From NCBI GenBank assembly GCA_032249235.1, contig JAVVGF010000001.1, positions 5,925 to 69,924 of the forward strand: 64,000 nucleotides of DNA, in the 5' to 3' direction. Source of the stretch: Thermoproteota archaeon. GTDB lineage: Archaea > Thermoproteota > Thermoprotei > Gearchaeales > Gearchaeaceae. The notes under the pieces are model-generated. The model had not been told where the DNA came from, ran no database searches, and was given only the letters and a program-made list of their open reading frames with translations. Position numbers and translations under genes: made by a program. The stretch's first letter is position 1; the number at the start of each line of letters is the position of its first letter. Shown here piece by piece: positions 1 through 64,000 of this stretch.

Positions 1-380
1 TTATAAGTTTCGAAAATTACTTTATTCTTGTCATTAAGTATTAATATAGCTTTGCTGAAATTTTCTCTTGCAATTTCATCAATATCTCCTAAATACATGT
101 TAGCTACTTTCCATTCATCTTTCAACTTCCATGTTGCGACTAAATGAACCTTTCCCCTTACTTCAATTATCCTTATCTTATCTAAATATTCATCATTTAC
201 ATCAATCGGTAAATAAACAAAAGAATCTTCTTCTCCAAAAATCCTTCCTTTTATTAAATATCCTTCCTTCTCTAATTTATCTAAAATTGAATTTAATTCT
301 TCGCCTTTAGCTTTGAGGATTTCACTTAGCTCCTCAACGCTTAATACCCTTCTAATTTTTGTTAATTCCTGTAAATTCAT
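1..380 (-). CDS. hypothetical winged-helix-like protein, C-terminus cut by window edge (absent from supplied ORF track)
   Basis: My own translation of the minus strand from ATG at 380-378: MNLQELTKIRRVLSVEELSEILKAKGEELNSILDKLEKEGYLIKGRIFGEEDSFVYLP... The frame stays open to position 1. The N-terminal 60 aa look like a winged helix. No family recognised. Confidence 0.5.
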   Translation of the reverse strand, partial: MNLQELTKIRRVLSVEELSEILKAKGEELNSILDKLEKEGYLIKGRIFGEEDSFVYLPIDVNDEYLDKIRIIEVRGKVHLVATWKLKDEWKVANMYLGDIDEIARENFSKAILILNDKNKVIFETY

Positions 381-446
381 TATACTCTATTATACAATGA
401 AAATAAATAGGTTAGTAGCTTGAATGAAATGCTATAGCTTGAAGAA

Positions 447-1091
447 TTAAACTGTGCTGATTTGCTTTAAAGCTTTTCTATATTCGAGGATTTTTGATTT
501 GAATGTTCTCGCAGCAGCTTCTGGATCTTCAGCTTTCAATATCGCTGAGATTACAGCTATGCCATCTACGCCTTTGGACAAAACTTGTTCAACATTCTTC
601 AAATTTATGCCTCCTGAAGCGAATACAGGAATCTTAAGTCTTCTCTTTGCTTCTGCAACGACACTTAAAGGAACTATTTCGCAACTATCAACACTTGAAG
701 TTGGGAAGCATGCACAGAAAGAAATGTAATCAGCTCCTACTTTTTCAGCCCAAATAGCTCTTTCTAAATTGTTACCTATTGTATAGCCTACAATCATATC
801 CTTCCTTATTTTTTTGACATCTGAAGGCAAAATATCATAATTATCAAAATGAACGCCATCGGCACCTAGTTCTAAGGCTAAATTATGATCGTTATTGATT
901 ATCAACAACGCATCATACTTTCTAGCAAGATTCAATAATTCTTTTCCTAATATCTTAGCTTCTTCTATGCTTTTCCAATTAGACCAGAGTTGCAGAATAT
1001 CGACGCCGCCTTTCAAAGCTTTTTCAACTCTTTTTAGCAATTCTTCTTTTTCTATACTTGCATCAACTACTAGATACAATCCTCCTTTCAT
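447..1091 (-). CDS. thiE: thiamine-phosphate synthase (TMP-TENI/ThiE family)
   Basis: 214 aa. LYLVVD start, GGVDILQLW, LIINND, GADGVHF, GADYISF and PVFASGGI...GVDGIAVISAI are colinear with ThiE TIM-barrel motifs. Confidence 0.85.
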   Translation of the reverse strand: MKGGLYLVVDASIEKEELLKRVEKALKGGVDILQLWSNWKSIEEAKILGKELLNLARKYDALLIINNDHNLALELGADGVHFDNYDILPSDVKKIRKDMIVGYTIGNNLERAIWAEKVGADYISFCACFPTSSVDSCEIVPLSVVAEAKRRLKIPVFASGGINLKNVEQVLSKGVDGIAVISAILKAEDPEAAARTFKSKILEYRKALKQISTV

Positions 1092-1117
1092 CGTTAATGA
1101 ACTAATTTAACTTCGAT

Positions 1118-2161
1118 TTATTTGTTTCTAAATTCCCTCCAGAATGCTTCCCAATAAGGATCTATATCAACACTTTCAATCATGATTTTTTTGTTATCTT
1201 CAATCAACCATCTTCCATAACTTTTATCTTTAATTTCTCCGATCTCGAATGCCTTTATTCCTTCTTTTTTTAATTCTTTTATCAAATCTTCAGCATAATT
1301 TTTTTCAACACAGCAAAGTAATCCTCCTTCGTTCAAAGATTTTAGAGGATCTATTTTGAACAGCTCGCAAACTGCTTTTATATCTTCATCGATTTCTATT
1401 TTATCTTTATATACTACGACTCCTTTTTCTGAAGCTTCACAAAGCTCATATATAGCGCCCAGGAGGCCTCCTTCTGTACAATCATGCATAGCATGAACAA
1501 CCTTTCTAAGACCCAATTTAGCTGCAGTTAAGCTATCTTTTACTGTTGAAAATGAATATAGCATATCGCTTAGTTTCTTTTGAACTCTAGTTCCTAGTTC
1601 TTTTTCAACTTTTTCTTTGAAAACCCTTGCAAGTATTGAAGATGCGGAGATAGCAACTCCTTTTGTTAGTATCAATGCGTCTCCTTCTTTAGCCATCGAG
1701 CTAGATACATATTCATCTTTTTTTGCAAAGCTAAACATTACGCCTCCGCCAACTACAGTGAAATTACATCCTTCATATTTTCCAGTATGTCCGCCTATGA
1801 TTGCAATTCCTAATTTTTCCATTTCTTCATGTATTGAATTCCAGTATATTTCGAAATCTGAATAGCTCAATTGAGGAGGTAAATTATAATCAAGGACTGC
1901 AAATTGCGGAGCTACACCTGATGTTGCGAGATCTGAAGCAAGCAAATGAACTGTTATCCATGCTGATTCTTTTAATCCCAATGATGGAATGATCGATAGA
2001 GGATCTGAAGTGATGAGCAAAACGTTTTCTTCATCTATTTTAACAGCAGCGAAGTCTCCTCCAAGCTTTGGACCTAAAATAACTTTTTCATTACTTTTCC
2101 CTAATTTTTTGAATATTACTTCTTTCAAAAACCTTTGACTGGCTTTACCTAATTCACTCAT
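1118..2161 (-). CDS. PurM-superfamily (AIR synthase-related) ATP-dependent enzyme; ThiL candidate only by context
   Basis: 347 aa. GGDFAAVKI...LLITSDPL...HLLASDLATSGVAP...IIGGHTG pattern is shared by PurM/ThiL/HypE/SelD-like proteins. Overlaps the upstream methyltransferase by 8 nt and sits 26 nt upstream of thiE. Confidence 0.6.
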   Translation of the reverse strand: MSELGKASQRFLKEVIFKKLGKSNEKVILGPKLGGDFAAVKIDEENVLLITSDPLSIIPSLGLKESAWITVHLLASDLATSGVAPQFAVLDYNLPPQLSYSDFEIYWNSIHEEMEKLGIAIIGGHTGKYEGCNFTVVGGGVMFSFAKKDEYVSSSMAKEGDALILTKGVAISASSILARVFKEKVEKELGTRVQKKLSDMLYSFSTVKDSLTAAKLGLRKVVHAMHDCTEGGLLGAIYELCEASEKGVVVYKDKIEIDEDIKAVCELFKIDPLKSLNEGGLLCCVEKNYAEDLIKELKKEGIKAFEIGEIKDKSYGRWLIEDNKKIMIESVDIDPYWEAFWREFRNK

Positions 2162-2822
2162 TCCTTGTTTTCACCCCTAAGCAAAGGAAAGCTCCGAAAG
2201 GGAATTTTCTTGACTTAAGACTTCCAAATATCTTTGGAAAGGCTGTAGTATCCCAATACACTATTTTGAAATTGTTGTTCAATGCATTTTTTAGTTTTTT
2301 CTTTATTCCTAAAATTGAATAAAAAGTAGTATTAATATAGTATGGATTTTTGCCTAACGCAATTTGTATCATTCTTCTCAAAGTAGGTAAGCTCCATTTA
2401 TTCATTAAGCCTATTATTAAGCCTTTTCTTGAAACTCTTGTAGCCTCCTTTATTACTTCTTCCAACCTAGGCATATATTCCATACATGTTATGAAGGCAA
2501 TAGCATCGAAAGATCTATCTCTAAAAGGCAAATAATGTGCTTCTCCTTGAACTAAATCTCCTCTCCATCTCTTTTTAGCTTCCTTTAGCATTAGTGGCGA
2601 AATATCCATACCTACAGCGTATAGATTGAAATTTTTCTCAAACCATCTAGTAAAATAGCTCGTTCCACATCCAACTTCGAGTAAACTTTCAGCATTTCCC
2701 AATTCTTTTAATGCTTTGCTCAATAGTTCTTTTTCAAGTTCTACTACTTTTTTGTATTTTGTTTCATAGAAACTCTCATAATTCTCGACATATTCTTTTC
2801 TTAAAAACCAAGGCAGACTCAT
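2154..2822 (-). CDS. class I SAM-dependent methyltransferase
   Basis: 222 aa. Motif I LLEVGCGTSYFTRWF, followed by an acidic GMDIS strand and a post-I/II pattern. First gene of the minus-strand operon ending in thiE. Confidence 0.75.
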   Translation of the reverse strand: MSLPWFLRKEYVENYESFYETKYKKVVELEKELLSKALKELGNAESLLEVGCGTSYFTRWFEKNFNLYAVGMDISPLMLKEAKKRWRGDLVQGEAHYLPFRDRSFDAIAFITCMEYMPRLEEVIKEATRVSRKGLIIGLMNKWSLPTLRRMIQIALGKNPYYINTTFYSILGIKKKLKNALNNNFKIVYWDTTAFPKIFGSLKSRKFPFGAFLCLGVKTRNE

Positions 2823-2860
2823 TAATATACACTAATAAGTCAGTTTATAAATTAGTTATT
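2823..2860. promoter_or_regulatory. shared divergent promoter/operator region between the methyltransferase-thiE operon and the thiR-like gene
   Basis: 38-nt spacer. TATA-like TTTATAAA (2844-2851) lies about 26 nt from the minus-strand ATG (2822). TTAATATA (2822-2829) lies about 35 nt from the plus-strand ATG (2861), implying leaderless or very short leaders. Inverted repeat ACTAAT (2831-2836) / ATTAGT (2851-2856). Confidence 0.35.
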
Positions 2861-3808
2861 ATGTTATATCCTGAGGAATTATTCATTAAAGATATTTTAC
2901 CTAATTTCAGAATTGTTTTGGCAAAAAAACTAATAGAGAAAGGATATTCACAATCTAAAATAGCTAAGCTTATAGGCGTAACGCAAGCAAGGGTTAACAC
3001 ATATGCCAAAGCTGACTTGAAAAAAGCATTAGATAAGATTGAAGAGATTGGCTTCAATATAGAAGAATTCAACTCTTTAATCGATTCGATTGTCAATGAA
3101 CAATCTTTAGATGCAATATTCATACTTAGGAATCTTAGAAATTATTTCCTTTCATCTTTAACTTCTGGCTTATTGTGTAAATATCACATTAAAGTAGCTA
3201 ACTTAAGTCCTTATTGTGATGTATGTTTAAAATATAAAGAAGTCTCGAGCTTAACTGAAAGATTGAAAATGATGCAAGAGATTAAAAAAGCCGTTGAAAA
3301 TTTAGTTTCTTCAAAAGAATTCTTCTTTTTAATTCCAGAAGTATATACAAACTTGGCTTATTCACTACCAAATCCTCAAGGAATAAATGATGTTTTATCT
3401 TTTCCAGGAAGAATAATAAAGTTCAAGAATGCTGTGAAAATAATTTCAGAACCTGAATTCGGGGCTTCTAAGCATATAGCTAACATGTTAATAGAAGCAA
3501 ATAAGAAAAATCAGGAGATAAGGGCTTGTCTCTGCATAAAGTATGATGAAAATATTTTAAGGATAATTAAATCACTTAGATACTCTTTTGCCTTCAACTA
3601 TAAGAAGAAGAAAATTTATCAAGATCCTGTAGTGGAAGCTTTCAAGGAATTCTTGAAGAATAATCCTGTGCCACAGATATTGATAGATAAAGGAGGAAAG
3701 GGATTAGAACCTGTATGTTATATATTTGGCAGAAATCCTTCAGAAGTAGTTAGTATAGCCTTGAGTATTTCTAAAAGTTATTTCGAGCGAGTAATAGTTG
3801 CGATATAG
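2861..3808 (+). CDS. thiR: HTH + ThiN-domain protein, ThiR-like thiamine regulator
   Basis: The track ORF starts at 2711, but its first 50 codons are hydrophobic read-through antisense to the methyltransferase, so I use ATG 2861. N-terminal HTH (GYSQSKIAKLIGVTQARV). C-terminal ThiN motifs IPEVYTNLAYSL, SFPGRI, PEFGASKHIA and IDKGGKGLEPVCYIFGRNPSEVV. Confidence 0.7.
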   Translation: MLYPEELFIKDILPNFRIVLAKKLIEKGYSQSKIAKLIGVTQARVNTYAKADLKKALDKIEEIGFNIEEFNSLIDSIVNEQSLDAIFILRNLRNYFLSSLTSGLLCKYHIKVANLSPYCDVCLKYKEVSSLTERLKMMQEIKKAVENLVSSKEFFFLIPEVYTNLAYSLPNPQGINDVLSFPGRIIKFKNAVKIISEPEFGASKHIANMLIEANKKNQEIRACLCIKYDENILRIIKSLRYSFAFNYKKKKIYQDPVVEAFKEFLKNNPVPQILIDKGGKGLEPVCYIFGRNPSEVVSIALSISKSYFERVIVAI

Positions 3809-3842
3809 TTTTAAATTTGTATTTTTTTAAAGAAATAGCATC

Positions 3843-4691
3843 ATGATAAGAAAAGTTGTAATACCTGCTGCAGGCTTAGGTACTAGATTATTATCTGTAA
3901 CAAAAGAACTGCCTAAAGAAATGCTACCGATATTTTATAGAAACTCAAATGGTGATATTTATCTAAAGCCAATCTTACAAGTCATTTTTGAACAGTTTTA
4001 TAAAGAAGGATTTAGGGAATTTTGCTTTATCGTAGGTAGAGGAAAAAGGGCTGTAGAAGATCATTTCACTCCTGATTTTTCATTTCTTTCGTTGCTAAGA
4101 GAAAGGGGAAAAGAGAAAATTGCTAAGATGATGGAGGAATTTTATGAAATGATTCAAGATTGTATAATTGTTTGGATAAATCAACCTGAACCTTTAGGTT
4201 TTGGTCATGCTGTTTATTTATCGAAGAAATTTGTGAGAGACGAACCGTTTATAGTAGCTGCAGGTGATACTGTAGTCCTAACAAAGAACGAATCTCATAT
4301 TAAAAGGTTAATAAATAAGCATCAAAAAGAAGGAGCAATTGCTACTCTTCTTCTTCATGAAGTTGAAGATCCAAGCGAATACGGCGTTGCAATAGTTAAG
4401 GATGAAAAAGTCATAAAGGTGGTTGAAAAACCTAAAGAAAAGATTTCAAATTTAGCAATATTGCCAATATACGTATTTGAGCCAATAATCTTCAATTCTC
4501 TGGAAGCTACTCATAAAGGCCATGGAGGAGAAATCCAGCTAACTGATGCAATACAAAAACTCATATCTTGGGAACTAAAAATAACGTATGAAATTTTAGA
4601 TAAGGAAAGTAAATGCTTAGACATCGGTCATCCAATATTTTATTATAAATCTTTGATTGAATCTTTTGAATCCTCTACTTGGCTTAAATAA
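3843..4691 (+). CDS. galU: UTP--glucose-1-phosphate uridylyltransferase
   Basis: 282 aa. KVVIPAAGLGTRLLSVTKELPKEMLPI N-terminal signature of GalU-type sugar nucleotidyltransferases. Confidence 0.85.
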   Translation: MIRKVVIPAAGLGTRLLSVTKELPKEMLPIFYRNSNGDIYLKPILQVIFEQFYKEGFREFCFIVGRGKRAVEDHFTPDFSFLSLLRERGKEKIAKMMEEFYEMIQDCIIVWINQPEPLGFGHAVYLSKKFVRDEPFIVAAGDTVVLTKNESHIKRLINKHQKEGAIATLLLHEVEDPSEYGVAIVKDEKVIKVVEKPKEKISNLAILPIYVFEPIIFNSLEATHKGHGGEIQLTDAIQKLISWELKITYEILDKESKCLDIGHPIFYYKSLIESFESSTWLK

Positions 4692-4713
4692 TAGTTATTT
4701 CTAATAAGAAAAA

Positions 4714-6012
4714 ATGAAGGTTGGCGTAATAGGAGCAGGATATGCAGGGTTAACTTTAGCATGTCTTGCTGATAAAGGTCATGAAGTTATTTTCATCGAT
4801 GTAGACGAGAATAAGGTTAAAAAAATAAATGAAGGCTTATCTCCTATTTTTGAACCGGGCTTAGATGATATAATTAGAAGAAACATAGGTAAGAGAATAT
4901 GGGCATTCAACGATTATCATAAACTAATTGATTGCGACGTTATTTTCATATGCGTTCCAACACCTTCAAATGATGACGGCTCTATCAACTTATATTATGT
5001 TCGAAATGCAATTGAAAACGTTGCAAAAGTTTTGAAATTCATAAATAAGTTCGTCGTCATCGCTGTTAAGAGCACTGTTTTGCCAGGAACAACGATTTCT
5101 CTAATCCCAATCATTGAAGAAATATCGGGTAAAAAAGCAACAATAGATTTCGGCATTTGCATGAATCCAGAGTTTTTAAAAGAAGGTAGTGCAGTCCGTG
5201 ATTTCTTAAATCCAGATAAAGTAGTCATTGGCATTATCGATGAAAAATCTAAAGAAATCATGCTTGAATTATATAAATGGGTTGATGACAGAGTTCCTAG
5301 AATAGTAACTAATCCAAATACTGCTGAAATGATAAAATATGCACAAAATGCAGCATTAGCTTCGAGAATCTCATTCATAAATGAAATTGCAAACATTTGT
5401 GAAAAGTTCAATGTTGATATATTAGATGTAGCTTATGCGATAGGATTAGATCCTCGTATAGGTCCATATTTCTTGAAAGCTGGTATAGGTTTTGGAGGAA
5501 GTTGCTTACCGAAGGATTTAAAAGCTTTGATTAATGCAGCAGAATCAAAAGGAGTAGATGTGATGGTTTTGAAGTCTATTTTAGAAAGAAATGAGAAGCA
5601 ACCTTATAGAGCAATAGAATTGTTGAAATCTTTCATTCCTAACTTAAAAAATAAAAAGATTGCGCTACTTGGTTTATCTTTTAAATCCAATACAGATGAT
5701 ATAAGAGAATCTTCTGCAATAAAAATAGCTAAGAAGCTAATTGAAGAAGGTGCATATGTTAAAGTCTATGATCCTAAAGCTATGGAGAATGCGAAAAAGG
5801 TTTTAGGAGAAAAAGTAGAATATTGCAAATCAGCTATAGAATGTCTAAAAGATTCTGATGCATGCATTATTGCAACAGATTGGGAAGAATTCAAAGATAT
5901 CCACTATTCAAAATTCAAAATTCCAATAATTGATGGAAGAAGAATATTGGATCGCATTAAAGCTAAAAATTTGGGAAATAGATATAAAGGTATAGGATGG
6001 CCGGCGAATTAG
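4714..6012 (+). CDS. ugd: UDP-glucose/nucleotide-sugar 6-dehydrogenase
   Basis: 432 aa. N-terminal Rossmann VGVIGAGYAGL, catalytic-region GFGGSCLPKD, C-terminal UDP-binding domain pattern. Confidence 0.85.
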   Translation: MKVGVIGAGYAGLTLACLADKGHEVIFIDVDENKVKKINEGLSPIFEPGLDDIIRRNIGKRIWAFNDYHKLIDCDVIFICVPTPSNDDGSINLYYVRNAIENVAKVLKFINKFVVIAVKSTVLPGTTISLIPIIEEISGKKATIDFGICMNPEFLKEGSAVRDFLNPDKVVIGIIDEKSKEIMLELYKWVDDRVPRIVTNPNTAEMIKYAQNAALASRISFINEIANICEKFNVDILDVAYAIGLDPRIGPYFLKAGIGFGGSCLPKDLKALINAAESKGVDVMVLKSILERNEKQPYRAIELLKSFIPNLKNKKIALLGLSFKSNTDDIRESSAIKIAKKLIEEGAYVKVYDPKAMENAKKVLGEKVEYCKSAIECLKDSDACIIATDWEEFKDIHYSKFKIPIIDGRRILDRIKAKNLGNRYKGIGWPAN

Positions 6013-6413
6013 AAGATGAGGAGTTGAAAAGAATTCTTGAAAAGAAATATAGAGAAATATTAAAAGAATTCGAAAAACCTAAGCTAAAATATGGAAAACC
6101 TATTGTTTTAAATTCGAATAATTTTGATGAATATATACAAAAAGCAAAAATTGCTATTATAGATTTTTGGGCTGAATGGTGTATGCCATGTAAAATTATT
6201 GCACCTATAATTGAAGAATTAGCAAGAGAATATCCTGATGTATTATTTGGAAAAGTAAATGTTGATGAAAATCCAGATTTAGCAGAAAGATTTTATGTTT
6301 CAGCAATACCTACATTAATTCTTTTTAAAAATGGTGAATATCAAGATAGAATCGTTGGCGTTGTTCCAAAGATAAAACTTCAAAAACTTATTGATAGCTA
6401 TCTCAGTATTTAA
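5997..6413 (+). CDS. trx: thioredoxin
   Basis: 138 aa. WAEWCMPCK active site (CxxC) and cis-Pro region AIPTLILF. About 30-aa charged N-terminal extension. Overlaps the ugd end by 16 nt. Confidence 0.85.
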   Translation: MAGELEDEELKRILEKKYREILKEFEKPKLKYGKPIVLNSNNFDEYIQKAKIAIIDFWAEWCMPCKIIAPIIEELAREYPDVLFGKVNVDENPDLAERFYVSAIPTLILFKNGEYQDRIVGVVPKIKLQKLIDSYLSI

Positions 6414-6428
6414 ACTTCATCTTTTTTA
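6414..6428 (+). terminator. T-tract candidate terminator after trx
   Basis: T6 run at 6422-6427, immediately after the TAA stop at 6411-6413. Archaeal termination commonly uses oligo-T. Confidence 0.3.
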
Positions 6429-6503
6429 TAGGGATGTATACATAAATCTATAAATCAAAAAAGAAAAGATTTATAAATAAGTTCTTTTAGAAAATATACA
6501 ACT

Positions 6504-6818
6504 ATGTCAGCACAAGCAAAAACTGAAAAGGAAGAAGCAAAAGTATATGTAAAAGGTAAATGGTTAACAGTAAAAGAAGTATCTCAAAGTTATGGTAAAC
6601 CACTAACTGCAACCGCAATTGAAATTTTAAAATGGTTAAGAGAAAAAGGAGAACCTGTATATTTCTTAGATTTTGTTAAAGAATTAAATCTAAATAAAAT
6701 TACAGCATATTATACTTTAAGAAAACTTGAAGCAAAAGGTTTAATAGTAAGAATAGGTAAAAGAAACGCTCTTATAGGATTAACTCAAAAAGGTTTTGAA
6801 GAAAGTCAGAAAGCTTAA
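6504..6818 (+). CDS. small Lys-rich winged-helix DNA-binding protein, family not recognised
   Basis: 104 aa. ...AIEILKWLREKGEPVYFLDFVKELNLNKITAYYTLRKLEAKGLIVRIG looks like a wHTH (helix-turn-helix plus wing). Preceded by a 90-nt AT-rich spacer with repeated ATAAATC. Confidence 0.45.
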   Translation: MSAQAKTEKEEAKVYVKGKWLTVKEVSQSYGKPLTATAIEILKWLREKGEPVYFLDFVKELNLNKITAYYTLRKLEAKGLIVRIGKRNALIGLTQKGFEESQKA

Positions 6819-6842
6819 AAATAATTTAATTTAAATTTTTTT

Positions 6843-7532
6843 ATGTTACCTATTTCTGAGATATTCTATTCTATTCAAGGCGAGGGCTTAAATCTAGGAA
6901 GACCTTCGATTTTCATTAGGCTTTATTATTGTAATCTTTATTGTTCTTGGTGCGATACTAAATATACTTGGTTGAATCAAGAGAAAGCTAAAGAGGGCAT
7001 TGATTATTTTCTAATGGATAATGAAGTAATTTATAAAGCAATTTCAAGCTATCCTGCTAACAATGTAGTGATAACAGGTGGCGAACCTCTTTTACATCAA
7101 TCGAAATTGGTTGATTTGATCAAATTACTTAAAACTAAAAACTATAGTGTAGAAATAGAAACGAATGGAACGATCATGCCTAAGGCAGATTTGATCGATA
7201 AAGTAGATTTATTTACAGTTTCCCCTAAGTTAGCAAATTCAGGAGTTAAATACGAACATAGAATAAGAAAGGATGTTTTAAAGTTATTCTCATCACTTGA
7301 AAATGCTGTGTTTAAATTTGTAATACAAGAGAAAGAAGATATCGAAGAGGTTTTATCGCTCGTTAAAGAATTAGGAATAAAAAATGAAAAGATATTTTTA
7401 ATGCCTGAAGGAACTGACCCATCGATATTGCTATCAAGGTCTTCATGGCTTGTTGAAATATGTAAGGAATTCAATTTTAAATTTAGTCCAAGACTCCATA
7501 TCATGATTTGGGGCAATAAAAGAGGGGTTTAG
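6843..7532 (+). CDS. queE: 7-carboxy-7-deazaguanine synthase (radical SAM)
   Basis: 229 aa. SIQGEG..GRPSIFIRL.YCNLYCSWCDT (CxxxCxxC) and VVITGGEPL are typical of QueE. Confidence 0.85.
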   Translation: MLPISEIFYSIQGEGLNLGRPSIFIRLYYCNLYCSWCDTKYTWLNQEKAKEGIDYFLMDNEVIYKAISSYPANNVVITGGEPLLHQSKLVDLIKLLKTKNYSVEIETNGTIMPKADLIDKVDLFTVSPKLANSGVKYEHRIRKDVLKLFSSLENAVFKFVIQEKEDIEEVLSLVKELGIKNEKIFLMPEGTDPSILLSRSSWLVEICKEFNFKFSPRLHIMIWGNKRGV

Positions 7533-8242
7533 TAAGGAAGATTGTATTTCTTTTTAAATTCTCTTTGTACTACCTTACCTAGATCATTATATATTAAAAT
7601 GATGAAATACAAGCTTAAAGCAGCTAATATAATACCTAATATTGAAAGATAACTTTGATTATAAATTATACCAAAGATGTAAAAAAGTAAAGGTCTTAAG
7701 TAACCATCGACAGTTTCTATAGTATCAAAAGTAAAGTATAATACCACAAAGAATCCTATCAATGAAATTAAAAAAAATGAATGTCTAGATAAGTCATTTT
7801 CATTTAAATCTTTACTTAATGAATAAAAGGATAAGACTAAGGAAAGTATTAATATAGATGCTATTATCAATAAAATCCTTAATATAAATATTCCAACTGC
7901 TACGCTATTCATTAGAGGATTTTTAAAAATAACATTTATGATATCATAACTGAATCCTACATATGAAAGTAATATTATGAACTCTACAATGAATAAAATG
8001 CTGAAAATAATAATTAAAATACCTGTTATTAAATAACTAATTCTATAACGTGTTTTTTCCTTTGATATCGAGAAAAATCCTCTAGCAATTTCTATGAAGC
8101 TCGCGAAAATTAAAACTTCTCCAAGAACTGGAGAACCAGGTATAGGTAAACCTATGAATATAACTGCTAATAAAAATATGCCTATGCCGAGAGTGATCTT
8201 TGTAAGTTTATTTAATATTGCATCTCCACTTAATCCTTGCAT
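7529..8242 (-). CDS. polytopic membrane protein, unknown function
   Basis: 237 aa with about 6-7 hydrophobic helices and no recognisable motif. Convergent 4-nt overlap with queE. Confidence 0.5.
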   Translation of the reverse strand: MQGLSGDAILNKLTKITLGIGIFLLAVIFIGLPIPGSPVLGEVLIFASFIEIARGFFSISKEKTRYRISYLITGILIIIFSILFIVEFIILLSYVGFSYDIINVIFKNPLMNSVAVGIFILRILLIIASILILSLVLSFYSLSKDLNENDLSRHSFFLISLIGFFVVLYFTFDTIETVDGYLRPLLFYIFGIIYNQSYLSILGIILAALSLYFIILIYNDLGKVVQREFKKKYNLPY

Positions 8243-8270
8243 ACCTAACTCCTTCTATCTTTATTCAAAT

Positions 8271-9236
8271 TTAAGCTTTATTGTAGAAGATGAATTTTTT
8301 TATGCTTCCATATTTTATCTCTCTGAAGACTTCGTTTGCTTCTTCAAGTTTGAAATATTTCTTCTCTACATCGCTTATATTCATTTTCTTAAGTAATTCA
8401 AAAGACTTAATTATCTCTACTTGATTGGGTATACCAATTCCTATTATTTTTTTGTTTTCAAAAAAATGAGGAATCTTAATGCTTGAGAGTCCAGTTAAAA
8501 TCAATTTTCCACCTTTCCTTAGCTTATTTAATATTTCTTCAATTATAATATGAGAATCGCACGTTATGATTGCATAATCAAAATATCCTTTCTCGACATA
8601 TTTTAATTCATTAGAACTCGGATCATTTTTTCTCATAGAAAAATGTTTAATTTCCATGTTTCTAATCTCAGCGATTGCTTTGGCGAATTTTGCTATCATA
8701 TCATCACCTATAATTGCTATTCTGCTTTCAAAACTATTTTCTATATAATTTAGACCCTTAAACGCAATTGCAAATTCGCATAACGCAAAAGTCTCATCTT
8801 TTATCCATTGAGGGACTTTTATCAATCTTTTAGACTTTATTCTTATAAACTCTGCAAGTCCGCCATCTGCGCTTTCTCCTGTTATTATTAAAGATTCACA
8901 TAAATCTTGTCTATTCATCAAACAATTGTAGCACTTATCGCATGAATCGTATATGAAACTAATTGCAACTCGTTCATTTAGTTTGAAATTGCTGACCTTT
9001 GAACCTAATTTTTCAATTCTTCCTATAATCTCATGTCCAGGTATCAAAGGAAGCTTCCTTGGATAGCCATATAGCATCCATTTACCTTCAATAATATCCA
9101 AATCAATTTTGCATATTCCACAATACTCGACTTTAACAAGAACTTCATCCTCTGCTAGCTCTTTCAATCTTATCTCTCTAGCTACTAAAGGTTTTTCTTC
9201 TATATTTGATGGCTTTACTAAAAAACAAGCTTTCAC
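8271..9236 (-). CDS. zinc-type alcohol/threonine dehydrogenase family (MDR) oxidoreductase
   Basis: 321 aa. GICKIDLDI..G..., PLIPGHEIIGRIEKLG, structural-zinc Cys cluster CDKCYNCLMNRQDLC. Confidence 0.75.
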   Translation of the reverse strand: MKACFLVKPSNIEEKPLVAREIRLKELAEDEVLVKVEYCGICKIDLDIIEGKWMLYGYPRKLPLIPGHEIIGRIEKLGSKVSNFKLNERVAISFIYDSCDKCYNCLMNRQDLCESLIITGESADGGLAEFIRIKSKRLIKVPQWIKDETFALCEFAIAFKGLNYIENSFESRIAIIGDDMIAKFAKAIAEIRNMEIKHFSMRKNDPSSNELKYVEKGYFDYAIITCDSHIIIEEILNKLRKGGKLILTGLSSIKIPHFFENKKIIGIGIPNQVEIIKSFELLKKMNISDVEKKYFKLEEANEVFREIKYGSIKKFIFYNKA

Positions 9237-9676
9237 GAACTACTTTCTATTAATCTTTTATGCGTCTTCATCATACATCTATTCCATATTATTTCAATGT
9301 TGTTTTTCTTTGCAAGTTCAACAGCTTCTTTATTATATATGCCTTCTTGAAGCCAAATTAGCTTAATATCGCCTCTTTCAATTGCATCTTTTACTACATT
9401 TATCACATCTTCAGAAGGTCTGAAAACGTCAACAATATCTATTTTTATATCCTTTGGTATATCCTTAAGGCTTTTATAGGATTTTTCTCCAAAAACTTCG
9501 TCTGCAAATGGATTAACAGGTATTATTTTATAGCCTTTTGTTTTGAGATATAATGGAACATAATGGGCTGGCTTACCGCTGGTTCTTGAAGCACCTACAA
9601 CAGCTATTGTTTTTGAATTTTTCAATATTTCTTTTAATTTTTCATCCGAATATCCATCATCAGGTATTTCGCTCAT
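9233..9676 (-). CDS. CoA-binding domain protein (YccU-like)
   Basis: 147 aa. IAVVGASRTSGKPAHYVPLYLKTKGYKIIPVNP signature. 4-nt overlap with the downstream dehydrogenase. Confidence 0.75.
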   Translation of the reverse strand: MSEIPDDGYSDEKLKEILKNSKTIAVVGASRTSGKPAHYVPLYLKTKGYKIIPVNPFADEVFGEKSYKSLKDIPKDIKIDIVDVFRPSEDVINVVKDAIERGDIKLIWLQEGIYNKEAVELAKKNNIEIIWNRCMMKTHKRLIESSS

Positions 9677-9743
9677 ATTATTATGAATAAATTAAGCAAT
9701 ATTTACGATTAAATTTTATTATACCTTCTCGAAATAGTTAAAT

Positions 9744-11855
9744 ATGCAATTGGACTTAACAAGTTTTCCACTTTACATAGCTTTGGTATCTCTCTTATAT
9801 GCAGCGGTTCAAATCGCATTGTTATTGAGACAAAATCCTGGAAGCAAAAGAATGCAAGAAATTGCTAATGCGGTTAAAATCGGTGCTACAGCTTTCCTCA
9901 TTAAAGAATATTTAGTAATCCTTCCTGCAGGAGTAATATTAGCGATCGCTATTTATTTATTAGTTGGGCCAATTCCCGCACTAGGTTTCGTAACAGGTGC
10001 TTTATTTTCAGCTCTTGCTGGTTTCATAGGAATGAGTATAACAGTAAGATCCAGTTCAAGGGTAGCTCAAATAGCTAGTAAAGGCTTAGGTCATGCATTA
10101 AGTTTAGCCTTTAGAGGAGGAAGCGTAATGGGATTTAGCGTTGCAGGTTTTGCTCTTTTAGGATTGTCTTTATTCGTCTTATTATTTGGGAATGATATAG
10201 TGACGAGTCCAGCATTAATAGCTGGATTAGGATTTGGGGCAAGTTTAATTGCAATGTTCATGAGAGTTGGTGGAGGAATTTATACAAAGGCTGCAGATTT
10301 AGGTGCAGATCTAGTAGGTAAAGTAGAAGTAGGAATACCTGAGGATGATCCGAGAAATCCTGCAGTTATAGCAGATAACGTAGGAGATAACGTAGGAGAC
10401 TGTGCAGGAATGGGTTCGGACGTTTATGAATCTTATATAGTTATAGGAATTGCTTCGATAATTTTAGCAGCGCTATTATTACAACCAACCTCTGATTTCC
10501 CCTTCAAAGATTTCTCGCTTATTTATTTGCCACTTTTAATAGGTGCATTTGGAATAATAGGTTCAATCATTGGTTCATTATTCGTAAATCCAAAGTTGGG
10601 AAATAGATTACCTCCGATGAGGGTTTTAGATATTGCTTTCATAATTTCTAGCATAATTGTGATAACTCTAACTTACGTAATAAGCTACTCAATAATGCCT
10701 TCAAATATTGCTCAAAGTATAACTATCGCTGCCATAACTGGAGTAGTTTTAGTAGTGGTAATCGAAAAGATTGTAGACTACTATACTTCTTATAACTATA
10801 ATCCAACAAAGTCGATTGCTGAAGCATCTAAGATAAGCGCGGCTACAAACTTCTTGCAAGGATATTCTGTTGGTCTTAAAAGCACAGCTCCTAGTGCCTT
10901 AGCTTTAGTCATCGCAGTATTGATAAGTTATTTAAGCGGCTATTATGCTACTAACAATAGTCTTTTCGCAGTATATAACACTGCAATAGCTACGATGGCT
11001 ATGCTTTCTTTAACAGCTATAGTTATGTCCATAGATTCTTATGGACCAATTACTGATAATGCAAATGGAATTGTTGAGATGAGCGGATTAGGTGAAGATG
11101 TTAGGCTCGTAACCGAAAAATTGGATGCTGTTGGAAATACTGTCAAGGCTACGACTAAAGGTTTCGCCATAGCAAGTGCAGCATTATCTGCTCTAGCCTT
11201 ATTCCAAGCTTTTCAAACAGAAGTTGCAATCAAAGCACAAACTATTCCTAAATATATACAAGCATATGGTTCATCTTCAATACAGTTCGTTCTTTCAGAT
11301 CCAAAGGTTATAATCGGCTTATTAGTAGGAGGTTTGCTTCCTTTCTTCTTTTCTTCTTTCTTAATAAGCGCTGTAGGAAGGACAGCGATGAAGGTTGTTC
11401 TAGAAGTGAGGAGACAATTCAAAGAAATACCTGGCTTGTTAGAAGGAAAAGCTTCACCAGATTATAGCAAATGCATAGGTATAACTACGCAGGAATCTTT
11501 GAAAGAACTCGCTCTTCCTGGTTTGCTTGCAGTGTTAACGCCTATTGTTTTAGGCTTAATCCTAGGGCCTTTAGCTTTAGGAGGTCTTTTGATAGGAAGC
11601 GTAGTAAGTGGAGTTTTTCTAGCTTTACTCATGGCAAATGGAGGTGCAGCATGGGATAATGCCAAGAAATTCATCGAGCTAGGTAATTTTGGTGGAAAAG
11701 GAAGCGATGCTCATAAAGTAGCTATAGTGGGAGATACGGTAGGAGATCCATTTAAGGATACAGCAGGACCGTCATTGAACTCTTTGATAAAAGTCTTAAA
11801 CACAATATCTATAGTCTTCCTTTCAACTATAATGACTTATGCAATTCTAGTGTGA
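9744..11855 (+). CDS. hppA: membrane H+-translocating pyrophosphatase, K+-independent signature
   Basis: 703 aa, polytopic. GGGIYTKAADLGADLVGKVE, DNVGDNVGDCAGMGSD, GNTVKATTKGFAI and VGDTVGDPFKDTAGPSLN are all canonical. Confidence 0.95.
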   Translation: MQLDLTSFPLYIALVSLLYAAVQIALLLRQNPGSKRMQEIANAVKIGATAFLIKEYLVILPAGVILAIAIYLLVGPIPALGFVTGALFSALAGFIGMSITVRSSSRVAQIASKGLGHALSLAFRGGSVMGFSVAGFALLGLSLFVLLFGNDIVTSPALIAGLGFGASLIAMFMRVGGGIYTKAADLGADLVGKVEVGIPEDDPRNPAVIADNVGDNVGDCAGMGSDVYESYIVIGIASIILAALLLQPTSDFPFKDFSLIYLPLLIGAFGIIGSIIGSLFVNPKLGNRLPPMRVLDIAFIISSIIVITLTYVISYSIMPSNIAQSITIAAITGVVLVVVIEKIVDYYTSYNYNPTKSIAEASKISAATNFLQGYSVGLKSTAPSALALVIAVLISYLSGYYATNNSLFAVYNTAIATMAMLSLTAIVMSIDSYGPITDNANGIVEMSGLGEDVRLVTEKLDAVGNTVKATTKGFAIASAALSALALFQAFQTEVAIKAQTIPKYIQAYGSSSIQFVLSDPKVIIGLLVGGLLPFFFSSFLISAVGRTAMKVVLEVRRQFKEIPGLLEGKASPDYSKCIGITTQESLKELALPGLLAVLTPIVLGLILGPLALGGLLIGSVVSGVFLALLMANGGAAWDNAKKFIELGNFGGKGSDAHKVAIVGDTVGDPFKDTAGPSLNSLIKVLNTISIVFLSTIMTYAILV

Positions 11856-12536
11856 TCATTCTATTTTTATAATACCTTTTTTAGTACCAACTAATATTTC
11901 TGAAATATTTTCATAAAAGATACCATTTTCTATTACACCTTTTATCTCATTTATTTTCTCAGATAACTCTTTAGGATTTTCTATTATTCCGAAGTTAGCA
12001 TCTATTATATAGTTTCCGTTATCTGTAATTATTGGCCCGTCTTTAATTCTTTCACCAGTTCTAATTTGCACTTCTGCACCCATTTTTTTTAGTCTTAATA
12101 TTACAGGTTTCAATGCAAATGGCAAAACTTCAATAGCCACTTTGGCTTTTTCTCCAATTTTGTTAGAAAGTTTTGATTCGTCTACTAAAATTACATATTT
12201 TTTCGAACAAGAAGCTATAATTTTCTCTCTTAACAACGCAGCTCCTCTTCCTTTTAGCGCAAATTTTCTCCTATCTACTTCATCGGCTCCGTCAAAGCTT
12301 ATATCTAATTCAGGATATGAATCTAAACTCTCAATTCTTAATCCTAAAGATGAAAGCTTTAAATATATCTGGCTTGAAGCAGGTACGAAGCCTATATGCC
12401 ATCCTTCTTCAGCGATCTTTTTATAAATTTCATCAATAAACAATTCAATAGTGCTTCCTGAACCAAGACCAATAACATTACCATCTTTAATTAATTTAAT
12501 AGCTTCTTTAATTGCGTTTAGTTTTAATTCACTCAT
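11856..12536 (-). CDS. rpiA: ribose-5-phosphate isomerase A
   Basis: 226 aa. GLGSGSTIE, FDGADEVD, KGRGAALLREK motifs. Confidence 0.9.
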   Translation of the reverse strand: MSELKLNAIKEAIKLIKDGNVIGLGSGSTIELFIDEIYKKIAEEGWHIGFVPASSQIYLKLSSLGLRIESLDSYPELDISFDGADEVDRRKFALKGRGAALLREKIIASCSKKYVILVDESKLSNKIGEKAKVAIEVLPFALKPVILRLKKMGAEVQIRTGERIKDGPIITDNGNYIIDANFGIIENPKELSEKINEIKGVIENGIFYENISEILVGTKKGIIKIE

Positions 12537-12585
12537 ATTTGGATTATTGAAAATAATTTAATAAATGAAATATTAATCAAAATCG

Positions 12586-13116
12586 ATGAAGTTCTATACT
12601 CGTACAGGAGATAGTGGAGAAACAAGCTTAATGCATGGAGAGCGCGTATTCAAAGATGATGAAAGGATTGAATGTTTAGGCAATTTGGACGAATTAAGCT
12701 CATTTATCGGTTTAGCTATTTCTAGAATCAAACATGAAGAAATTAAAAATAATTTAATAGAAATACAAAAGATCATTTATTTTGCAGGTGCAGAAATTGC
12801 TGATACAAAAAATCAAACAAGAATAATAAAAGAAGAACATTTGGAAGCGTTAGAAAAAATAACAGATGCATATTCTTCTAAAATCGAACCTTTGAAACAT
12901 TTCATTCTACCAGGAGGTTCTGAAGCTTCCTCTTTGATTCATGTTTGCAGGGCTGTTTGTAGAAGACTAGAACGCTCCTTAGTTAGGCTTAATAAGAAAG
13001 ATAGGTTGAATCCTGTCCTCTTAAAATATTTCAATCGTTTATCTTCTTTTCTTTTCGTTCTAGCATTATACATAAATAAAATTGAAGGGTATAAAGAATT
13101 AGAAGCGAAATTTTAA
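12586..13116 (+). CDS. pduO: ATP:cob(I)alamin adenosyltransferase, PduO type
   Basis: 176 aa. YTRTGDSGETSL...KDDERIECLGNLDELSSFIG N-terminal signature. Confidence 0.85.
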   Translation: MKFYTRTGDSGETSLMHGERVFKDDERIECLGNLDELSSFIGLAISRIKHEEIKNNLIEIQKIIYFAGAEIADTKNQTRIIKEEHLEALEKITDAYSSKIEPLKHFILPGGSEASSLIHVCRAVCRRLERSLVRLNKKDRLNPVLLKYFNRLSSFLFVLALYINKIEGYKELEAKF

Positions 13117-13279
13117 TTTTATCTTAATTAAAATTGTTCTGTTGCTAACTATTTTATTCAAAAAATTAAATAAATTTGCCTACTTCCAAGAATCACTTCA
13201 TTTATTCAAGCTACTCTATCATTTTTTATGAACTTTCAAATACATTTCAGCTTATTAAAATCGCTTTAATTTTATTTCT

Positions 13280-14572
13280 ATGGACGATTTAATTAGCGAA
13301 GATAGTAAAGACAAATTTAAAGAAAAATTCCTATCTTCTATTCTTGGAAAGCATGAAGAGACTCTGAAAGCACCTTTGGATGGGATAATAGTAACCGATC
13401 TAACACATGCGGCTGCAGGCCCTTTCACCACAATGTTATTATCCGAATTAGGTGCTAAAGTAATAAAAATCGAATCCTTGATGGGAGACCAAACAAGAAA
13501 ATGGGCACCTTTTGTTAAAGGCATGTCTTCTTATTTCATGAGCATGAATAAGAACAAGTATAGTATTGCGATAAATTTGAAGAAAGAAGAAGGAAAGGAA
13601 ATTCTGAAAAAGCTAATTAAAATAAGTGATGTTTTTATCGAAAATTTTCAACCTGGTGTAATAAAGAGATTGGGTTTTGGTTACGATGATGTTTCTGAGA
13701 TGAATAGATCGATAATTTATTGTAGTATTTCAGGATACGGGCAGTATGGTCCTTGGAAAGAATATCCTGCATATGATTTAACGATACTCGCTACAAGTGG
13801 TCATTTAAGTATAACTGGTGAGGAAGGAAGACCTCCTGTAAAATTCGGAGTCGCTATCGCTGATTTAACAGCTGCCTTCTTCGCTACTATAGCTATAATT
13901 TCTGCATTATATAAGAGATTAAAAACAGGTCAAGGTGAATATATCGATATTTCAATGTTCGATGCAAACTTACAAACTCTTACATATCAAGCCTCTTATT
14001 ATTTTGCTACACATGAAAATCCTAAAAGACTTGGTTCAGCACACCCTGGAATATGCCCTTATCAAGCTTTTGAAGTAAACGATGGATATGTTGTAATATG
14101 TGTTGGTAACGATAAAATGTGGCAAAGCTTTTGTAAAATAATAGATAGAGAAGACTTGATAAACAATCCCAAATTCAAAACAAACGAACTAAGAGTTATC
14201 AATAGGCAAGAATTGGTTGAGGAATTGAGTAAAACTTTGAAGAAATTTAAAAAACATGAAATAGTTGATATTTTAATTAAAGCAGGAATACCTGCTGCAT
14301 CTATTTTAAGTGTTAAAGAGGCTTTAGAAAATGAACATACAAAAGCTAGAAAGATGGTGAAAAGTTTACAAGCATCCTATGGAGACATTCTAGTGCTGGG
14401 ATCTGCTTTTAAGTTTTTGAATTCAAGTGCAATTATAGCTAAAGCCCCTCCAATGCTAGGAGAAGATACTGATAATATCTTAAAAGCTTTGGGATATTCA
14501 GAAGAACAAATAAGAGAGCTGAAAGAAAAAGGAATTATAAATCCAGACGTTAAGAAAGATATTGAAATTTAA
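13280..14572 (+). CDS. family III CoA-transferase (CaiB/BaiF/racemase-like)
   Basis: 430 aa. DGIIVTDLTHAAAGPFTTMLLSELGAKVIKIE, ISGYGQYGP and catalytic-region DLT...GEEGRPP pattern. Confidence 0.85.
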   Translation: MDDLISEDSKDKFKEKFLSSILGKHEETLKAPLDGIIVTDLTHAAAGPFTTMLLSELGAKVIKIESLMGDQTRKWAPFVKGMSSYFMSMNKNKYSIAINLKKEEGKEILKKLIKISDVFIENFQPGVIKRLGFGYDDVSEMNRSIIYCSISGYGQYGPWKEYPAYDLTILATSGHLSITGEEGRPPVKFGVAIADLTAAFFATIAIISALYKRLKTGQGEYIDISMFDANLQTLTYQASYYFATHENPKRLGSAHPGICPYQAFEVNDGYVVICVGNDKMWQSFCKIIDREDLINNPKFKTNELRVINRQELVEELSKTLKKFKKHEIVDILIKAGIPAASILSVKEALENEHTKARKMVKSLQASYGDILVLGSAFKFLNSSAIIAKAPPMLGEDTDNILKALGYSEEQIRELKEKGIINPDVKKDIEI

Positions 14573-14881
14573 GAGTAATAATATCAAAAGTAAATATATA
14601 GTAGTTAAGGTCTTTATTTTAAAATAACTTTTATGATATTATTCTAATTTAAATTCTCTATTAATTAAATAACTAAGATCTTATTTTTTTATATAGAAGT
14701 ATCGATATTTATAAATATAGCTTCTTCTTATATCTTTTTATTTAGCATATTGGTAAATAGTAACTATGTAATCATTACTTTCTAAGATGCTTCACATCGA
14801 TAGTTAATGAGAATTCTGCTTATTTCTTTCTTCTTTGATAATTTTAAATATCTTTAATTTATGTTTCCGTAAATTTATTTA

Positions 14882-15412
14882 ATGGCAAGATTTTACGTGG
14901 TCAGTGGAGGTCCTTGTTCAGGTAAGACTACGCTCATCAAATATCTTGAATCAAAAGGCTTTCCTGTTTTACATGAAACTGCAAGGAAACTTGTTGAAAA
15001 AGGCATTTTGAAGAAAGAGGATTTTTTAGACAAAAATAAAAGAGATTTCATTCAAAGAGTTATTTTCAAAGAACAAATCAGAGCTGAAGAATCTGTTCTT
15101 TCTTATCCTTTTGTATTTCTAGATAGAAGTGTAGTTGATGGGATTGCATATTACTGGATTATAAATCTTGAACCTCCTAGAGAAATGATAGAAATCGCTT
15201 CAAAGAGAAATTACGAATGTATTTTCATACTTGAGCAATTAGATAAATTTGAAAAAGATGAGGTAAGATATGAAGAGCCTGAAGAAGCTAAAAAAGTCCA
15301 TGAACTTATTGTAAGAGCATATAACATGCTAGGCTATAAAACTATTAGGATCCCTGTTATGCCTGTAAAAGACAGAGCGATTTTAATCTTAAAGAATATT
15401 GAACTATTATAG
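14882..15412 (+). CDS. P-loop ATPase, AAA_28/NadR-kinase-like (predicted ATPase family)
   Basis: 176 aa. Walker A VVSGGPCSGKTTL, Walker B-like VFLDRSVVD. Small stand-alone kinase-like fold. Function unknown. Confidence 0.6.
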   Translation: MARFYVVSGGPCSGKTTLIKYLESKGFPVLHETARKLVEKGILKKEDFLDKNKRDFIQRVIFKEQIRAEESVLSYPFVFLDRSVVDGIAYYWIINLEPPREMIEIASKRNYECIFILEQLDKFEKDEVRYEEPEEAKKVHELIVRAYNMLGYKTIRIPVMPVKDRAILILKNIELL

Positions 15413-15463
15413 GAATATTCTATTACTAGAATTTAAATAGGGAATTTTAAGTTATAAGCTAAA

Positions 15464-16192
15464 TTGACGCTCCATTATGAAATTGAACCTACATCAAAGA
15501 GAGAAAAATTAGTAGAACAATTTCTAAAATTAAAGGGTTTAGTCGATAAAATAAATGTTCCCGAAAATCCTCTCGGTCAGCTTAAGCCTTCTTCATTGGC
15601 GATTTCTATATTAGCAAAAGAATTGGGACTTGAACCTGTTTTGCATTTGAGAACAAGAGATAGGAATTTTTTGAATCTTAAATCCGAAATTTATGGTGCA
15701 ATAATCTTTGATATAAAAGATATTTTGATAGTAAAAGGTGATGCGAAAGAAGATAAAGAGTATGAAATAAAAAATGAAGAAAAATTAGAAATAATTGCTG
15801 AAAAACTCAAGGCGGATGAAAAAATTTCTAAGCTACGAATAGGTCTTCCTTTGATTAAGCTAGATATATACAATGAAAGCGTAAAAACTCGCTTAGCTTC
15901 ATGCGCAGATTTCTTCGTAACGCTTCAAGTTAATAGCCCTGAAGATATTCCAGGAGAATTATTAGACTATGCAAAAAAGAACAATAAAAAAATTCAATCT
16001 TATTATTTGCTAATTTCAGACAACAATAAATCTTATCTTAAATCTTTAGGTTTTGAAATCAAGGAGAAAAGCATAAAGGAGTATATTGAAGACGTTACAA
16101 TTCTTGAGAACATGCTCGATGCAGTTATTTTGTCATGTCCAAGGGATTTTAACTTTTTGTTAGATTTCTTGAATAAGTATAATAAAAGATGA
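15464..16192 (+). CDS. short methylenetetrahydrofolate reductase (MetF)-like protein
   Basis: 242 aa, TTG start (no in-frame ATG nearby). EIEPTSKRE...INVPENPLGQLKPSSLAISILAKELGLEPVLHLRTRDRN resembles the MTHFR N-terminal barrel. 4-nt overlap with the next gene. Confidence 0.5.
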   Translation: MTLHYEIEPTSKREKLVEQFLKLKGLVDKINVPENPLGQLKPSSLAISILAKELGLEPVLHLRTRDRNFLNLKSEIYGAIIFDIKDILIVKGDAKEDKEYEIKNEEKLEIIAEKLKADEKISKLRIGLPLIKLDIYNESVKTRLASCADFFVTLQVNSPEDIPGELLDYAKKNNKKIQSYYLLISDNNKSYLKSLGFEIKEKSIKEYIEDVTILENMLDAVILSCPRDFNFLLDFLNKYNKR

Positions 16193-17130
16193 AGATCCAA
16201 TCTTTTTTAACAGGTTTATTTCCGAGGAGTAAAGAATTAAGAAAGGCTATTAGAGCCTATCAGAAGAAAGAGATAAATAAAGAAGATCTAGAAAAGGTAT
16301 ATTCTAGCGAAGCTAACAAATTGATAGAGATACAAAAAGAATTAGGAATTTCATATTATCAAGAAGGAATGCTCAAATGGCAAGACTTATTAAGACCTCT
16401 ATGTAATTATCATGGTATTCAAGAAGGCACTCTAATAAGATGGTTTGAAACAAACTTCTTTTACAGAATGCCTATCATTAAAGATAAGATTAAATATGAA
16501 GAACCTGTGCTAAGAGAATTTTATTGTCTTGATACTTTAAAAGGAGCGAATAAAGTTATGATTCCCATTCCTGACCCTTTAACCTTTGCAATTCTTTCTG
16601 AGAATTATCATTATTCAAGGATAAAAGATTTGGTTGATGATATTTCTGAGGTGATTATTGATGATATTTCTAATATCAAAATTAATATTGATGCTTTTCA
16701 AGTTATTTCTCCTGCAATAGGATATTATGAGTTAGATGATGAAGATTTGAAATCGTATAATGATTTTCTGAAAAAACTAAGGTATTTCAACAAAAAAATT
16801 ATTGTTCATTTTAGTTTTATAAGACATCCTTCTTTCCTGTCGAAAATTCAAGATTATGATATTCTTTCTTTGGATCTTTGTTATGGAGATAGAGAGAAAA
16901 TAATCAAGGCAATACCTAATTGTAATGCTCTTTCTCTTGGTTTAATAGATGTTTCTACATCGTTGATTGAAGAGGCTTCTTATTTATTGAAAGAAATAAA
17001 GCGAATTTCAAATTACAAAAAGCTTAGCGAATTATACATAACGAATTCATCTGATTTAGATCTATTACCTTATGAGAAAGCAATTGAAAAAATTAAAGTC
17101 ATTAAAGAGGTTCTAAATCATGAGCTCTGA
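16189..17130 (+). CDS. stand-alone MetE N-terminal-domain-like protein
   Basis: 313 aa. GLFPRSKELRKAIRAY and IRWFETNFFYRMPII correspond to the GFPR..RELK and KWFDTNYHY motifs of the non-catalytic MetE N-domain. Confidence 0.7.
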   Translation: MKIQSFLTGLFPRSKELRKAIRAYQKKEINKEDLEKVYSSEANKLIEIQKELGISYYQEGMLKWQDLLRPLCNYHGIQEGTLIRWFETNFFYRMPIIKDKIKYEEPVLREFYCLDTLKGANKVMIPIPDPLTFAILSENYHYSRIKDLVDDISEVIIDDISNIKINIDAFQVISPAIGYYELDDEDLKSYNDFLKKLRYFNKKIIVHFSFIRHPSFLSKIQDYDILSLDLCYGDREKIIKAIPNCNALSLGLIDVSTSLIEEASYLLKEIKRISNYKKLSELYITNSSDLDLLPYEKAIEKIKVIKEVLNHEL

Positions 17131-18259
17131 AATTTTGCAAACTCAAGAAATAGGTAGCTTATCAAGGCATAAAATGTTCAAAGAAGAGTTGACTGAAAGC
17201 GAAAAGAAAGAAATCATCCAGGAAGGATTGGAACTAGGAGTAGAAAACATTGAAGAACTTGAAGATTTACTCAACAAAGGAGGTTATAAAACTTATAAAG
17301 ATAAGATAGAAGAATTTGCTTCTCTTTTCGCTATAAGGATGTTCGAAAAAGTAGGCTTAGATATAATATTTAATGGTGAACAGCCAAGAAAAGAAATGTA
17401 TCATTACCCACTCCAATTCATCAAAGGATTTAGATTCGTAGGTGAAGCAAGAGTTTTTGACAATCAATACTTTCCGAGAGCTGAGATCTTTGAAGAACCT
17501 ATATTAATAGAGCCTTATCACTTAAAAGAGTTTCTTTTCGTCAAATCTAAGACAAAAAAGAAAATCAAAATACCAATAACAGGAGCATATACGCTTGCAG
17601 ACTGGTCTTATAATTTATTTTATCAGAAAAAATGGATAGGTAAGCTGAATGATTATTATAAGGAGAAATATGAAGCTAAAAGAGAGCTAGCTATAGAACT
17701 TGCTAGGAAAATCATAAGGAAAAATATCTTAGCATTGGTAGAAAACGGTGCTGAAATAATACAAATTGATGAACCTGCCGCTACTACTGTGCCAGAGGAA
17801 ATACCAATATTTGTCGAAACTTTAATCGAATCAACAAAAGGTATCAATTGTAAATTCAACGTTCATATTTGCTTTTCAAGGGATTATAGAATGCTTTTCC
17901 CAAGTATACTCGAAGCAAAAAATGTTTCTCAACTTGCTTTAGAAATGGCTAATAGAGATACAAAAGAATTAGGATTAGAACGAAATATAAGGAAAGGATA
18001 TTCTTTTCTTGAATTTTTCAAGGACTATTCTAATGAATTAGAAATTGGCTTAGGCGTTATCGACGTTCATACAGATTTCATTGAACCTGTCGATCTAATT
18101 AAAGATAGAATAAGATATGCGATTAAACTCCTTAAAGATCCTACTAAAATATATATAAATCCTGATTGTGGCTTGAGAACCAGAACATGGAAAGTTGCTA
18201 GGGCTAAACTAGAGAACATGGTTAAGGCTGTAAAAGAATTAAGAAAAGAATTTTCATAA
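17120..18259 (+). CDS. metE: cobalamin-independent methionine synthase, catalytic (C-terminal-type) domain protein
   Basis: 379 aa. QTQEIGSLSR, IIQIDEPA and zinc ligand regions VHICFS and INPDCGLRTR. 11-nt overlap with the upstream N-domain gene. Confidence 0.85.
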   Translation: MSSEILQTQEIGSLSRHKMFKEELTESEKKEIIQEGLELGVENIEELEDLLNKGGYKTYKDKIEEFASLFAIRMFEKVGLDIIFNGEQPRKEMYHYPLQFIKGFRFVGEARVFDNQYFPRAEIFEEPILIEPYHLKEFLFVKSKTKKKIKIPITGAYTLADWSYNLFYQKKWIGKLNDYYKEKYEAKRELAIELARKIIRKNILALVENGAEIIQIDEPAATTVPEEIPIFVETLIESTKGINCKFNVHICFSRDYRMLFPSILEAKNVSQLALEMANRDTKELGLERNIRKGYSFLEFFKDYSNELEIGLGVIDVHTDFIEPVDLIKDRIRYAIKLLKDPTKIYINPDCGLRTRTWKVARAKLENMVKAVKELRKEFS

Positions 18260-18312
18260 CAAAGCTATATTTCTTAGAAAAACTTTTAACCTTATAACAA
18301 GAGATTTCTACG

Positions 18313-19827
18313 ATGTTTGTAAGCATAACTAATGAGATTGCAATTGATGAAGGCTCTATCTTCGCTGGTGGCTTAGGTGTTTTAGAAGGAGATAAATTTT
18401 ATGCTATGGCGAGATTAAATAAAGAATATCTTGTCTTGACTCCTTTTTATCCAAAGGGTTATATAAGATATGAATTTAAAAATAATGATCCAATTCCAGT
18501 CGAAGATAATTTTCCAGAAACTTTGTTAGATAAGTTAAAAGAAATATATAAAACTAAAATCACATTAAAGGATTTCTCAGTAAATTTAGGTTATTATGAA
18601 TATAAATTAAATACTGCCAGTATAGTATTCATAAAAATTTTGGATGATAAGTTAGCTAATGAGTATTTAGGCAGATTATATGACCATGGACAACAAAGAA
18701 TTATGTTTTATAGGTATCTTATCATATCAAAGGCCTGTCTTGATTTTCTTAGCAACTATATTGGTTTTAAAAATATCGATGTTATAGATATACAAGAGTC
18801 TTTCTTTGCCTTTCTTCCATTGTTTCTTATTGAGCTTGATGAAAGGCCTAAAATAAGATTAATTCTTCATACTCCTGTTCCTTGGGGGCATCCCAGTTTT
18901 TCTAGGGATCTTTTCAAAAATGAAATGCAATATGAGTTCATAGAAAGAGAAGTTAACATGACTACTTTAGCAGCCTCACTTTGCGATGAGATAATCACTG
19001 TGAGCAAAAAACATGAAGAGGTATCTAAAAAAATGTTACCACATTTCTCAAGAAAAATAAGACATGTAACGAATGGAATAGAAATATATCGATGGATGGA
19101 TCCAGAGTTGCTCAAACATTATCAAAATAATACATTGAGCATTGAGAATTTGAAAAGTATCAAAGCGAGAGCTAAATCGAATTTCTTAGATTTCCTGAAG
19201 AATTACAAAGAATTAAAAAAGGAAAATATGCTGATTTCATGGACTAGAAGGACAGTTACATACAAAAGACCGTATTTCATATTGAATTTCATCGAAGAAA
19301 ATCCAGACTTAAATGTAAATTTCATCTTAGCAGGAAAGACAGATCCTAGAGATAACGAGGGACTTTCTTATATGAAAAGAATGAAAGAGATTAGTGAAAG
19401 ATATTCGAATGTTGTATATATCTGGAAATATGATACAAATTTGGCTAAAATGGTTTTTCAAGCCTCAGATTTAATATTGTTTACACCTATTTCGGGCTGG
19501 GAAGCCAGTGGTACTTCTATGATGAAAGCAGGGATTAACGGAACGCCTACTTTGTCATCTAAAGATGGGGCATCTTTAGAACTAATAAAAGATGGCTATA
19601 ATGGATGGTTTTTTGGAGAGGAATTAAGAGAGCTCATAACACCAGGCTCTCCAAAAGCTTGGGAAGTAGATTCTCATGACTTTCAGGATTTCAGTAAAAA
19701 AATGAAAATGATTATTGATATATGGAATAAAGATAAGGATAAGTTTTATGAAATAGCCTTAAATGCCATTCTTTCTTTTGTACCATTTGTTTCAGCAGAT
19801 AGAATGTTGAAGGAATATTATGGATAA
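18313..19827 (+). CDS. short alpha-glucan phosphorylase-like protein (GT35-like)
   Basis: 504 aa. FAGGLGVLEGDKFYAMARL resembles the GGLGVLAGD motif. WEASGTSMMKAGINGTP resembles the EASGTSGMK pyridoxal-lysine motif. Confidence 0.6.
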   Translation: MFVSITNEIAIDEGSIFAGGLGVLEGDKFYAMARLNKEYLVLTPFYPKGYIRYEFKNNDPIPVEDNFPETLLDKLKEIYKTKITLKDFSVNLGYYEYKLNTASIVFIKILDDKLANEYLGRLYDHGQQRIMFYRYLIISKACLDFLSNYIGFKNIDVIDIQESFFAFLPLFLIELDERPKIRLILHTPVPWGHPSFSRDLFKNEMQYEFIEREVNMTTLAASLCDEIITVSKKHEEVSKKMLPHFSRKIRHVTNGIEIYRWMDPELLKHYQNNTLSIENLKSIKARAKSNFLDFLKNYKELKKENMLISWTRRTVTYKRPYFILNFIEENPDLNVNFILAGKTDPRDNEGLSYMKRMKEISERYSNVVYIWKYDTNLAKMVFQASDLILFTPISGWEASGTSMMKAGINGTPTLSSKDGASLELIKDGYNGWFFGEELRELITPGSPKAWEVDSHDFQDFSKKMKMIIDIWNKDKDKFYEIALNAILSFVPFVSADRMLKEYYG

Positions 19828-19863
19828 GAATATTTAAAAATATTAACAAATATTTAGTTAAGT

Positions 19864-19937
19864 GCCGGCCTAGCTCAGCCCGGTAGAGCACCCGGCTGTT
19901 AACCGGGGGGTCATGGGTTCAAATCCCATGGCCGGCG
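19864..19937 (+). tRNA. tRNA-Asn (anticodon GTT)
   Basis: 74 nt cloverleaf folded by hand. Acceptor GCCGGCC/GGCCGGC, D arm GCTC-AGCCCGGTA-GAGC, anticodon arm CCCGG-CTGTTAA-CCGGG, T arm ATGGG-TTCAAAT-CCCAT, discriminator G. No encoded CCA, no intron. Confidence 0.9.
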
Positions 19938-20957
19938 CTATCTTATGTAGAAATCTTTTACTCTTATTACATCAAAAGGATGCGGTGTGCTATATTCTTC
20001 TAGTAACAAATTCTCCTCAGCAACCAAGCTATGTATTGTTTTCGGTTTTATTCTAACAGGATTTCCTTGTACAAGCTTTTCTTTTCCTATTAGGTTTAGA
20101 CTTTCATCATAGAATTCGACGAACCCAAAACCTTTAATTGTATTTATTGTTTCATCCTTTTCAACATGATAATGAATCGAAGTTTTATACTCTGCTTTAA
20201 TAAACAACTCTTTGACTAAGTATTTTTCGTTGTTTACTATTATCTTTTCATATCCCCATGGTTTATCTTCTCTGTTTTTATAATATTCTCTAACATATTC
20301 AAGATCTTTAATAGAATCTATTGAATGCCAGAAGACATCTTCCATGTAACATGCTATATTACCTTCACTTGCAGCTTTAGGGAATACCGTTCTTTCTATA
20401 TCATTAAAATAATATTCATGTTTAAAGTAATCTAATGCTTCCCTCTTGAGATAATAAACACCTGCATTTATATAGTGCGGAAGAATTGGCTTTTCGAGAA
20501 AGTTTGTAATTTTTCCATCTTCTATGGATACAATACCATATGGGCTTTGCATTTTCGTTACTGCTATAATTATATGTTCTTTTCTTTTATTCGAGAATTC
20601 TATGAACTTCTTCAAATTAAAGTCATGAATTACATCACCGTTCATGATTACCATATCAGAATTGGTATTTTCTAATGCATTCTTTATAGCGAAGTGTGTG
20701 CCCATAGGTTTATCTTCTATTAAGTACTTAAGCTTCAAATTTTTCCATTCATTTCCAAATCGCTCCATAATTTTCTCGTATAAATGTCCTACCATTAGAT
20801 AGACTTCTTTTATTTCGCTATATCTTAGATCATTTAATTGCTTATCTAAAATCGTATAATTTTCTTTTATTTCAATTAGAGCTTTAGGGAAATTATTTGT
20901 AAGTGGCTGAAGCCTTTTTCCATAACCTCCAGCTAATATACCACCGACTACGTTCAT
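19938..20957 (-). CDS. sugar-1-phosphate nucleotidyltransferase fused to a cupin (mannose-1-phosphate guanylyltransferase/mannose-6-P isomerase type)
   Basis: 339 aa. N-terminal GGILAGGYGKRLQPLT. C-terminal cupin PWGYEK...SIHYHVEKDETI. Stop codon abuts the 3' end of tRNA-Asn. Confidence 0.8.
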   Translation of the reverse strand: MNVVGGILAGGYGKRLQPLTNNFPKALIEIKENYTILDKQLNDLRYSEIKEVYLMVGHLYEKIMERFGNEWKNLKLKYLIEDKPMGTHFAIKNALENTNSDMVIMNGDVIHDFNLKKFIEFSNKRKEHIIIAVTKMQSPYGIVSIEDGKITNFLEKPILPHYINAGVYYLKREALDYFKHEYYFNDIERTVFPKAASEGNIACYMEDVFWHSIDSIKDLEYVREYYKNREDKPWGYEKIIVNNEKYLVKELFIKAEYKTSIHYHVEKDETINTIKGFGFVEFYDESLNLIGKEKLVQGNPVRIKPKTIHSLVAEENLLLEEYSTPHPFDVIRVKDFYIR

Positions 20958-20981
20958 CGTTGATATTAACTATTATTGCTT

Positions 20982-21302
20982 TTAAACCTTTTCTATCATT
21001 TTAAGTTTTCGTTTTATTTTCTTTAAAGTTCCACTTGTTAGCTCTATTTTTGCTTGAATATTAACATTTGATTTCCTAAGGAAAAATATGCTTGCTCTGA
21101 AATGGTCAGCAAATTCACTATTACATTTGAAAACTGCGATTCTGTTATTTTCATTAAAATATATCAATTTTAATTTTGAAAAAGAAAATGAAATGATACC
21201 ATGTAAATTTTTAAAGGTATCTTCAATTGATTCTATCAAATCTTCCTTAGTAATATTGTTAAAAATCTTTACAATAAAATATCTTTGTTTATATCGTTTC
21301 AT
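20982..21302 (-). CDS. rnp2: RNase P protein component Pop5 (Rnp2)
   Basis: 106 aa. KQRYFIVKI start and ...IAVFKCNSEFADHFRASIFF pattern are typical of archaeal Pop5. Sits next to Rpp30 in the exosome superoperon neighbourhood. Confidence 0.65.
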   Translation of the reverse strand: MKRYKQRYFIVKIFNNITKEDLIESIEDTFKNLHGIISFSFSKLKLIYFNENNRIAVFKCNSEFADHFRASIFFLRKSNVNIQAKIELTSGTLKKIKRKLKMIEKV

Positions 21303-21897
21303 ATAGGAAAAGATTACTTAAGTTTTCCTTAGTCGTAATTTTATCTACATTTTCTACATTTATGCATTTCAAAAAACTCAATATTTCCCTAGGTGCTCTA
21401 ATGTCTACTTTACTTCTAGCTCCTGAAGAAATGAAAGGAGTTAAATCTTTTTTCAAACAGATAGCCATTATTTCTTTGAATTTTGGTAAAACATGAAGGA
21501 GTTCGGAGAAATTTAGCTTCAAAAATTCTGAATAAAAAAATTCCAATCTAGTTTTTCTTTGAGATAAAAAATTTATCAATTCTTTATCAATCTCATAAAT
21601 TTTATCAATATTTACACTAACAACATCTATTCTATATCTTTTTATAAAGTTTATAGTCTCTTTTTTATTAGTAAATTCATAAGTGTATATTATTTTTTCT
21701 ATTCTCTTAGGAGAGTATTTATTTGATCTTATAACATATTCCATATTTAAACTTTTACATATATCTATAACTTTATTAACATTTTCATCTTCAATAAAAC
21801 CAATAATGGAATATCCAAAATCTTTTGCTGTAGATATAATATTATTAGCTTCTTCTAAGTTGATTGGTTTAATAAAAATATCAATGAACTTTTTCAT
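21289..21897 (-). CDS. rnp3: RNase P protein component Rpp30 (Rnp3)
   Basis: 202 aa. FIDIFIKP start and ISSGARSKVDIRAPREILSFL near the C-terminus match the Rpp30 TIM-barrel signature. Confidence 0.65.
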   Translation of the reverse strand: MKKFIDIFIKPINLEEANNIISTAKDFGYSIIGFIEDENVNKVIDICKSLNMEYVIRSNKYSPKRIEKIIYTYEFTNKKETINFIKRYRIDVVSVNIDKIYEIDKELINFLSQRKTRLEFFYSEFLKLNFSELLHVLPKFKEIMAICLKKDLTPFISSGARSKVDIRAPREILSFLKCINVENVDKITTKENLSNLFLYETI

Positions 21898-22321
21898 ATA
21901 ATAAATTTTTTATAATGTTTTTTAGTTCTTTTTTATTTCCGCTAAAACTAATCACTACTTTAATGATATCATCGAAGTCTGATAGTATAATTTCTCCAAG
22001 AAAGGCTTTTTGTTTATCGAATCTCAAATGCACTCTCCCTTTCTCATCAGTTCTTTCATCTAGAATATTTATCAAGAATTGTTTATCGATTTCTTTGAGT
22101 TTTGAAGATAAATTTCTTAAAAACAATTCAGCTTCTTCATCATTCAATTCATATTCTATATTTATAATCGGATTACGCCAATGTCCAAAGAGTTTTTTAA
22201 TTATAGGTTTGCCAGGATCAAAGCTAATTAAGTTTATCATAGCCTTTTTAACTTTTTCTTCATCTTCTGTAGCATGCGAAAAACTACCAATGATTATTCT
22301 TAAACCGCTTCTAAAACCCAT
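21881..22321 (-). CDS. UPF0201/DUF54 protein (predicted exosome-associated RNA-binding protein)
   Basis: 146 aa. IIIGSFSHATEDEEKVKKAMINLI resembles the PTED-EKV motif of this family, and the gene sits in the conserved position beside psmA/RNase P genes. Confidence 0.5.
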   Translation of the reverse strand: MGFRSGLRIIIGSFSHATEDEEKVKKAMINLISFDPGKPIIKKLFGHWRNPIINIEYELNDEEAELFLRNLSSKLKEIDKQFLINILDERTDEKGRVHLRFDKQKAFLGEIILSDFDDIIKVVISFSGNKKELKNIIKNLLYEKVH

Positions 22322-22373
22322 TCTAAACTAAGTATATAAACTACTTACCATCTTATATTGATAGATAGGAGAT
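22322..22373. promoter_or_regulatory. divergent promoter region, UPF0201-RNase P operon / psmA-exosome operon
   Basis: 52-nt spacer with TATA-like TATATAAA (22333-22340), about 38 nt before the psmA ATG. TCAATATAAG on the other strand (22351-22360) lies about 34 nt before the minus-strand ATG. Confidence 0.3.
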
Positions 22374-23099
22374 ATGTTTTCACCTCCTAGTATGGGATAT
22401 GATAGGGCAATAACTATATTTTCACCAGACGGTAGGCTTTATCAAGTAGAGTATGCTTTAGAAGCAGTAAAAAGAGGTCTAACGACACTTGGAATTGTGT
22501 GCAAAGACGGTGCAGTTTTAGTTGCAGAAAGGAGGAAATTTTCTCCTCTTCTTGATGAGAATACAGTTGAAAAAATCGTGAAAATTGATGATCATATTGC
22601 TTTTGCATATGCAGGCTTAGGTCCTGATGCTAGAATATTAATGGAGCAAGCTAGAACAGATGCTCAAATACATCGCTTGCTTTATGATGAAGCCATTCCT
22701 CCAGAGACTTTGGTTAGAAGAATATGCGATATAAAGCATACTTACACAATGTATGGCGGCGCAAGACCTTTTGGTGTCGCATTTTTAGTTATTGGAATAG
22801 ATAATGATAGACCAGTGTTGTTAGGCACAGAACCTGGTGGAGCATATGCAGGATATAAAGCATACGTTTTAGGCGCGGGTTCACAAGCTGCACAAGAGAT
22901 TTTAGAGAAAGAATTAAAGGATAAAGAACTTACACTTGAAGAAGGAATTATTTTAGCTTTGGATATTCTAAGAAGAGTTAGTGAAAGAACTTTGACAGCT
23001 GAAGAAATAGAGGTAGGTATAATAGATGTTAAAACTAAAAAGTTTAGAAAGTTAACTAAAGAAGAAATTGCTAATTATTTAGCTCAAATTAAAAAGTAA
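22374..23099 (+). CDS. psmA: proteasome subunit alpha
   Basis: 241 aa. GYDRAITIFSPDGRLYQVEYALEAVKRG is the canonical alpha-subunit N-terminus. Confidence 0.95.
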   Translation: MFSPPSMGYDRAITIFSPDGRLYQVEYALEAVKRGLTTLGIVCKDGAVLVAERRKFSPLLDENTVEKIVKIDDHIAFAYAGLGPDARILMEQARTDAQIHRLLYDEAIPPETLVRRICDIKHTYTMYGGARPFGVAFLVIGIDNDRPVLLGTEPGGAYAGYKAYVLGAGSQAAQEILEKELKDKELTLEEGIILALDILRRVSERTLTAEEIEVGIIDVKTKKFRKLTKEEIANYLAQIKK

Positions 23100-23134
23100 A
23101 ACAAATAAGCTCAGATTTTTTTATTCTTATATTC
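23100..23134 (+). terminator. T-tract between psmA and SBDS gene
   Basis: T7 run at 23116-23122, 17 nt after the psmA stop. Possible attenuating terminator inside the superoperon. Confidence 0.3.
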
Positions 23135-23827
23135 ATGCCTAAAGTGGTAGCTAGATATATATCACATGGAGAAAAATTCGAGATCATTGTAGATTCTGAA
23201 TTAGCTTGGGAATATAGGCTAGGTAAGAGAAACACTTTAGATAACGTATTGGAATCAGATATAATCTATAAGGATGCAAATAAAGGTGAAAAAGCACCAG
23301 CAAGCTTACTTCAAAAGGTATTTAATACTACAGATCCAGTTAAGATTGCTGACATTATAATCAAAAGAGGAGACTTGCCTATAACTGCTGAAAGAAGAAA
23401 TAAACTGATTGAAGAAAATAAGAAAAGAATAATCGATATAATTGCAAGGAATTGTATAGATACAAGAACTAATGCACCTTTGCCTCCTTCTAGAATAGAG
23501 TTAGCATTAGAAGAAGCAAAAGTTAAAATCGACCCATTCAAGGATCCTGAAACGCAAGCTGCTGAAATAATAAAACAATTGAAGAAAATATTACCGATAA
23601 AGGAATCTAAAGCTTTAATAGCTCTTAAAATACCTGCAGAATTCGCGAGTAAAATCTATAATCAAGTAATCACTAAATCTTCTACTGTAATAAAGTCTGA
23701 ATGGAAAAGCGATGGGTCTTGGGAAGGAGAAATTGAAATACCTGCAGGTATACAACAAAGCTTAATAAACAAGTTAAATGAATTATCAAAAGGCAAAGTA
23801 ATAATAAAGAGCATAAGAGTATCATGA
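23135..23827 (+). CDS. sdo1: SBDS/Sdo1 ribosome maturation protein
   Basis: 230 aa. VARYISHGEKFEIIVD..., DIIYKDANKGEKA, three-domain length and position before rrp4. Confidence 0.85.
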   Translation: MPKVVARYISHGEKFEIIVDSELAWEYRLGKRNTLDNVLESDIIYKDANKGEKAPASLLQKVFNTTDPVKIADIIIKRGDLPITAERRNKLIEENKKRIIDIIARNCIDTRTNAPLPPSRIELALEEAKVKIDPFKDPETQAAEIIKQLKKILPIKESKALIALKIPAEFASKIYNQVITKSSTVIKSEWKSDGSWEGEIEIPAGIQQSLINKLNELSKGKVIIKSIRVS

Positions 23828-24507
23828 GTAAAAGAGAGATTGTAATTCCAAGTTCACTATTATATAGCGGGAATGATGTAAAGCCTAGTCTTACTACTTA
23901 TAAATTGGGCTCAAATATCTACTCTAGTGTAATTGGTCTTTATGAAAGATCTGAAGGAAACGAAATTAAGGTGATAACATTGAAAGGCAAGTATTATCCA
24001 AATGTTGGAGATAGAGTTATAGGCATAATAACAAAAGATTCAATTTTCTCTTGGTCTGTAGATATTAACTCTTTTGTTGAAGCTATTTTACCAGTTTCAT
24101 TTGCAGTTAAAAAAAGAAAAGGAGAATTTACTGGAAATATTACTAAACTTTTAACTATCAACGATGTTATATACGCACAAATCATTGATTTCGATAAGTT
24201 TAATCCTCCAATTTTATCTTTAAAAAAGAAAGGATTAGGCAAGATTAATTCAGGCTATCTTTTGAGTATAACCCCTGGGAAAATACCTAGATTAATAGGT
24301 AAAAAACACTCAATGATTAAGATGATTAAAGAAATGTTAGGAATTAACATAATAGTTGGAAAAAATGGAAGAATTGTTGCTTTGACTGATGATTTTAATA
24401 AAATTAAGATCCTTGAAGAAGTTATACAGAAAATAGAGTTCGAAGCCCATGTTCCAGGTTTAACAGATAGGATTAAGAATATGTTAGAAAGTAAATTATC
24501 AAAATAG
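23824..24507 (+). CDS. rrp4: exosome complex RNA-binding subunit Rrp4 (S1 + KH)
   Basis: 227 aa. PNVGDRVIGIIT S1 region, C-terminal KH GKIPRLIGKKHSMIKMIKE. Conserved order rrp4-rrp41-rrp42. Confidence 0.85.
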   Translation: MSKREIVIPSSLLYSGNDVKPSLTTYKLGSNIYSSVIGLYERSEGNEIKVITLKGKYYPNVGDRVIGIITKDSIFSWSVDINSFVEAILPVSFAVKKRKGEFTGNITKLLTINDVIYAQIIDFDKFNPPILSLKKKGLGKINSGYLLSITPGKIPRLIGKKHSMIKMIKEMLGINIIVGKNGRIVALTDDFNKIKILEEVIQKIEFEAHVPGLTDRIKNMLESKLSK

Positions 24508-24509
24508 TT

Positions 24510-25223
24510 ATGTCGAGTTATAAAAGAGTTGATGGGAGAAATTATGATGAATTGAGACCAATTAAGGCTGAAGTAAGAGTTTTAAAAAATGCTGATGGTT
24601 CAGCTCTTTTTGAATTGGGAAACACTAAAGTAATAGCTGCAGTTTATGGCCCTAGAGAATTGCATTCGAAGCACATTGCAGCTTCTTACGAAAGCTTAGT
24701 TAGAGTCAGGTATCATATGGTTCCTTTTTCTGTTAAAGAGAGAAAATCTCAACCTTTTACTCGTAGAGAAATAGAAATATCGAAGGTAATAAAAGAAGCT
24801 TTGAGTGCATGCATAAGAAGGGAGTTGTTTCCTAGAAGTACTATCGATATTTATGTTGAAGTATTAAACGCAGACGGAAGCACTAGAGTGGCAAGTTTAA
24901 ATGCAACAGCCTTAGCTTTAGCTGATGCAGGAGTTTTCATGTATGATTTGATAGCTGCAGTATCAGTAGGTAAAATACAAGGTCAGTTAATTGTTGATCT
25001 AAATGAATATGAAGATCAAAATTCTGAAGCTGATATTCCTGTTGCTTTTATGCCTTCTTTAAACAAAGTTGTTCTGCTACAAATGGATGGTATAATGACA
25101 TATGAAGAGATGAAAGAAGCTTTGAAATTAGCAAGGAATGCTGCAGAAAAAATATATCAAATAGAAAAAGAATGTTTGAAAAGTTCTCTAGAATCAGTTT
25201 TGAAAGTTTACGGTTATTTGTAA
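24510..25223 (+). CDS. rrp41: exosome complex exonuclease Rrp41 (RNase PH-like, catalytic)
   Basis: 237 aa. RVDGRNYDELRPIKAEVRVLKNADGSALFELGNTKVIAAVYGPRE is the canonical RNase PH start. Confidence 0.9.
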   Translation: MSSYKRVDGRNYDELRPIKAEVRVLKNADGSALFELGNTKVIAAVYGPRELHSKHIAASYESLVRVRYHMVPFSVKERKSQPFTRREIEISKVIKEALSACIRRELFPRSTIDIYVEVLNADGSTRVASLNATALALADAGVFMYDLIAAVSVGKIQGQLIVDLNEYEDQNSEADIPVAFMPSLNKVVLLQMDGIMTYEEMKEALKLARNAAEKIYQIEKECLKSSLESVLKVYGYL

Positions 25224-25224
25224 C

Positions 25225-26052
25225 ATGGAAGGAATAAAATATAACATATTCATACCTAAGATAAGGCAAAAGTTCATACTCAATGCGCTAAAAGAAAATA
25301 AAAGAATAGATAATAGAGCATTTAATGAGTATAGAGCAATTAAGATAAAATATGGTCATTTACCAAATGCTGATGGTTCTGCTGAAGTTAGTTTAGGAAA
25401 TACGATTGTATTAGCTGGAGTTAAGATAGATGTTTCAAATCCTTTTCCATCAGAACCTGATAAAGGTATATTAATCGTCAACGCTGAATTTCCACCTGTT
25501 GCATCACCAGATTTTGAGCCAGGGCCTCCAGATGAAAATGCTATCGAATTGGCTAGAATCGTAGATAGAGGATTGAGAAAACCTGAAGTTGTAGATTTTT
25601 CAAGTCTTTGTATTATTCCAGGTCAAAAAGTTTACAGAATTTGGTTAGATATATATGCTTTAAATCATGATGGGAATTTAGTCGATGCAGCTGGAATAGC
25701 TGCTGTTGTTGCACTAATGAATACAAAATACAGGAAATTTACTTATGTTCAAGATAAAGGCTTAGTAGATACAGGAGAAAAAGTTCAATTATCAATAAAG
25801 AACTTTCCAGTTTTCGTTACACATGCAAAAATAGGAGATCAAATAATCTTAGATCCTAACCTTGAAGAAGAAATGCTTGCAGACTGCAAAATAACGACGA
25901 TAGTTTCTGAAGGAGGTCTCATAACTGGTATGCAGAAATCGGGCATAGGAAGTTTGACTCTTGAAGATATCGATAAGATTTTAATTGATTCAATTAATTT
26001 ATATCAGAAAGTTAAAGAAAATATATTAAAAGAGGTAAACAGGAATGCCTAA
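25225..26052 (+). CDS. rrp42: exosome complex subunit Rrp42 (RNase PH-like, non-catalytic)
   Basis: 275 aa. KRIDNRAFNEYRAIKI...ADGSAEVSLGNTIVLAGVK pattern. Confidence 0.9.
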   Translation: MEGIKYNIFIPKIRQKFILNALKENKRIDNRAFNEYRAIKIKYGHLPNADGSAEVSLGNTIVLAGVKIDVSNPFPSEPDKGILIVNAEFPPVASPDFEPGPPDENAIELARIVDRGLRKPEVVDFSSLCIIPGQKVYRIWLDIYALNHDGNLVDAAGIAAVVALMNTKYRKFTYVQDKGLVDTGEKVQLSIKNFPVFVTHAKIGDQIILDPNLEEEMLADCKITTIVSEGGLITGMQKSGIGSLTLEDIDKILIDSINLYQKVKENILKEVNRNA

Positions 26053-26350
26053 AACTCCTTTCGGTCCAAGATATGGAGCGACATTAAGAAAAAGGTATGC
26101 TAAGATATGGCAAACTTATAAGTCTCCTAAAGTTTGTCCTAAATGCGAAAAAGAGGGATCTGTATATAGAATTAAAATAGGTATTTGGGCATGCAAAAAA
26201 TGCGGTACAAAATTCACAGGTGCTGCTTACAATATCTATAGCGAAATGGGTAGAATCGTGAAACTGAGAGCTGTTTTGCCAGTTGAAGAATTAAAGAAAA
26301 CCAATGAATTTGCTGATAACAACATCGAGAAGACCCTCGAAGAGAACTAG
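26045..26350 (+). CDS. rpl37ae: ribosomal protein L37Ae (eL43) with C-terminal extension
   Basis: 101 aa. RYGATLRKRY plus zinc ribbon CPKCEK...CKKCG. The last ~15 aa extend past the usual core and overlap the Brix gene by 47 nt. Confidence 0.85.
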   Translation: MPKTPFGPRYGATLRKRYAKIWQTYKSPKVCPKCEKEGSVYRIKIGIWACKKCGTKFTGAAYNIYSEMGRIVKLRAVLPVEELKKTNEFADNNIEKTLEEN

Positions 26351-26822
26351 GAGTTTCATCAAAGATCTTGCTTTAATTTTTGGAGGGGTAAAATTCAATA
26401 GAGGAAAATACAGTTTAGAAGAATTAATAGCAAGATTGGGAGATGAAGATAGACTTGTTGTAGTAGATACTAAAAAGGGGAATCCTAGTAGAATGCGTAT
26501 ATATGGAAAACATGGTCTTTTAAAGACTTATTTAATAAGAAAGGTTAAACTACTTAGGGAATTTAAAGATATAGATTATAAAAAAATTAATAAGATATCA
26601 ATATCAACAGATAACGAATTTTTAAAAAATTTTATAAATATTCTAAATATTAGAACAAATTCTAATAAAGATAGCTTGAAAATTGAAATAAATGAAAGTA
26701 AAGATGAAAAATTTCAAGAATACAAAGAATTTGTCCTTAAGAAGAACTCATATATATTAGGTCCTATATTTTTAATCAAAGAAGCAAATGATAGAAGAAA
26801 TAAAACTGGAAATCTTATATGA
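26304..26822 (+). CDS. Brix/Imp4-domain ribosome biogenesis protein
   Basis: 172 aa. MNLLITTSRRPSKRTRSFIKDL is the typical archaeal Brix N-terminus. Confidence 0.75.
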   Translation: MNLLITTSRRPSKRTRSFIKDLALIFGGVKFNRGKYSLEELIARLGDEDRLVVVDTKKGNPSRMRIYGKHGLLKTYLIRKVKLLREFKDIDYKKINKISISTDNEFLKNFINILNIRTNSNKDSLKIEINESKDEKFQEYKEFVLKKNSYILGPIFLIKEANDRRNKTGNLI

Positions 26823-27042
26823 GGCAAAAAATAGAAGAGAAGCAGAACTAATTTATAATTCTCTTTTACCTGAATTTAAAAAAGGTTTTCCTGGATTATC
26901 TAGTTTTGAAATTTCTTTAAGCGAAAATAAGCTTTCTATCGTTTTAATAGGTAGAACAATTGCTAGAATTAGAGCGATATTCAATGCAATAATGAGATGG
27001 CTTATAAGTATAGAAAATCTTAATGATATAATAGGGGTGTAA
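26788..27042 (+). CDS. pcc1: KEOPS subunit Pcc1-like
   Basis: 84 aa. LEILYEAKNRREAELIYNSLLPE and ARIRAIFNAIMRWL resemble the Pcc1 pattern. Conserved position before prefoldin beta. 35-nt overlap with Brix. Confidence 0.6.
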   Translation: MIEEIKLEILYEAKNRREAELIYNSLLPEFKKGFPGLSSFEISLSENKLSIVLIGRTIARIRAIFNAIMRWLISIENLNDIIGV

Positions 27043-27045
27043 AAA

Positions 27046-27417
27046 TTGAGTCAACAATTGCCTCCTGAAATTCAAAATTTGGTATTGAAAGCGAGGCAAC
27101 TAGAGGAACAACTTAGATTAGTTGTAACAAGAAGACAACAGATAAAATTAGAATTGCTGGAGATTGAAAGTGTAAAGGAAGAGTTGGAAAAGCTACCTGA
27201 TGATAGCGTTGTTCATAAGCAAGTAGGTAATGTTTTGATTAAGAAAGATAAGAAAAGTGTTTATGAAGAAATTAATGATAGAAAGGAAACCTTGCAGCTT
27301 CAAGATCTAGCACTTGAAAAACAAGAAGCAAATTTAAGAAAACAATTTGAAAGCACTTCAAGAGAATTAGAAAATGCTATAAGAAGATACCAAAGTGGAG
27401 AAGGAGTAATTTCGTAG
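27046..27417 (+). CDS. pfdB: prefoldin subunit beta
   Basis: 123 aa, TTG start. Coiled coil - beta hairpin (VHKQVGNVLIKKDK) - coiled coil architecture. Confidence 0.8.
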   Translation: MSQQLPPEIQNLVLKARQLEEQLRLVVTRRQQIKLELLEIESVKEELEKLPDDSVVHKQVGNVLIKKDKKSVYEEINDRKETLQLQDLALEKQEANLRKQFESTSRELENAIRRYQSGEGVIS

Positions 27418-27435
27418 CTACAAATTTTTTTGTTA
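27418..27435 (+). terminator. T-tract candidate terminator after pfdB
   Basis: T7 run at 27425-27431 directly after the TAG stop. Marks the end of the superoperon before the ECF genes. Confidence 0.3.
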
Positions 27436-27470
27436 TATCTTAATAAATAAAGACCAATACTTTGTGTTTT

Positions 27471-28322
27471 ATGAGCTTAGTCGAATTCATAAATTTCAGT
27501 TTCAAGTATTCAAACTCAAACTTTTGGTCTCTTAAAAATATAAATCTAAAGATAGAAGAGGGTGAATTTGTTTTAATTACAGGTCAAAGCGGTTGCGGTA
27601 AAACAACTTTATTGAGAAGTATAAACGGCTTAATACCTCATTATCATCAAGGAGATTATGAAGGTAAAGTTTTGCTTGACGGAAAAGAAGTTTCTAAGCA
27701 TGAAGTATATGAATTAGCGAAGATAGCAGGCATAGTATTCCAAAATCCTGAAGATCAAATTTTCGCGATGACTGTGGAAAAAGAGATAGCTTTTGGCTTA
27801 GAAAACATGGGTTATGAAAGATCATACATGAGGAAAACTGTTGACGAAGTTATGGGATTGATGAGAATAGAGCATCTAAGATACAAACAGCCTTTCTTTT
27901 TAAGTGGTGGAGAACAACAAAAAGTTATTATTGCATCGATACTTGCTTTGAAACCTAAATTGCTTTTGTTAGATGAACCCTTAAGTAGCCTAGATCCTAT
28001 TTCTGCAAAATCTCTTGTTGAAGAACTTGCTAGACTAAATAAAGAATACAAAAAAACTATAATAATCGCTGAACATAGGCTTGATCTTCTCTCGAAATAT
28101 GCTAACAGGATAATAATTATGGAAAAAGGAGAGATTATTTTAGATAAAAGGATAGAAGATGTAATTTGCAAAATTGATTTAGAATCGTTAGGAATTAATG
28201 AACCGTTGTTTGCTAAGTTTGTAAGAATTTTAGAAAACAAATATAAAATAAATTTAGGAAGATGTCTAAGCATTGATGAATTAATTAGTAAATTTAATTA
28301 TGAAAAAAATAATAGAATTTAA
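27471..28322 (+). CDS. ecfA1: ECF transporter ATPase component (EcfA1/CbiO)
   Basis: Track start 27462 is TTG; I prefer ATG 27471 (MSLVEF...). Walker A GQSGCGKTT, signature LSGGEQQK, Walker B LLLLDEP. Confidence 0.9.
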   Translation: MSLVEFINFSFKYSNSNFWSLKNINLKIEEGEFVLITGQSGCGKTTLLRSINGLIPHYHQGDYEGKVLLDGKEVSKHEVYELAKIAGIVFQNPEDQIFAMTVEKEIAFGLENMGYERSYMRKTVDEVMGLMRIEHLRYKQPFFLSGGEQQKVIIASILALKPKLLLLDEPLSSLDPISAKSLVEELARLNKEYKKTIIIAEHRLDLLSKYANRIIIMEKGEIILDKRIEDVICKIDLESLGINEPLFAKFVRILENKYKINLGRCLSIDELISKFNYEKNNRI

Positions 28323-29127
28323 AAAAGTTAGTTATAGATATCAATTTGAAGAAAAATTTGCGATTGAAGATATAAATCTTGAAATTTATGAAGGTGAAGT
28401 TCTTGCAATAATTGGTTCTAACGGAGCTGGCAAAACTACGCTCATTAAGCATATGAATGGTCTTTTAAAGCCAACAATAGGTGATGTTTATGTAGAAGGT
28501 TTAAATACAAAGAATGTTACTGTTGCTGAATTATCAAGAAAAGTAGGTATCGTATTTCAAAATGCTGATTATCAACTGTTTGCTCAAACGGTTTACGATG
28601 AAATAGCCTTTGCATTAAAGAATTTCGGCTTTGAAGAAGAAGAGATAAAAAAACGAGTTGATAACGTGCTTGAATATTTTTCTTTAAAACAATATGTTGA
28701 AAATTCACCATTACTATTAAGTGGAGGTGAAAAAAAGAGGGTTGCTTTAGCTTCTGTCTTGGTTTATGATCCTAAAGTGCTTATTTTAGATGAGCCTACA
28801 ATTGGATTAGACTTTGTACAAAAAAAGAATTTGAAAAACTTGATTAGCGATATGAAAAACAGGAATAAAACAATTATCATTGTAACCCATGATCTAGATT
28901 TCGTTGCTGAAATTGCAGAAAGAGTAGTTGTGATGAAAAATGGAAGGATATTGCGCATTGATAGTTCTAGAGAAATATTTTATGATGAAGATTTGCTTAC
29001 AAACGCTGATTTAATTACCCCTTCAATTGTTAGAATTACAAAGGGTTTAGGAATTAAAGACAAACTATTAAGCTTAGATGAAGTTTTAGAGAGGATAGAT
29101 TTTGTAATAAGAAATGTTCAGGGCTGA
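28300..29127 (+). CDS. ecfA2: ECF transporter ATPase component (EcfA2/CbiO)
   Basis: 275 aa. Walker A GSNGAGKTT, LSGGEKKR, Walker B VLILDEPT. 23-nt overlap with ecfA1. Confidence 0.9.
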   Translation: MKKIIEFKKVSYRYQFEEKFAIEDINLEIYEGEVLAIIGSNGAGKTTLIKHMNGLLKPTIGDVYVEGLNTKNVTVAELSRKVGIVFQNADYQLFAQTVYDEIAFALKNFGFEEEEIKKRVDNVLEYFSLKQYVENSPLLLSGGEKKRVALASVLVYDPKVLILDEPTIGLDFVQKKNLKNLISDMKNRNKTIIIVTHDLDFVAEIAERVVVMKNGRILRIDSSREIFYDEDLLTNADLITPSIVRITKGLGIKDKLLSLDEVLERIDFVIRNVQG

Positions 29128-29824
29128 ATATTTCTTTTATAGAAGTAAGAATTCCTTCATCCATAAACTCGATCCTAGATCGAAATTAATCTATGTAATA
29201 ATAATGTTTATATTGGCGTTGGCTAGAGGAGATTTGATATATTTGTTGATTGTTTTCATTATATCACTAATACCTATATTTTTAGGTAAGATATTTCATA
29301 ACTTCCTAGCATCGCTTAGAGCTTCAATATTTTTTATTTTACTTATTATATTCATTAATTATATATTTAGTTTTAATATATATTTAGCAATCTCTTTGGC
29401 TCTTCGTTTTCTTATATTAATATCATCTTTTATAGTCTTTTCAATAACTACTTCGCCAGACGACTTAGCTTTAGCTCTTTATAGGATGCGTTTTCCTTAT
29501 GATTTCGTTTTAACTTTTAATTTATCCGTTCGCTTTATACCAACAGTCTTTCGCGATGCTATTAATATAATCGATGCACAAAGATCTAGAGGTCTTGAAA
29601 CACAGAAAGGATTTTTGAAGAGGATAAGAAACTATTTGCCAGTAATAATTCCTTTAATAGTTGTGGGAATAAGAAGAGCTATAAATGTAGCAGAATCAAT
29701 GGAAGCAAGAGGTTTTGGCGCTACGAAAAAACCTACCACGTTATATGAACTTAAGTTTACATTAATAGATTATTTTTTCATCATCTCTTCTCTTCTTTTA
29801 TTTTCTCTTATCTTTTTGATTTGA
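29114..29824 (+). CDS. ecfT: ECF transporter transmembrane component (EcfT/CbiQ)
   Basis: 236 aa, hydrophobic. DPRSKL start and coupling-helix region DAQRSRG...AESMEARGF are typical of EcfT. No S-component in the window. Confidence 0.85.
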   Translation: MFRAEYFFYRSKNSFIHKLDPRSKLIYVIIMFILALARGDLIYLLIVFIISLIPIFLGKIFHNFLASLRASIFFILLIIFINYIFSFNIYLAISLALRFLILISSFIVFSITTSPDDLALALYRMRFPYDFVLTFNLSVRFIPTVFRDAINIIDAQRSRGLETQKGFLKRIRNYLPVIIPLIVVGIRRAINVAESMEARGFGATKKPTTLYELKFTLIDYFFIISSLLLFSLIFLI

Positions 29825-29867
29825 GATGAGAATAATGTTAATATATAAATAATTCATAATAAAAAGG

Positions 29868-30917
29868 ATGAAACCGAATCAAAATGTAGCCATAATAGGC
29901 TATGGCGGTTATGTTCCTTTGAGAAGGATTAAAGCCAGTGAGATTGCAAGGATTTGGGGTAAAAGTGATCGTGCACTTCCTATTGAAGAAAAATCTGTTG
30001 CATATATCGATGAAGATACTGCAACGATGGCCGTCGAAGCAAGTCTTAATGCATTAAAAAGGGCTAGAATAGATCCATCAGAAATAGGTGCGGTATTTGT
30101 TGGTACGGAATCAAAAATTTATACAGTCAAGCCCACATCTACAGTTGTAGCTGAAGCTTTAGGGATAACTCCTGCTACGTTAGCATCTGATTATGAGTTT
30201 GCATGTAAAGCAGGTACCGAAGCTATACAAACATCGATCGGCTTAGTCGCTTCAGGAATGGTGAAATATGCTTTAGCAATTGGCTCAGATATAGCTCGGG
30301 GAAGACCAGGTGATGAACTTGAATATACAGCTGGTGCGGGCGCTGCAGCTTTCATACTTGCTAGAAGTGGTATTCATGATGAAATAGCTGTAATAGAAGG
30401 TAGTGTTTCTTATGTTACTGATACGCCAGATTTCTGGCGAAGAGAAGGACAAATATATCCAATGCATTATTACAGATTTACAGGAGAACCAGCATATTTT
30501 AATCATATTAGGAATGCTGTTTTGAGATTGATGGATAATTTAGGATTAAAGCCATCAGATTTCAATCATGTTGTTTTTCATCAACCAAATGCAAAATTTC
30601 CTCAAGAAGTTGCTAGATCTTTAGGTTTCAAACCTGAACAATATAAGACAGGATTACTCGTTCCTTTGATAGGTAATACATATGCGGCTGCATCATTATT
30701 AGGCTTAGCTGCAGCATTGGATGTTTCAAAACCTGGAGAAAGAATACTCGTAGCCTCTTTCGGTTCTGGAGCAGGAAGCGATGCTATTTCTTTAGTTGTT
30801 AAAGATGGGATAGAGAAAGTTAGAGACTTAGCACCTAAAATAATGGACTACATTTCAAAAAGAATCTATGTTGACTATGCATTATATGCGAAATATAGGA
30901 ATAAATTCAATGAGTGA
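29868..30917 (+). CDS. hmgS: archaeal hydroxymethylglutaryl-CoA synthase
   Basis: 349 aa. VAIIGYGGYVPLRRI, catalytic Cys region YEFACKAGT, HQPN and GNTYAAS motifs. First of the conserved HMGS-thiolase-DUF35 trio. Confidence 0.9.
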   Translation: MKPNQNVAIIGYGGYVPLRRIKASEIARIWGKSDRALPIEEKSVAYIDEDTATMAVEASLNALKRARIDPSEIGAVFVGTESKIYTVKPTSTVVAEALGITPATLASDYEFACKAGTEAIQTSIGLVASGMVKYALAIGSDIARGRPGDELEYTAGAGAAAFILARSGIHDEIAVIEGSVSYVTDTPDFWRREGQIYPMHYYRFTGEPAYFNHIRNAVLRLMDNLGLKPSDFNHVVFHQPNAKFPQEVARSLGFKPEQYKTGLLVPLIGNTYAAASLLGLAAALDVSKPGERILVASFGSGAGSDAISLVVKDGIEKVRDLAPKIMDYISKRIYVDYALYAKYRNKFNE

Positions 30918-32068
30918 AAGTGAGCGAGGTTTATATAACCGGTATAGGCTATACACAAATTTCTGAGCATTGGAATAAATCTATAAAACAACTGGCCTTA
31001 GAAGCTAGTATCAATGCAATAAAAGATTCAAATTATTTGAAGCCTGATGTTATTATAGTATCATGTTCTCTTTCAAGTTTTTTGCAACAACAAGAATCAC
31101 TAAGCAATTTATTAAGAGACTACCTAGGTTTTACGAAATTACCTAATATAAGAATCGAAGCAGGCGAATGCTCAGGGGCTGCAGCTTTAGAAATCGCATC
31201 TAGTATGATAGAAAGCGGAAGATACAAAAACATATTAGTCATAGGTGTAGAAAAACCATCAGATAGATTGCCTCAAGAATATAATGCGGCATTATCTTCT
31301 CTGCAAGATCGAGATTATTATTATTATAATGGAATAACGCATGCTTCATTATTTGCATTAATTTATAAAATGTACATGAAAAAATACGGTTTGAAACAAG
31401 AAGATATTGCTTCTTTTGCTGTTCATGATCATAAAATGGCCTTGAATGTCGATTACGCACAATATAGATTTTCTTTAAGCATTGATAGGATTTTATCTTC
31501 TCCCATCGTTGCCGAACCTATAAGATTGTTTGAAATATTTCCTACTTCTGATGGTGCAGCTGCAGTTATGATATCCTCAAAAGATCAAGTTGAAAATAAA
31601 GATTATGCTATAAAGCTTGATGCTATAACTTCAGCAAGTGACATAAATTTTGTATACAGGAATGATTTTCTAACTTTCTACTCGCTTCAATATGCTTTTG
31701 AAGAATTAAGGAAAAAGTCAAAAATAGCTAAAAGCGACATAAATTTCTTAGAAATTCATGATTCCTATACTATTGCTGCTCCTCTTATTATTGAAAATTT
31801 AGGCTTTGCAGATAAAAATGAAGCATGTCGAATGTTAAAAGAAGGAGAATTCGAAAAAGACGGAAGTCTACCTTTAAATCCTAGCGGAGGCCTTAAGGCT
31901 AGAGGGCATCCTATAGGAGCTACACCTTTATATCAAGTATGCGAAGCTGTTCTTCAATTAAGGGGTAAGGCATCGAATCAGGTTAAGAATGCAGAGGTTG
32001 GCTTAGTTCAATCAATGAATAACGTAGCTGATCAATCTTATTTAATTTTATTGAGGAGATATAAATGA
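30914..32068 (+). CDS. acaT: archaeal acetyl-CoA acetyltransferase (thiolase)
   Basis: 384 aa, GTG start overlapping the HMGS stop. ECSGAAAL catalytic Cys region, EIHDSYT, NPSGGLKARGHPIGATP. Confidence 0.9.
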   Translation: MKVSEVYITGIGYTQISEHWNKSIKQLALEASINAIKDSNYLKPDVIIVSCSLSSFLQQQESLSNLLRDYLGFTKLPNIRIEAGECSGAAALEIASSMIESGRYKNILVIGVEKPSDRLPQEYNAALSSLQDRDYYYYNGITHASLFALIYKMYMKKYGLKQEDIASFAVHDHKMALNVDYAQYRFSLSIDRILSSPIVAEPIRLFEIFPTSDGAAAVMISSKDQVENKDYAIKLDAITSASDINFVYRNDFLTFYSLQYAFEELRKKSKIAKSDINFLEIHDSYTIAAPLIIENLGFADKNEACRMLKEGEFEKDGSLPLNPSGGLKARGHPIGATPLYQVCEAVLQLRGKASNQVKNAEVGLVQSMNNVADQSYLILLRRYK

Positions 32069-32457
32069 GCGCTCCTTCATACTGGAGGGAAAAAGTATAT
32101 AGATATAGGCTTATCGCTACATATTGCGAGAACTGCAACAAGAAGTTTTATCCTCCAAGACCTATTTGTTTATATTGCAATAATCAAAATCTTAAAGAAG
32201 TAAAATTACCTAACACGGGCACTCTTCTCGAATATACACAAGTTTTTCAAACATTTCCTGAATTCTCAAAGCTTGCACCTTATTATCTTGGCTTAATAAA
32301 ATTGGATGATGGAACAATTATAGTTGCTCAATTGACAGACGTTGAACGTTCAGAACTTAAAGAAGGAATAAGAGTTGAAGCTGTTTTTAGGAAGATGTAT
32401 GAAGATGGCGAAGCAGGATTAATTTATTATGGCATAAAATTTAGACCTTTAGCTTGA
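32065..32457 (+). CDS. DUF35 Zn-ribbon/OB-fold scaffold protein of the thiolase/HMGS complex
   Basis: 130 aa. Zinc ribbon CENCNKKFYPPRPICLYCN followed by an OB fold. Conserved third gene of the trio. Confidence 0.85.
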   Translation: MSAPSYWREKVYRYRLIATYCENCNKKFYPPRPICLYCNNQNLKEVKLPNTGTLLEYTQVFQTFPEFSKLAPYYLGLIKLDDGTIIVAQLTDVERSELKEGIRVEAVFRKMYEDGEAGLIYYGIKFRPLA

Positions 32458-33363
32458 GAGGTATAAAGGTTTAATAAAATCATTGTGATCTTGAATAACA
32501 ATTCTATATTCTCCTTCTTTTCCTTTTTCTAAATTTCCTCTAACTAAAGCTATTTCTCCTTTTTTAAGCATCTCGCAGTATCTAAGTTTAAAGGAAACTA
32601 TCGTGTATTCTTCGCTGTTTTTACTTCTAGCTGAATAAACAGATGGGAAGAAGAAACTTTTTGAATCGTTAATTATTTCAATTTCAATTTCTTTTTTACC
32701 GAGAATTCTACTAGGTTCCAAATTTTTTCTCAAAATAAATTTTAAAGAATATATTCTGTCTTTAAACCTTCCTTCGATTATTTTTCTTCTTTCTAATAGT
32801 TCAAATAAAGGAAATTCTATTATATTTGTTAACTCTCGTTCTTGGTATAGCTTAATCAAATCTTCTCTACTAAGAGGCATTAATATACCTCTTTCTCTGA
32901 GATTTTTTAAAGCTTTATAAACAATTTCAGGGTTTTTTCCATAGTATGCAATATCCATGTCTGAATCCTCTTTATGTAAACCAACAAGTATAGAACCTCC
33001 TATTCCAAAATTTCCCAATTCTTCTTTAGCTTCACTTGCGATTAGTTCGACAAATTCTTTAACTACTTTTTCAACATCATCATTAGGTTCCTTGAAGATT
33101 CTTTTTAATTTTGCAATAGGATTATAATATACTTTAATCTGGCTTTTTTCGAGAATAATTGCTTCCCTTTTCAAATATTTTGACTTTTTTGTAATATTAT
33201 AATCAACTTTTTTAATAAATTCTTCTATATTTTTTATTTTATGATATTTTTCATTTTCTTTTATATATTTTGGTAAAACAAATAATTCATCATATTTTGG
33301 ATTATAGTAGATTACATAATATATATTATCATATTTATCTTTTATAGCTGCTAATTCTAGCAT
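32449..33363 (-). CDS. Pol-beta-superfamily nucleotidyltransferase with C-terminal OB-like domain, function unknown
   Basis: 304 aa. NTase motif FGIGGSILVGLHKEDSDMDIAYYG (G[GS]-x9-13-DxD). C-terminal beta-rich region EIEIEIINDS...GEIALVRGNLEKG. Start overlaps the gcvT stop (TAATG). Confidence 0.6.
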   Translation of the reverse strand: MLELAAIKDKYDNIYYVIYYNPKYDELFVLPKYIKENEKYHKIKNIEEFIKKVDYNITKKSKYLKREAIILEKSQIKVYYNPIAKLKRIFKEPNDDVEKVVKEFVELIASEAKEELGNFGIGGSILVGLHKEDSDMDIAYYGKNPEIVYKALKNLRERGILMPLSREDLIKLYQERELTNIIEFPLFELLERRKIIEGRFKDRIYSLKFILRKNLEPSRILGKKEIEIEIINDSKSFFFPSVYSARSKNSEEYTIVSFKLRYCEMLKKGEIALVRGNLEKGKEGEYRIVIQDHNDFIKPLYLSS

Positions 33364-34442
33364 TATTTTTTAAAGAAAGGAGGTTCTTGAATTCTTGCAT
33401 CATAGAATTTATCTCTAATCTTAATCTGTATTGTTCCTCCAAGATAAAAATAATTTGCTTTAATGTAACCCATCGCTATTCCTTTTCCTTGACTAGGTGA
33501 ATAACCTCCGCTAGTTATTTTACCTATCATTTTTTTACCTGCATATACTTCGGAGCCTTTTCTAGGTAGAGGTCCCTTATCTTTCATGATAAAACAAGCC
33601 CTAATTACATCTACTCCTTCTTCAATAATCTCTTCTATTGCTTTTTTACCAATATATTCACCTTTATTCAATGAAAAAATCCAATATCTTGCTCTTATTG
33701 GATCTATTTCCTCATTTATTTCATTACCATAAAGCAAAAAACCTGCTTCTAATCTTAATATATCTCTACTAACGATACCGCATGGTTTGATTCCATTATT
33801 TACAAAGTTTAACCATAATTTCTTACCCTCTTCAATACCTGTTATTATTTCAAAGCCGTTTTCTCCAGTCCATCCACTTTTGCTTATTAATAGAGTCTTA
33901 ACGCCCATTATTTCGTAATCTTTAAGAAAGCTTTCTCGCTCGAGATTTAAGGGTAGGAATTCTAATTTCTCTATTTTTCTGCCTTGAATTGCAAGCATTG
34001 CAGTTTTTAAAGTTATATCCTCAACTTCAACATTGCAATTTAAAAGTTTCGACTTTTCTTTAATCCAGTTCAATACTTTTATCCTATTAATTGCATTGCA
34101 TACTATTATAAATTCCTCTTCTTCGAGCATGAATAAGGATAAGTCATCTATAAATCCTCCTTTTTCATTAAGCATGGCTGCCGGAATGATTATTTTACCT
34201 GGTTTTAGCTTCAAAACATTTTTAGTTATGAGATAATCAAGTAAATGCTTTGAATCTTTTCCTTTAACTATTATTCTTCCCATATGAGAAACATCAAATA
34301 CTCCCATCTCATTTCTAACAGCGAGACTTTCTTCTATTGAATTTGTAAAGCTCAATGCTACTTCCCATCCTGCAAACTCTCCAATTTCTGCTTTTTTACT
34401 AACATGTATTTCTTTAAGAGGCGAAGGAATTAAGTTTTCCAT
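33363..34442 (-). CDS. gcvT: glycine cleavage system T protein (aminomethyltransferase)
   Basis: 359 aa. SPLKEIH...FAGWEVALSF, GVFDVSHMGRI, GWTGENGFEI motifs. Confidence 0.9.
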   Translation of the reverse strand: MENLIPSPLKEIHVSKKAEIGEFAGWEVALSFTNSIEESLAVRNEMGVFDVSHMGRIIVKGKDSKHLLDYLITKNVLKLKPGKIIIPAAMLNEKGGFIDDLSLFMLEEEEFIIVCNAINRIKVLNWIKEKSKLLNCNVEVEDITLKTAMLAIQGRKIEKLEFLPLNLERESFLKDYEIMGVKTLLISKSGWTGENGFEIITGIEEGKKLWLNFVNNGIKPCGIVSRDILRLEAGFLLYGNEINEEIDPIRARYWIFSLNKGEYIGKKAIEEIIEEGVDVIRACFIMKDKGPLPRKGSEVYAGKKMIGKITSGGYSPSQGKGIAMGYIKANYFYLGGTIQIKIRDKFYDARIQEPPFFKK

Positions 34443-34506
34443 TATGAAAAGAAGGATTTTGTTCGATTTAACTTTATTAACCTTTTTTTAATTACTAAAA
34501 AATAGT

Positions 34507-34580
34507 AGCGCCGTGGTGTAGCTGGTCAAGCATGTAGGGCTTTGGACCCTGAGACCCAGGTTCGAATCCTGGCGGCGCTA
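34507..34580 (+). tRNA. tRNA-Gln (anticodon TTG)
   Basis: 74 nt cloverleaf folded by hand. Acceptor AGCGCCG/CGGCGCT (A1-U72), anticodon arm TAGGG-CTTTGGA-CCCTG, T arm CCAGG-TTCGAAT-CCTGG, discriminator A. No CCA, no intron. Confidence 0.85.
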
Positions 34581-36251
34581 TTTGCGAAGGTATTTTCCTT
34601 TGAGTTGATTTAATAAGCTGTCAATTTTTGTTTTAGATTCTTTAAGAGTTTTTGAATGAATCTCTACCATTCTTTTATACATTTCGGGCTGTATTTTCTT
34701 CATCTTATGTGAATTTCTTGTCTCCTTTAGTGCATTTCGGGCTTTTACTAATTTTGAATATTCAAGGTTGATACCTGATATGATAGATTTTGTCTCTGGA
34801 TATTTTGTAATCAAGAAATTAGAAATCTTTTTTAGTTCGTTTTCCTTATTTTCGATTTCTCTTCTTAGATTATTCAGCCTTGCTGTATAATCATGTTTCT
34901 TTATTAATCCTTTATCTAATCGTAAGTCGAGTTGTTCAATTTCTTCATAATCTAATATCAAACTTTCAATAAGATTTATGAATTTAGGAATTTCAGGAAT
35001 TGCGACTATCTTTTCTAATACAGGCCTTCTGCTATATCTAGTATATATAAAGACAAAAAATAATAGAATTATTATAATTACTAATATTTGATTAACTGAG
35101 TTCAAAGAATATATGAAAGGATTTATTGTTGTTTTTAGTGATATATTAAAATTATAATTAGGATAAACATTAGATAAATAATATATATACTCGTTTCCGT
35201 CTTGCTGTGTTACTAATTTATCTGGAATAGGATACAATTCTGCATTAACCAAGTATTTGATAGTTATAATTAGCGTGAAATTATCTATGATATAAAAGTT
35301 GGATTGTAAAGGATTAAATGATAAGTTTATCTGTTGTTGATTTCCGTTTACACTTCCTATTTTGTTAATATCTATTTCGCTTGTGATTATAATTTTTGCT
35401 TTTGTATAGTTCAAGTAAGCGTTAGCATAAATAGTGCTAAAAAGAGGATATCTTAATGAAACCGCGTTGTTAGTATAGCTGAGATCTCCAAAATCATCTC
35501 TCACAGAGATTATACTTGCATCAGGTAAGATATATGGGATCCATGTTCTTACAGTTTGATTAAAACCTATGTATTCAATGATAAAAGTATCTATTATCTT
35601 TACCTTTTCCAAGTTATCTATTATTATGTTTCTAGTTAAGCTGTTTATTTTTACCCAAGGTAGATCATTTGGAGGGTTGAAGGAAAGTGTAAAAAGTGTT
35701 GTATTATATGGGGATAATGCCGTTGAATTATAATAGATATAGTAAGTACCGTTTTCATATTTTTGAATTGCATTTTTAGGTGATGATATTATAATGTTTG
35801 TTGGTGGGAAAGAAAATTTGACCTTTGTTGTTACAGTTGAAATAGGTAAGTCTGTCATAAGATAAGCGAACATATCCGTTTTTACACCTGACTGTATTTG
35901 ATTAAAAATTCTCTGATCATATACCCTAGTTATCGTGATGTTTCCTTCAAAACCATTTATAGGAATTCTGAACCCGAGATAGTCATCTTTAATCGCTCCC
36001 CATTGAATTGGATATTTAGGGTTTGTCTGTAAAGAATAAAGAGATTTGTATTCTTCTGGCGTTAAATAAATTGTTAAATTAGAAATTTGTCCTTTTATTT
36101 CTACATTATCTTGAACAATAATAAATCCTGGGAAGATCTGAATGTATCTGTTCACTTTCAATTGGTTTTGTTGTTCAGCAGCAACTGTGATGATACAAAT
36201 CGATAATACTATTAGAGTGAGTAACAAAGTTGCAATGCTTTTTCTTTGCAT
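34578..36251 (-). CDS. type I membrane glycoprotein, ribophorin I (OST1/RPN1)-like by eye alignment
   Basis: 557 aa. Signal peptide MQRKSIATLLLTLIVLSICIITVAA, about 360-aa ectodomain with at least 10 N-x-S/T sequons, single TM ILVIIIILLFFVFIY, about 150-aa Lys/Glu-rich helical tail. Several colinear motif matches to eukaryotic ribophorin I (listed in findings). The ORF itself is solid; the family call is tentative. Confidence 0.5.
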   Translation of the reverse strand: MQRKSIATLLLTLIVLSICIITVAAEQQNQLKVNRYIQIFPGFIIVQDNVEIKGQISNLTIYLTPEEYKSLYSLQTNPKYPIQWGAIKDDYLGFRIPINGFEGNITITRVYDQRIFNQIQSGVKTDMFAYLMTDLPISTVTTKVKFSFPPTNIIISSPKNAIQKYENGTYYIYYNSTALSPYNTTLFTLSFNPPNDLPWVKINSLTRNIIIDNLEKVKIIDTFIIEYIGFNQTVRTWIPYILPDASIISVRDDFGDLSYTNNAVSLRYPLFSTIYANAYLNYTKAKIIITSEIDINKIGSVNGNQQQINLSFNPLQSNFYIIDNFTLIITIKYLVNAELYPIPDKLVTQQDGNEYIYYLSNVYPNYNFNISLKTTINPFIYSLNSVNQILVIIIILLFFVFIYTRYSRRPVLEKIVAIPEIPKFINLIESLILDYEEIEQLDLRLDKGLIKKHDYTARLNNLRREIENKENELKKISNFLITKYPETKSIISGINLEYSKLVKARNALKETRNSHKMKKIQPEMYKRMVEIHSKTLKESKTKIDSLLNQLKGKYLRK

Positions 36252-36310
36252 AATCGTTCTTTACTTATAAGGTTAAATAAATATTAAATCTTTATTCGAC
36301 ATTAAGAAAT

Positions 36311-37606
36311 ATGACTAGCCTAATAGACACGGTTCCTGAAGAAGTGAAACTTAAGCATAAGGTGGCACTTCCTGAAGGGATGGGCGAATTTTATTCTTTA
36401 AAATTCATCGAAGAAAAGCTTAGCAAGAATAGAATATTTCCTCCAGAAAGGATATTCAGTCCAGATCCTCCCTTTTTTTCATTCATACCGTCTGCAGTAG
36501 ATTATGTTTCGTTAAGTAGTGAATTACTTACAGCTTATACACCTTATCAGCCCGAAGTTTCTCAAGGTCTTTTACAGATTCTTTTTGAATATCAAAGCAT
36601 GATATGTGAACTGACTGGAATGGATGTTTCAAATGCTTCTCTTTATGATCATTCTACAGCTTTATGCGAAGCTATAAGAATGGCATTGAAGTATACAGAA
36701 AGGAACAAGGTTTTGTTACCTAAATATATGAGGAGGGAAAGAAAGTTAGTCGTTAAAAGTTATATGGAGACGATAGGTGTAGAATTATACGAATATAAGA
36801 TTGAAAAAGAAACAGGAAAGATCGATCTTTCAGATATAGAAAATAATTTAAAAAATGCAGCATGTATTTATGTTGAAAATCCTTCTTATTTCGGCATTAT
36901 CGATGATAATCTTCCTAAACTTTCCGACATAGTTCATAAAAATGACTCACTTTTCATAGTAGGAGTAGAACCAATATCTTTAGGCATAATAAGAGAACCG
37001 GGTTCTTATCAAGCAGATATAGTTGTGGGCGATGCTCAACATTTAGCCATACATCCTTTTTATGGGGGGCCTTCTTTGGGTATAATTGCTTGTAGGGAAG
37101 AATTGAAGTTGATTCATCTAATGCCTGGAAGAATAGTAGGATGCACAACAACTTTAGATGGTTCAGAACTCGGTTTTTCATTAGTGCTACAAGCAAGAGA
37201 GCAACATATTAAGAGGGAGAAAGCTACTTCTAATATAACTACAAATCAGTCATGGTTAGCAGTAAGGGCAGCCATATATTTAGCTTTGTTAGGTAAAGAA
37301 GGATTAAAAAGGCTAGCCGCAAGAATATTACTCAATACACAAAGACTGAAAAAGGTATTAGAAGATTTTGGTTTCATATCCAAATTTCCTCGTGCTTTGC
37401 ATTTTAGGAACTTACTTATGAGCAAAGAGGAAATTCATAAAATTCAAAACGAGATGTTGAAAAAGGGCTATTTCTTTGGTAAATTATTGAGCAGTGAATT
37501 TGAAGGTTTCGAGAATTCAATATTGCTAGGAGTAAGCGAGTATCAAGATTCAAAATCTTTTGAAGAATTAAGAAATGCATTATTAGAGGTGACTAGAAAT
37601 GTATAA
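36311..37606 (+). CDS. gcvPA: glycine dehydrogenase (decarboxylating) subunit 1
   Basis: 431 aa. TAYTPYQPEVSQGLLQ..FEYQ and SNITTNQ motifs of GcvPA. Confidence 0.9.
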   Translation: MTSLIDTVPEEVKLKHKVALPEGMGEFYSLKFIEEKLSKNRIFPPERIFSPDPPFFSFIPSAVDYVSLSSELLTAYTPYQPEVSQGLLQILFEYQSMICELTGMDVSNASLYDHSTALCEAIRMALKYTERNKVLLPKYMRRERKLVVKSYMETIGVELYEYKIEKETGKIDLSDIENNLKNAACIYVENPSYFGIIDDNLPKLSDIVHKNDSLFIVGVEPISLGIIREPGSYQADIVVGDAQHLAIHPFYGGPSLGIIACREELKLIHLMPGRIVGCTTTLDGSELGFSLVLQAREQHIKREKATSNITTNQSWLAVRAAIYLALLGKEGLKRLAARILLNTQRLKKVLEDFGFISKFPRALHFRNLLMSKEEIHKIQNEMLKKGYFFGKLLSSEFEGFENSILLGVSEYQDSKSFEELRNALLEVTRNV

Positions 37607-39140
37607 TCAAGCTAAGTATAGAGAAAGATTAGTATTCCAATACGAGGATGTTCGAAGTGATCATGCTTACTGGGTCAATGATGAAGAATTAAGTAAAGCA
37701 TTATCTTTAATTCCAGAAACGATGAGAAGAAAAGAAGATCCAAACATACCTAATCTTCCTGAGAATTTAGTTGTTAGACATTATACTAGGTTAGCTAGGA
37801 TGAATCATGCAATAGATATTTCAACATATCCTTTAGGTTCATGCACTATGAAATATAATCTTAAAAGCATGGAAAGGCTTGCAACAATTAAAGAGATCGC
37901 ATTATTACATGATAGTTATCCTGAAGAGTATTGTCAAGGTATTCTTGAGCTTCTTTATTTGCTTGAACAATACTTATGCGAAATAACAGGCATGGATAAG
38001 TTTTCCTTCCAGCCTTCTGCGGGTGCTCATGGGGAGCTGACTGGTGTATTCATTATTAAGAAATATCACGAAGTAAACGGCCAAAAGGATTTAAAAAATG
38101 AAATTATCGTGCCAGACTCTGCACACGGTACAAATCCTGCAAGCGCAGCTATGGCAGGATTCAAAGTTGTAGAGGTTAAATCTAATAAAGAAGGAACTGT
38201 AGATATTGAGGATTTGAAATCTAAGGTTTCGAAAAGGACTGCAGGTTTAATGTTAACAAATCCTAACACTTTAGGCTTATTTGAAAAAGATGTACTCGAG
38301 ATATCTAAAATAATACACGAAGTTGGAGGATTGCTTTATTATGATGGAGCTAATCTAAATGGTATTTTATGCTATGCAAGACCTGGCGATATGGGCTTTG
38401 ATATTGCTCATTTAAATCTCCATAAAACATTTGGTACTCCACATGGTGGAGGAGGTCCTGGTGCGGGTCCATTAGGTGTTAAATCTTTTCTCAAAGAATT
38501 CCTTCCAGTTCCTATAATTGAGAAAAAAGAAAATAAATACGTTCTTAATTATGATCTTAAGTATAGTATAGGGAGAGTTAAAGAGGGTTTTGGAAATACC
38601 CTAGTTCTTTTGAAAGCCTTGCTATATATTTTAACTAAGGGTTATGAAGGATTAAAGGAAGCAAGAGAAAAAGCAGTAAGGAATACAAGATATTTCCTAG
38701 AACAAATGCAAGGTATTGAAGAGATTTCTTTAACACATAATCCTAAGCTTATGAGATATCATGAATGCTTATTGAGTGCTTCTGTATTAAAGAAAAAAAC
38801 AGGCATAGATGCAAAAGATATAGCGAAAAGAATTTTTGATTATGGTTTTCATCCTCCCATGATTTACTTCCCATTGATCGTAGATGAAGCATTGTTAATA
38901 GAATTTACAGAAGATGAGACTGAAGAAAATATAAAACAATATGCTCAAGTTCTTAAAAGAATAATACGCGAAGCATACGAGAATCCTTCTATTTTAAAAA
39001 GCGCTCCGCATAAAACAGCTATTGGCAGATTAGATGAAGTAAAAGCTTCACATCCTAGAACTTTAACATTGTCATGGAAAAAAGCTAAAGAAAGATATGA
39101 TGAACTTTTGAAAAAACTAGCTAATTATTCTGCCGATTAA
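37599..39140 (+). CDS. gcvPB: glycine dehydrogenase (decarboxylating) subunit 2
   Basis: 513 aa. YPLGSCTMKYN, and NLHKTFGTPHGGGGPGAGP containing the PLP lysine. Confidence 0.95.
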   Translation: MYNQAKYRERLVFQYEDVRSDHAYWVNDEELSKALSLIPETMRRKEDPNIPNLPENLVVRHYTRLARMNHAIDISTYPLGSCTMKYNLKSMERLATIKEIALLHDSYPEEYCQGILELLYLLEQYLCEITGMDKFSFQPSAGAHGELTGVFIIKKYHEVNGQKDLKNEIIVPDSAHGTNPASAAMAGFKVVEVKSNKEGTVDIEDLKSKVSKRTAGLMLTNPNTLGLFEKDVLEISKIIHEVGGLLYYDGANLNGILCYARPGDMGFDIAHLNLHKTFGTPHGGGGPGAGPLGVKSFLKEFLPVPIIEKKENKYVLNYDLKYSIGRVKEGFGNTLVLLKALLYILTKGYEGLKEAREKAVRNTRYFLEQMQGIEEISLTHNPKLMRYHECLLSASVLKKKTGIDAKDIAKRIFDYGFHPPMIYFPLIVDEALLIEFTEDETEENIKQYAQVLKRIIREAYENPSILKSAPHKTAIGRLDEVKASHPRTLTLSWKKAKERYDELLKKLANYSAD

Positions 39141-40409
39141 ATAATGCGGAGTTGCTTCTTCAATTAATGATTCTTTGAATTTACCTATCAGGCTATTATC
39201 TTCAGTTTTTATAATCACACATCTGTAATCTTGAGCTCTTGCTTCTAAAAATCCTTTTTCTCCTTTTCCTGTAATTAAGACTTTGAGAATTTTTCCTATA
39301 AACTTTTCATTCTTCTTAAGAGTTATTTCATCGCATATCTTTACGAGCTCTTTCGATCTTCTTTTCTTAATTGAATCGGGTAGTTGAATTAATGAAGCAG
39401 CTTTAGTCAAAGGTCTCTGTGAATATTGGGCAACATGAACCTTGTCGAACTCAATTTCTTTAATTAATTTAATTGTGTTCTCGAATGCTTCTTCATCTTC
39501 ACCTGGATATCCTACAATTATATCGGTTGCTATGAACAAATCTGGATGTTCGCTTCTCAGATCTTTTATGAAATCTTTAAATTCTTTTACTGTATGCATT
39601 CTTTGCATATCTTTCAATATTCTATCATCGCCGCTTTGAACAGGAACATGACAGAATTTGTATACGTGTTCATCATGATATAGTTTCTTTAGTCCATTAA
39701 CTATCCTAAAACCGAACCATGGAGTAAACATTCCTATTCTTATTCTATATTCTCCTTTAATCTCTAACAAGCTTTCAACAAGCTCAATCAAGTTAGTATT
39801 AATATCTAAGCCATATACAGCGGTATCTTGGGCAGTTAGATATATCTCTTTAGCTCCTCTTTCAATTGCATCCTTAAAAGCTTCCTTAATCAGAGAAGGT
39901 CTATAACTATAAAGAGTTCCTCTAGTATATTTTACAGCACAGAATGAACATGAGCCTAAACAGCCTGATGCAATAGGTAATTCATATGGACCTTTACCAT
40001 CATAACTAGGTATAATTTCATAAGTTCTATCGCTTCCTCCTATGAATAAATTACTTTCTATTTTGTCTTTAGTAATTATAATAGGTATCTCCTTTATTAA
40101 TGAGGGCGTTACAAATATTGCATTTTTGTTCACATTGTATAGCTTGAATGGATTAAGCTTAACCATGCAACCAGTAACTATGATCTTAGCGTTGTTTTTT
40201 TCAGCAATTTTAGAATATTTCTCTAAAGCGTGAATGGCTTTTAATTCTGATTCATATCTTACTGCACAAGTGTTGATTATGATCAAATTAGCTTCTTCAG
40301 GATTTTCTGTTTTAATAAATGATAGTGAATCTAAGGATTGAGAAATGAACCTACTATCAGCTTCATTAAACGTGCATCCATATGTTTCAATAAAGTACTT
40401 GAGTTGCAT
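39117..40409 (-). CDS. radical-SAM methylthiotransferase, MiaB-like archaeal type (MtaB/CDKAL1-like)
   Basis: 430 aa. N-terminal UPF0004 Cys pattern (YGCTFN, NTCAV, GC), radical SAM GCLGSCSFCAV, C-terminal TRAM-like domain. Confidence 0.8.
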   Translation of the reverse strand: MQLKYFIETYGCTFNEADSRFISQSLDSLSFIKTENPEEANLIIINTCAVRYESELKAIHALEKYSKIAEKNNAKIIVTGCMVKLNPFKLYNVNKNAIFVTPSLIKEIPIIITKDKIESNLFIGGSDRTYEIIPSYDGKGPYELPIASGCLGSCSFCAVKYTRGTLYSYRPSLIKEAFKDAIERGAKEIYLTAQDTAVYGLDINTNLIELVESLLEIKGEYRIRIGMFTPWFGFRIVNGLKKLYHDEHVYKFCHVPVQSGDDRILKDMQRMHTVKEFKDFIKDLRSEHPDLFIATDIIVGYPGEDEEAFENTIKLIKEIEFDKVHVAQYSQRPLTKAASLIQLPDSIKKRRSKELVKICDEITLKKNEKFIGKILKVLITGKGEKGFLEARAQDYRCVIIKTEDNSLIGKFKESLIEEATPHYLIGRIIS

Positions 40410-40435
40410 CAGATTAAATTAACTTAAATCCTTTA

Positions 40436-42103
40436 TTAAATACTTACTCTTCTAATTTCTCTCAATTTGTTTTCTATTTCCTCGATTGAATATTTCCTGA
40501 AAATGATCTTAGGTTCTGAAATTTTATGTTCCTCTTTGAAAGGATCATAGAAAGCATCTTCCCATTTTATAGCTAGAGGCAAATTAAGCATTCTTCTTAT
40601 TTCTTCACATTTCTTAGGCATAATGGGATGAAGAACGATACTCAACACATGAAGTATGCGTGCTAATACATATATTATGCGAGCTGTTTCTTCTTTGTTC
40701 GTCTTAATTTTTTCCCATGGCTTTTTTTCATTGAAAAACCAATTACCTATTCTAGCTATTTCCATTGCTGAATTCAGTGCATTCCTTAATTTTACTTCTT
40801 TAAAGCTCGCGTCTATTTCCTTTATTAGGTTTTCAACTTTATTCAGGATTTCTTTTTCTTCATCTTTCAATTCTTTCGGTTTTGAAATAGAATAGTTAAA
40901 GTAGTTTTTAACGAATGTTAACACCCTGTAAATTAAATTACCTAATGTATCATTAAGATGTGAATTGACAAGTTCTACGAAAATCTTAATTGAGAATTCC
41001 GTATCCCTTTCTTCAGGTCTAAGATAAACTAATGTATATCTCCAATAATCAGGTTCAGCGATTTGTAAAGCTTCATCTAGCCAAATACCTATGCCTTGAC
41101 TTTTAGAGAACTTCTTACCTTCATATGTTAAGAATTCAGTTGCTGAAATTATATGCGGTAAGTTGTAATCTTCTCCTGAAGCCATCAATAAAGCTGGAAA
41201 TATAACTGCATGGAATGGTATATTATCCTTTCCTATGAAATAATAAGTCAGCGCATTCTTATTGAACCAATATTCTTTCCATCTATCATCTCTGAAATAT
41301 TCTATTGTCGCAGAAATGTAACCTAGTACTGCTTCAAACCATACATAAATTGTTTTATTTTCAAAGTTTTCAAACGGCGCAGGAATTCCCCATTTGTTAT
41401 CTCTAGTTAAAGCCCTTGCTCTAAATTCATCTTTAATGTATCCGAGGCTTATTGTTTTGATTCTTTTATCGAAATAAGGATTGTTATTAATGTATTCTAT
41501 AACTTTATCTCTAAGCTTAGGAAAATCGATGAAACAATGTTCTGTTTCTCTTTTTGAAGGTGGTCTTCCGCATACTACGCATTTAGGATTTATAAGTTGG
41601 GTAGGTTCCAATAGATTTCCACAATTTTCGCATTGATCTCCTCTAGCTTTCTCATAGTTGCATATAGGGCATGTACCGATTACGAATCTATCTGGCAAAA
41701 ATATTTTATCGTTTTCGCAATAAAGTTGCGTTACTTTTTCAAAGAAGGTAAAACCGTTTTTATGAACTTTTCTATAAAATTCTCTCACGAATTCTTTATG
41801 AACTTCACTTTCTGTTCTTGTATAGTTACTAAAAGAGATTTCAAAATCTTCGAAAATTTTCTTTATTTTAGCATGCATTTCATCAGTAAGCTCTTTTGGC
41901 TTTTTATTCCTTTGAATTGCTTCAACTTCTATTGGTGTACCATGTTCATCAGAGCCGCTTACGAATACAACATCATCTCCTTTGAGTCTGTGATATCTTG
42001 CTATAACGTCTGCAGAAAGTACTGAACCTATTAGGTTACCTAGATGGGGTATCGAATATGCATAAGGCCAAGCACATGTAACGAGTACTTTTAGAGAGAC
42101 CAC
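40436..42103 (-). CDS. metG: methionine--tRNA ligase
   Basis: 555 aa, GTG start. HIGH-type PHLGNLIG, zinc knuckles CPICN...CENCG and CVVCG, KMSKS-type KFSKSQG. Confidence 0.95.
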   Translation of the reverse strand: MVSLKVLVTCAWPYAYSIPHLGNLIGSVLSADVIARYHRLKGDDVVFVSGSDEHGTPIEVEAIQRNKKPKELTDEMHAKIKKIFEDFEISFSNYTRTESEVHKEFVREFYRKVHKNGFTFFEKVTQLYCENDKIFLPDRFVIGTCPICNYEKARGDQCENCGNLLEPTQLINPKCVVCGRPPSKRETEHCFIDFPKLRDKVIEYINNNPYFDKRIKTISLGYIKDEFRARALTRDNKWGIPAPFENFENKTIYVWFEAVLGYISATIEYFRDDRWKEYWFNKNALTYYFIGKDNIPFHAVIFPALLMASGEDYNLPHIISATEFLTYEGKKFSKSQGIGIWLDEALQIAEPDYWRYTLVYLRPEERDTEFSIKIFVELVNSHLNDTLGNLIYRVLTFVKNYFNYSISKPKELKDEEKEILNKVENLIKEIDASFKEVKLRNALNSAMEIARIGNWFFNEKKPWEKIKTNKEETARIIYVLARILHVLSIVLHPIMPKKCEEIRRMLNLPLAIKWEDAFYDPFKEEHKISEPKIIFRKYSIEEIENKLREIRRVSI

Positions 42104-42148
42104 CTCTTCACTTTCTATATCTCATGAAGTATATGAGTTTTAGGAATT

Positions 42149-42955
42149 TTAGCAATTACATTTTTTATCTTCTCCTAATTTTGCAATTGCTCTAATAATC
42201 AAATTGTAAATTCTTTCTTCATTTTTCTTATAAACTTCTTTAACCTCTTCAAGCGAAACTCTTTCTTGCATACCTGCAGCGTAGTTCGTTATCAATGAAA
42301 GCGAGCTGTAACATAAGCCTATTTCTCTTGCAAGTATAACTTCTGGAACAAGCGTCATGCCTACTACATCTGCACCTATGTTGCGATAAAATTTGATCTC
42401 TGCAGGGGTTTCCAATCTAGGACCTTCGGTGCAAACATAACAAACTCCTGTCCGGATCTCATAATTAAACTCTTTTGCACTTTCTAGCAAGACGTTATTT
42501 ATCTCAGCACAAAAAGGATTAGTCATATCGACATGTACAATTCTTGAAGAATCACCGAGTATTTCATCTTTTCCTCTATAAATTCCATCGAAGAAGCTAT
42601 ATTCGCGTCTTTTAGTCATATCTATGAACTGCGTTATTATTGCGAAGCTACCAATATTTAATTCCTTTTTTAATGCTCCGACAGAATTTATAGCTATTAT
42701 TCTTCTAGCTCCTAGCTTTGCTAAGCCATAAATTAAGGCTCTTGAATTTATCCTATGCGGCGGTAATGCATGTTCAAAACTTTTACTTCCAGGTAATGCA
42801 TGTCTATTAGTAAAAAGCACATCTTTTCCATTTATAGAATAAGTTGCAATTGGTTGAGAAATTCCAAATGGTGTATCGACGTGCAATATTTTGCTTTCTG
42901 TCTTGAATAAATTCGCTATTCCTGAGCCACCGATTATCGCTATCTTTTTATCCAT
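42149..42955 (-). CDS. mtnP: S-methyl-5'-thioadenosine phosphorylase (PNP family)
   Basis: 268 aa. IAIIGGSG start, NRH...PPHRIN, VCTEGPRLETPAE, GADVVGMT motifs. Confidence 0.85.
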   Translation of the reverse strand: MDKKIAIIGGSGIANLFKTESKILHVDTPFGISQPIATYSINGKDVLFTNRHALPGSKSFEHALPPHRINSRALIYGLAKLGARRIIAINSVGALKKELNIGSFAIITQFIDMTKRREYSFFDGIYRGKDEILGDSSRIVHVDMTNPFCAEINNVLLESAKEFNYEIRTGVCYVCTEGPRLETPAEIKFYRNIGADVVGMTLVPEVILAREIGLCYSSLSLITNYAAGMQERVSLEEVKEVYKKNEERIYNLIIRAIAKLGEDKKCNC

Positions 42956-42988
42956 CTTATAAGAAATAGTTAAATAACATAAAAGCTC

Positions 42989-43417
42989 ATGAAGAAACAG
43001 CTAAGCATTCCAACTTATGAAAAAATGTTAGAGCGATTGTACAGTATCATTGAAGTTAATCCAGAAAAATTTAAGGGATTTGAAGCTCCTATAGCTGAAA
43101 TTCAAAACGTGAAGAATCGAACGATAATAACAAACTTTAGAGAAATAGCTTTAGAATTAAATAGGACGCCTGAAGAGCTTGCATCCTTCTTTTTCAAAGA
43201 TCTATCTATAAATGGTATGATAGACGAAAATACAAAACAATTGATCCTTTTCGGTAAATTCACGTTTGAAAGAGTAAATATGAGTTTAAAGTTTTACATC
43301 AAGAAATATGTTATTTGTCCAATTTGTTCTAGTGTAGATACTGTTGTTGAAAAAAAAGGCAAGAATATGTTCTTAAGATGCTTAGCTTGTGGAGCTGTTA
43401 GCTCGATAATTGAGTAA
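42989..43417 (+). CDS. eif2b: translation initiation factor aIF-2 subunit beta
   Basis: 142 aa. YEKMLERLY start, FKDLSINGMIDE region, C-terminal zinc ribbon CPICSS...CLACG. Confidence 0.85.
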   Translation: MKKQLSIPTYEKMLERLYSIIEVNPEKFKGFEAPIAEIQNVKNRTIITNFREIALELNRTPEELASFFFKDLSINGMIDENTKQLILFGKFTFERVNMSLKFYIKKYVICPICSSVDTVVEKKGKNMFLRCLACGAVSSIIE

Positions 43418-44094
43418 TGCTAATCTGTGCAGTTTGTGGTAGTTCTAATAAGAAAATCTCTTCAAGACGAGGCATTTGCATAGACTGCTACATAAAAGAT
43501 GGCTTAATTGATCACATTAAACCGATAAAGTTAACTGTTTGTCCAAGATGTTATAGAATAAAAAAGCAGAGATGGATTAGATTTCCAAGCTTTGAAGAAC
43601 TGGAAGGCTTTTTAGAAGAAGATTTTAAAAATAAAATCGTAACTAAAGGAGGTGTTTTCATCGATGATATTCAAGTTTCTCTTTCTCCTAATTTACGTGA
43701 AGCAAAGGTCACTCTTGACCTTTATCTTGAAGATTATGGCGAAATTGCTGAAATTAATCTTGATTTGCCCATAATATTGAATAAAACGTTATGTGAATCA
43801 TGCCTTAGATTTAAAACTGAAAATTATGAAGCGTTAATTCAACTTAGAACTACCAACTCTAGGATGGTTAGTGAATTCGAGAGTTTATTAGAAGCAATGG
43901 ATCACGAAGATATCGAGACTTTAATTAAAAAAGTGAGGTTTTCTTATGGAATTGATGCATACTTTACTTCTTTAAGAGTGGCTAAGAGAGTGGCTAACGA
44001 ATTTAGGAAGAAATATGGTTGTAAATATAAAGAAACCAAATCAATGGTTTCAGGAATGAAATATAGATACACACTTTTGCTTGATATGAGATGA
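43417..44094 (+). CDS. NMD3-family ribosomal export/maturation protein homologue (short)
   Basis: 225 aa. N-terminal Cys pairs CAVCG...CIDCY and CPRCY are typical of the NMD3 N-domain. Confidence 0.6.
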   Translation: MLICAVCGSSNKKISSRRGICIDCYIKDGLIDHIKPIKLTVCPRCYRIKKQRWIRFPSFEELEGFLEEDFKNKIVTKGGVFIDDIQVSLSPNLREAKVTLDLYLEDYGEIAEINLDLPIILNKTLCESCLRFKTENYEALIQLRTTNSRMVSEFESLLEAMDHEDIETLIKKVRFSYGIDAYFTSLRVAKRVANEFRKKYGCKYKETKSMVSGMKYRYTLLLDMR

Positions 44095-44128
44095 AATGAT
44101 ATATACCAATATATTTCAATATATCTTA

Positions 44129-44428
44129 ATGAGTAAAGAGGAATCAGGATCAGTTCGATTTCCTAAAGAAGGAGAGTTGCTAGGCGAAGTTATTCAATCT
44201 TTAGGATATGATAGAGTTAAAGTTAGATGTGAAGATAATGAAATAAGGATATGCAGGATTCCTGGTAAATTTAAAAAGAAAGAATGGCTTGAAGAAGGTG
44301 CGATAGTATTAGTTCTACCTTGGTATGGAATGCAAGAGAAGACAAGAGGCGATATCCTACATATATATAAAAGACAAGAACTCAAAGAATTAGAAAAGGC
44401 TGGTTATTTAAAAAGACTTAAAGGTTGA
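44129..44428 (+). CDS. eif1a: translation initiation factor aIF-1A
   Basis: S1/OB pattern FPKEGELLGEVIQSLGYDRVKVRCEDNEIRICRIPGKFKKKEWLEEGAIVLVLPW. The track start 44096 adds 11 hydrophobic residues, so I prefer ATG 44129 (MSKEESG). Confidence 0.85.
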   Translation: MSKEESGSVRFPKEGELLGEVIQSLGYDRVKVRCEDNEIRICRIPGKFKKKEWLEEGAIVLVLPWYGMQEKTRGDILHIYKRQELKELEKAGYLKRLKG

Positions 44429-45128
44429 TTATCTTTTCAAATATTTCATAATCTTCAATTACTTCTACTTTTCTGTTTCTAAAGAATTTATTTACATTCT
44501 TTATATCCCTCAAAAGAAAATTTAATGCATTAGGGTGATTTTTCTTAACAGATTGCCCAAAATCTAGAAAGTATGGTTCTTTCTTAAAATAAGCGATATT
44601 AAATTCAGAAAGATCTGCATGAACTATTCCTGCTTTGTACAATTTCTCAATAAACTCAATTATTCTTTTATATAAATACTCAAAATCAGCTTCATTTATA
44701 GTATAAATCAAAGGAGCTGGAGCTCCGTTTTCTCCTAGAAATTCCATTACTAATATGTTATTTAGGAAAAAAATCGGTTTTGGCACATTCACTCCTGCAT
44801 TATATGCTATGTTTAAATGATTGAATTCTCTCCTACACCATTCGAATACAGCAAGCCTAAAATTTTTTGAATAAATCCTATACAATTCATCATCTAAATA
44901 CATCCTCATACCTCTTTTGAACTCAGCAGAGCTTGTTAAATAGATCTTAACAGCTAGAGGTTCATCATTTTTTGTAAAGGCTAAATATACTCTAGATTCT
45001 TTTCCAGATGAAATAGCACCATTAAATCTATCCAAGATACCCTTTCTTATAATTTTGTATGCTGTCATTACAGTTGAATAATCAAATACTTCTTCAAGTG
45101 TAGCAAAACGCTCGCTATCTTTTTCCAT
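44418..45128 (-). CDS. rio1: RIO-type serine protein kinase (Rio1-like, no N-terminal wHTH)
   Basis: 236 aa. ISSGKESRVYLA nucleotide loop, catalytic GIVHADLSEFNI, metal-binding FLDFGQS. Confidence 0.85.
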   Translation of the reverse strand: MEKDSERFATLEEVFDYSTVMTAYKIIRKGILDRFNGAISSGKESRVYLAFTKNDEPLAVKIYLTSSAEFKRGMRMYLDDELYRIYSKNFRLAVFEWCRREFNHLNIAYNAGVNVPKPIFFLNNILVMEFLGENGAPAPLIYTINEADFEYLYKRIIEFIEKLYKAGIVHADLSEFNIAYFKKEPYFLDFGQSVKKNHPNALNFLLRDIKNVNKFFRNRKVEVIEDYEIFEKIINL

Positions 45129-45167
45129 ACAAGTTAAAATACGTTTCTTTCAATATTTGTCTATAAT

Positions 45168-45710
45168 ATGTCAACAAGCATAATAGTTAAGATTTCTCAA
45201 AACTTTATTTCAAAAATAAAAAAAGAACCTTCTTTGTTAGAAGAAATTGAAAGATATGCGTATTCAACAATCCAAATCGATGAAGCTGCAGGCTCATTAA
45301 TAATAAAAGGTAAAGATAATAAAAGCGATGTATTGAAAGTAAGAGATTTCGTAATAGCACTGGATAATTGTGTGGATGAAAATATAGCTAAAGAAATATT
45401 GAAGAAAGATTTGATGCTTTATTTAATAGATCTAAAAGATATTGTGTCAAAAGATGAAGTGAAAAGGATTATGGCTAGGATAATAGGCGAAGGAGGGAAA
45501 ATAAAGGCAAAGATTTCAGAAGTAACAGGTTGTCATATAACGATAAATGATTCAAGAATTTTATTAATTGGTAATTTCGATGAAGTGGAATATGCAAAGC
45601 AAGCAATACAAATTATTGTGGATGGTTCCCCTTTTGCAAGATTGTTCAAATACTTAGATAAAGTAAAAAGAGAAAAACAATTAAAGCAAATTGAAGAATA
45701 TACTAAATGA
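45168..45710 (+). CDS. KH-domain RNA-binding protein (Dim2/Pno1-like)
   Basis: 180 aa. KH GxxG region ARIIGEGGKIKAKISEVTG. Conserved neighbourhood aIF1A-Rio-KH. Confidence 0.7.
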   Translation: MSTSIIVKISQNFISKIKKEPSLLEEIERYAYSTIQIDEAAGSLIIKGKDNKSDVLKVRDFVIALDNCVDENIAKEILKKDLMLYLIDLKDIVSKDEVKRIMARIIGEGGKIKAKISEVTGCHITINDSRILLIGNFDEVEYAKQAIQIIVDGSPFARLFKYLDKVKREKQLKQIEEYTK

Positions 45711-47218
45711 TCAAATTCGAGGAAATATCACCTTCAGATTTCTTTTATAGAAATAAAGAAATAGCTGGCTTTGAAAATCCAGCTAAGGCATGCTATACTA
45801 TTGTAAGAGAGTTTCTTGAAAATTCTCTAGACGCTTGCGAATTAGGAGGCTTTCTTCCTGAAATCGAAATTTATATGAAATCAGTCAATATAGAAGAGAA
45901 AAGATTGAGAATAAAAGTTATTGATAATGGAATTGGAGTGCCGCATGACAAGATACCTTTAGCATTCGGAAAAATATTATACAGCTCAAAATATGTTTTG
46001 AGACAACATCGCGGAATATTTGGCCTAGGAGGAAAAATGGCTGTATTGTATTCACAGATAACGACTAACAATCCATTTCGAGTAATTTCTGCAACGCCTA
46101 ATAATGGGTATATTTCCTTCTATGAATTAAAGATAGATATTTTGAGAAATGAACCTATTATTCTAAAAAGATCAAAAATAATCAACCAGAATGGTTGGCA
46201 TGGATTAATTCTTGAATGTGAATTCATCGGGGATTATCTTTTATCAAAGAAGAAGATTTTCGAATATCTTTTCCAAACATCTATCGCAGTTCCTTATGCA
46301 AGAATTTATTATCAAGATTATGAAGGCAATGCGCTTCTTTTTGAAAGGAAAACAGATAAGATTCCTCCCATTCCTGAGGAAACTCTTTTACATCCAAAAG
46401 GTGTAGATCTTGAAATGCTAAAAAGACTTATAAAAATCAATCCAAATTTACCCTTGAATCGCTTTCTCGCAAAGAACTTTCAAAGAATAGGTCAAAAAGC
46501 TGCAGAAGAAATATTAAAACTTGCTAATATAGAATTTGAAAAACCTGTTTCTAAATTAACTGAAGAAGAAATTGTTAGGTTATATAACGTAATGAAATCT
46601 TATCCATTTAAAAGACCAAGCGCTAATTCTTTATCTCCTCTCGGCGAAAGTTTCGCTATTGGCATTAAAGAAACTTTTAATCCTGAATTTTTATCCTATG
46701 ACATGAGAGAACCTTCAAGTTTTGAAGGTCATCCGTTTATTGTAGAAACTGCTATAGCTTATGGAGGTGATATACCAATTCCTGAACAAAATGAAATAAA
46801 TCTATTTAGATTTGCTAATAAAATACCTTTAATATATGATAGCTACAATGATGTATCAATGAAAGTTATAAAAAATATTAACTGGAGTATTTATAAATTA
46901 AATATTTATCAAGAACCAATTGCATTTTTTGTTCATATATGCTCTACTAAGATACCATATAAAACATTGGGAAAAGAATATATAGCAAATCAGCCAGAAA
47001 TTTATAAAGAAATAGAATTATCTATAAGAAAAAATGCAAGACTATTATCTGCATATATAAATAAAAAAAGGATCATTGAATATCAAAAAATCAGATATAA
47101 ATATTTAAAAGAGTATATTGAGAAAATAGCTAACTTTGCATGCATTTTAGCCAATGAAGATCCCAAAAAGATTAAGAATAACATTGTGAAGTTGGTCGAG
47201 ATTAATGATGCCAGTTAA
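45707..47218 (+). CDS. top6B: DNA topoisomerase VI subunit B
   Basis: 503 aa. Bergerat fold N box VREFLENSLDAC, G1 box IDNGIGV, G2 GIFGLGGKMA. Confidence 0.9.
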   Translation: MIKFEEISPSDFFYRNKEIAGFENPAKACYTIVREFLENSLDACELGGFLPEIEIYMKSVNIEEKRLRIKVIDNGIGVPHDKIPLAFGKILYSSKYVLRQHRGIFGLGGKMAVLYSQITTNNPFRVISATPNNGYISFYELKIDILRNEPIILKRSKIINQNGWHGLILECEFIGDYLLSKKKIFEYLFQTSIAVPYARIYYQDYEGNALLFERKTDKIPPIPEETLLHPKGVDLEMLKRLIKINPNLPLNRFLAKNFQRIGQKAAEEILKLANIEFEKPVSKLTEEEIVRLYNVMKSYPFKRPSANSLSPLGESFAIGIKETFNPEFLSYDMREPSSFEGHPFIVETAIAYGGDIPIPEQNEINLFRFANKIPLIYDSYNDVSMKVIKNINWSIYKLNIYQEPIAFFVHICSTKIPYKTLGKEYIANQPEIYKEIELSIRKNARLLSAYINKKRIIEYQKIRYKYLKEYIEKIANFACILANEDPKKIKNNIVKLVEINDAS

Positions 47219-48266
47219 TGATAAGTTAACTTTAATTGGTAAAGAAATATTAGAACAAATAAAAAGAGAGAATTTTCCTTCAATAACTTTTCCTTTACGT
47301 TCTGTAAGCAATATAATATATGATGAAGAGACAGGCATAGTAAAACTTGGAAACAAAAAAGTCACAAGAAGAGCGAGTAATGTTAAACAGGCTAAAGTTT
47401 TTTCTCAATTACTTTGGATTGCATCTTTTGCAAAGAAGGAATTATTAGAAAAAAATAGATCATGTAGTTTGAGAGATCTTTTTTACAACTCTTTCAATGA
47501 TATAAAGATAAAATTTCAGGATCAAGATGAATCTGATAAACTCGTTGTTGAGCTTGAAACTATACTTGAAGTAGCAAGAGAACATTTCAATATAATTCCT
47601 GAAGAAAAAAGTTCAATATTTGGGGATCTCGTTGTCGAATATACGATGCCTCCAACTCATAAGGGGCAAAGAGTCAGTCTTACTACAGATCCTGATGGTA
47701 AAAATATTGGTTTGTCATTGGCAACAGCAAAGTTCGTTGATGTCAAAGCTTCAATGGTAATAGTCATAGAAAAAGGAGCTATATTTAGAAGATTTATCGA
47801 AGAACAAGTATACAAAAAATTAAATGCAATTTTGATCGATAGCGGCGGCCAAGCTCCTAGGTTTACTAGAATGTTGATAAGAAGGCTTAATAAAGAATTG
47901 GGTTTACCTGTATATATTTTAACAGATGCAGATCCTTGGGGTATGCATATTGCAAGAGTAATAATATCAGGTTCAGCTATCTCAGCACATATTCCTGAGC
48001 TTGCAACACCAGATGCAAAATGGTTGGGTATTTACGCTACTGATATAAAGAAATACAATTTACCTTCAATTCCTTTAACTCAACTTGATATTCACAGATT
48101 GGAAACGATGAAGAGAGATCCTAGATATAGCAAAGGTATATGGAAGGATCAACTAGAAGAATTTCTAAAAATTAAAGTTAAGGCTGAGCTTGAAGCTTTC
48201 AGCAAATATGGATTGACTGCAATCATTGACAAATATTTAATGAAGAAGATGAAAGAAGTCAAGTGA
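47205..48266 (+). CDS. top6A: DNA topoisomerase VI subunit A (Spo11-like)
   Basis: 353 aa. CAP-like region with LRDLFY (catalytic Tyr region), Toprim VIEKGAIF and LTDADPWGMHI. Confidence 0.9.
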   Translation: MMPVNDKLTLIGKEILEQIKRENFPSITFPLRSVSNIIYDEETGIVKLGNKKVTRRASNVKQAKVFSQLLWIASFAKKELLEKNRSCSLRDLFYNSFNDIKIKFQDQDESDKLVVELETILEVAREHFNIIPEEKSSIFGDLVVEYTMPPTHKGQRVSLTTDPDGKNIGLSLATAKFVDVKASMVIVIEKGAIFRRFIEEQVYKKLNAILIDSGGQAPRFTRMLIRRLNKELGLPVYILTDADPWGMHIARVIISGSAISAHIPELATPDAKWLGIYATDIKKYNLPSIPLTQLDIHRLETMKRDPRYSKGIWKDQLEEFLKIKVKAELEAFSKYGLTAIIDKYLMKKMKEVK

Positions 48267-48305
48267 TTCAATCTTTTTATTCTTCTATTATCTAATTTTT
48301 TATAC

Positions 48306-49457
48306 ATGTCATTTTACGACGTGATAATAGTAGGAGCAGGCCCAGCAGGGGCTGCAGCTGCTAAATCAGCAGCTAAAAATGGAGCTAAAGTTTTATTGAT
48401 AGAAAAACATCCTACAATACAAGCAAATAAGCCTTGTGGAGAAGCTGTTAGTGCTAGGACGTTCGAGACTGCAGGAATACCTATAAAAGATGAATTCATT
48501 GTAAATGTTGCCTATGCTCAGGTTTATTCTCCTTCATTGAAAAGAATAGATATCAAAGAAAAAGGTTTCTTAATAAATAAATCGAGATTTATACAAGAGC
48601 TAGTTGTTCATGCTGTGGAAAATGGTGCTGAGGTAAAAGTAAGAGAAGAAGTCAAGGAAGCTGGTTTCGATGTTAATGATAAATTAGTTAAAGTGAAAAC
48701 AGTTCATGGAGAATATAAGTGCAAAGTTTTAATAGGTGCTGATGGTTATGCTTCTGTCGTTGCTAGAAGTTTTGGAATAAATGAGAAATCTGAGCCTATA
48801 CCTACTGTTCAATACATAATGGTAGGTAAAAAATTTAGAGATATCGATGCAGTCCGTTTTTATGTAGCAAATAAATGGGCTCCAAAAGGCTATGCATGGA
48901 TATTTCCAAAAAATGAAAAAATGGCTGAGGTAGGCGTTGGGGTAAGAGGCGGACCTGCAAAATTATTTCTAGATAAATTCATTCAAGATTTTAAAGAAGA
49001 ACTAGGAGGAGCTCAAATAATAGATTATAGAGGAGCACCTGTGCCAATAGGAGGTATGATCAATAATGATGTTTCTGACGGTTTCATACTTATAGGTGAT
49101 GCAGCAGGTACAGTAATGCCTTTAACAGGTGGAGGAATTCATTCATGTGTTGCTTCAGGAATGATAGCTGGTGAAGTTGCTGCAAAAGCTGCGTTAGAAG
49201 GTAATAATAGTAAAGAAAGATTGATGGGGTATCGCAGAAGATATGATGAGTATTGGGGGGATAGAATCAAGAAAAGCCTCAAAGCGATGCGCGTTCTTGA
49301 AAGATTGAGCGATGAAGAATTGGATGAGCTTGCAGATATTTTAGTTGATAGTGATATCTTAGATTTAGCGAATGGCTTAGATATTAAAAGAGTAGCTCTT
49401 AAGCTTTTATCTCATCCAAGACTTGCTATAAGTGTAGCGAAAGCATTATTAAGTTGA
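48306..49457 (+). CDS. geranylgeranyl reductase family FAD-dependent oxidoreductase
   Basis: 383 aa. YDVIIVGAGPAGAAAAKSAAKNGAKVLLIEK, GADG, PKGYAWIFPK, LIGDAAG motifs. Confidence 0.85.
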   Translation: MSFYDVIIVGAGPAGAAAAKSAAKNGAKVLLIEKHPTIQANKPCGEAVSARTFETAGIPIKDEFIVNVAYAQVYSPSLKRIDIKEKGFLINKSRFIQELVVHAVENGAEVKVREEVKEAGFDVNDKLVKVKTVHGEYKCKVLIGADGYASVVARSFGINEKSEPIPTVQYIMVGKKFRDIDAVRFYVANKWAPKGYAWIFPKNEKMAEVGVGVRGGPAKLFLDKFIQDFKEELGGAQIIDYRGAPVPIGGMINNDVSDGFILIGDAAGTVMPLTGGGIHSCVASGMIAGEVAAKAALEGNNSKERLMGYRRRYDEYWGDRIKKSLKAMRVLERLSDEELDELADILVDSDILDLANGLDIKRVALKLLSHPRLAISVAKALLS

Positions 49458-49906
49458 AGAGAGGGACATTAGATGAATTAGATTTAAAGATTCTCAAAGC
49501 ACTTGTAGAAAATGGTAGATTATCTGCGCGAAAACTATCTGAAATGTTAAACGTTTCTGTAGGAACGATTATAAAAAGAATAGAAAAGCTAGAGCAAGAT
49601 GGTATAATATTAGGATATACTGCTATAGTCAATCATGAGAAATTAGGTTATGATTTAGTATCTATAATTGAAGTTCGCGTTTCTCAAGGTAAACTGCTCG
49701 ATGTTGAGAATCAGATAGCTAAATTACCTAATGTTTATGGTGTATACGACATAACGGGAGATTATGATGCCTTGATAATTGCGAGATTTAAAAGCAGGAA
49801 AGAATTGGATAATTTCATAAAAACTCTATTAGCAATGCCCTATGTTGAAAGAACCAGAACTCATTTTGTTTTAAATGTTGTAAAAGAGGATAATAGATTC
49901 ATATGA
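49454..49906 (+). CDS. lrp: Lrp/AsnC family transcriptional regulator
   Basis: 150 aa, TTG start overlapping the upstream TGA (GTTGA). LDELDLKILKALVENGRLSARKLSEMLNVSVGTIIKRIEKLE HTH plus a C-terminal RAM domain. Confidence 0.85.
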   Translation: MKRGTLDELDLKILKALVENGRLSARKLSEMLNVSVGTIIKRIEKLEQDGIILGYTAIVNHEKLGYDLVSIIEVRVSQGKLLDVENQIAKLPNVYGVYDITGDYDALIIARFKSRKELDNFIKTLLAMPYVERTRTHFVLNVVKEDNRFI

Positions 49907-50655
49907 GTGAAAGAGGAGCAATTTGTCTAGTAAGCGGTGGAGTAGATAGCGTTACATGTTTATATTATGTAAAATATCGATTAAAACCAAAAGATTTGAA
50001 AATAATATTTTGCAACTACGGTCAAAGGACGTTTGAAGAAGAAGCTTATTGCATCAAGAAAATAGCTAGCTTATTGAATTCAGAATTAAAGATAATAGAT
50101 TTGAGATGGCTTGGTGAAATAAGTACTTCATTGCTTACTAAAAAAGACGTTGAGATTCCTGAAACGAAGATAGAAGATTTATGGGATCCTGAAAAAGCAA
50201 AAGCTAGAATTTTGAGATGGTGGGACCCATGTAGAAACGCAATACTAATATTAGTAGCATTAGCTCATGCAGAAAGCCTAGATATAAAATATGGAATGAA
50301 GTATGATGTATACATTGGCATTAGAAGAGAAACGCCTATAGCTATGAAAGATAATACTCCTGAATTTATAGAGATCATGAATAAAGTCGTAGAACATGCT
50401 ACACATTATGGTGGATATAAAGTTTATGCGCCTTTAATAACTTACGATAAAGATAAAGTAGTTAAGTTAGGTGAAGAGCTAAAAGTTCCTTGGCAATTTA
50501 CTTATAGTTGCTATAGAGGCGGTTTAGGTTTTACAGAAATAGAAGGTGAGAAAATACCAATTCATTGTGGATGGTGTAGTAATTGTAGAAGAAGAATTCT
50601 AGCTTTCAAAGATGCTGGTATTAAGGATCCATCATATTATTTAAAAAGTTTTTAA
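49903..50655 (+). CDS. queC: 7-cyano-7-deazaguanine synthase
   Basis: 250 aa. PP-loop CLVSGGVDSVT, C-terminal zinc cluster SCY...CGWCSNCRRR. Confidence 0.85.
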   Translation: MSERGAICLVSGGVDSVTCLYYVKYRLKPKDLKIIFCNYGQRTFEEEAYCIKKIASLLNSELKIIDLRWLGEISTSLLTKKDVEIPETKIEDLWDPEKAKARILRWWDPCRNAILILVALAHAESLDIKYGMKYDVYIGIRRETPIAMKDNTPEFIEIMNKVVEHATHYGGYKVYAPLITYDKDKVVKLGEELKVPWQFTYSCYRGGLGFTEIEGEKIPIHCGWCSNCRRRILAFKDAGIKDPSYYLKSF

Positions 50656-50729
50656 TTAAATTATTAAATATCTAATTTTAAATAATATTAATAAAAGTTT
50701 TTATCTTTAATTTTAATTATTATTAAATT

Positions 50730-51209
50730 ATGATAGATAGATCTCAGTTTAGAGAGATCATGTCATATTTTGCCACAGGAGTTACGATCGTAGCTGTGAA
50801 CATTAATTCGAAACCTTATGGTCTTACTGTTAATTCTTTTACTTCAGTATCTTTAGAACCACCTTTAATATTGATTTGTATCCAGAAAGGTAAGAAAGCT
50901 CATGATATGATTTCTAGAGCAAAATTTTTCAGTATTAATATATTAACGAGCGAACAAGAGCATTTATCAGTTAGATTTGCAGATCCTAAAATTGAAGACA
51001 TTAGATTTGAAGGTGTAGATTATGAAATAGATGAATATGGTTGTCCTCTTATTAAAAACTGTTTAGCCTATATAATATGCAGAAAATACAAAGAATATGA
51101 TGGAGGCGATCATACAATTTTCTTAGGTGAAATTGTTGAAATGATTAAAGGTCAAGAGAAACTTCCTTTAATCTTCTTCAAAAGAAATTATTATACGATT
51201 AAAATTTAA
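50730..51209 (+). CDS. flavin reductase-like FMN-binding (split-barrel) protein
   Basis: 159 aa. FREIMSYFATGVTIVAV...GLTVNSFTSVSLEPPLILICI signature. Confidence 0.8.
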   Translation: MIDRSQFREIMSYFATGVTIVAVNINSKPYGLTVNSFTSVSLEPPLILICIQKGKKAHDMISRAKFFSINILTSEQEHLSVRFADPKIEDIRFEGVDYEIDEYGCPLIKNCLAYIICRKYKEYDGGDHTIFLGEIVEMIKGQEKLPLIFFKRNYYTIKI

Positions 51210-52071
51210 TTTGCGGCGTTGCTGGATCTAAATACATTATTAAGAATATTAAAGCGAGATAAGGTGTTGAGAATTTAAATAATAGCCATGCATTTTTCTT
51301 TGTCGGATTCAATAATATTTTCGCTACAATAGCGAAGAAAATTGCATTCAATATGATGCTACCTGTTATGTAAATCAAGCCTAAGCCACCCACATAACTT
51401 ATCAGCAGTGATATTATCGGCAAAGGTATAGATGATATAGCTATGTATTTTGCTGCTTTCTTTTCATCTGGGATTGCTGTAAGCATTTTTATGTTAGCTC
51501 TCATATAATCATCGTTTCTTCTCAACGCTAAAGCCCAGATATGCGGGTTTGTCCAAAAATATATTAACATGCCCAATAAGAAAGCGAAGAAATTGAAGCT
51601 TCCTGTTGCTGCAGCCCATCCTCCCCATGCAGTGCAATTACCTGCAAATCCTCCTATTATTACGTTAAGAGTAGTTCTTTTTTTCAAAAAGGTATATAGC
51701 ATATAAATGACAGTCGCTAAAGATATGAAAAAGGAGGTCATGAGATTAACGAAGATATAGGCTAAGGCTATACCTGAAATAATTAGAATAACTCCTGAAT
51801 AAAAAGCAAAAGAAGGGCTTATGGTTCCTTTAACCAAAGGTCTTTTCTTTGTCCTATCCATTATTCTATCGCTATCGACTTCAAAATATTCGTTCAATGC
51901 TCCATTACCCATTATTGCAAGAGTTCCTGAAATTATCATAAATGAAAATTTTAATAGATCGAATTCATAACCTACTTTTATAGCTAGCAAATATGAAAAG
52001 ATCGCAGTGAATATTAGCAACGTCCATACTCTAAACTTATAGAGCACTATTAGATCCTTAATCTTTTTCAC
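51199..52071 (-). CDS. ctaB: protoheme IX farnesyltransferase (heme O synthase, UbiA family)
   Basis: 290 aa, about 8-9 TM. NEYFEVDSDRIMDRTKKRPLVKG matches the N..D...D..M.RT..RPL motif of CtaB/CyoE. Confidence 0.8.
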   Translation of the reverse strand: MKKIKDLIVLYKFRVWTLLIFTAIFSYLLAIKVGYEFDLLKFSFMIISGTLAIMGNGALNEYFEVDSDRIMDRTKKRPLVKGTISPSFAFYSGVILIISGIALAYIFVNLMTSFFISLATVIYMLYTFLKKRTTLNVIIGGFAGNCTAWGGWAAATGSFNFFAFLLGMLIYFWTNPHIWALALRRNDDYMRANIKMLTAIPDEKKAAKYIAISSIPLPIISLLISYVGGLGLIYITGSIILNAIFFAIVAKILLNPTKKNAWLLFKFSTPYLALIFLIMYLDPATPQIKF

Positions 52072-52132
52072 CTTTGCTTTCTTAATCTATCTATTTTAAT
52101 AATCTAACTATACCTACTTATATAATTGTATA

Positions 52133-52615
52133 ATGCAAGAAGTTTTCGCTGCAGTAGCAATAATAGTTAGGAGAAACAATGAAGTATTATTCGTAAAAAG
52201 GAAAAAAAGAGAAGGAGATCCTTGGTCCGGCGATGTAGCTTTACCTGGAGGAATGCATAAAAAAGAAGATTTAGAATTGATAAATACTGCAATAAGAGAA
52301 GTTAAAGAGGAAGTGGGGATAGATCTTTCCAAGCATGAATATATTGGCTCACTTCCTTTCCTTTCAAGCATTGTGAGGAAAGAGCTTAAGGTGAAAGCAT
52401 TTATATTTGCTTTAAAAAACGAGGAATTTCCTGTAAAGAATGAGGAAATTGATGATTTTTACTGGATTTCATTGAAAAAACTAAAGAGAAAATTTGTGTA
52501 TATCGAAAAGATTAAAAAAAGAAGAATAGCTTATGTTTATGAAAATATAACGATATGGGGTTTGACTTATAGAATACTTACTTTATTGAAGAAACTATAT
52601 CCTCAATTTTTTTAG
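52133..52615 (+). CDS. Nudix hydrolase, CoA-pyrophosphatase-like
   Basis: 160 aa. Nudix box GGMHKKEDLELINTAIREVKEEVGI preceded by VLFVKRKKREGDPWSGDVALPGG, which resembles the CoA-pyrophosphatase signature. Confidence 0.7.
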   Translation: MQEVFAAVAIIVRRNNEVLFVKRKKREGDPWSGDVALPGGMHKKEDLELINTAIREVKEEVGIDLSKHEYIGSLPFLSSIVRKELKVKAFIFALKNEEFPVKNEEIDDFYWISLKKLKRKFVYIEKIKKRRIAYVYENITIWGLTYRILTLLKKLYPQFF

Positions 52616-52871
52616 CTAGAATGAAATCGAGTTCTGTGATCCCACCTTCATCATGTGTAGTCAATTTTATTGTTAACTTATTGTAATCCTTTAATTCTAT
52701 ATCTGGATGATGTTCAAGTTCCTCAGCTATTGGAACAATTTTATTTATGAAATTTACTGCACTTACGAAATCATTGAATTGTAAGCTTCTTATCAAGTAG
52801 TCACCTTCTTTTCTCCAATTCTTAAGCTCCTTTAATCTTTCAACAATCTCTGCTTCTGACAATTTAACCAT
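52578..52871 (-). CDS. pterin-4-alpha-carbinolamine dehydratase (PCD/DCoH)
   Basis: 97 aa. ...FNDFVSAVNFINKIVPIAEELEHHPDIEL..YNKLTIKLTTHDEGGIT is the canonical PCD core. 38-nt convergent overlap with the Nudix gene. Confidence 0.85.
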   Translation of the reverse strand: MVKLSEAEIVERLKELKNWRKEGDYLIRSLQFNDFVSAVNFINKIVPIAEELEHHPDIELKDYNKLTIKLTTHDEGGITELDFILAKKIEDIVSSIK

Positions 52872-52881
52872 ATTATATAAG

Positions 52882-53292
52882 CTAGAAATAAAGTATTAAA
52901 TCTGCTTCGCTAATAAGAGAGGAGATTTCGAACAAAGTTGCAAGATCAAAAATTTTATTTAACATTTCAGAATCTCCAATCCGCTTAGATAGACTTGTTG
53001 CAATAGTAGATGTATTGCATACTTTTACTTTAATTTTAAATTTTCTTTTAAGCATCTCTAAAAATTCTATATGATTTCTTGTATTAGTCAAGTCCAAACC
53101 TGTTTGAGTTTGTATAGCTTGCTTAATATCTTCTTTTAATTCAATGAACAAATTCTTCCTTGCCAAATTTACTGCTTCATCAATTAATATTAAGGAAACT
53201 TCATGCGAACGGGAGAAAAAAGCCAAATATGCGAGCGGTACAAAAATTTTCTCGTCTTTATATAATTTATTTAGAATAAGGCAAATCTTCAA
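52882..53292 (-). CDS. small soluble protein, DsrE/TusD-like pattern (tentative)
   Basis: 136 aa. MKICLIL first strand, HEVSLILIDEAVNL, KVKVCNTS, C-terminal EADLILYF are colinear with the DsrE-family layout. Last gene of the Rieske/cyt b operon (4-nt overlap upstream). Confidence 0.35.
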   Translation of the reverse strand: MKICLILNKLYKDEKIFVPLAYLAFFSRSHEVSLILIDEAVNLARKNLFIELKEDIKQAIQTQTGLDLTNTRNHIEFLEMLKRKFKIKVKVCNTSTIATSLSKRIGDSEMLNKIFDLATLFEISSLISEADLILYF

Positions 53293-53525
53293 CCTTCTGC
53301 TTCCATTTCAATTACTCTATCCTCACCAGGCTTGAAAGCTTTATCATATACATGTATAATGGCAGCCATGGCGAAAAGAAGGATTGCAACAAATATACCC
53401 GCATTTCTCTGTTGTTCATAGCTTAAAAAAGGATATTGAAGATATATTAGAATCACTAGTATTATCTGTAATATTAATAAGCCAATGATTATATAGCTGG
53501 CACTTCTTTTATCCATCTTACTCAC
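53289..53525 (-). CDS. 78-aa two-helix membrane protein, unknown
   Basis: Two hydrophobic helices (YIIIGLLILQIILVILIYL; GIFVAILLFAMAAIIHV). ATGA-type 4-nt overlaps on both sides tie it into the cyt b operon. Confidence 0.45.
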   Translation of the reverse strand: MSKMDKRSASYIIIGLLILQIILVILIYLQYPFLSYEQQRNAGIFVAILLFAMAAIIHVYDKAFKPGEDRVIEMEAEG

Positions 53526-53725
53526 CTATTAGACTTATATAATAATGTTATGAAGAACAATGTTAAAAAGCCAACTAAGAAACCTAAAAATACGCCGCTT
53601 GCAAGAGTTAAAATATTCATTCCTCCTGCAATCATGCTTCTTATTAGGCTCACTAATTGGTATGTTGAAATTATGTATACCAACATCATAATGCTGAGTA
53701 AAAATAACATCTTATTCATATCCAT
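53522..53725 (-). CDS. 67-aa two-helix membrane protein, unknown
   Basis: Two hydrophobic helices. Overlaps the cytochrome b stop by 10 nt and the next gene by 4 nt. Confidence 0.45.
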   Translation of the reverse strand: MDMNKMLFLLSIMMLVYIISTYQLVSLIRSMIAGGMNILTLASGVFLGFLVGFLTLFFITLLYKSNR

Positions 53726-54969
53726 TTCTTCATCTTGTATATTCCATAAGTTACACCGAACATTAAAGCAGCTACTAATATGCTAAGTCCTGTAACTAAT
53801 GTGAAATCTGTAGATGTTTCAAAGCTCCAACCAAAAGCTCCTTTTGTATCAAGATATAGTTTGAACAAGAATATTATAACGGTATATAATACTGCTTCAG
53901 CAACAATAATGTTACCTATTAAGACGAACTTAAATCGTTTTGAAATATGGACTTCTTTTCTTCTATCTATGAAAGGTAAAAGAAGTATGTATATTCCTAC
54001 AATAATTAATATTGCTAAAGTAGTAAATGAAGCAACATCTTGTACTCCTAGGCTTCTCATAAAAGAAACATAAGAATCTGGAAATCTTAATCTTATTAGA
54101 GTATATACAAAATAGAAATACCATTCTGGTAAAGGTATATCAGCTAATGGCGCTCTAGGGTCATATACTTCTCCTAATTTTGCTGGAATTAAAGAAGCGA
54201 AAAGTATGACGATGCCAGTATGTATTAGAGCCCACTTACTAACGAATACAGCTCCCTTTGGGAACCATGGATAATGTTTGATTTTCTTCGGATTTCTCTT
54301 ATCTCTTAGAGGATCGAAAGCCCCATGGTTTTCGAACATGTATAGCTTTATTGCTAAAAGCAAAATAATGCTTCCAGGCAATATGAAAACGTGTAATATG
54401 AAGAATCTCTGAACGATATCCTGGTTTCCAATACCTTCCATTATGAAAGCTATGAAATTGCCTAAGAATGGAACTTGCAAAGCGAAGTTATATCCAACTT
54501 GTGTAGCATAAACTGATTGAGCTGTATAAGGCAAAAGATATCCAGTAAAAGCTTGAGCTAATACAATAAATCCTAATATTAAACTAACAATCCACATGAG
54601 TTCTCTAGGTCTTTTATATGCTCCACTAATCAATTGCCTGAAGAAATGCAACGCTGCTGTTATAAGCATTCCATATGCTGAATACAAATGCAAGGTCCTC
54701 AAAGTTAAACCGAAAGGAATATTTTCATCAACGAACTTAACGCTTGAATAAGCTTTAGGTAAGCCATCTGCGCCGAGTGCTGAAGTTGGCACAAAATAGA
54801 ATACTAATAATACACCTGTTACAACAAGAATGACAAAGAACGTTAAAACCATTGCACCTAACCAATGAGAAATTTCTAATGAATATGCAGGTATTGGTCT
54901 AAGGAAAGTATTTGTTATTCCTATTCTCTTATCGAACCAATCAAGTATTTTTTTAATTTTCTCGCTCAT
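53716..54969 (-). CDS. cytochrome b (long form, SoxN/SoxC-like) of a Rieske/cyt b complex
   Basis: I use ATG 54969 (MSEKIKK...), 1 nt after the Rieske stop; the track start is 55008. Helix B His pair LHLYSAYGMLITAALH (x13 spacing), helix D RFFILHVFILPG, Qo-site PEWYF motif, about 9-10 TM. Confidence 0.8.
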   Translation of the reverse strand: MSEKIKKILDWFDKRIGITNTFLRPIPAYSLEISHWLGAMVLTFFVILVVTGVLLVFYFVPTSALGADGLPKAYSSVKFVDENIPFGLTLRTLHLYSAYGMLITAALHFFRQLISGAYKRPRELMWIVSLILGFIVLAQAFTGYLLPYTAQSVYATQVGYNFALQVPFLGNFIAFIMEGIGNQDIVQRFFILHVFILPGSIILLLAIKLYMFENHGAFDPLRDKRNPKKIKHYPWFPKGAVFVSKWALIHTGIVILFASLIPAKLGEVYDPRAPLADIPLPEWYFYFVYTLIRLRFPDSYVSFMRSLGVQDVASFTTLAILIIVGIYILLLPFIDRRKEVHISKRFKFVLIGNIIVAEAVLYTVIIFLFKLYLDTKGAFGWSFETSTDFTLVTGLSILVAALMFGVTYGIYKMKKWI

Positions 54970-54970
54970 A

Positions 54971-55624
54971 TTAACTTTGTTCTCCACACGTTCTTGCAGT
55001 ATTATCATTAACTATTTCTCCACCTAAGAAACCCGGCCTTAAATTATTTGGAAGATCTGTTCCTTCTAATCCTGCAGGTCCTTTTCCAAGTATTACAGGT
55101 CCTTCCATTCCTACAGCATAAATATCTCCTGTAGCTTCGTCATACTCCAATATTACTCTAGGTAATCTTCTAGGCGCTGGACCTGCAAGTACCCTTGCAT
55201 TATGAGTTACATCATATACTGAAAGATGGCATAGACAAACCATGACTTTTTGATATTTGTTATAAAACGGTTCAGTATTTGGATAATATTGATTTATGAT
55301 ACATCCGAGATGTTGACATATAGCGCTAAATGCAACTATATCTTGATCAGGACCTATGCCATTCTCAACCTTTTCTCCGACTTTTATTAATAAATTGACT
55401 TCACTTGTTAAAGGATAGCAAAAACGTATGAAGCTACCATTTTTTAATTCTTTTATGTTCGCTATCTTAACTCTAGGATATTTTGGTCCAACCTGTGTAG
55501 CTGAAGGATTCAAGTAATTCGCTACTGAACCTACACCAAGAATGGTTGTGATTATTGAAGCTCCTATAATTCCCTTTATGAGCGTCCTTCTCTTTTCATC
55601 TATACTTTCTTTATTCTCTGCCAT
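54971..55624 (-). CDS. Rieske [2Fe-2S] protein with Tat signal (SoxL/SoxF-like)
   Basis: 217 aa. Twin-arginine EKRRTLIKG plus TM anchor. Cluster boxes CQHLGC and CLCHLSVY. Confidence 0.9.
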   Translation of the reverse strand: MAENKESIDEKRRTLIKGIIGASIITTILGVGSVANYLNPSATQVGPKYPRVKIANIKELKNGSFIRFCYPLTSEVNLLIKVGEKVENGIGPDQDIVAFSAICQHLGCIINQYYPNTEPFYNKYQKVMVCLCHLSVYDVTHNARVLAGPAPRRLPRVILEYDEATGDIYAVGMEGPVILGKGPAGLEGTDLPNNLRPGFLGGEIVNDNTARTCGEQS

Positions 55625-55669
55625 TGTAGGTAAAACAACTTATTTTAAAATAAATCTTCATCTATATTA

Positions 55670-56134
55670 TTATATATTTTTATATACCAAATCCGCAATT
55701 TTTTCTGCTATTTTAGAAACGAACCATTCATCGTTTTCATTAAATGCACCTAAAGTGTAGCTATCTATATCAATTTCTCCTATAATTTCACCATTTTTAT
55801 AAATAGGTACTACCAGTTCAGATTTTGTTTCAGGGAAACATTGTAAATAAACAGGATTGTTGGTTACGTCATATACGTTGACTATTCTTTTTTCTCTTAC
55901 AGCCATTCCGCATAAGCCTTTATCTATAGGTATTATTTTATGTTCTGTTTCTTTATCTCCGCTATATACAAGCAATTCTAACTTTTCATTTCTTAATACA
56001 TATATTCCTATCCAATTGTATTTGCTGAATTCTTTTCGCAACCCATCAAGTATAACCTTTAGTTTTTCTAGATCTTCTCCTTTTATTTCATCGATATGCT
56101 GAAGGAAGTTCAAATATTTTCTCTTAATAGCCAT
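55670..56134 (-). CDS. GAF-domain free methionine-(R)-sulfoxide reductase-like protein
   Basis: 154 aa. NWIGIYVL...PIDKGLCGMAV...VYDVTNNPVYLQCFPETKSELVVPI..GEIIGEIDIDS is colinear with the fRMsr/YebR family. Confidence 0.7.
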   Translation of the reverse strand: MAIKRKYLNFLQHIDEIKGEDLEKLKVILDGLRKEFSKYNWIGIYVLRNEKLELLVYSGDKETEHKIIPIDKGLCGMAVREKRIVNVYDVTNNPVYLQCFPETKSELVVPIYKNGEIIGEIDIDSYTLGAFNENDEWFVSKIAEKIADLVYKNI

Positions 56135-56166
56135 AGTTTATTTATATGGATACTCGATAAAAGTTT

Positions 56167-56484
56167 ATGGAAGTCTATAAGATACATTATTCAAATGTTT
56201 TCGATCTGATTCTGCATGTGATATCTTTGATGCCATTATCTCCATTCTACACTTTAAATAGATACAAGGATTTCGTTTACTTCTATGAAGCTATGTCTGA
56301 TAGCATAACTTTACATTATGCAAAAGCAAATATTGAGCCAGCTATTTACGTTTTTGATACATCGAAATTGGAATTGAAGAAACAAAATGCTCTTCCTAAG
56401 TTCGTTGAACATGGTTGCTACATAGTAATTTTCAAAAAGATAGAAGAAGATAGTTTGCTTTCTGAAACTTTAGAAGAATCTTAA
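56167..56484 (+). CDS. hypothetical protein
   Basis: 105 aa ORF filling the gap before guaB. No motif recognised. Coding status inferred only from length and position. Confidence 0.35.
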   Translation: MEVYKIHYSNVFDLILHVISLMPLSPFYTLNRYKDFVYFYEAMSDSITLHYAKANIEPAIYVFDTSKLELKKQNALPKFVEHGCYIVIFKKIEEDSLLSETLEES

Positions 56485-56508
56485 ATAACAGCTGTAGGTA
56501 TTATTAGT

Positions 56509-57951
56509 ATGGGAAGACTAAAAGAATTAAATTTAGAAGAAGACTTTGTTTTCGGCTTTGATGATTTCATATTATTACCTTCTTACATAAACATTGAGCC
56601 TTCTGAAATTTCTTTAAATACGAAATTCTCACTGAATAATGAATTAAAGGTTCCCTTTGTATCTTCACCAATGGACACAGTTACTGAAGCTGAGATGGCT
56701 ATAACTCTTGCAAGGAATGGAGGAATTGGTGTTATTCATAGAAATTGTACTATTGAGGAACAAGTAGCCCAAGTTAAAAAAGTTAAGAGAGCAGAATCCT
56801 TTATAATTAAAGATGTAATAACTATAAATCCTGAAGCTACTGTTGGAGAAGCAGCGCGATTAATGGAAGAGCATGGTATTTCTGGCTTACCTGTAGTTGA
56901 TGAAAACAACAAGCTAGTAGGGATAATAACTGGTAGAGATGTGAGATTTACTTCTTATAATATAAAAGTAAAAGAGGCTATGACTAAAGATGTAATCGTA
57001 GCTGATGAAAAAATAACGCCAGAGGAATCGATTGAATTGATGAGGAAATATAGAATAGAAAAGCTACCTGTGGTAGATAAAGAAGGTAAGCTCATTGGTT
57101 TGATAACTTATAAAGATGTTAGCCATCGAGGATTATATAAGGATGCTGTAAGAGATGAACAAGGAAGATTAAAAGTTGCAGCTGCAATATCACCTTTTGA
57201 TTTGGAAAGAGCTAAAGCTTTGGAAAAATATGTCGATGCTCTCGTAATTGATGTCGCTCATTTTCATAACGAGAATGTAATAAGAGCTACTAAAAAAATA
57301 ATGGAGAACGTTAGTTGCGATGTAGTAATTGGAAATTTGGGTTCAAAGGAAGGAGTTTTAGATTCATTATCTAAATTAGATAAAGTTGCTGGTTTAAGGG
57401 TAGGTATTGGTGGTGGTTCTGTTTGCACTACTACGCAAATAACCCGTGCAGGATCTCCAACGTTATATGCAGTAGCAGTAGCAAGAGAATGTTTAGATGA
57501 ATTAGGCATGGATATACCTATAATTGCAGATGGAGGTATAAGAAGTGCAGGCGATATTGCTATTGCTATTGCTTTTGGTGCATCATGTGCAATGATGGGT
57601 TATATGTTTGCTGCATGCAAAGAAAGTCCAGCACCTTTGATGATGATCGGCGGTAGATATTACAAATTACATAGAGGAATGGGGAGTCTAAGTGCTAGAC
57701 AAAAAAGGCTTACTATTGATAGGTATGCAAAGTTGCCAAAGGAGATTCCAGAAGGAACGGAAGCATGGATACCTTATAAAGGTGAGGCATCAGAAGTAAT
57801 AAGAGAATTGACTGCTGCACTAAAAGCTGCAATGGGTTATGCAGGAGCCAGGAATATAAAAGAACTACAAACAAAAGCAAAAGTTAAACGTGTTTCGCCT
57901 CATGCCTTTGCTAGAGCTTCAGATTTACTTTTCCCTGGCGAAACTAGATAG
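56509..57951 (+). CDS. guaB: IMP dehydrogenase with CBS pair
   Basis: 480 aa. FDDFILLPS, PFVSSPMDTVTE, CBS insert, catalytic loop GIGGGSVCTTT, ADGGIRSAGD. Confidence 0.95.
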   Translation: MGRLKELNLEEDFVFGFDDFILLPSYINIEPSEISLNTKFSLNNELKVPFVSSPMDTVTEAEMAITLARNGGIGVIHRNCTIEEQVAQVKKVKRAESFIIKDVITINPEATVGEAARLMEEHGISGLPVVDENNKLVGIITGRDVRFTSYNIKVKEAMTKDVIVADEKITPEESIELMRKYRIEKLPVVDKEGKLIGLITYKDVSHRGLYKDAVRDEQGRLKVAAAISPFDLERAKALEKYVDALVIDVAHFHNENVIRATKKIMENVSCDVVIGNLGSKEGVLDSLSKLDKVAGLRVGIGGGSVCTTTQITRAGSPTLYAVAVARECLDELGMDIPIIADGGIRSAGDIAIAIAFGASCAMMGYMFAACKESPAPLMMIGGRYYKLHRGMGSLSARQKRLTIDRYAKLPKEIPEGTEAWIPYKGEASEVIRELTAALKAAMGYAGARNIKELQTKAKVKRVSPHAFARASDLLFPGETR

Positions 57952-58614
57952 ATCAGTTTCTTCGTCTATTCTTTTATTCAAAACTTCCAAAATTTTCCTT
58001 GCTTTTACTTCGCCTACTATTTTAATCAATTCTTTTTCGTTTGCATTAAAAATACTCTTTAGATTTTTGAAGTGTTCTAAAAGTTTCTCAGCAGTCTTAA
58101 CACCTACTCCAGGTAAGCTTTGAAGAATGTACAATTGCCAATCTTTTATGGTTTCTAGTTTATGCGGTTTTCCTTTAACTAAAGGATAATACCCATGACC
58201 GTATTTCTTTTGTTCTTGTTTGGCTATCAAAGAAATGAATTCTGCAGTTTCTTCTTTATTTTCAGCATGGAATAATTTAATGTCGAAATCTAATATTAAA
58301 GAAACTAAAGCTCCTCTTAATACGTTTAAATTATCTAATATTAACGGTAGCTCCGAATAATCTCCTTCTATTATGATTATAGGGACTTCATATGCTTCCT
58401 TTAATCTAGAACTTTGGTCAAATAATCTTCCATCATAAATTGACTTGACAAAATCTTTTAGAGTTTTTCTTTCTATAGCAATCTTATCTGATATCAAATA
58501 ATCACCGACTGGCAATTGTCTAAATTTTATGCTAACTCCTTTTTTTACAAGCAATTCAGGTATTTCAGAAGCTCTTTCTCTTTCATCTACTATAACAAGA
58601 GGCTTTTCGCTCAT
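57925..58614 (-). CDS. xpf: short-form XPF/ERCC4 nuclease with HhH2 (no helicase domain)
   Basis: 229 aa. VDERE, GDYLISDKIAIERKTLKDFVKSIYDGRLFDQ nuclease motif, C-terminal LPGVGVKTAEKLL HhH. 27-nt convergent overlap with guaB. Confidence 0.85.
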   Translation of the reverse strand: MSEKPLVIVDERERASEIPELLVKKGVSIKFRQLPVGDYLISDKIAIERKTLKDFVKSIYDGRLFDQSSRLKEAYEVPIIIIEGDYSELPLILDNLNVLRGALVSLILDFDIKLFHAENKEETAEFISLIAKQEQKKYGHGYYPLVKGKPHKLETIKDWQLYILQSLPGVGVKTAEKLLEHFKNLKSIFNANEKELIKIVGEVKARKILEVLNKRIDEETDLSSFAREK

Positions 58615-59177
58615 GCAAGGGTTATGAAATTATGTATGATTTTTAATCCAAATTGGGTATGTTCAACTTCAGGATGGAATAATACACCATAAACTTTTCT
58701 CTTAATGTGTTTTGCAGCTTCTATATGACCTTTTTCAGCATATGCTAATATCTTGAATTCTTTAGGTAACTCGCTAACAGTATCATTATGGCTCTCCCAT
58801 GCTAAGAAAACTTCTGGTATTCCTTCAAATAATTCATTTTTTTCTTTAACTATGACTTTTTGCGGTCCGAATGCAGGTTGAGTTCTAGTTAATTTACCGC
58901 CATATGCTAAAGAAATAGCTTGGAAGCCTAAACATATGCCCAATACTGGTTTATCTTTGGTAAATAATAACTCTTTAATAACCTTTAATTCTTCGCTATT
59001 ATTCTCTAGCCTTGCGGGGCCGCCTCCTATTATTATCGAATCATATTCTTCGATTTTATCCAGAGTTTTTTCTACCAAAGGCATCAACTCTGCATAATAA
59101 CCTAATTCCTTGACTCTTCTTAAGATCAAATGATTATATTGCCCACCCGGTCCTAAGATAGCAATTTTTTTATTCAT
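58611..59177 (-). CDS. guaAA: GMP synthase subunit A (glutamine amidotransferase)
   Basis: 188 aa. GICLGFQ catalytic Cys, HPE near the C-terminus. Overlaps the neighbours by 4 and 8 nt. Confidence 0.9.
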   Translation of the reverse strand: MNKKIAILGPGGQYNHLILRRVKELGYYAELMPLVEKTLDKIEEYDSIIIGGGPARLENNSEELKVIKELLFTKDKPVLGICLGFQAISLAYGGKLTRTQPAFGPQKVIVKEKNELFEGIPEVFLAWESHNDTVSELPKEFKILAYAEKGHIEAAKHIKRKVYGVLFHPEVEHTQFGLKIIHNFITLA

Positions 59178-60357
59178 ATTCTATTGTAGCAGGCGGTTTA
59201 GGTGTTATATCATAGTAAACTTGTGTTATTCTTTTATCTTTCATAACTTCATCAACTATGTTTTGCAATAATTTGATATCAACATCAGGAACGCTTGCTG
59301 TCATGAAATCACTAGTCTTTACAGCTCTTATTACTATTGCATACTTTCCTGCAGGTCTAGGTTCTGAAACCATAATAGCTATTCTTGTATAATTTTTCAA
59401 TATTTTAGGAAAGGCCTTGACTATTTCGTCTTTAACTCGTAACAATAATTCTGTTTCTTTATAATAAATTCCTAGCATTTTAGAATATACTCTACTATCA
59501 CCTTTAATTCCTGTTACTTTTTCATAAAACTCAAACGTTTTAAATCCTCTACCTCCGATTCCTGTAATGTTCTTTACTTCTTTAATTAAATCACTTATCT
59601 CTTTAGAAGTTGTCATCCTAGGCTTTTTAAATATAGCTAGGAAACTTTGCGAAGCATCTATTTTCATTAGTAAATCTTCACAAAGCGCTGTAACATTCTT
59701 TAAAGCTTTCAACTTTTCTAATTCGAATTCGCCTACACATCTAACTAGCAATCCTGGGCCAGGAAATGGTTGTCTTTCTCTAATTTCTTCAGGAATTTTA
59801 AGATATTTAGCCAATATTCTAACTTGATCTTTATATAAGTTTGCAAGCGGTTCTATTAAATTAAAGCCATATTTTAATTCAGGTTTTATTCCTATTTGAG
59901 TTAGTACATTATGCTGAGTTTTTATACCTCCAGTTGTTTCAATCCAATCAGGTGCTATAGTTCCTTGTACTAAAAAATCCGCATTTTCTTCTTTTACTAA
60001 TTTTGCTAATGTTTCATAGAATAGTTCCCTAAATATTTTTCTTTTCTCTTCTGCATCGCTTTTTCCTAGCAAGGAATTATAAAACAATTCACTTACATCA
60101 TGGACCTTAACTTGCAATCCCATGCTTTCAAGCAATGATTTCACTTTTTCTATTTCTCCTTCTCTCATGAAGCCTGTATCGATGATATAAGCTTTGACTT
60201 TATCTCCTACAGCTAGCCATGTTAAGTATGCAGCAACAGTACTATCTACACCACCAGATACTGCGGCTAAAACATTTTTATCTCCGATAATTTTCCTGAG
60301 TGAATTTATTAATTCATCAACAAACTCTTCTATATTTTTATCGTAAATTTTCATCAT
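59170..60357 (-). CDS. guaAB: GMP synthase subunit B (ATP pyrophosphatase) with insertions in the C-terminal domain
   Basis: 395 aa. PP-loop AVSGGVDSTV, QPFPGPGL, C-terminal KPPATIEYE. Extra segments interrupt the usual GD-R-Y...LRAV...MTA region. Confidence 0.9.
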   Translation of the reverse strand: MMKIYDKNIEEFVDELINSLRKIIGDKNVLAAVSGGVDSTVAAYLTWLAVGDKVKAYIIDTGFMREGEIEKVKSLLESMGLQVKVHDVSELFYNSLLGKSDAEEKRKIFRELFYETLAKLVKEENADFLVQGTIAPDWIETTGGIKTQHNVLTQIGIKPELKYGFNLIEPLANLYKDQVRILAKYLKIPEEIRERQPFPGPGLLVRCVGEFELEKLKALKNVTALCEDLLMKIDASQSFLAIFKKPRMTTSKEISDLIKEVKNITGIGGRGFKTFEFYEKVTGIKGDSRVYSKMLGIYYKETELLLRVKDEIVKAFPKILKNYTRIAIMVSEPRPAGKYAIVIRAVKTSDFMTASVPDVDIKLLQNIVDEVMKDKRITQVYYDITPKPPATIEYE

Positions 60358-60412
60358 CTTATTTTATTTGCTTTTAAATATTTTTGTTATTTAAAGGAGT
60401 TTTGTAACACAT

Positions 60413-61300
60413 TTATATTGTAGTAACTATTACTTCGTTTTCCGTTATGATTACTGTATGTTCTTCTTGTGCTACAATTCCTCTATTTTCCTCAACTAAA
60501 ACGTTGTATCCTATTATTTCTCCTTTTTCTACCTTATCCATGATTACATCTTTTATTTTTTTCAAGTCATATTCAGGATACCATCTTAAAGAAAAAGGCA
60601 AGTTGTATCTTTGTTTCCAAATTTTATTGAAAAATTCTTCAATGGTTTTATCTTTGTGCTTTATTGATTTTTTTAAAGAAAATATCCTAATATTATCTGA
60701 ATCATATACGTATCCTTTTCCTAGAGTTAAGAAAGGTTCTATTGCATATACTTCGCCAGCTTTCATTACAATTTCAATTCCATCATCATAATTCGGTATG
60801 CTTTTACCCGCATGAAGCAAATACCTTTTAATCATATGTCCTGAGAGATTTTTAATTGTTTGAAAACCATATAATTTCGCTGTATTTTCTACAATCTTAC
60901 CTATTTTATTCGTTGTAATACCTGGCTTAATGTTTTGAATTGCATTCATTAGAGCTTTTTTAGTTGCATCTACGAGTTTTTGCATTTTATCATCTAAAGC
61001 AATTGTGGTTGCTGCATCAGCTATATAGCCCTCAATATGAACTCCTACATCTACTTTGACGATTGCGTTCTTGGGTATTATGCGTTTATCGTATGGCTCG
61101 GCTGTATCATGAGCTGCAATCTCGTTTATTGAAATATTACATGGAAAAGCGAGTTGGCCACCATTAGATAAAATGAAATTTTCAATTAAATTACATAATT
61201 CAAGAATTGGCATATCTTCATGTACTTTATTCCTTGCGAGCTCAAGCGCTTTAGAAGCAATTTTCCCAGCTTCTAAATAATACTTTATCTCTTCTTGCAC
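60413..61300 (-). CDS. map: methionine aminopeptidase, type 2 (archaeal)
   Basis: 295 aa. Pita-bread metal ligands in AHD..., DVGVHIEGYIAD, SGH, and E...E of the C-terminal region. Confidence 0.9.
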   Translation of the reverse strand: MQEEIKYYLEAGKIASKALELARNKVHEDMPILELCNLIENFILSNGGQLAFPCNISINEIAAHDTAEPYDKRIIPKNAIVKVDVGVHIEGYIADAATTIALDDKMQKLVDATKKALMNAIQNIKPGITTNKIGKIVENTAKLYGFQTIKNLSGHMIKRYLLHAGKSIPNYDDGIEIVMKAGEVYAIEPFLTLGKGYVYDSDNIRIFSLKKSIKHKDKTIEEFFNKIWKQRYNLPFSLRWYPEYDLKKIKDVIMDKVEKGEIIGYNVLVEENRGIVAQEEHTVIITENEVIVTTI

Positions 61301-61343
61301 AACGATAATGTTTTTAAATTGCTATTAATAATTTGTTATTCAC

Positions 61344-61943
61344 ATGGAAGTTGAGATATTGAAGAAAGATGACATAACATTGGAAATTAAAGTTAGCGAT
61401 GTCTCTCCTCAATTCATGAATTTGTTAAGACGTTGTTTGATAGCAAGGGTTCCAACTATAGCAATAGATGATGTAATAATTCTTGAAAATTCTTCAATAA
61501 TGTATGATGAAATGTTAGCTCATCGCTTAGGATTGATTCCTTTAAAAGCAGATATATTATCTTTGAAAGAAGATACTGTTGCATATTTTAGATGTGAAGT
61601 CGCCGCAGAAGAAGGCGATAGAATGGTATATTCAAAAGATTTGATTCCTTCAGATCCTAATATTATTCCTGCCTATGATACAATACCAATTGTAAAGTTG
61701 GCTAAAGGGCAAAAAGTATCATTTGAAGCAGTTGCAAGGGTTAAAAAAGGATATCAACATGCAAGATTTCAACCTGTCTCAGCTTGTGCATATAAGCAGC
61801 TAGATGATGGTAGCACATTTATCTTCAGATTTGACTCAACTGGAATAAGCGAACCTGAAAAAATATTACTCAAAGGTATTGAAGTAATACTGGAAACTTA
61901 TGATGATATGTTGAAATCTTTAGATAAATTGAAAAATGGTTAA
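61344..61943 (+). CDS. rpoD: DNA-directed RNA polymerase subunit D (Rpo3), short form
   Basis: 199 aa. FMNLLRRCLIARVPTIAIDDVIILENSSIMYDEMLAHRLGLIPLK signature. No Cys-rich Fe-S domain visible. Confidence 0.85.
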   Translation: MEVEILKKDDITLEIKVSDVSPQFMNLLRRCLIARVPTIAIDDVIILENSSIMYDEMLAHRLGLIPLKADILSLKEDTVAYFRCEVAAEEGDRMVYSKDLIPSDPNIIPAYDTIPIVKLAKGQKVSFEAVARVKKGYQHARFQPVSACAYKQLDDGSTFIFRFDSTGISEPEKILLKGIEVILETYDDMLKSLDKLKNG

Positions 61944-62301
61944 AAGAACAGGACCTACAAATCCATTATTGAGAAAAGAAATTAGATTCCTTTATGAAAG
62001 TTATAAGACTCATGGAGCACCGATTTGGAAGGCTGTTGCAGAAAAGTTAAGTGTTAGAAAGCGTTCAAGGGTAGCTGTTAATGTAATTAAATTAAATAAG
62101 CTTACGAGTAATAACGATATGGTAGTTGTTCCAGGTAAAGTGTTAGGCTTCGGTTTTATTGATCATCCTATAATTGTTGCAGCATATAGTTTTTCTAAAA
62201 GTGCAAAGGAAAAAATAGAAAAAGCAGGTGGTAAATGTTTAACGTATAGCGAAATGATAAAGTTAAATCCTAAGGGAAATAATGTTAAGTTCATAACATG
62301 A
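61936..62301 (+). CDS. rpl18e: ribosomal protein L18e
   Basis: 121 aa. RTGPTNPLLRK...VNVIKLNK...VVVPGKVLG pattern in the conserved operon position. Confidence 0.85.
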   Translation: MVKRTGPTNPLLRKEIRFLYESYKTHGAPIWKAVAEKLSVRKRSRVAVNVIKLNKLTSNNDMVVVPGKVLGFGFIDHPIIVAAYSFSKSAKEKIEKAGGKCLTYSEMIKLNPKGNNVKFIT

Positions 62302-62744
62302 GCGTTGCAACTGAAGTTTTATACGTTGACGCGAGCGACCAAATTTTAGGTAGATTAGCTTCGCATGTAGCCAAGCTACTCTTGAATGGTTACAAAGTTA
62401 TTGTTTTCAATGCTGAAAAAGCTGTTATTTCTGGCAATAAGGCGAGAATTGTAGAAAGGTTTAGAGAAAGATATGCCAGAAGGACTTTGAAAAATCCTGA
62501 AAAGCTAGGACATAGAGAACCTAAAACTCCGCACGGTATAGTTAGAAGAGCTATAAGAGGTATGCTTCCTCATAAAAAACCTAGAGGAAGAGAAGCTTTC
62601 AAAAGATTACTCGTATATTCTGGAATTCCTTCTTTACCTGCAAATGCAAAAATAATCAAATTCGAGGATGCAAGTGTTTCAAAATTAGGTAGAGGTTATG
62701 TTTATTTAGGAGAAATAGCTAAAATATTCGGCTGGAAGGGCTGA
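62298..62744 (+). CDS. rpl13: ribosomal protein L13 (uL13)
   Basis: 148 aa. VDASDQILGRLASHVAKLLLNG and AIRGMLPHKKPRGREA motifs. Confidence 0.9.
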   Translation: MSVATEVLYVDASDQILGRLASHVAKLLLNGYKVIVFNAEKAVISGNKARIVERFRERYARRTLKNPEKLGHREPKTPHGIVRRAIRGMLPHKKPRGREAFKRLLVYSGIPSLPANAKIIKFEDASVSKLGRGYVYLGEIAKIFGWKG

Positions 62745-63151
62745 TGTCGCAAATTGTAATCGCTACAGGGAAAAGGAAAACTGCAGTAGCTAGGGCATAT
62801 TTGAAATATCCTGGAAGAGGAAGGATTTTGATAAACAAAAAGCCTTTAGAATTAATTGAACCTTGGCTTGTTAGGAATACGATAGAAGAACCTTTATTAT
62901 TTATTAGCGATCAATTAAGATCTTCTATAGATATTATTGTTAACGTCAAAGGAGGAGGTGTTATGGGTCAAGCCCAAGCTACTAGAATGGCTATAGCAAA
63001 TGCTTTAGTTCAATTCACAAAATCAGAGGAGCTTAGGCAAGCTTATTTAGCTTATAATCCTGCTCTTTTGAAAGGTGATCCTAGACAAGTTGAACCTAAA
63101 AAGCCAAGAGGCAAAAAAGCAAGAGCTAAAAGGCAGAAATCTTATAGATAA
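62744..63151 (+). CDS. rps9: ribosomal protein S9 (uS9)
   Basis: 135 aa. GKRKTAVARAYL, VKGGGVMGQAQA, C-terminal KPRGKKARAKRQKSYR. Confidence 0.9.
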   Translation: MSQIVIATGKRKTAVARAYLKYPGRGRILINKKPLELIEPWLVRNTIEEPLLFISDQLRSSIDIIVNVKGGGVMGQAQATRMAIANALVQFTKSEELRQAYLAYNPALLKGDPRQVEPKKPRGKKARAKRQKSYR

Positions 63152-63154
63152 AAT

Positions 63155-63427
63155 ATGCTAGTACCTGTTAGATGTTTTACATGTGGTTATCCAATTGCAA
63201 GATTTTGGGATGAATATAAAAGAAGAGTAAGTAATGGAGAGCAGCCTGGAGATGTTTTGGACAGTCTTGGAATTAAAAGATATTGTTGTAGAAGGATGTT
63301 TCTCTCAACTTATGAATATATTGATGAATTTTTAATCTATTTCAGACCTCAAGAAGTAAAAGAAGCTAGTGTTAAGCAATTCCGTGAGGAAGCAGAAACG
63401 AGGAGGAGAAGAAGGAAAGAAAGTTGA
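63155..63427 (+). CDS. rpoN: RNA polymerase subunit N (Rpo10) with 27-aa charged C-terminal tail
   Basis: 90 aa. PVRCFTCGYPI...KRYCCRRMFLS zinc motif. The usual protein ends near residue 63; here it continues RPQEVKEASVKQFREEAETRRRRRKES. Confidence 0.9.
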   Translation: MLVPVRCFTCGYPIARFWDEYKRRVSNGEQPGDVLDSLGIKRYCCRRMFLSTYEYIDEFLIYFRPQEVKEASVKQFREEAETRRRRRKES

Positions 63428-64000
63428 CTGCTATTAAAGACATAAATTTAAGAATAATTTTTGATAGTAGAGGAGATAAAACTGTAGAAGCTGAAGTAAT
63501 TACAGAAGAATCAAGAGGAATAGCTTCTTGTCCTTCTGGTGCTAGTAAAAGTAGTTATGAAGTTGAAACTATACCAAAAAGAGGTTTAGAAGAAGCAATT
63601 AAAGATTTTATAAGAAACGTTAAACCAAAACTTTTAGGACTTGATTCGAGTAATCAAGAGGAAATCGATAAAATTTTATTGGAAAGCGACGGCACGCAAA
63701 GATTAGAAAATTACGGAGCAGCTATAATTTTGTCAGTATCAATTGCAAATTTAAAAGCAGCATCTATTGCAATCAACAAGAAAGTCTTTGAAAAGTTAAA
63801 TGAAAAAGATCAATATTCTTTACCTTTACCTATAGGTAATATTATTGGTGGAGGTAAGCATGCAAAAGGTAGATCAATAGACATTCAGGAAATATTAGTT
63901 TTTTGTAATAATGCAAACAATATAAGTGAAGCAATAGAAGCCAACATTCTAATGCATAGAAAACTTTTCAAATTATTGTCCATTAATGACCCATATTTTG
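63424..64000 (+). CDS. eno: enolase-like protein, N-terminal part (runs off window; absent from ORF track)
   Basis: My translation from TTG 63424 (overlaps the rpoN TGA): LTAIKDINLRIIFDSRGDKTVEAEVITEESRGIASCPSGASKSSYEV...NIIGGGKHAKGRSIDIQEILVF. Colinear with the enolase N-domain and in the conserved position after rpoN. Confidence 0.75.
   Translation, partial: MTAIKDINLRIIFDSRGDKTVEAEVITEESRGIASCPSGASKSSYEVETIPKRGLEEAIKDFIRNVKPKLLGLDSSNQEEIDKILLESDGTQRLENYGAAIILSVSIANLKAASIAINKKVFEKLNEKDQYSLPLPIGNIIGGGKHAKGRSIDIQEILVFCNNANNISEAIEANILMHRKLFKLLSINDPYF

Follow-up and report, generated by a model that had tools for sequence, protein, structure and literature searches.

A complete and fast-evolving ribophorin I (OST1) homologue with a cytosolic four-helix bundle in a Thermoproteota archaeon

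Gene and protein layout

Examination of a 64-kb stretch of Thermoproteota DNA (the window, meaning the whole stretch analysed) confirmed the presence of a gene for a genuine, fast-evolving archaeal relative of ribophorin I (OST1), an accessory subunit through which the eukaryotic protein-glycosylating enzyme is linked to the ribosome. A complete OST1, cytosolic bundle included, is vertically maintained in this Thermoprotei-like lineage, where it is missed by Pfam and annotated as hypothetical. The original prediction of a ribophorin I homologue, read by eye from the sequence, was borne out by profile-profile alignment (hhalign), by transitive profile matches and by two AlphaFold/Foldseek runs.

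The ORF listing places the gene at 34578..36251 of the minus strand, precisely as first described, as a complete ORF of 557 amino acids with an ATG start and a TAG stop. Hydropathy analysis revealed two hydrophobic segments, at residues about 3-27 and 386-405. The first resembles a cleavable signal peptide (residues 1-25, 36177..36251, minus strand; hydrophobic core at about 5-24): it coincides with an AlphaFold2 (AF2) helix of reduced pLDDT at residues 2-19, aligns with the signal-peptide region of RPN1 and ends near residue 25 in a V-A-A|E site at which the sequence predicts cleavage. The second belongs to a single transmembrane helix (residues 378-407 in the AF2 model, 35031..35120, minus strand; hydropathy peak of 2.65 at 385-404), aligned with the transmembrane segment of RPN1. 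The predicted extracellular, all-beta ectodomain lies between them (residues 26-377, 35121..36176, minus strand), supported by AF2, profile score and Foldseek. It carries all of the N-x-S/T sequons, which number exactly 10 and fall within residues 58-371, with 0 in the tail; shuffled ectodomains contain 5.3 sequons on average (p about 0.03).

On the cytosolic side, an R/K-rich juxtamembrane linker (residues 408-419, 34995..35030, minus strand), modelled as coil with a low pLDDT of 46-68, leads to a strongly basic four-helix bundle (residues 420-557, 34581..34994, minus strand) with predicted helices at 420-446, 452-483, 485-516 and 522-554. The tail from residue 406 to residue 557 contains 15.8% lysine and 10.5% glutamate and has a net charge of +13. 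Hydropathy, sequon distribution and AF2 secondary structure all point to a type I membrane topology, in which both cleavage and orientation are predicted. The architecture that had been described at the outset, i.e. a cleavable-looking signal peptide, a beta-rich ectodomain with at least 10 sequons, one transmembrane helix and a Lys/Glu-rich helical tail of about 150 amino acids, stands.

Homology at the level of the family

As judged by sequence comparison, the homology to ribophorin I is visible by a family-level route only. A hmmscan of the window protein against Pfam and NCBIfam returned nothing relevant, and Pfam Ribophorin_I (PF04597), the profile named in the original prediction as a check, gave no match to the window protein itself. 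BLASTP against human RPN1 was not significant (E=0.31), and neither was hhalign of the window protein against the single RPN1 sequence (E=0.046), which nonetheless followed the register proposed by eye. The sole direct match in single-sequence database searches was 8WHN_A (phmmer, E=1.8e-5, residues 410-552). Because Pfam, NCBIfam and BLASTP give no direct match, the identification rests on intermediate sequences and on the predicted structure.

A search with the profile of the window's own clade (A1) retrieved 150 representatives of 550-620 amino acids, which are colinear with the window protein. Ribophorin_I from Pfam independently recognises most of the TACK relatives (57/85, best E=7.3e-26), whereas it does not recognise the window's clade. 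Labelled relatives include proteins from Bathyarchaeota, Culexarchaeia and Thermoprotei (KYH42048.1, RJS80355.1, MCS7364311.1 and MGC8947975.1), which are 550-620 amino acids long, share the same tail and match the clade profile with E=1e-9 to 1e-32.

A second profile, A4, was built from 71 distant archaeal relatives with the window's clade left out. The window protein scores 238.4 bits against A4, while 200 segment-preserving shuffles, a control for chance similarity proposed with the original prediction, reach at most 8.3 bits. Scored separately, the ectodomain obtains 102.8 bits and the tail 78.9 bits (shuffles at most 8.9 bits). Alignment of A1 with A4 by hhalign gave a probability of 100% (E=2.9e-53) over 535 columns, and A4 in turn matches human RPN1 over its full length (6S7O_E, E=7.9e-47), yeast Ost1 (6C26_1, E=4.1e-22) and the crystallised OST1 tail of a Lokiarchaeon (8WHN, E=1.6e-33). 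These matches show full-length homology, at the level of the family, between the window protein and the ribophorin I/OST1 proteins (PF04597) that comprise human RPN1, yeast Ost1 and the OST1 of Lokiarchaeon MK-D1.

Predicted structure

The AF2 models reached a pLDDT of 92.9 with a deep alignment and 85.5 with an alignment restricted to the clade. Strands run throughout residues 30-376, mostly with pLDDT above 90, and are arranged as the two-domain beta-sandwich of Ost1/RPN1, a fold reproduced with the clade-only alignment. When both models were searched against the PDB with Foldseek, as had been suggested from the start, RPN1/Ost1 chains took the first seven places (E=1.9e-25 to 2.9e-14); the next match, an unrelated one at about 1e-4, was weaker by about nine orders of magnitude. 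Chains that lack the tail (6S7T_E, 7OCI_A, 6EZN_A and 6C26_1) were also found, with E=2.1e-19 to 2.9e-14. The models thus show the same predicted fold and topology as the RPN1/Ost1 family, with the reservation that yeast Ost1 may have been among the PDB structures used to train AlphaFold.

The cytosolic four-helix bundle

The original prediction held that an RPN1-type cytosolic helical tail had been kept, and both sequence matches to 8WHN and structural superposition support this point. The clade profile matches 8WHN with E=3.7e-6. Superposed by Foldseek on the 8WHN crystal structure, the predicted tail gives a TM-score of 0.77 (target-normalised), an rmsd of 2.8-2.9 A and 24-25% identity. It is also colinear with the tail of RPN1 to the last residue, and like it forms a C-terminal bundle of about 150 amino acids.

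Length, charge and sequence of the tail are conserved across about 85 archaeal relatives: it measures 146-166 amino acids in 85/85 and is net positive in 99%, with a median of +10. The tail is the most conserved region across the family, and the juxtamembrane linker the least conserved segment. Conserved loops in the tail read G-x-I-K-K-x-x-Y (448-455) and K-K-I-x-x-x-x-Y (518-525).

Comparison with known OST1 proteins

Human RPN1 (subunit 1 of OST-A and OST-B; 6S7O_E, 8B6L_O and 6S7T_E) provides the best Foldseek matches of the window model (E=1.9e-25) and shares its signal peptide, two-domain beta ectodomain, single transmembrane helix and cytosolic four-helix bundle of about 150 amino acids. 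The two proteins are about 17% identical. They differ in the charge of the tail (+13 in the window protein, +2 in RPN1) and in the loops, which are longer in RPN1, as exemplified by an insertion of about 18 amino acids following the counterpart of residue 232. RPN1 is an ER protein and one of the eight or nine subunits of its complex, whereas the window protein would reside in the cell membrane.

Yeast Ost1p (6C26_1, 6EZN_A and 7OCI_A) has a homologous ectodomain and transmembrane helix (Foldseek E=1.9e-15 to 2.9e-14), but its 476 amino acids end just past that helix, without the cytosolic bundle that the window protein possesses. The OST1 of Ca. Prometheoarchaeum syntrophicum MK-D1 (8WHN; PMC11417166) is, like the window protein, assigned to an archaeal cell membrane, although its host is an Asgard archaeon and not a member of the Thermoproteota. 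In addition, the MK-D1 genome has genes for Ost3/6 and TRAP subunits (PMC11417166), none of which was seen in the window.

Possible role in N-glycosylation

We consider it fairly probable that the window gene is the Thermoproteota orthologue of OST1/ribophorin I, encoding a type I membrane glycoprotein with, by analogy, an AglB-docked and ribosome-binding role. In such a scheme, the signal peptide would send the N-terminal two-domain beta-sandwich ectodomain outside the cell, one helix would cross the membrane and the basic four-helix bundle would remain in the cytoplasm. By analogy with mammalian OST-A and the MK-D1 tail, the catalytic AglB/STT3 would be the docking site for the transmembrane helix and the ectodomain. 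The basic tail would attach to the large ribosomal subunit, probably to its rRNA, beside SecYEG. Nascent secreted proteins could then be N-glycosylated while emerging, and the ectodomain would aid in presenting or retaining the acceptor polypeptides.

The OST1 tail of MK-D1 is a four-helix bundle that pulls down ribosomes (PMC11417166), an experimental result that is transferred to the window protein by analogy. Beside this homologous tail, the basic charge of the window tail (+13) and the positive charge and strong conservation of the tail in the family would lend ribosome binding indirect support. In OST-A, the RPN1 bundle touches the ribosome at eL28, and its truncation leads to OST-A-specific hypoglycosylation (PMC13112475). 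From these two systems we infer AglB partnership and ribosome binding for the window protein, and a multi-subunit, ribosome-coupled OST in this Thermoproteota lineage appears plausible on the same analogy. eL28 is not known from archaea, and any ribosome contact of an archaeal OST1 must therefore differ in detail.

A screen for the WWD[YWF]G motif detected no AglB/STT3 in the window, in the related loci L001-L004 or, across 80 metagenome loci, up to 10 kb away from the gene. Ost3/6-like genes were likewise absent from the window and from the 10 kb around the gene in 84 related loci, and a Pfam scan of the large, membrane and unannotated ORFs of the window found neither STT3 nor OST3_OST6. The conserved neighbours are housekeeping genes, and in two lineages they belong to translation and housekeeping (MetRS, eIF1A, eIF2-beta, NMD3, SerRS and eS1). 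Since AglB and Ost3/6 are not encoded nearby and the neighbours are housekeeping genes, gene context gives the OST partnership no support.

These same observations would fit a true OST1 homologue that works without AglB. It might receive ribosomes or assist the translocon at SecYEG, or act outside the cell as a holdase for nascent chains, and the OST partnership would have been acquired later, on the line to Asgard archaea and eukaryotes. Also in keeping with such a role, the best-conserved part of the protein is the cytosolic tail and not the ectodomain, and the only experimental datum on an archaeal OST1 concerns ribosome binding by the tail and not association with OST. We nevertheless regard it as unlikely, albeit deserving serious attention, because the family is an integral OST subunit wherever it has been studied structurally (PDB 6S7O, 8B6L, 6EZN and 6C26) and the high-confidence model retains the ectodomain fold, through which the eukaryotic proteins contact STT3. 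Missing operon linkage is moreover weak evidence in archaea. As far as is known, genes for eukaryote-like OST subunits tend to be scattered over Asgard genomes as well.

Returning to the AglB-docked role, it is conceivable, and we advance it tentatively, that the OST of non-Asgard Thermoproteota resembles the eukaryotic one and docks to ribosomes at the cell membrane, being assembled from AglB and OST1 beside SecYEG. If so, coupling of glycosylation to translation through the ribophorin bundle would be older than the split between TACK and Asgard archaea, and not an Asgard or eukaryotic innovation, and the tail of the archaeal proteins, unusually basic and well conserved, would show the module in its ancestral state, as a binder of rRNA. 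Although the gene alone is no proof of coupling, it adds organisms in which a co-translational, ribosome-coupled mode of archaeal N-glycosylation could be looked for.

In 34 metagenome loci, conserved small ORFs lie immediately downstream of OST1. They were considered as Ost4/Ost5-like partners and rejected, being S/T/H/C-rich antisense shadow ORFs devoid of hydrophobic segments.

Gene neighbourhood and origin

The OST1 gene lies between gcvT and gcvPA/gcvPB and adjoins a tRNA-Gln gene, so that the originally reported interruption of the gcvT/gcvPAB cluster beside this tRNA is real. The tRNA-Gln(TTG) gene (34506..34581, plus strand; ARAGORN and sequence) is convergent with OST1, and its 3' end overlaps the OST1 stop codon by 3-4 nt. 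At the other end of OST1, an AT-rich intergenic region of 59 bp (36252..36310), shared with the divergently transcribed gcvPA, presumably contains the promoter. The gcvPB-gcvPA-OST1-gcvT block is kept in seven related loci, with relatives down to 35% protein identity. This synteny around the gcv cluster is proper to the window's clade and distinguishes it from other TACK relatives.

Within this block OST1 is the fastest-evolving gene, with 35-52% identity between relatives against 58-90% for its neighbours, with the exception of a 304-aa ORF in L004 (38%). Such fast evolution could reflect a relaxed or shifted function. The GC3 of OST1 (0.24, against 0.229 +/- 0.025 for the other genes of the window) and its GC content are both typical, and base composition together with synteny shows that the gene is native to the genome within this lineage. 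The clade itself is composed of 6 clusters that are 44-99% identical, have no match to PF04597 and are annotated as hypothetical protein only. Its carriers include the MAGs JAJPJK01, JBEPZU01, JBEPYP01 and JAFMCU01.

Recent lateral transfer of the gene from Asgard archaea or eukaryotes, which would leave it uninformative about ancestral TACK biology and perhaps decaying, is very improbable, even if it would agree with the patchy labelled distribution and with a rate of change much above that of the neighbours. Besides the typical composition and the identical synteny in distant relatives, the ORF is intact and 100+ positions are invariant across the clade. A rough NJ tree, weak evidence in view of its saturated distances, groups the clade with other Thermoproteota/Thermoprotei and human RPN1 with Odinarchaeia.

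Register of the by-eye alignment

The original prediction was based on a colinear series of short motif matches to RPN1. Alignment of the window protein and of RPN1, each to a profile lacking the window's clade, allowed us to examine their register independently. In this HMM-induced alignment, 9 of the 11 sub-motif pairs proved to be in register; QIQSGVK with QITQSEKQ (0/7 in range) and HKMKK with GKLKK (2/5, offset by 3) did not hold. The alignment is colinear from the signal peptide to the final helix, at 16.7% identity.

That low identity, the lack of a direct Pfam/NCBIfam or BLASTP match and weak coiled-coil matches in the profile searches (keratin, tropomyosin and CdvA) might evoke an ordinary surface glycoprotein of archaea whose tail resembles a coiled coil, and whose likeness to ribophorin would stem from an AT-biased composition of low complexity and from matches picked selectively by eye, but this reading, now left with next to no probability, is refuted by the composition-preserving shuffles, the score of the ectodomain by itself, a fold that matches tail-less yeast Ost1, the hhalign result and the motif register.

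Distribution in archaea

Ribophorin I is commonly counted among the 'eukaryotic signature proteins' (ESPs) of Asgard archaea (e.g. PMC10307638), and the original prediction likewise took archaeal homologues to have been discussed for Asgard archaea only. This view is slightly out of date, as one sentence in Carilo et al. 2024 (PMC11417166) credits both TACK and Asgard archaea with OST1 and OST3/6; the supplement of that paper holds no list of TACK sequences. The window protein is accordingly a divergent addition to an already known family, and with its predicted structure it lends concrete support to that brief statement. It also suggests that ESP censuses based on Pfam/InterPro matches undercount fast-evolving clades.

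The genomes of related sequences are labelled Crenarchaeota, Thermoproteota or Thermoprotei, in agreement with the TACK-like character first attributed to the window, and the labels of the OST1 relatives are Thermoproteota, Thermoprotei, Bathyarchaeota, Culexarchaeia and Odinarchaeia. The 80 metagenome loci are archaeal contigs without taxon labels. Finally, one Bathyarchaeota fragment already bears the NCBI name 'Ribophorin 1 superfamily protein'.

Gene anatomy and genomic context

The ribophorin I (OST1) homologue is encoded by an ATG-initiated ORF of 557 aa at 34578..36251 (-). Hydropathy analysis revealed an N-terminal hydrophobic segment (about residues 3-27; V-A-A|E close to residue 25) and a single further one at residues 386-405. 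The protein carries exactly ten N-x-S/T sequons, all within residues 58-371 and none in the tail, as compared to a mean of 5.3 in shuffled ectodomains (p about 0.03), while its C-terminal 152 residues are K/E/L/I-rich with a net charge of +13. The signal-like N-terminus, sequon-bearing ectodomain, one TM segment and K/E-rich tail of the original prediction are thus correct, and so is the position that it gave, between gcvT and gcvPA/gcvPB and beside tRNA-Gln. The three gcv genes were verified by Pfam: gcvT (33363-34442, -) lies on one side, and gcvPA (36311-37606, +), transcribed divergently from OST1, lies on the other with gcvPB (37599-39140, +). The tRNA-Gln(TTG) gene (34506-34581, +) is convergent with OST1, whose TAG stop (34578-34580, -) falls within the last 3-4 nt of the tRNA, in the end of the acceptor stem plus the discriminator; the two genes have common 3' ends and zero spacer for a terminator.

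Identification as ribophorin I

Single-sequence searches were largely silent. The Pfam hmmscan proposed with the original prediction gave no Ribophorin_I match (best E=1.5, meaningless), NCBIfam gave none at all, and BLASTP against human RPN1 (residues 8-607, rebuilt from the printed profile alignment) reached E=0.31. The sole direct match was PDB 8WHN_A ('Ribophorin 1 superfamily protein') over residues 410-552 (E=1.8e-5; E=3.7e-6 when a profile built from the six closest homologues was used).

The homology emerged at the level of the family. An indexed protein search returned only six close relatives, 44-99% identical and all devoid of precomputed Pfam domains. The profile of their alignment (A1), run against 1.84 billion representatives, retrieved 150 proteins (E<=1e-3); almost all are of 550-620 aa and align colinearly. 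Among the 85 full-length members aligned from these matches (A3), 57 are also hit independently by Pfam Ribophorin_I, the best at E=7.3e-26. To avoid circularity, an alignment of 71 distant members (A4) was prepared, omitting both the window clade and the sequences nearest to it. A4 matched full-length human RPN1 (6S7O_E, E=7.9e-47), 8WHN (E=1.6e-33) and yeast Ost1 (6C26_1, E=4.1e-22), and hhalign paired A1 with A4 over 535 columns that reach from the signal peptide to the last helix (probability 100%, E=2.9e-53).

Chance resemblance due to composition can be ruled out: the protein alone scored 238.4 bits against A4, and 200 shuffles, in which composition was kept separately within signal peptide, ectodomain, TM and tail, scored at most 8.3 bits. 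The ectodomain alone reached 102.8 bits and the tail alone 78.9 bits (at most 8.9 bits for shuffles of the separate parts), so that the match is not carried by the helical tail.

The alignment to RPN1 originally made by eye was examined by aligning each protein separately to the A4 profile and reading off the induced pairing. Nine of its eleven motif pairs fall in the same register, including SLTRNIIID~SMTRVIEVS (9/9), ILPDASIISVRDDFGDLSYT and its RPN1 counterpart (20/20) and KTKIDSLLNQL~VTKIDHILDAL (11/11); QIQSGVK~QITQSEKQ and HKMKK~GKLKK are shifted by a few residues. Over the 508 aligned positions as a whole, the protein is 16.7% identical to RPN1.

Predicted structure

AlphaFold2 with the 85-sequence alignment yielded a model (mean pLDDT 92.9, pTM 0.70) in which strands run all along residues 30-376, followed by a helix (378-407), a linker of low confidence and a tail of four helices (420-446, 452-483, 485-516 and 522-554). 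The seven best Foldseek matches in the PDB are all human or yeast OST RPN1 or Ost1 chains, namely 8B6L_O (1.9e-25), 6S7O_E, 8PN9_E, 6S7T_E, 7OCI_A, 6EZN_A and 6C26_1 (2.9e-14), and the eighth, at about 7e-5, is unrelated. The 8WHN structure superposes on the model tail with a target-normalised TM of 0.77 (rmsd 2.9 A, 25% identity). Since the deep alignment included Pfam-positive relatives, prediction was repeated with the six clade sequences only (pLDDT 85.5); the secondary-structure layout was unchanged, the same seven chains came first (3.9e-25 to 1.4e-14) and the 8WHN match was retained. These matches, which bear out the homology originally proposed, should be read with the caveat that yeast OST may have been in AlphaFold's training set. 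Full-length TM-scores of about 0.45 are due to differing relative domain orientations.

Distribution and evolution

The related loci L001-L004 come from genomes labelled Crenarchaeota, Thermoproteota or Thermoprotei archaeon, and names on more distant members include Thermoproteota, Thermoprotei, Bathyarchaeota, Ca. Culexmicrobium and Odinarchaeia. The block gcvPB-gcvPA-OST1-gcvT-(304-aa ORF) is kept in all related loci. Within it (window 33363-42103 vs L001-L004), OST1 evolves fastest: it is 35-52% identical between relatives, as compared to 58-90% for neighbouring genes, except for the 304-aa ORF in L004 (38%); this rapid evolution probably explains the Pfam miss. The 304-aa ORF itself (32449-33363, -) lies directly downstream of gcvT with a 1-nt overlap, occupies the same position in L001-L004 and the further locus L085 (38-60% identity) and has zero Pfam matches; by eye, its stretch 'GIGGSILVG...DSDMDIAYYG' resembles a pol-beta-type nucleotidyltransferase motif.

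A rough NJ tree places the window clade beside other Thermoproteota/Thermoprotei and human RPN1 beside an Odinarchaeia sequence, in a topology that is weakly informative because distances are near saturation. OST1 has a GC of 0.286 and a GC3 of 0.24, typical of the window (GC3 0.229 +/- 0.025). Together, tree placement and native composition argue against a recent transfer.

Accessory OST subunits were described as lacking prokaryotic homologues (Lombard 2016, PMC4973528). Prokaryotic Ost1/Ost3 homologues were later cited as having been reported before from Asgard archaea (Eme et al. 2023, PMC10307638), several Asgard papers list ribophorin I among Asgard ESPs, and a single sentence states that TACK and Asgard archaea have OST1 and OST3/6 (Carilo et al. 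2024, PMC11417166). NCBI already gives the Bathyarchaeota fragment KYH42048.1 the name 'Ribophorin 1 superfamily protein', all other members being 'hypothetical protein'. Proteins of this kind, their tail and their presence in TACK archaea were therefore already known. What is new, judging from alignments and models, is a divergent, Pfam-invisible and syntenically stable Thermoprotei-like OST1 clade with a predicted full four-helix tail and a structure-backed identification.

The cytosolic tail and possible partners

Across the 85 relatives, the tail measures 146-166 aa, is net positive in 99% (median +10, vs +2 in human RPN1) and is the most conserved region of OST1 (mean top-residue fraction 0.41 vs about 0.30 in the ectodomain). 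Such conservation and charge would fit a cytosolic partner that is itself conserved and probably binds nucleic acid, the ribosome for example. Best conserved in the archaeal tail are two inter-helix loop motifs, with the consensus G-K-I-x-x-x-x-Y and R-Y-R-x-G-x-I-S-x-x-x-Y (window residues 448-455 and 515-525 or their equivalents), which may form a conserved binding surface; human RPN1 reads '...AGKLKKDTY' at the corresponding stretch. The 8WHN crystal structure shows the cytoplasmic domain of a Lokiarchaeon OST1 (Ca. Prometheoarchaeum syntrophicum MK-D1): its four helices form a bundle of the same topology as the tail of human RPN1, and the domain captures human ribosomes in pull-downs (Carilo et al. 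2024, PMC11417166). Within OST-A, the RPN1 bundle touches the ribosome; when the bundle is truncated, substrates of OST-A are selectively impaired (PMC13112475). A ribosome-binding role for the tail would agree with both sets of results.

The WWDYG signature of STT3/AglB, the catalytic OST subunit, was found in no ORF of the window or L001-L004, nor within 10 kb of OST1 in 80 metagenome loci (L005-L084), and Pfam detected no STT3 or OST3_OST6 domain among the large, membrane and unannotated ORFs of the window. No contextual support for an OST partnership was thus found in these loci. With such a context, partnership with AglB and docking on the ribosome are what we infer from homology rather than findings. 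A ribosome-coupled AglB-OST1 machine in TACK archaea seems to us possible, if somewhat doubtful; if it exists, the coupling would be older than the TACK/Asgard split.

Conserved neighbours in the metagenome loci, assigned by reading representative sequences and not by Pfam, look housekeeping (HDAC-like, AsnB-like, adenylosuccinate lyase, eS1, SerRS, MCM and Hel308). In 49 of the 80 archaeal loci, a conserved soluble protein of ~114 aa (e.g. L076 9350-9694) is encoded on the same strand about 65-700 nt upstream of OST1; by the same reading, HDAC-like and asparagine-synthase-like genes lie downstream on the opposite strand. Small ORFs downstream of OST1 in metagenome loci were rejected as antisense shadows.

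The sugar genes said to lie elsewhere in the window are present 14-30 kb from OST1, with no syntenic linkage to it in the related loci examined: a UDP-glucose/GDP-mannose dehydrogenase (4714-6012, +), a glycogen-synthase/phosphorylase-like GT1 glycosyltransferase (18313-19827, +) and a sugar-1-phosphate nucleotidyltransferase (19938-20957, -). The window also encodes a 237-aa protein with about six predicted TM segments and no Pfam match (7529-8242, -). Finally, a membrane H+-pyrophosphatase (9744-11855, +; Pfam E=2e-247) and a cytochrome b / Rieske pair (53716-55624, -) suggest that this Thermoproteota lineage, which has a low GC of about 31%, lives by respiration.
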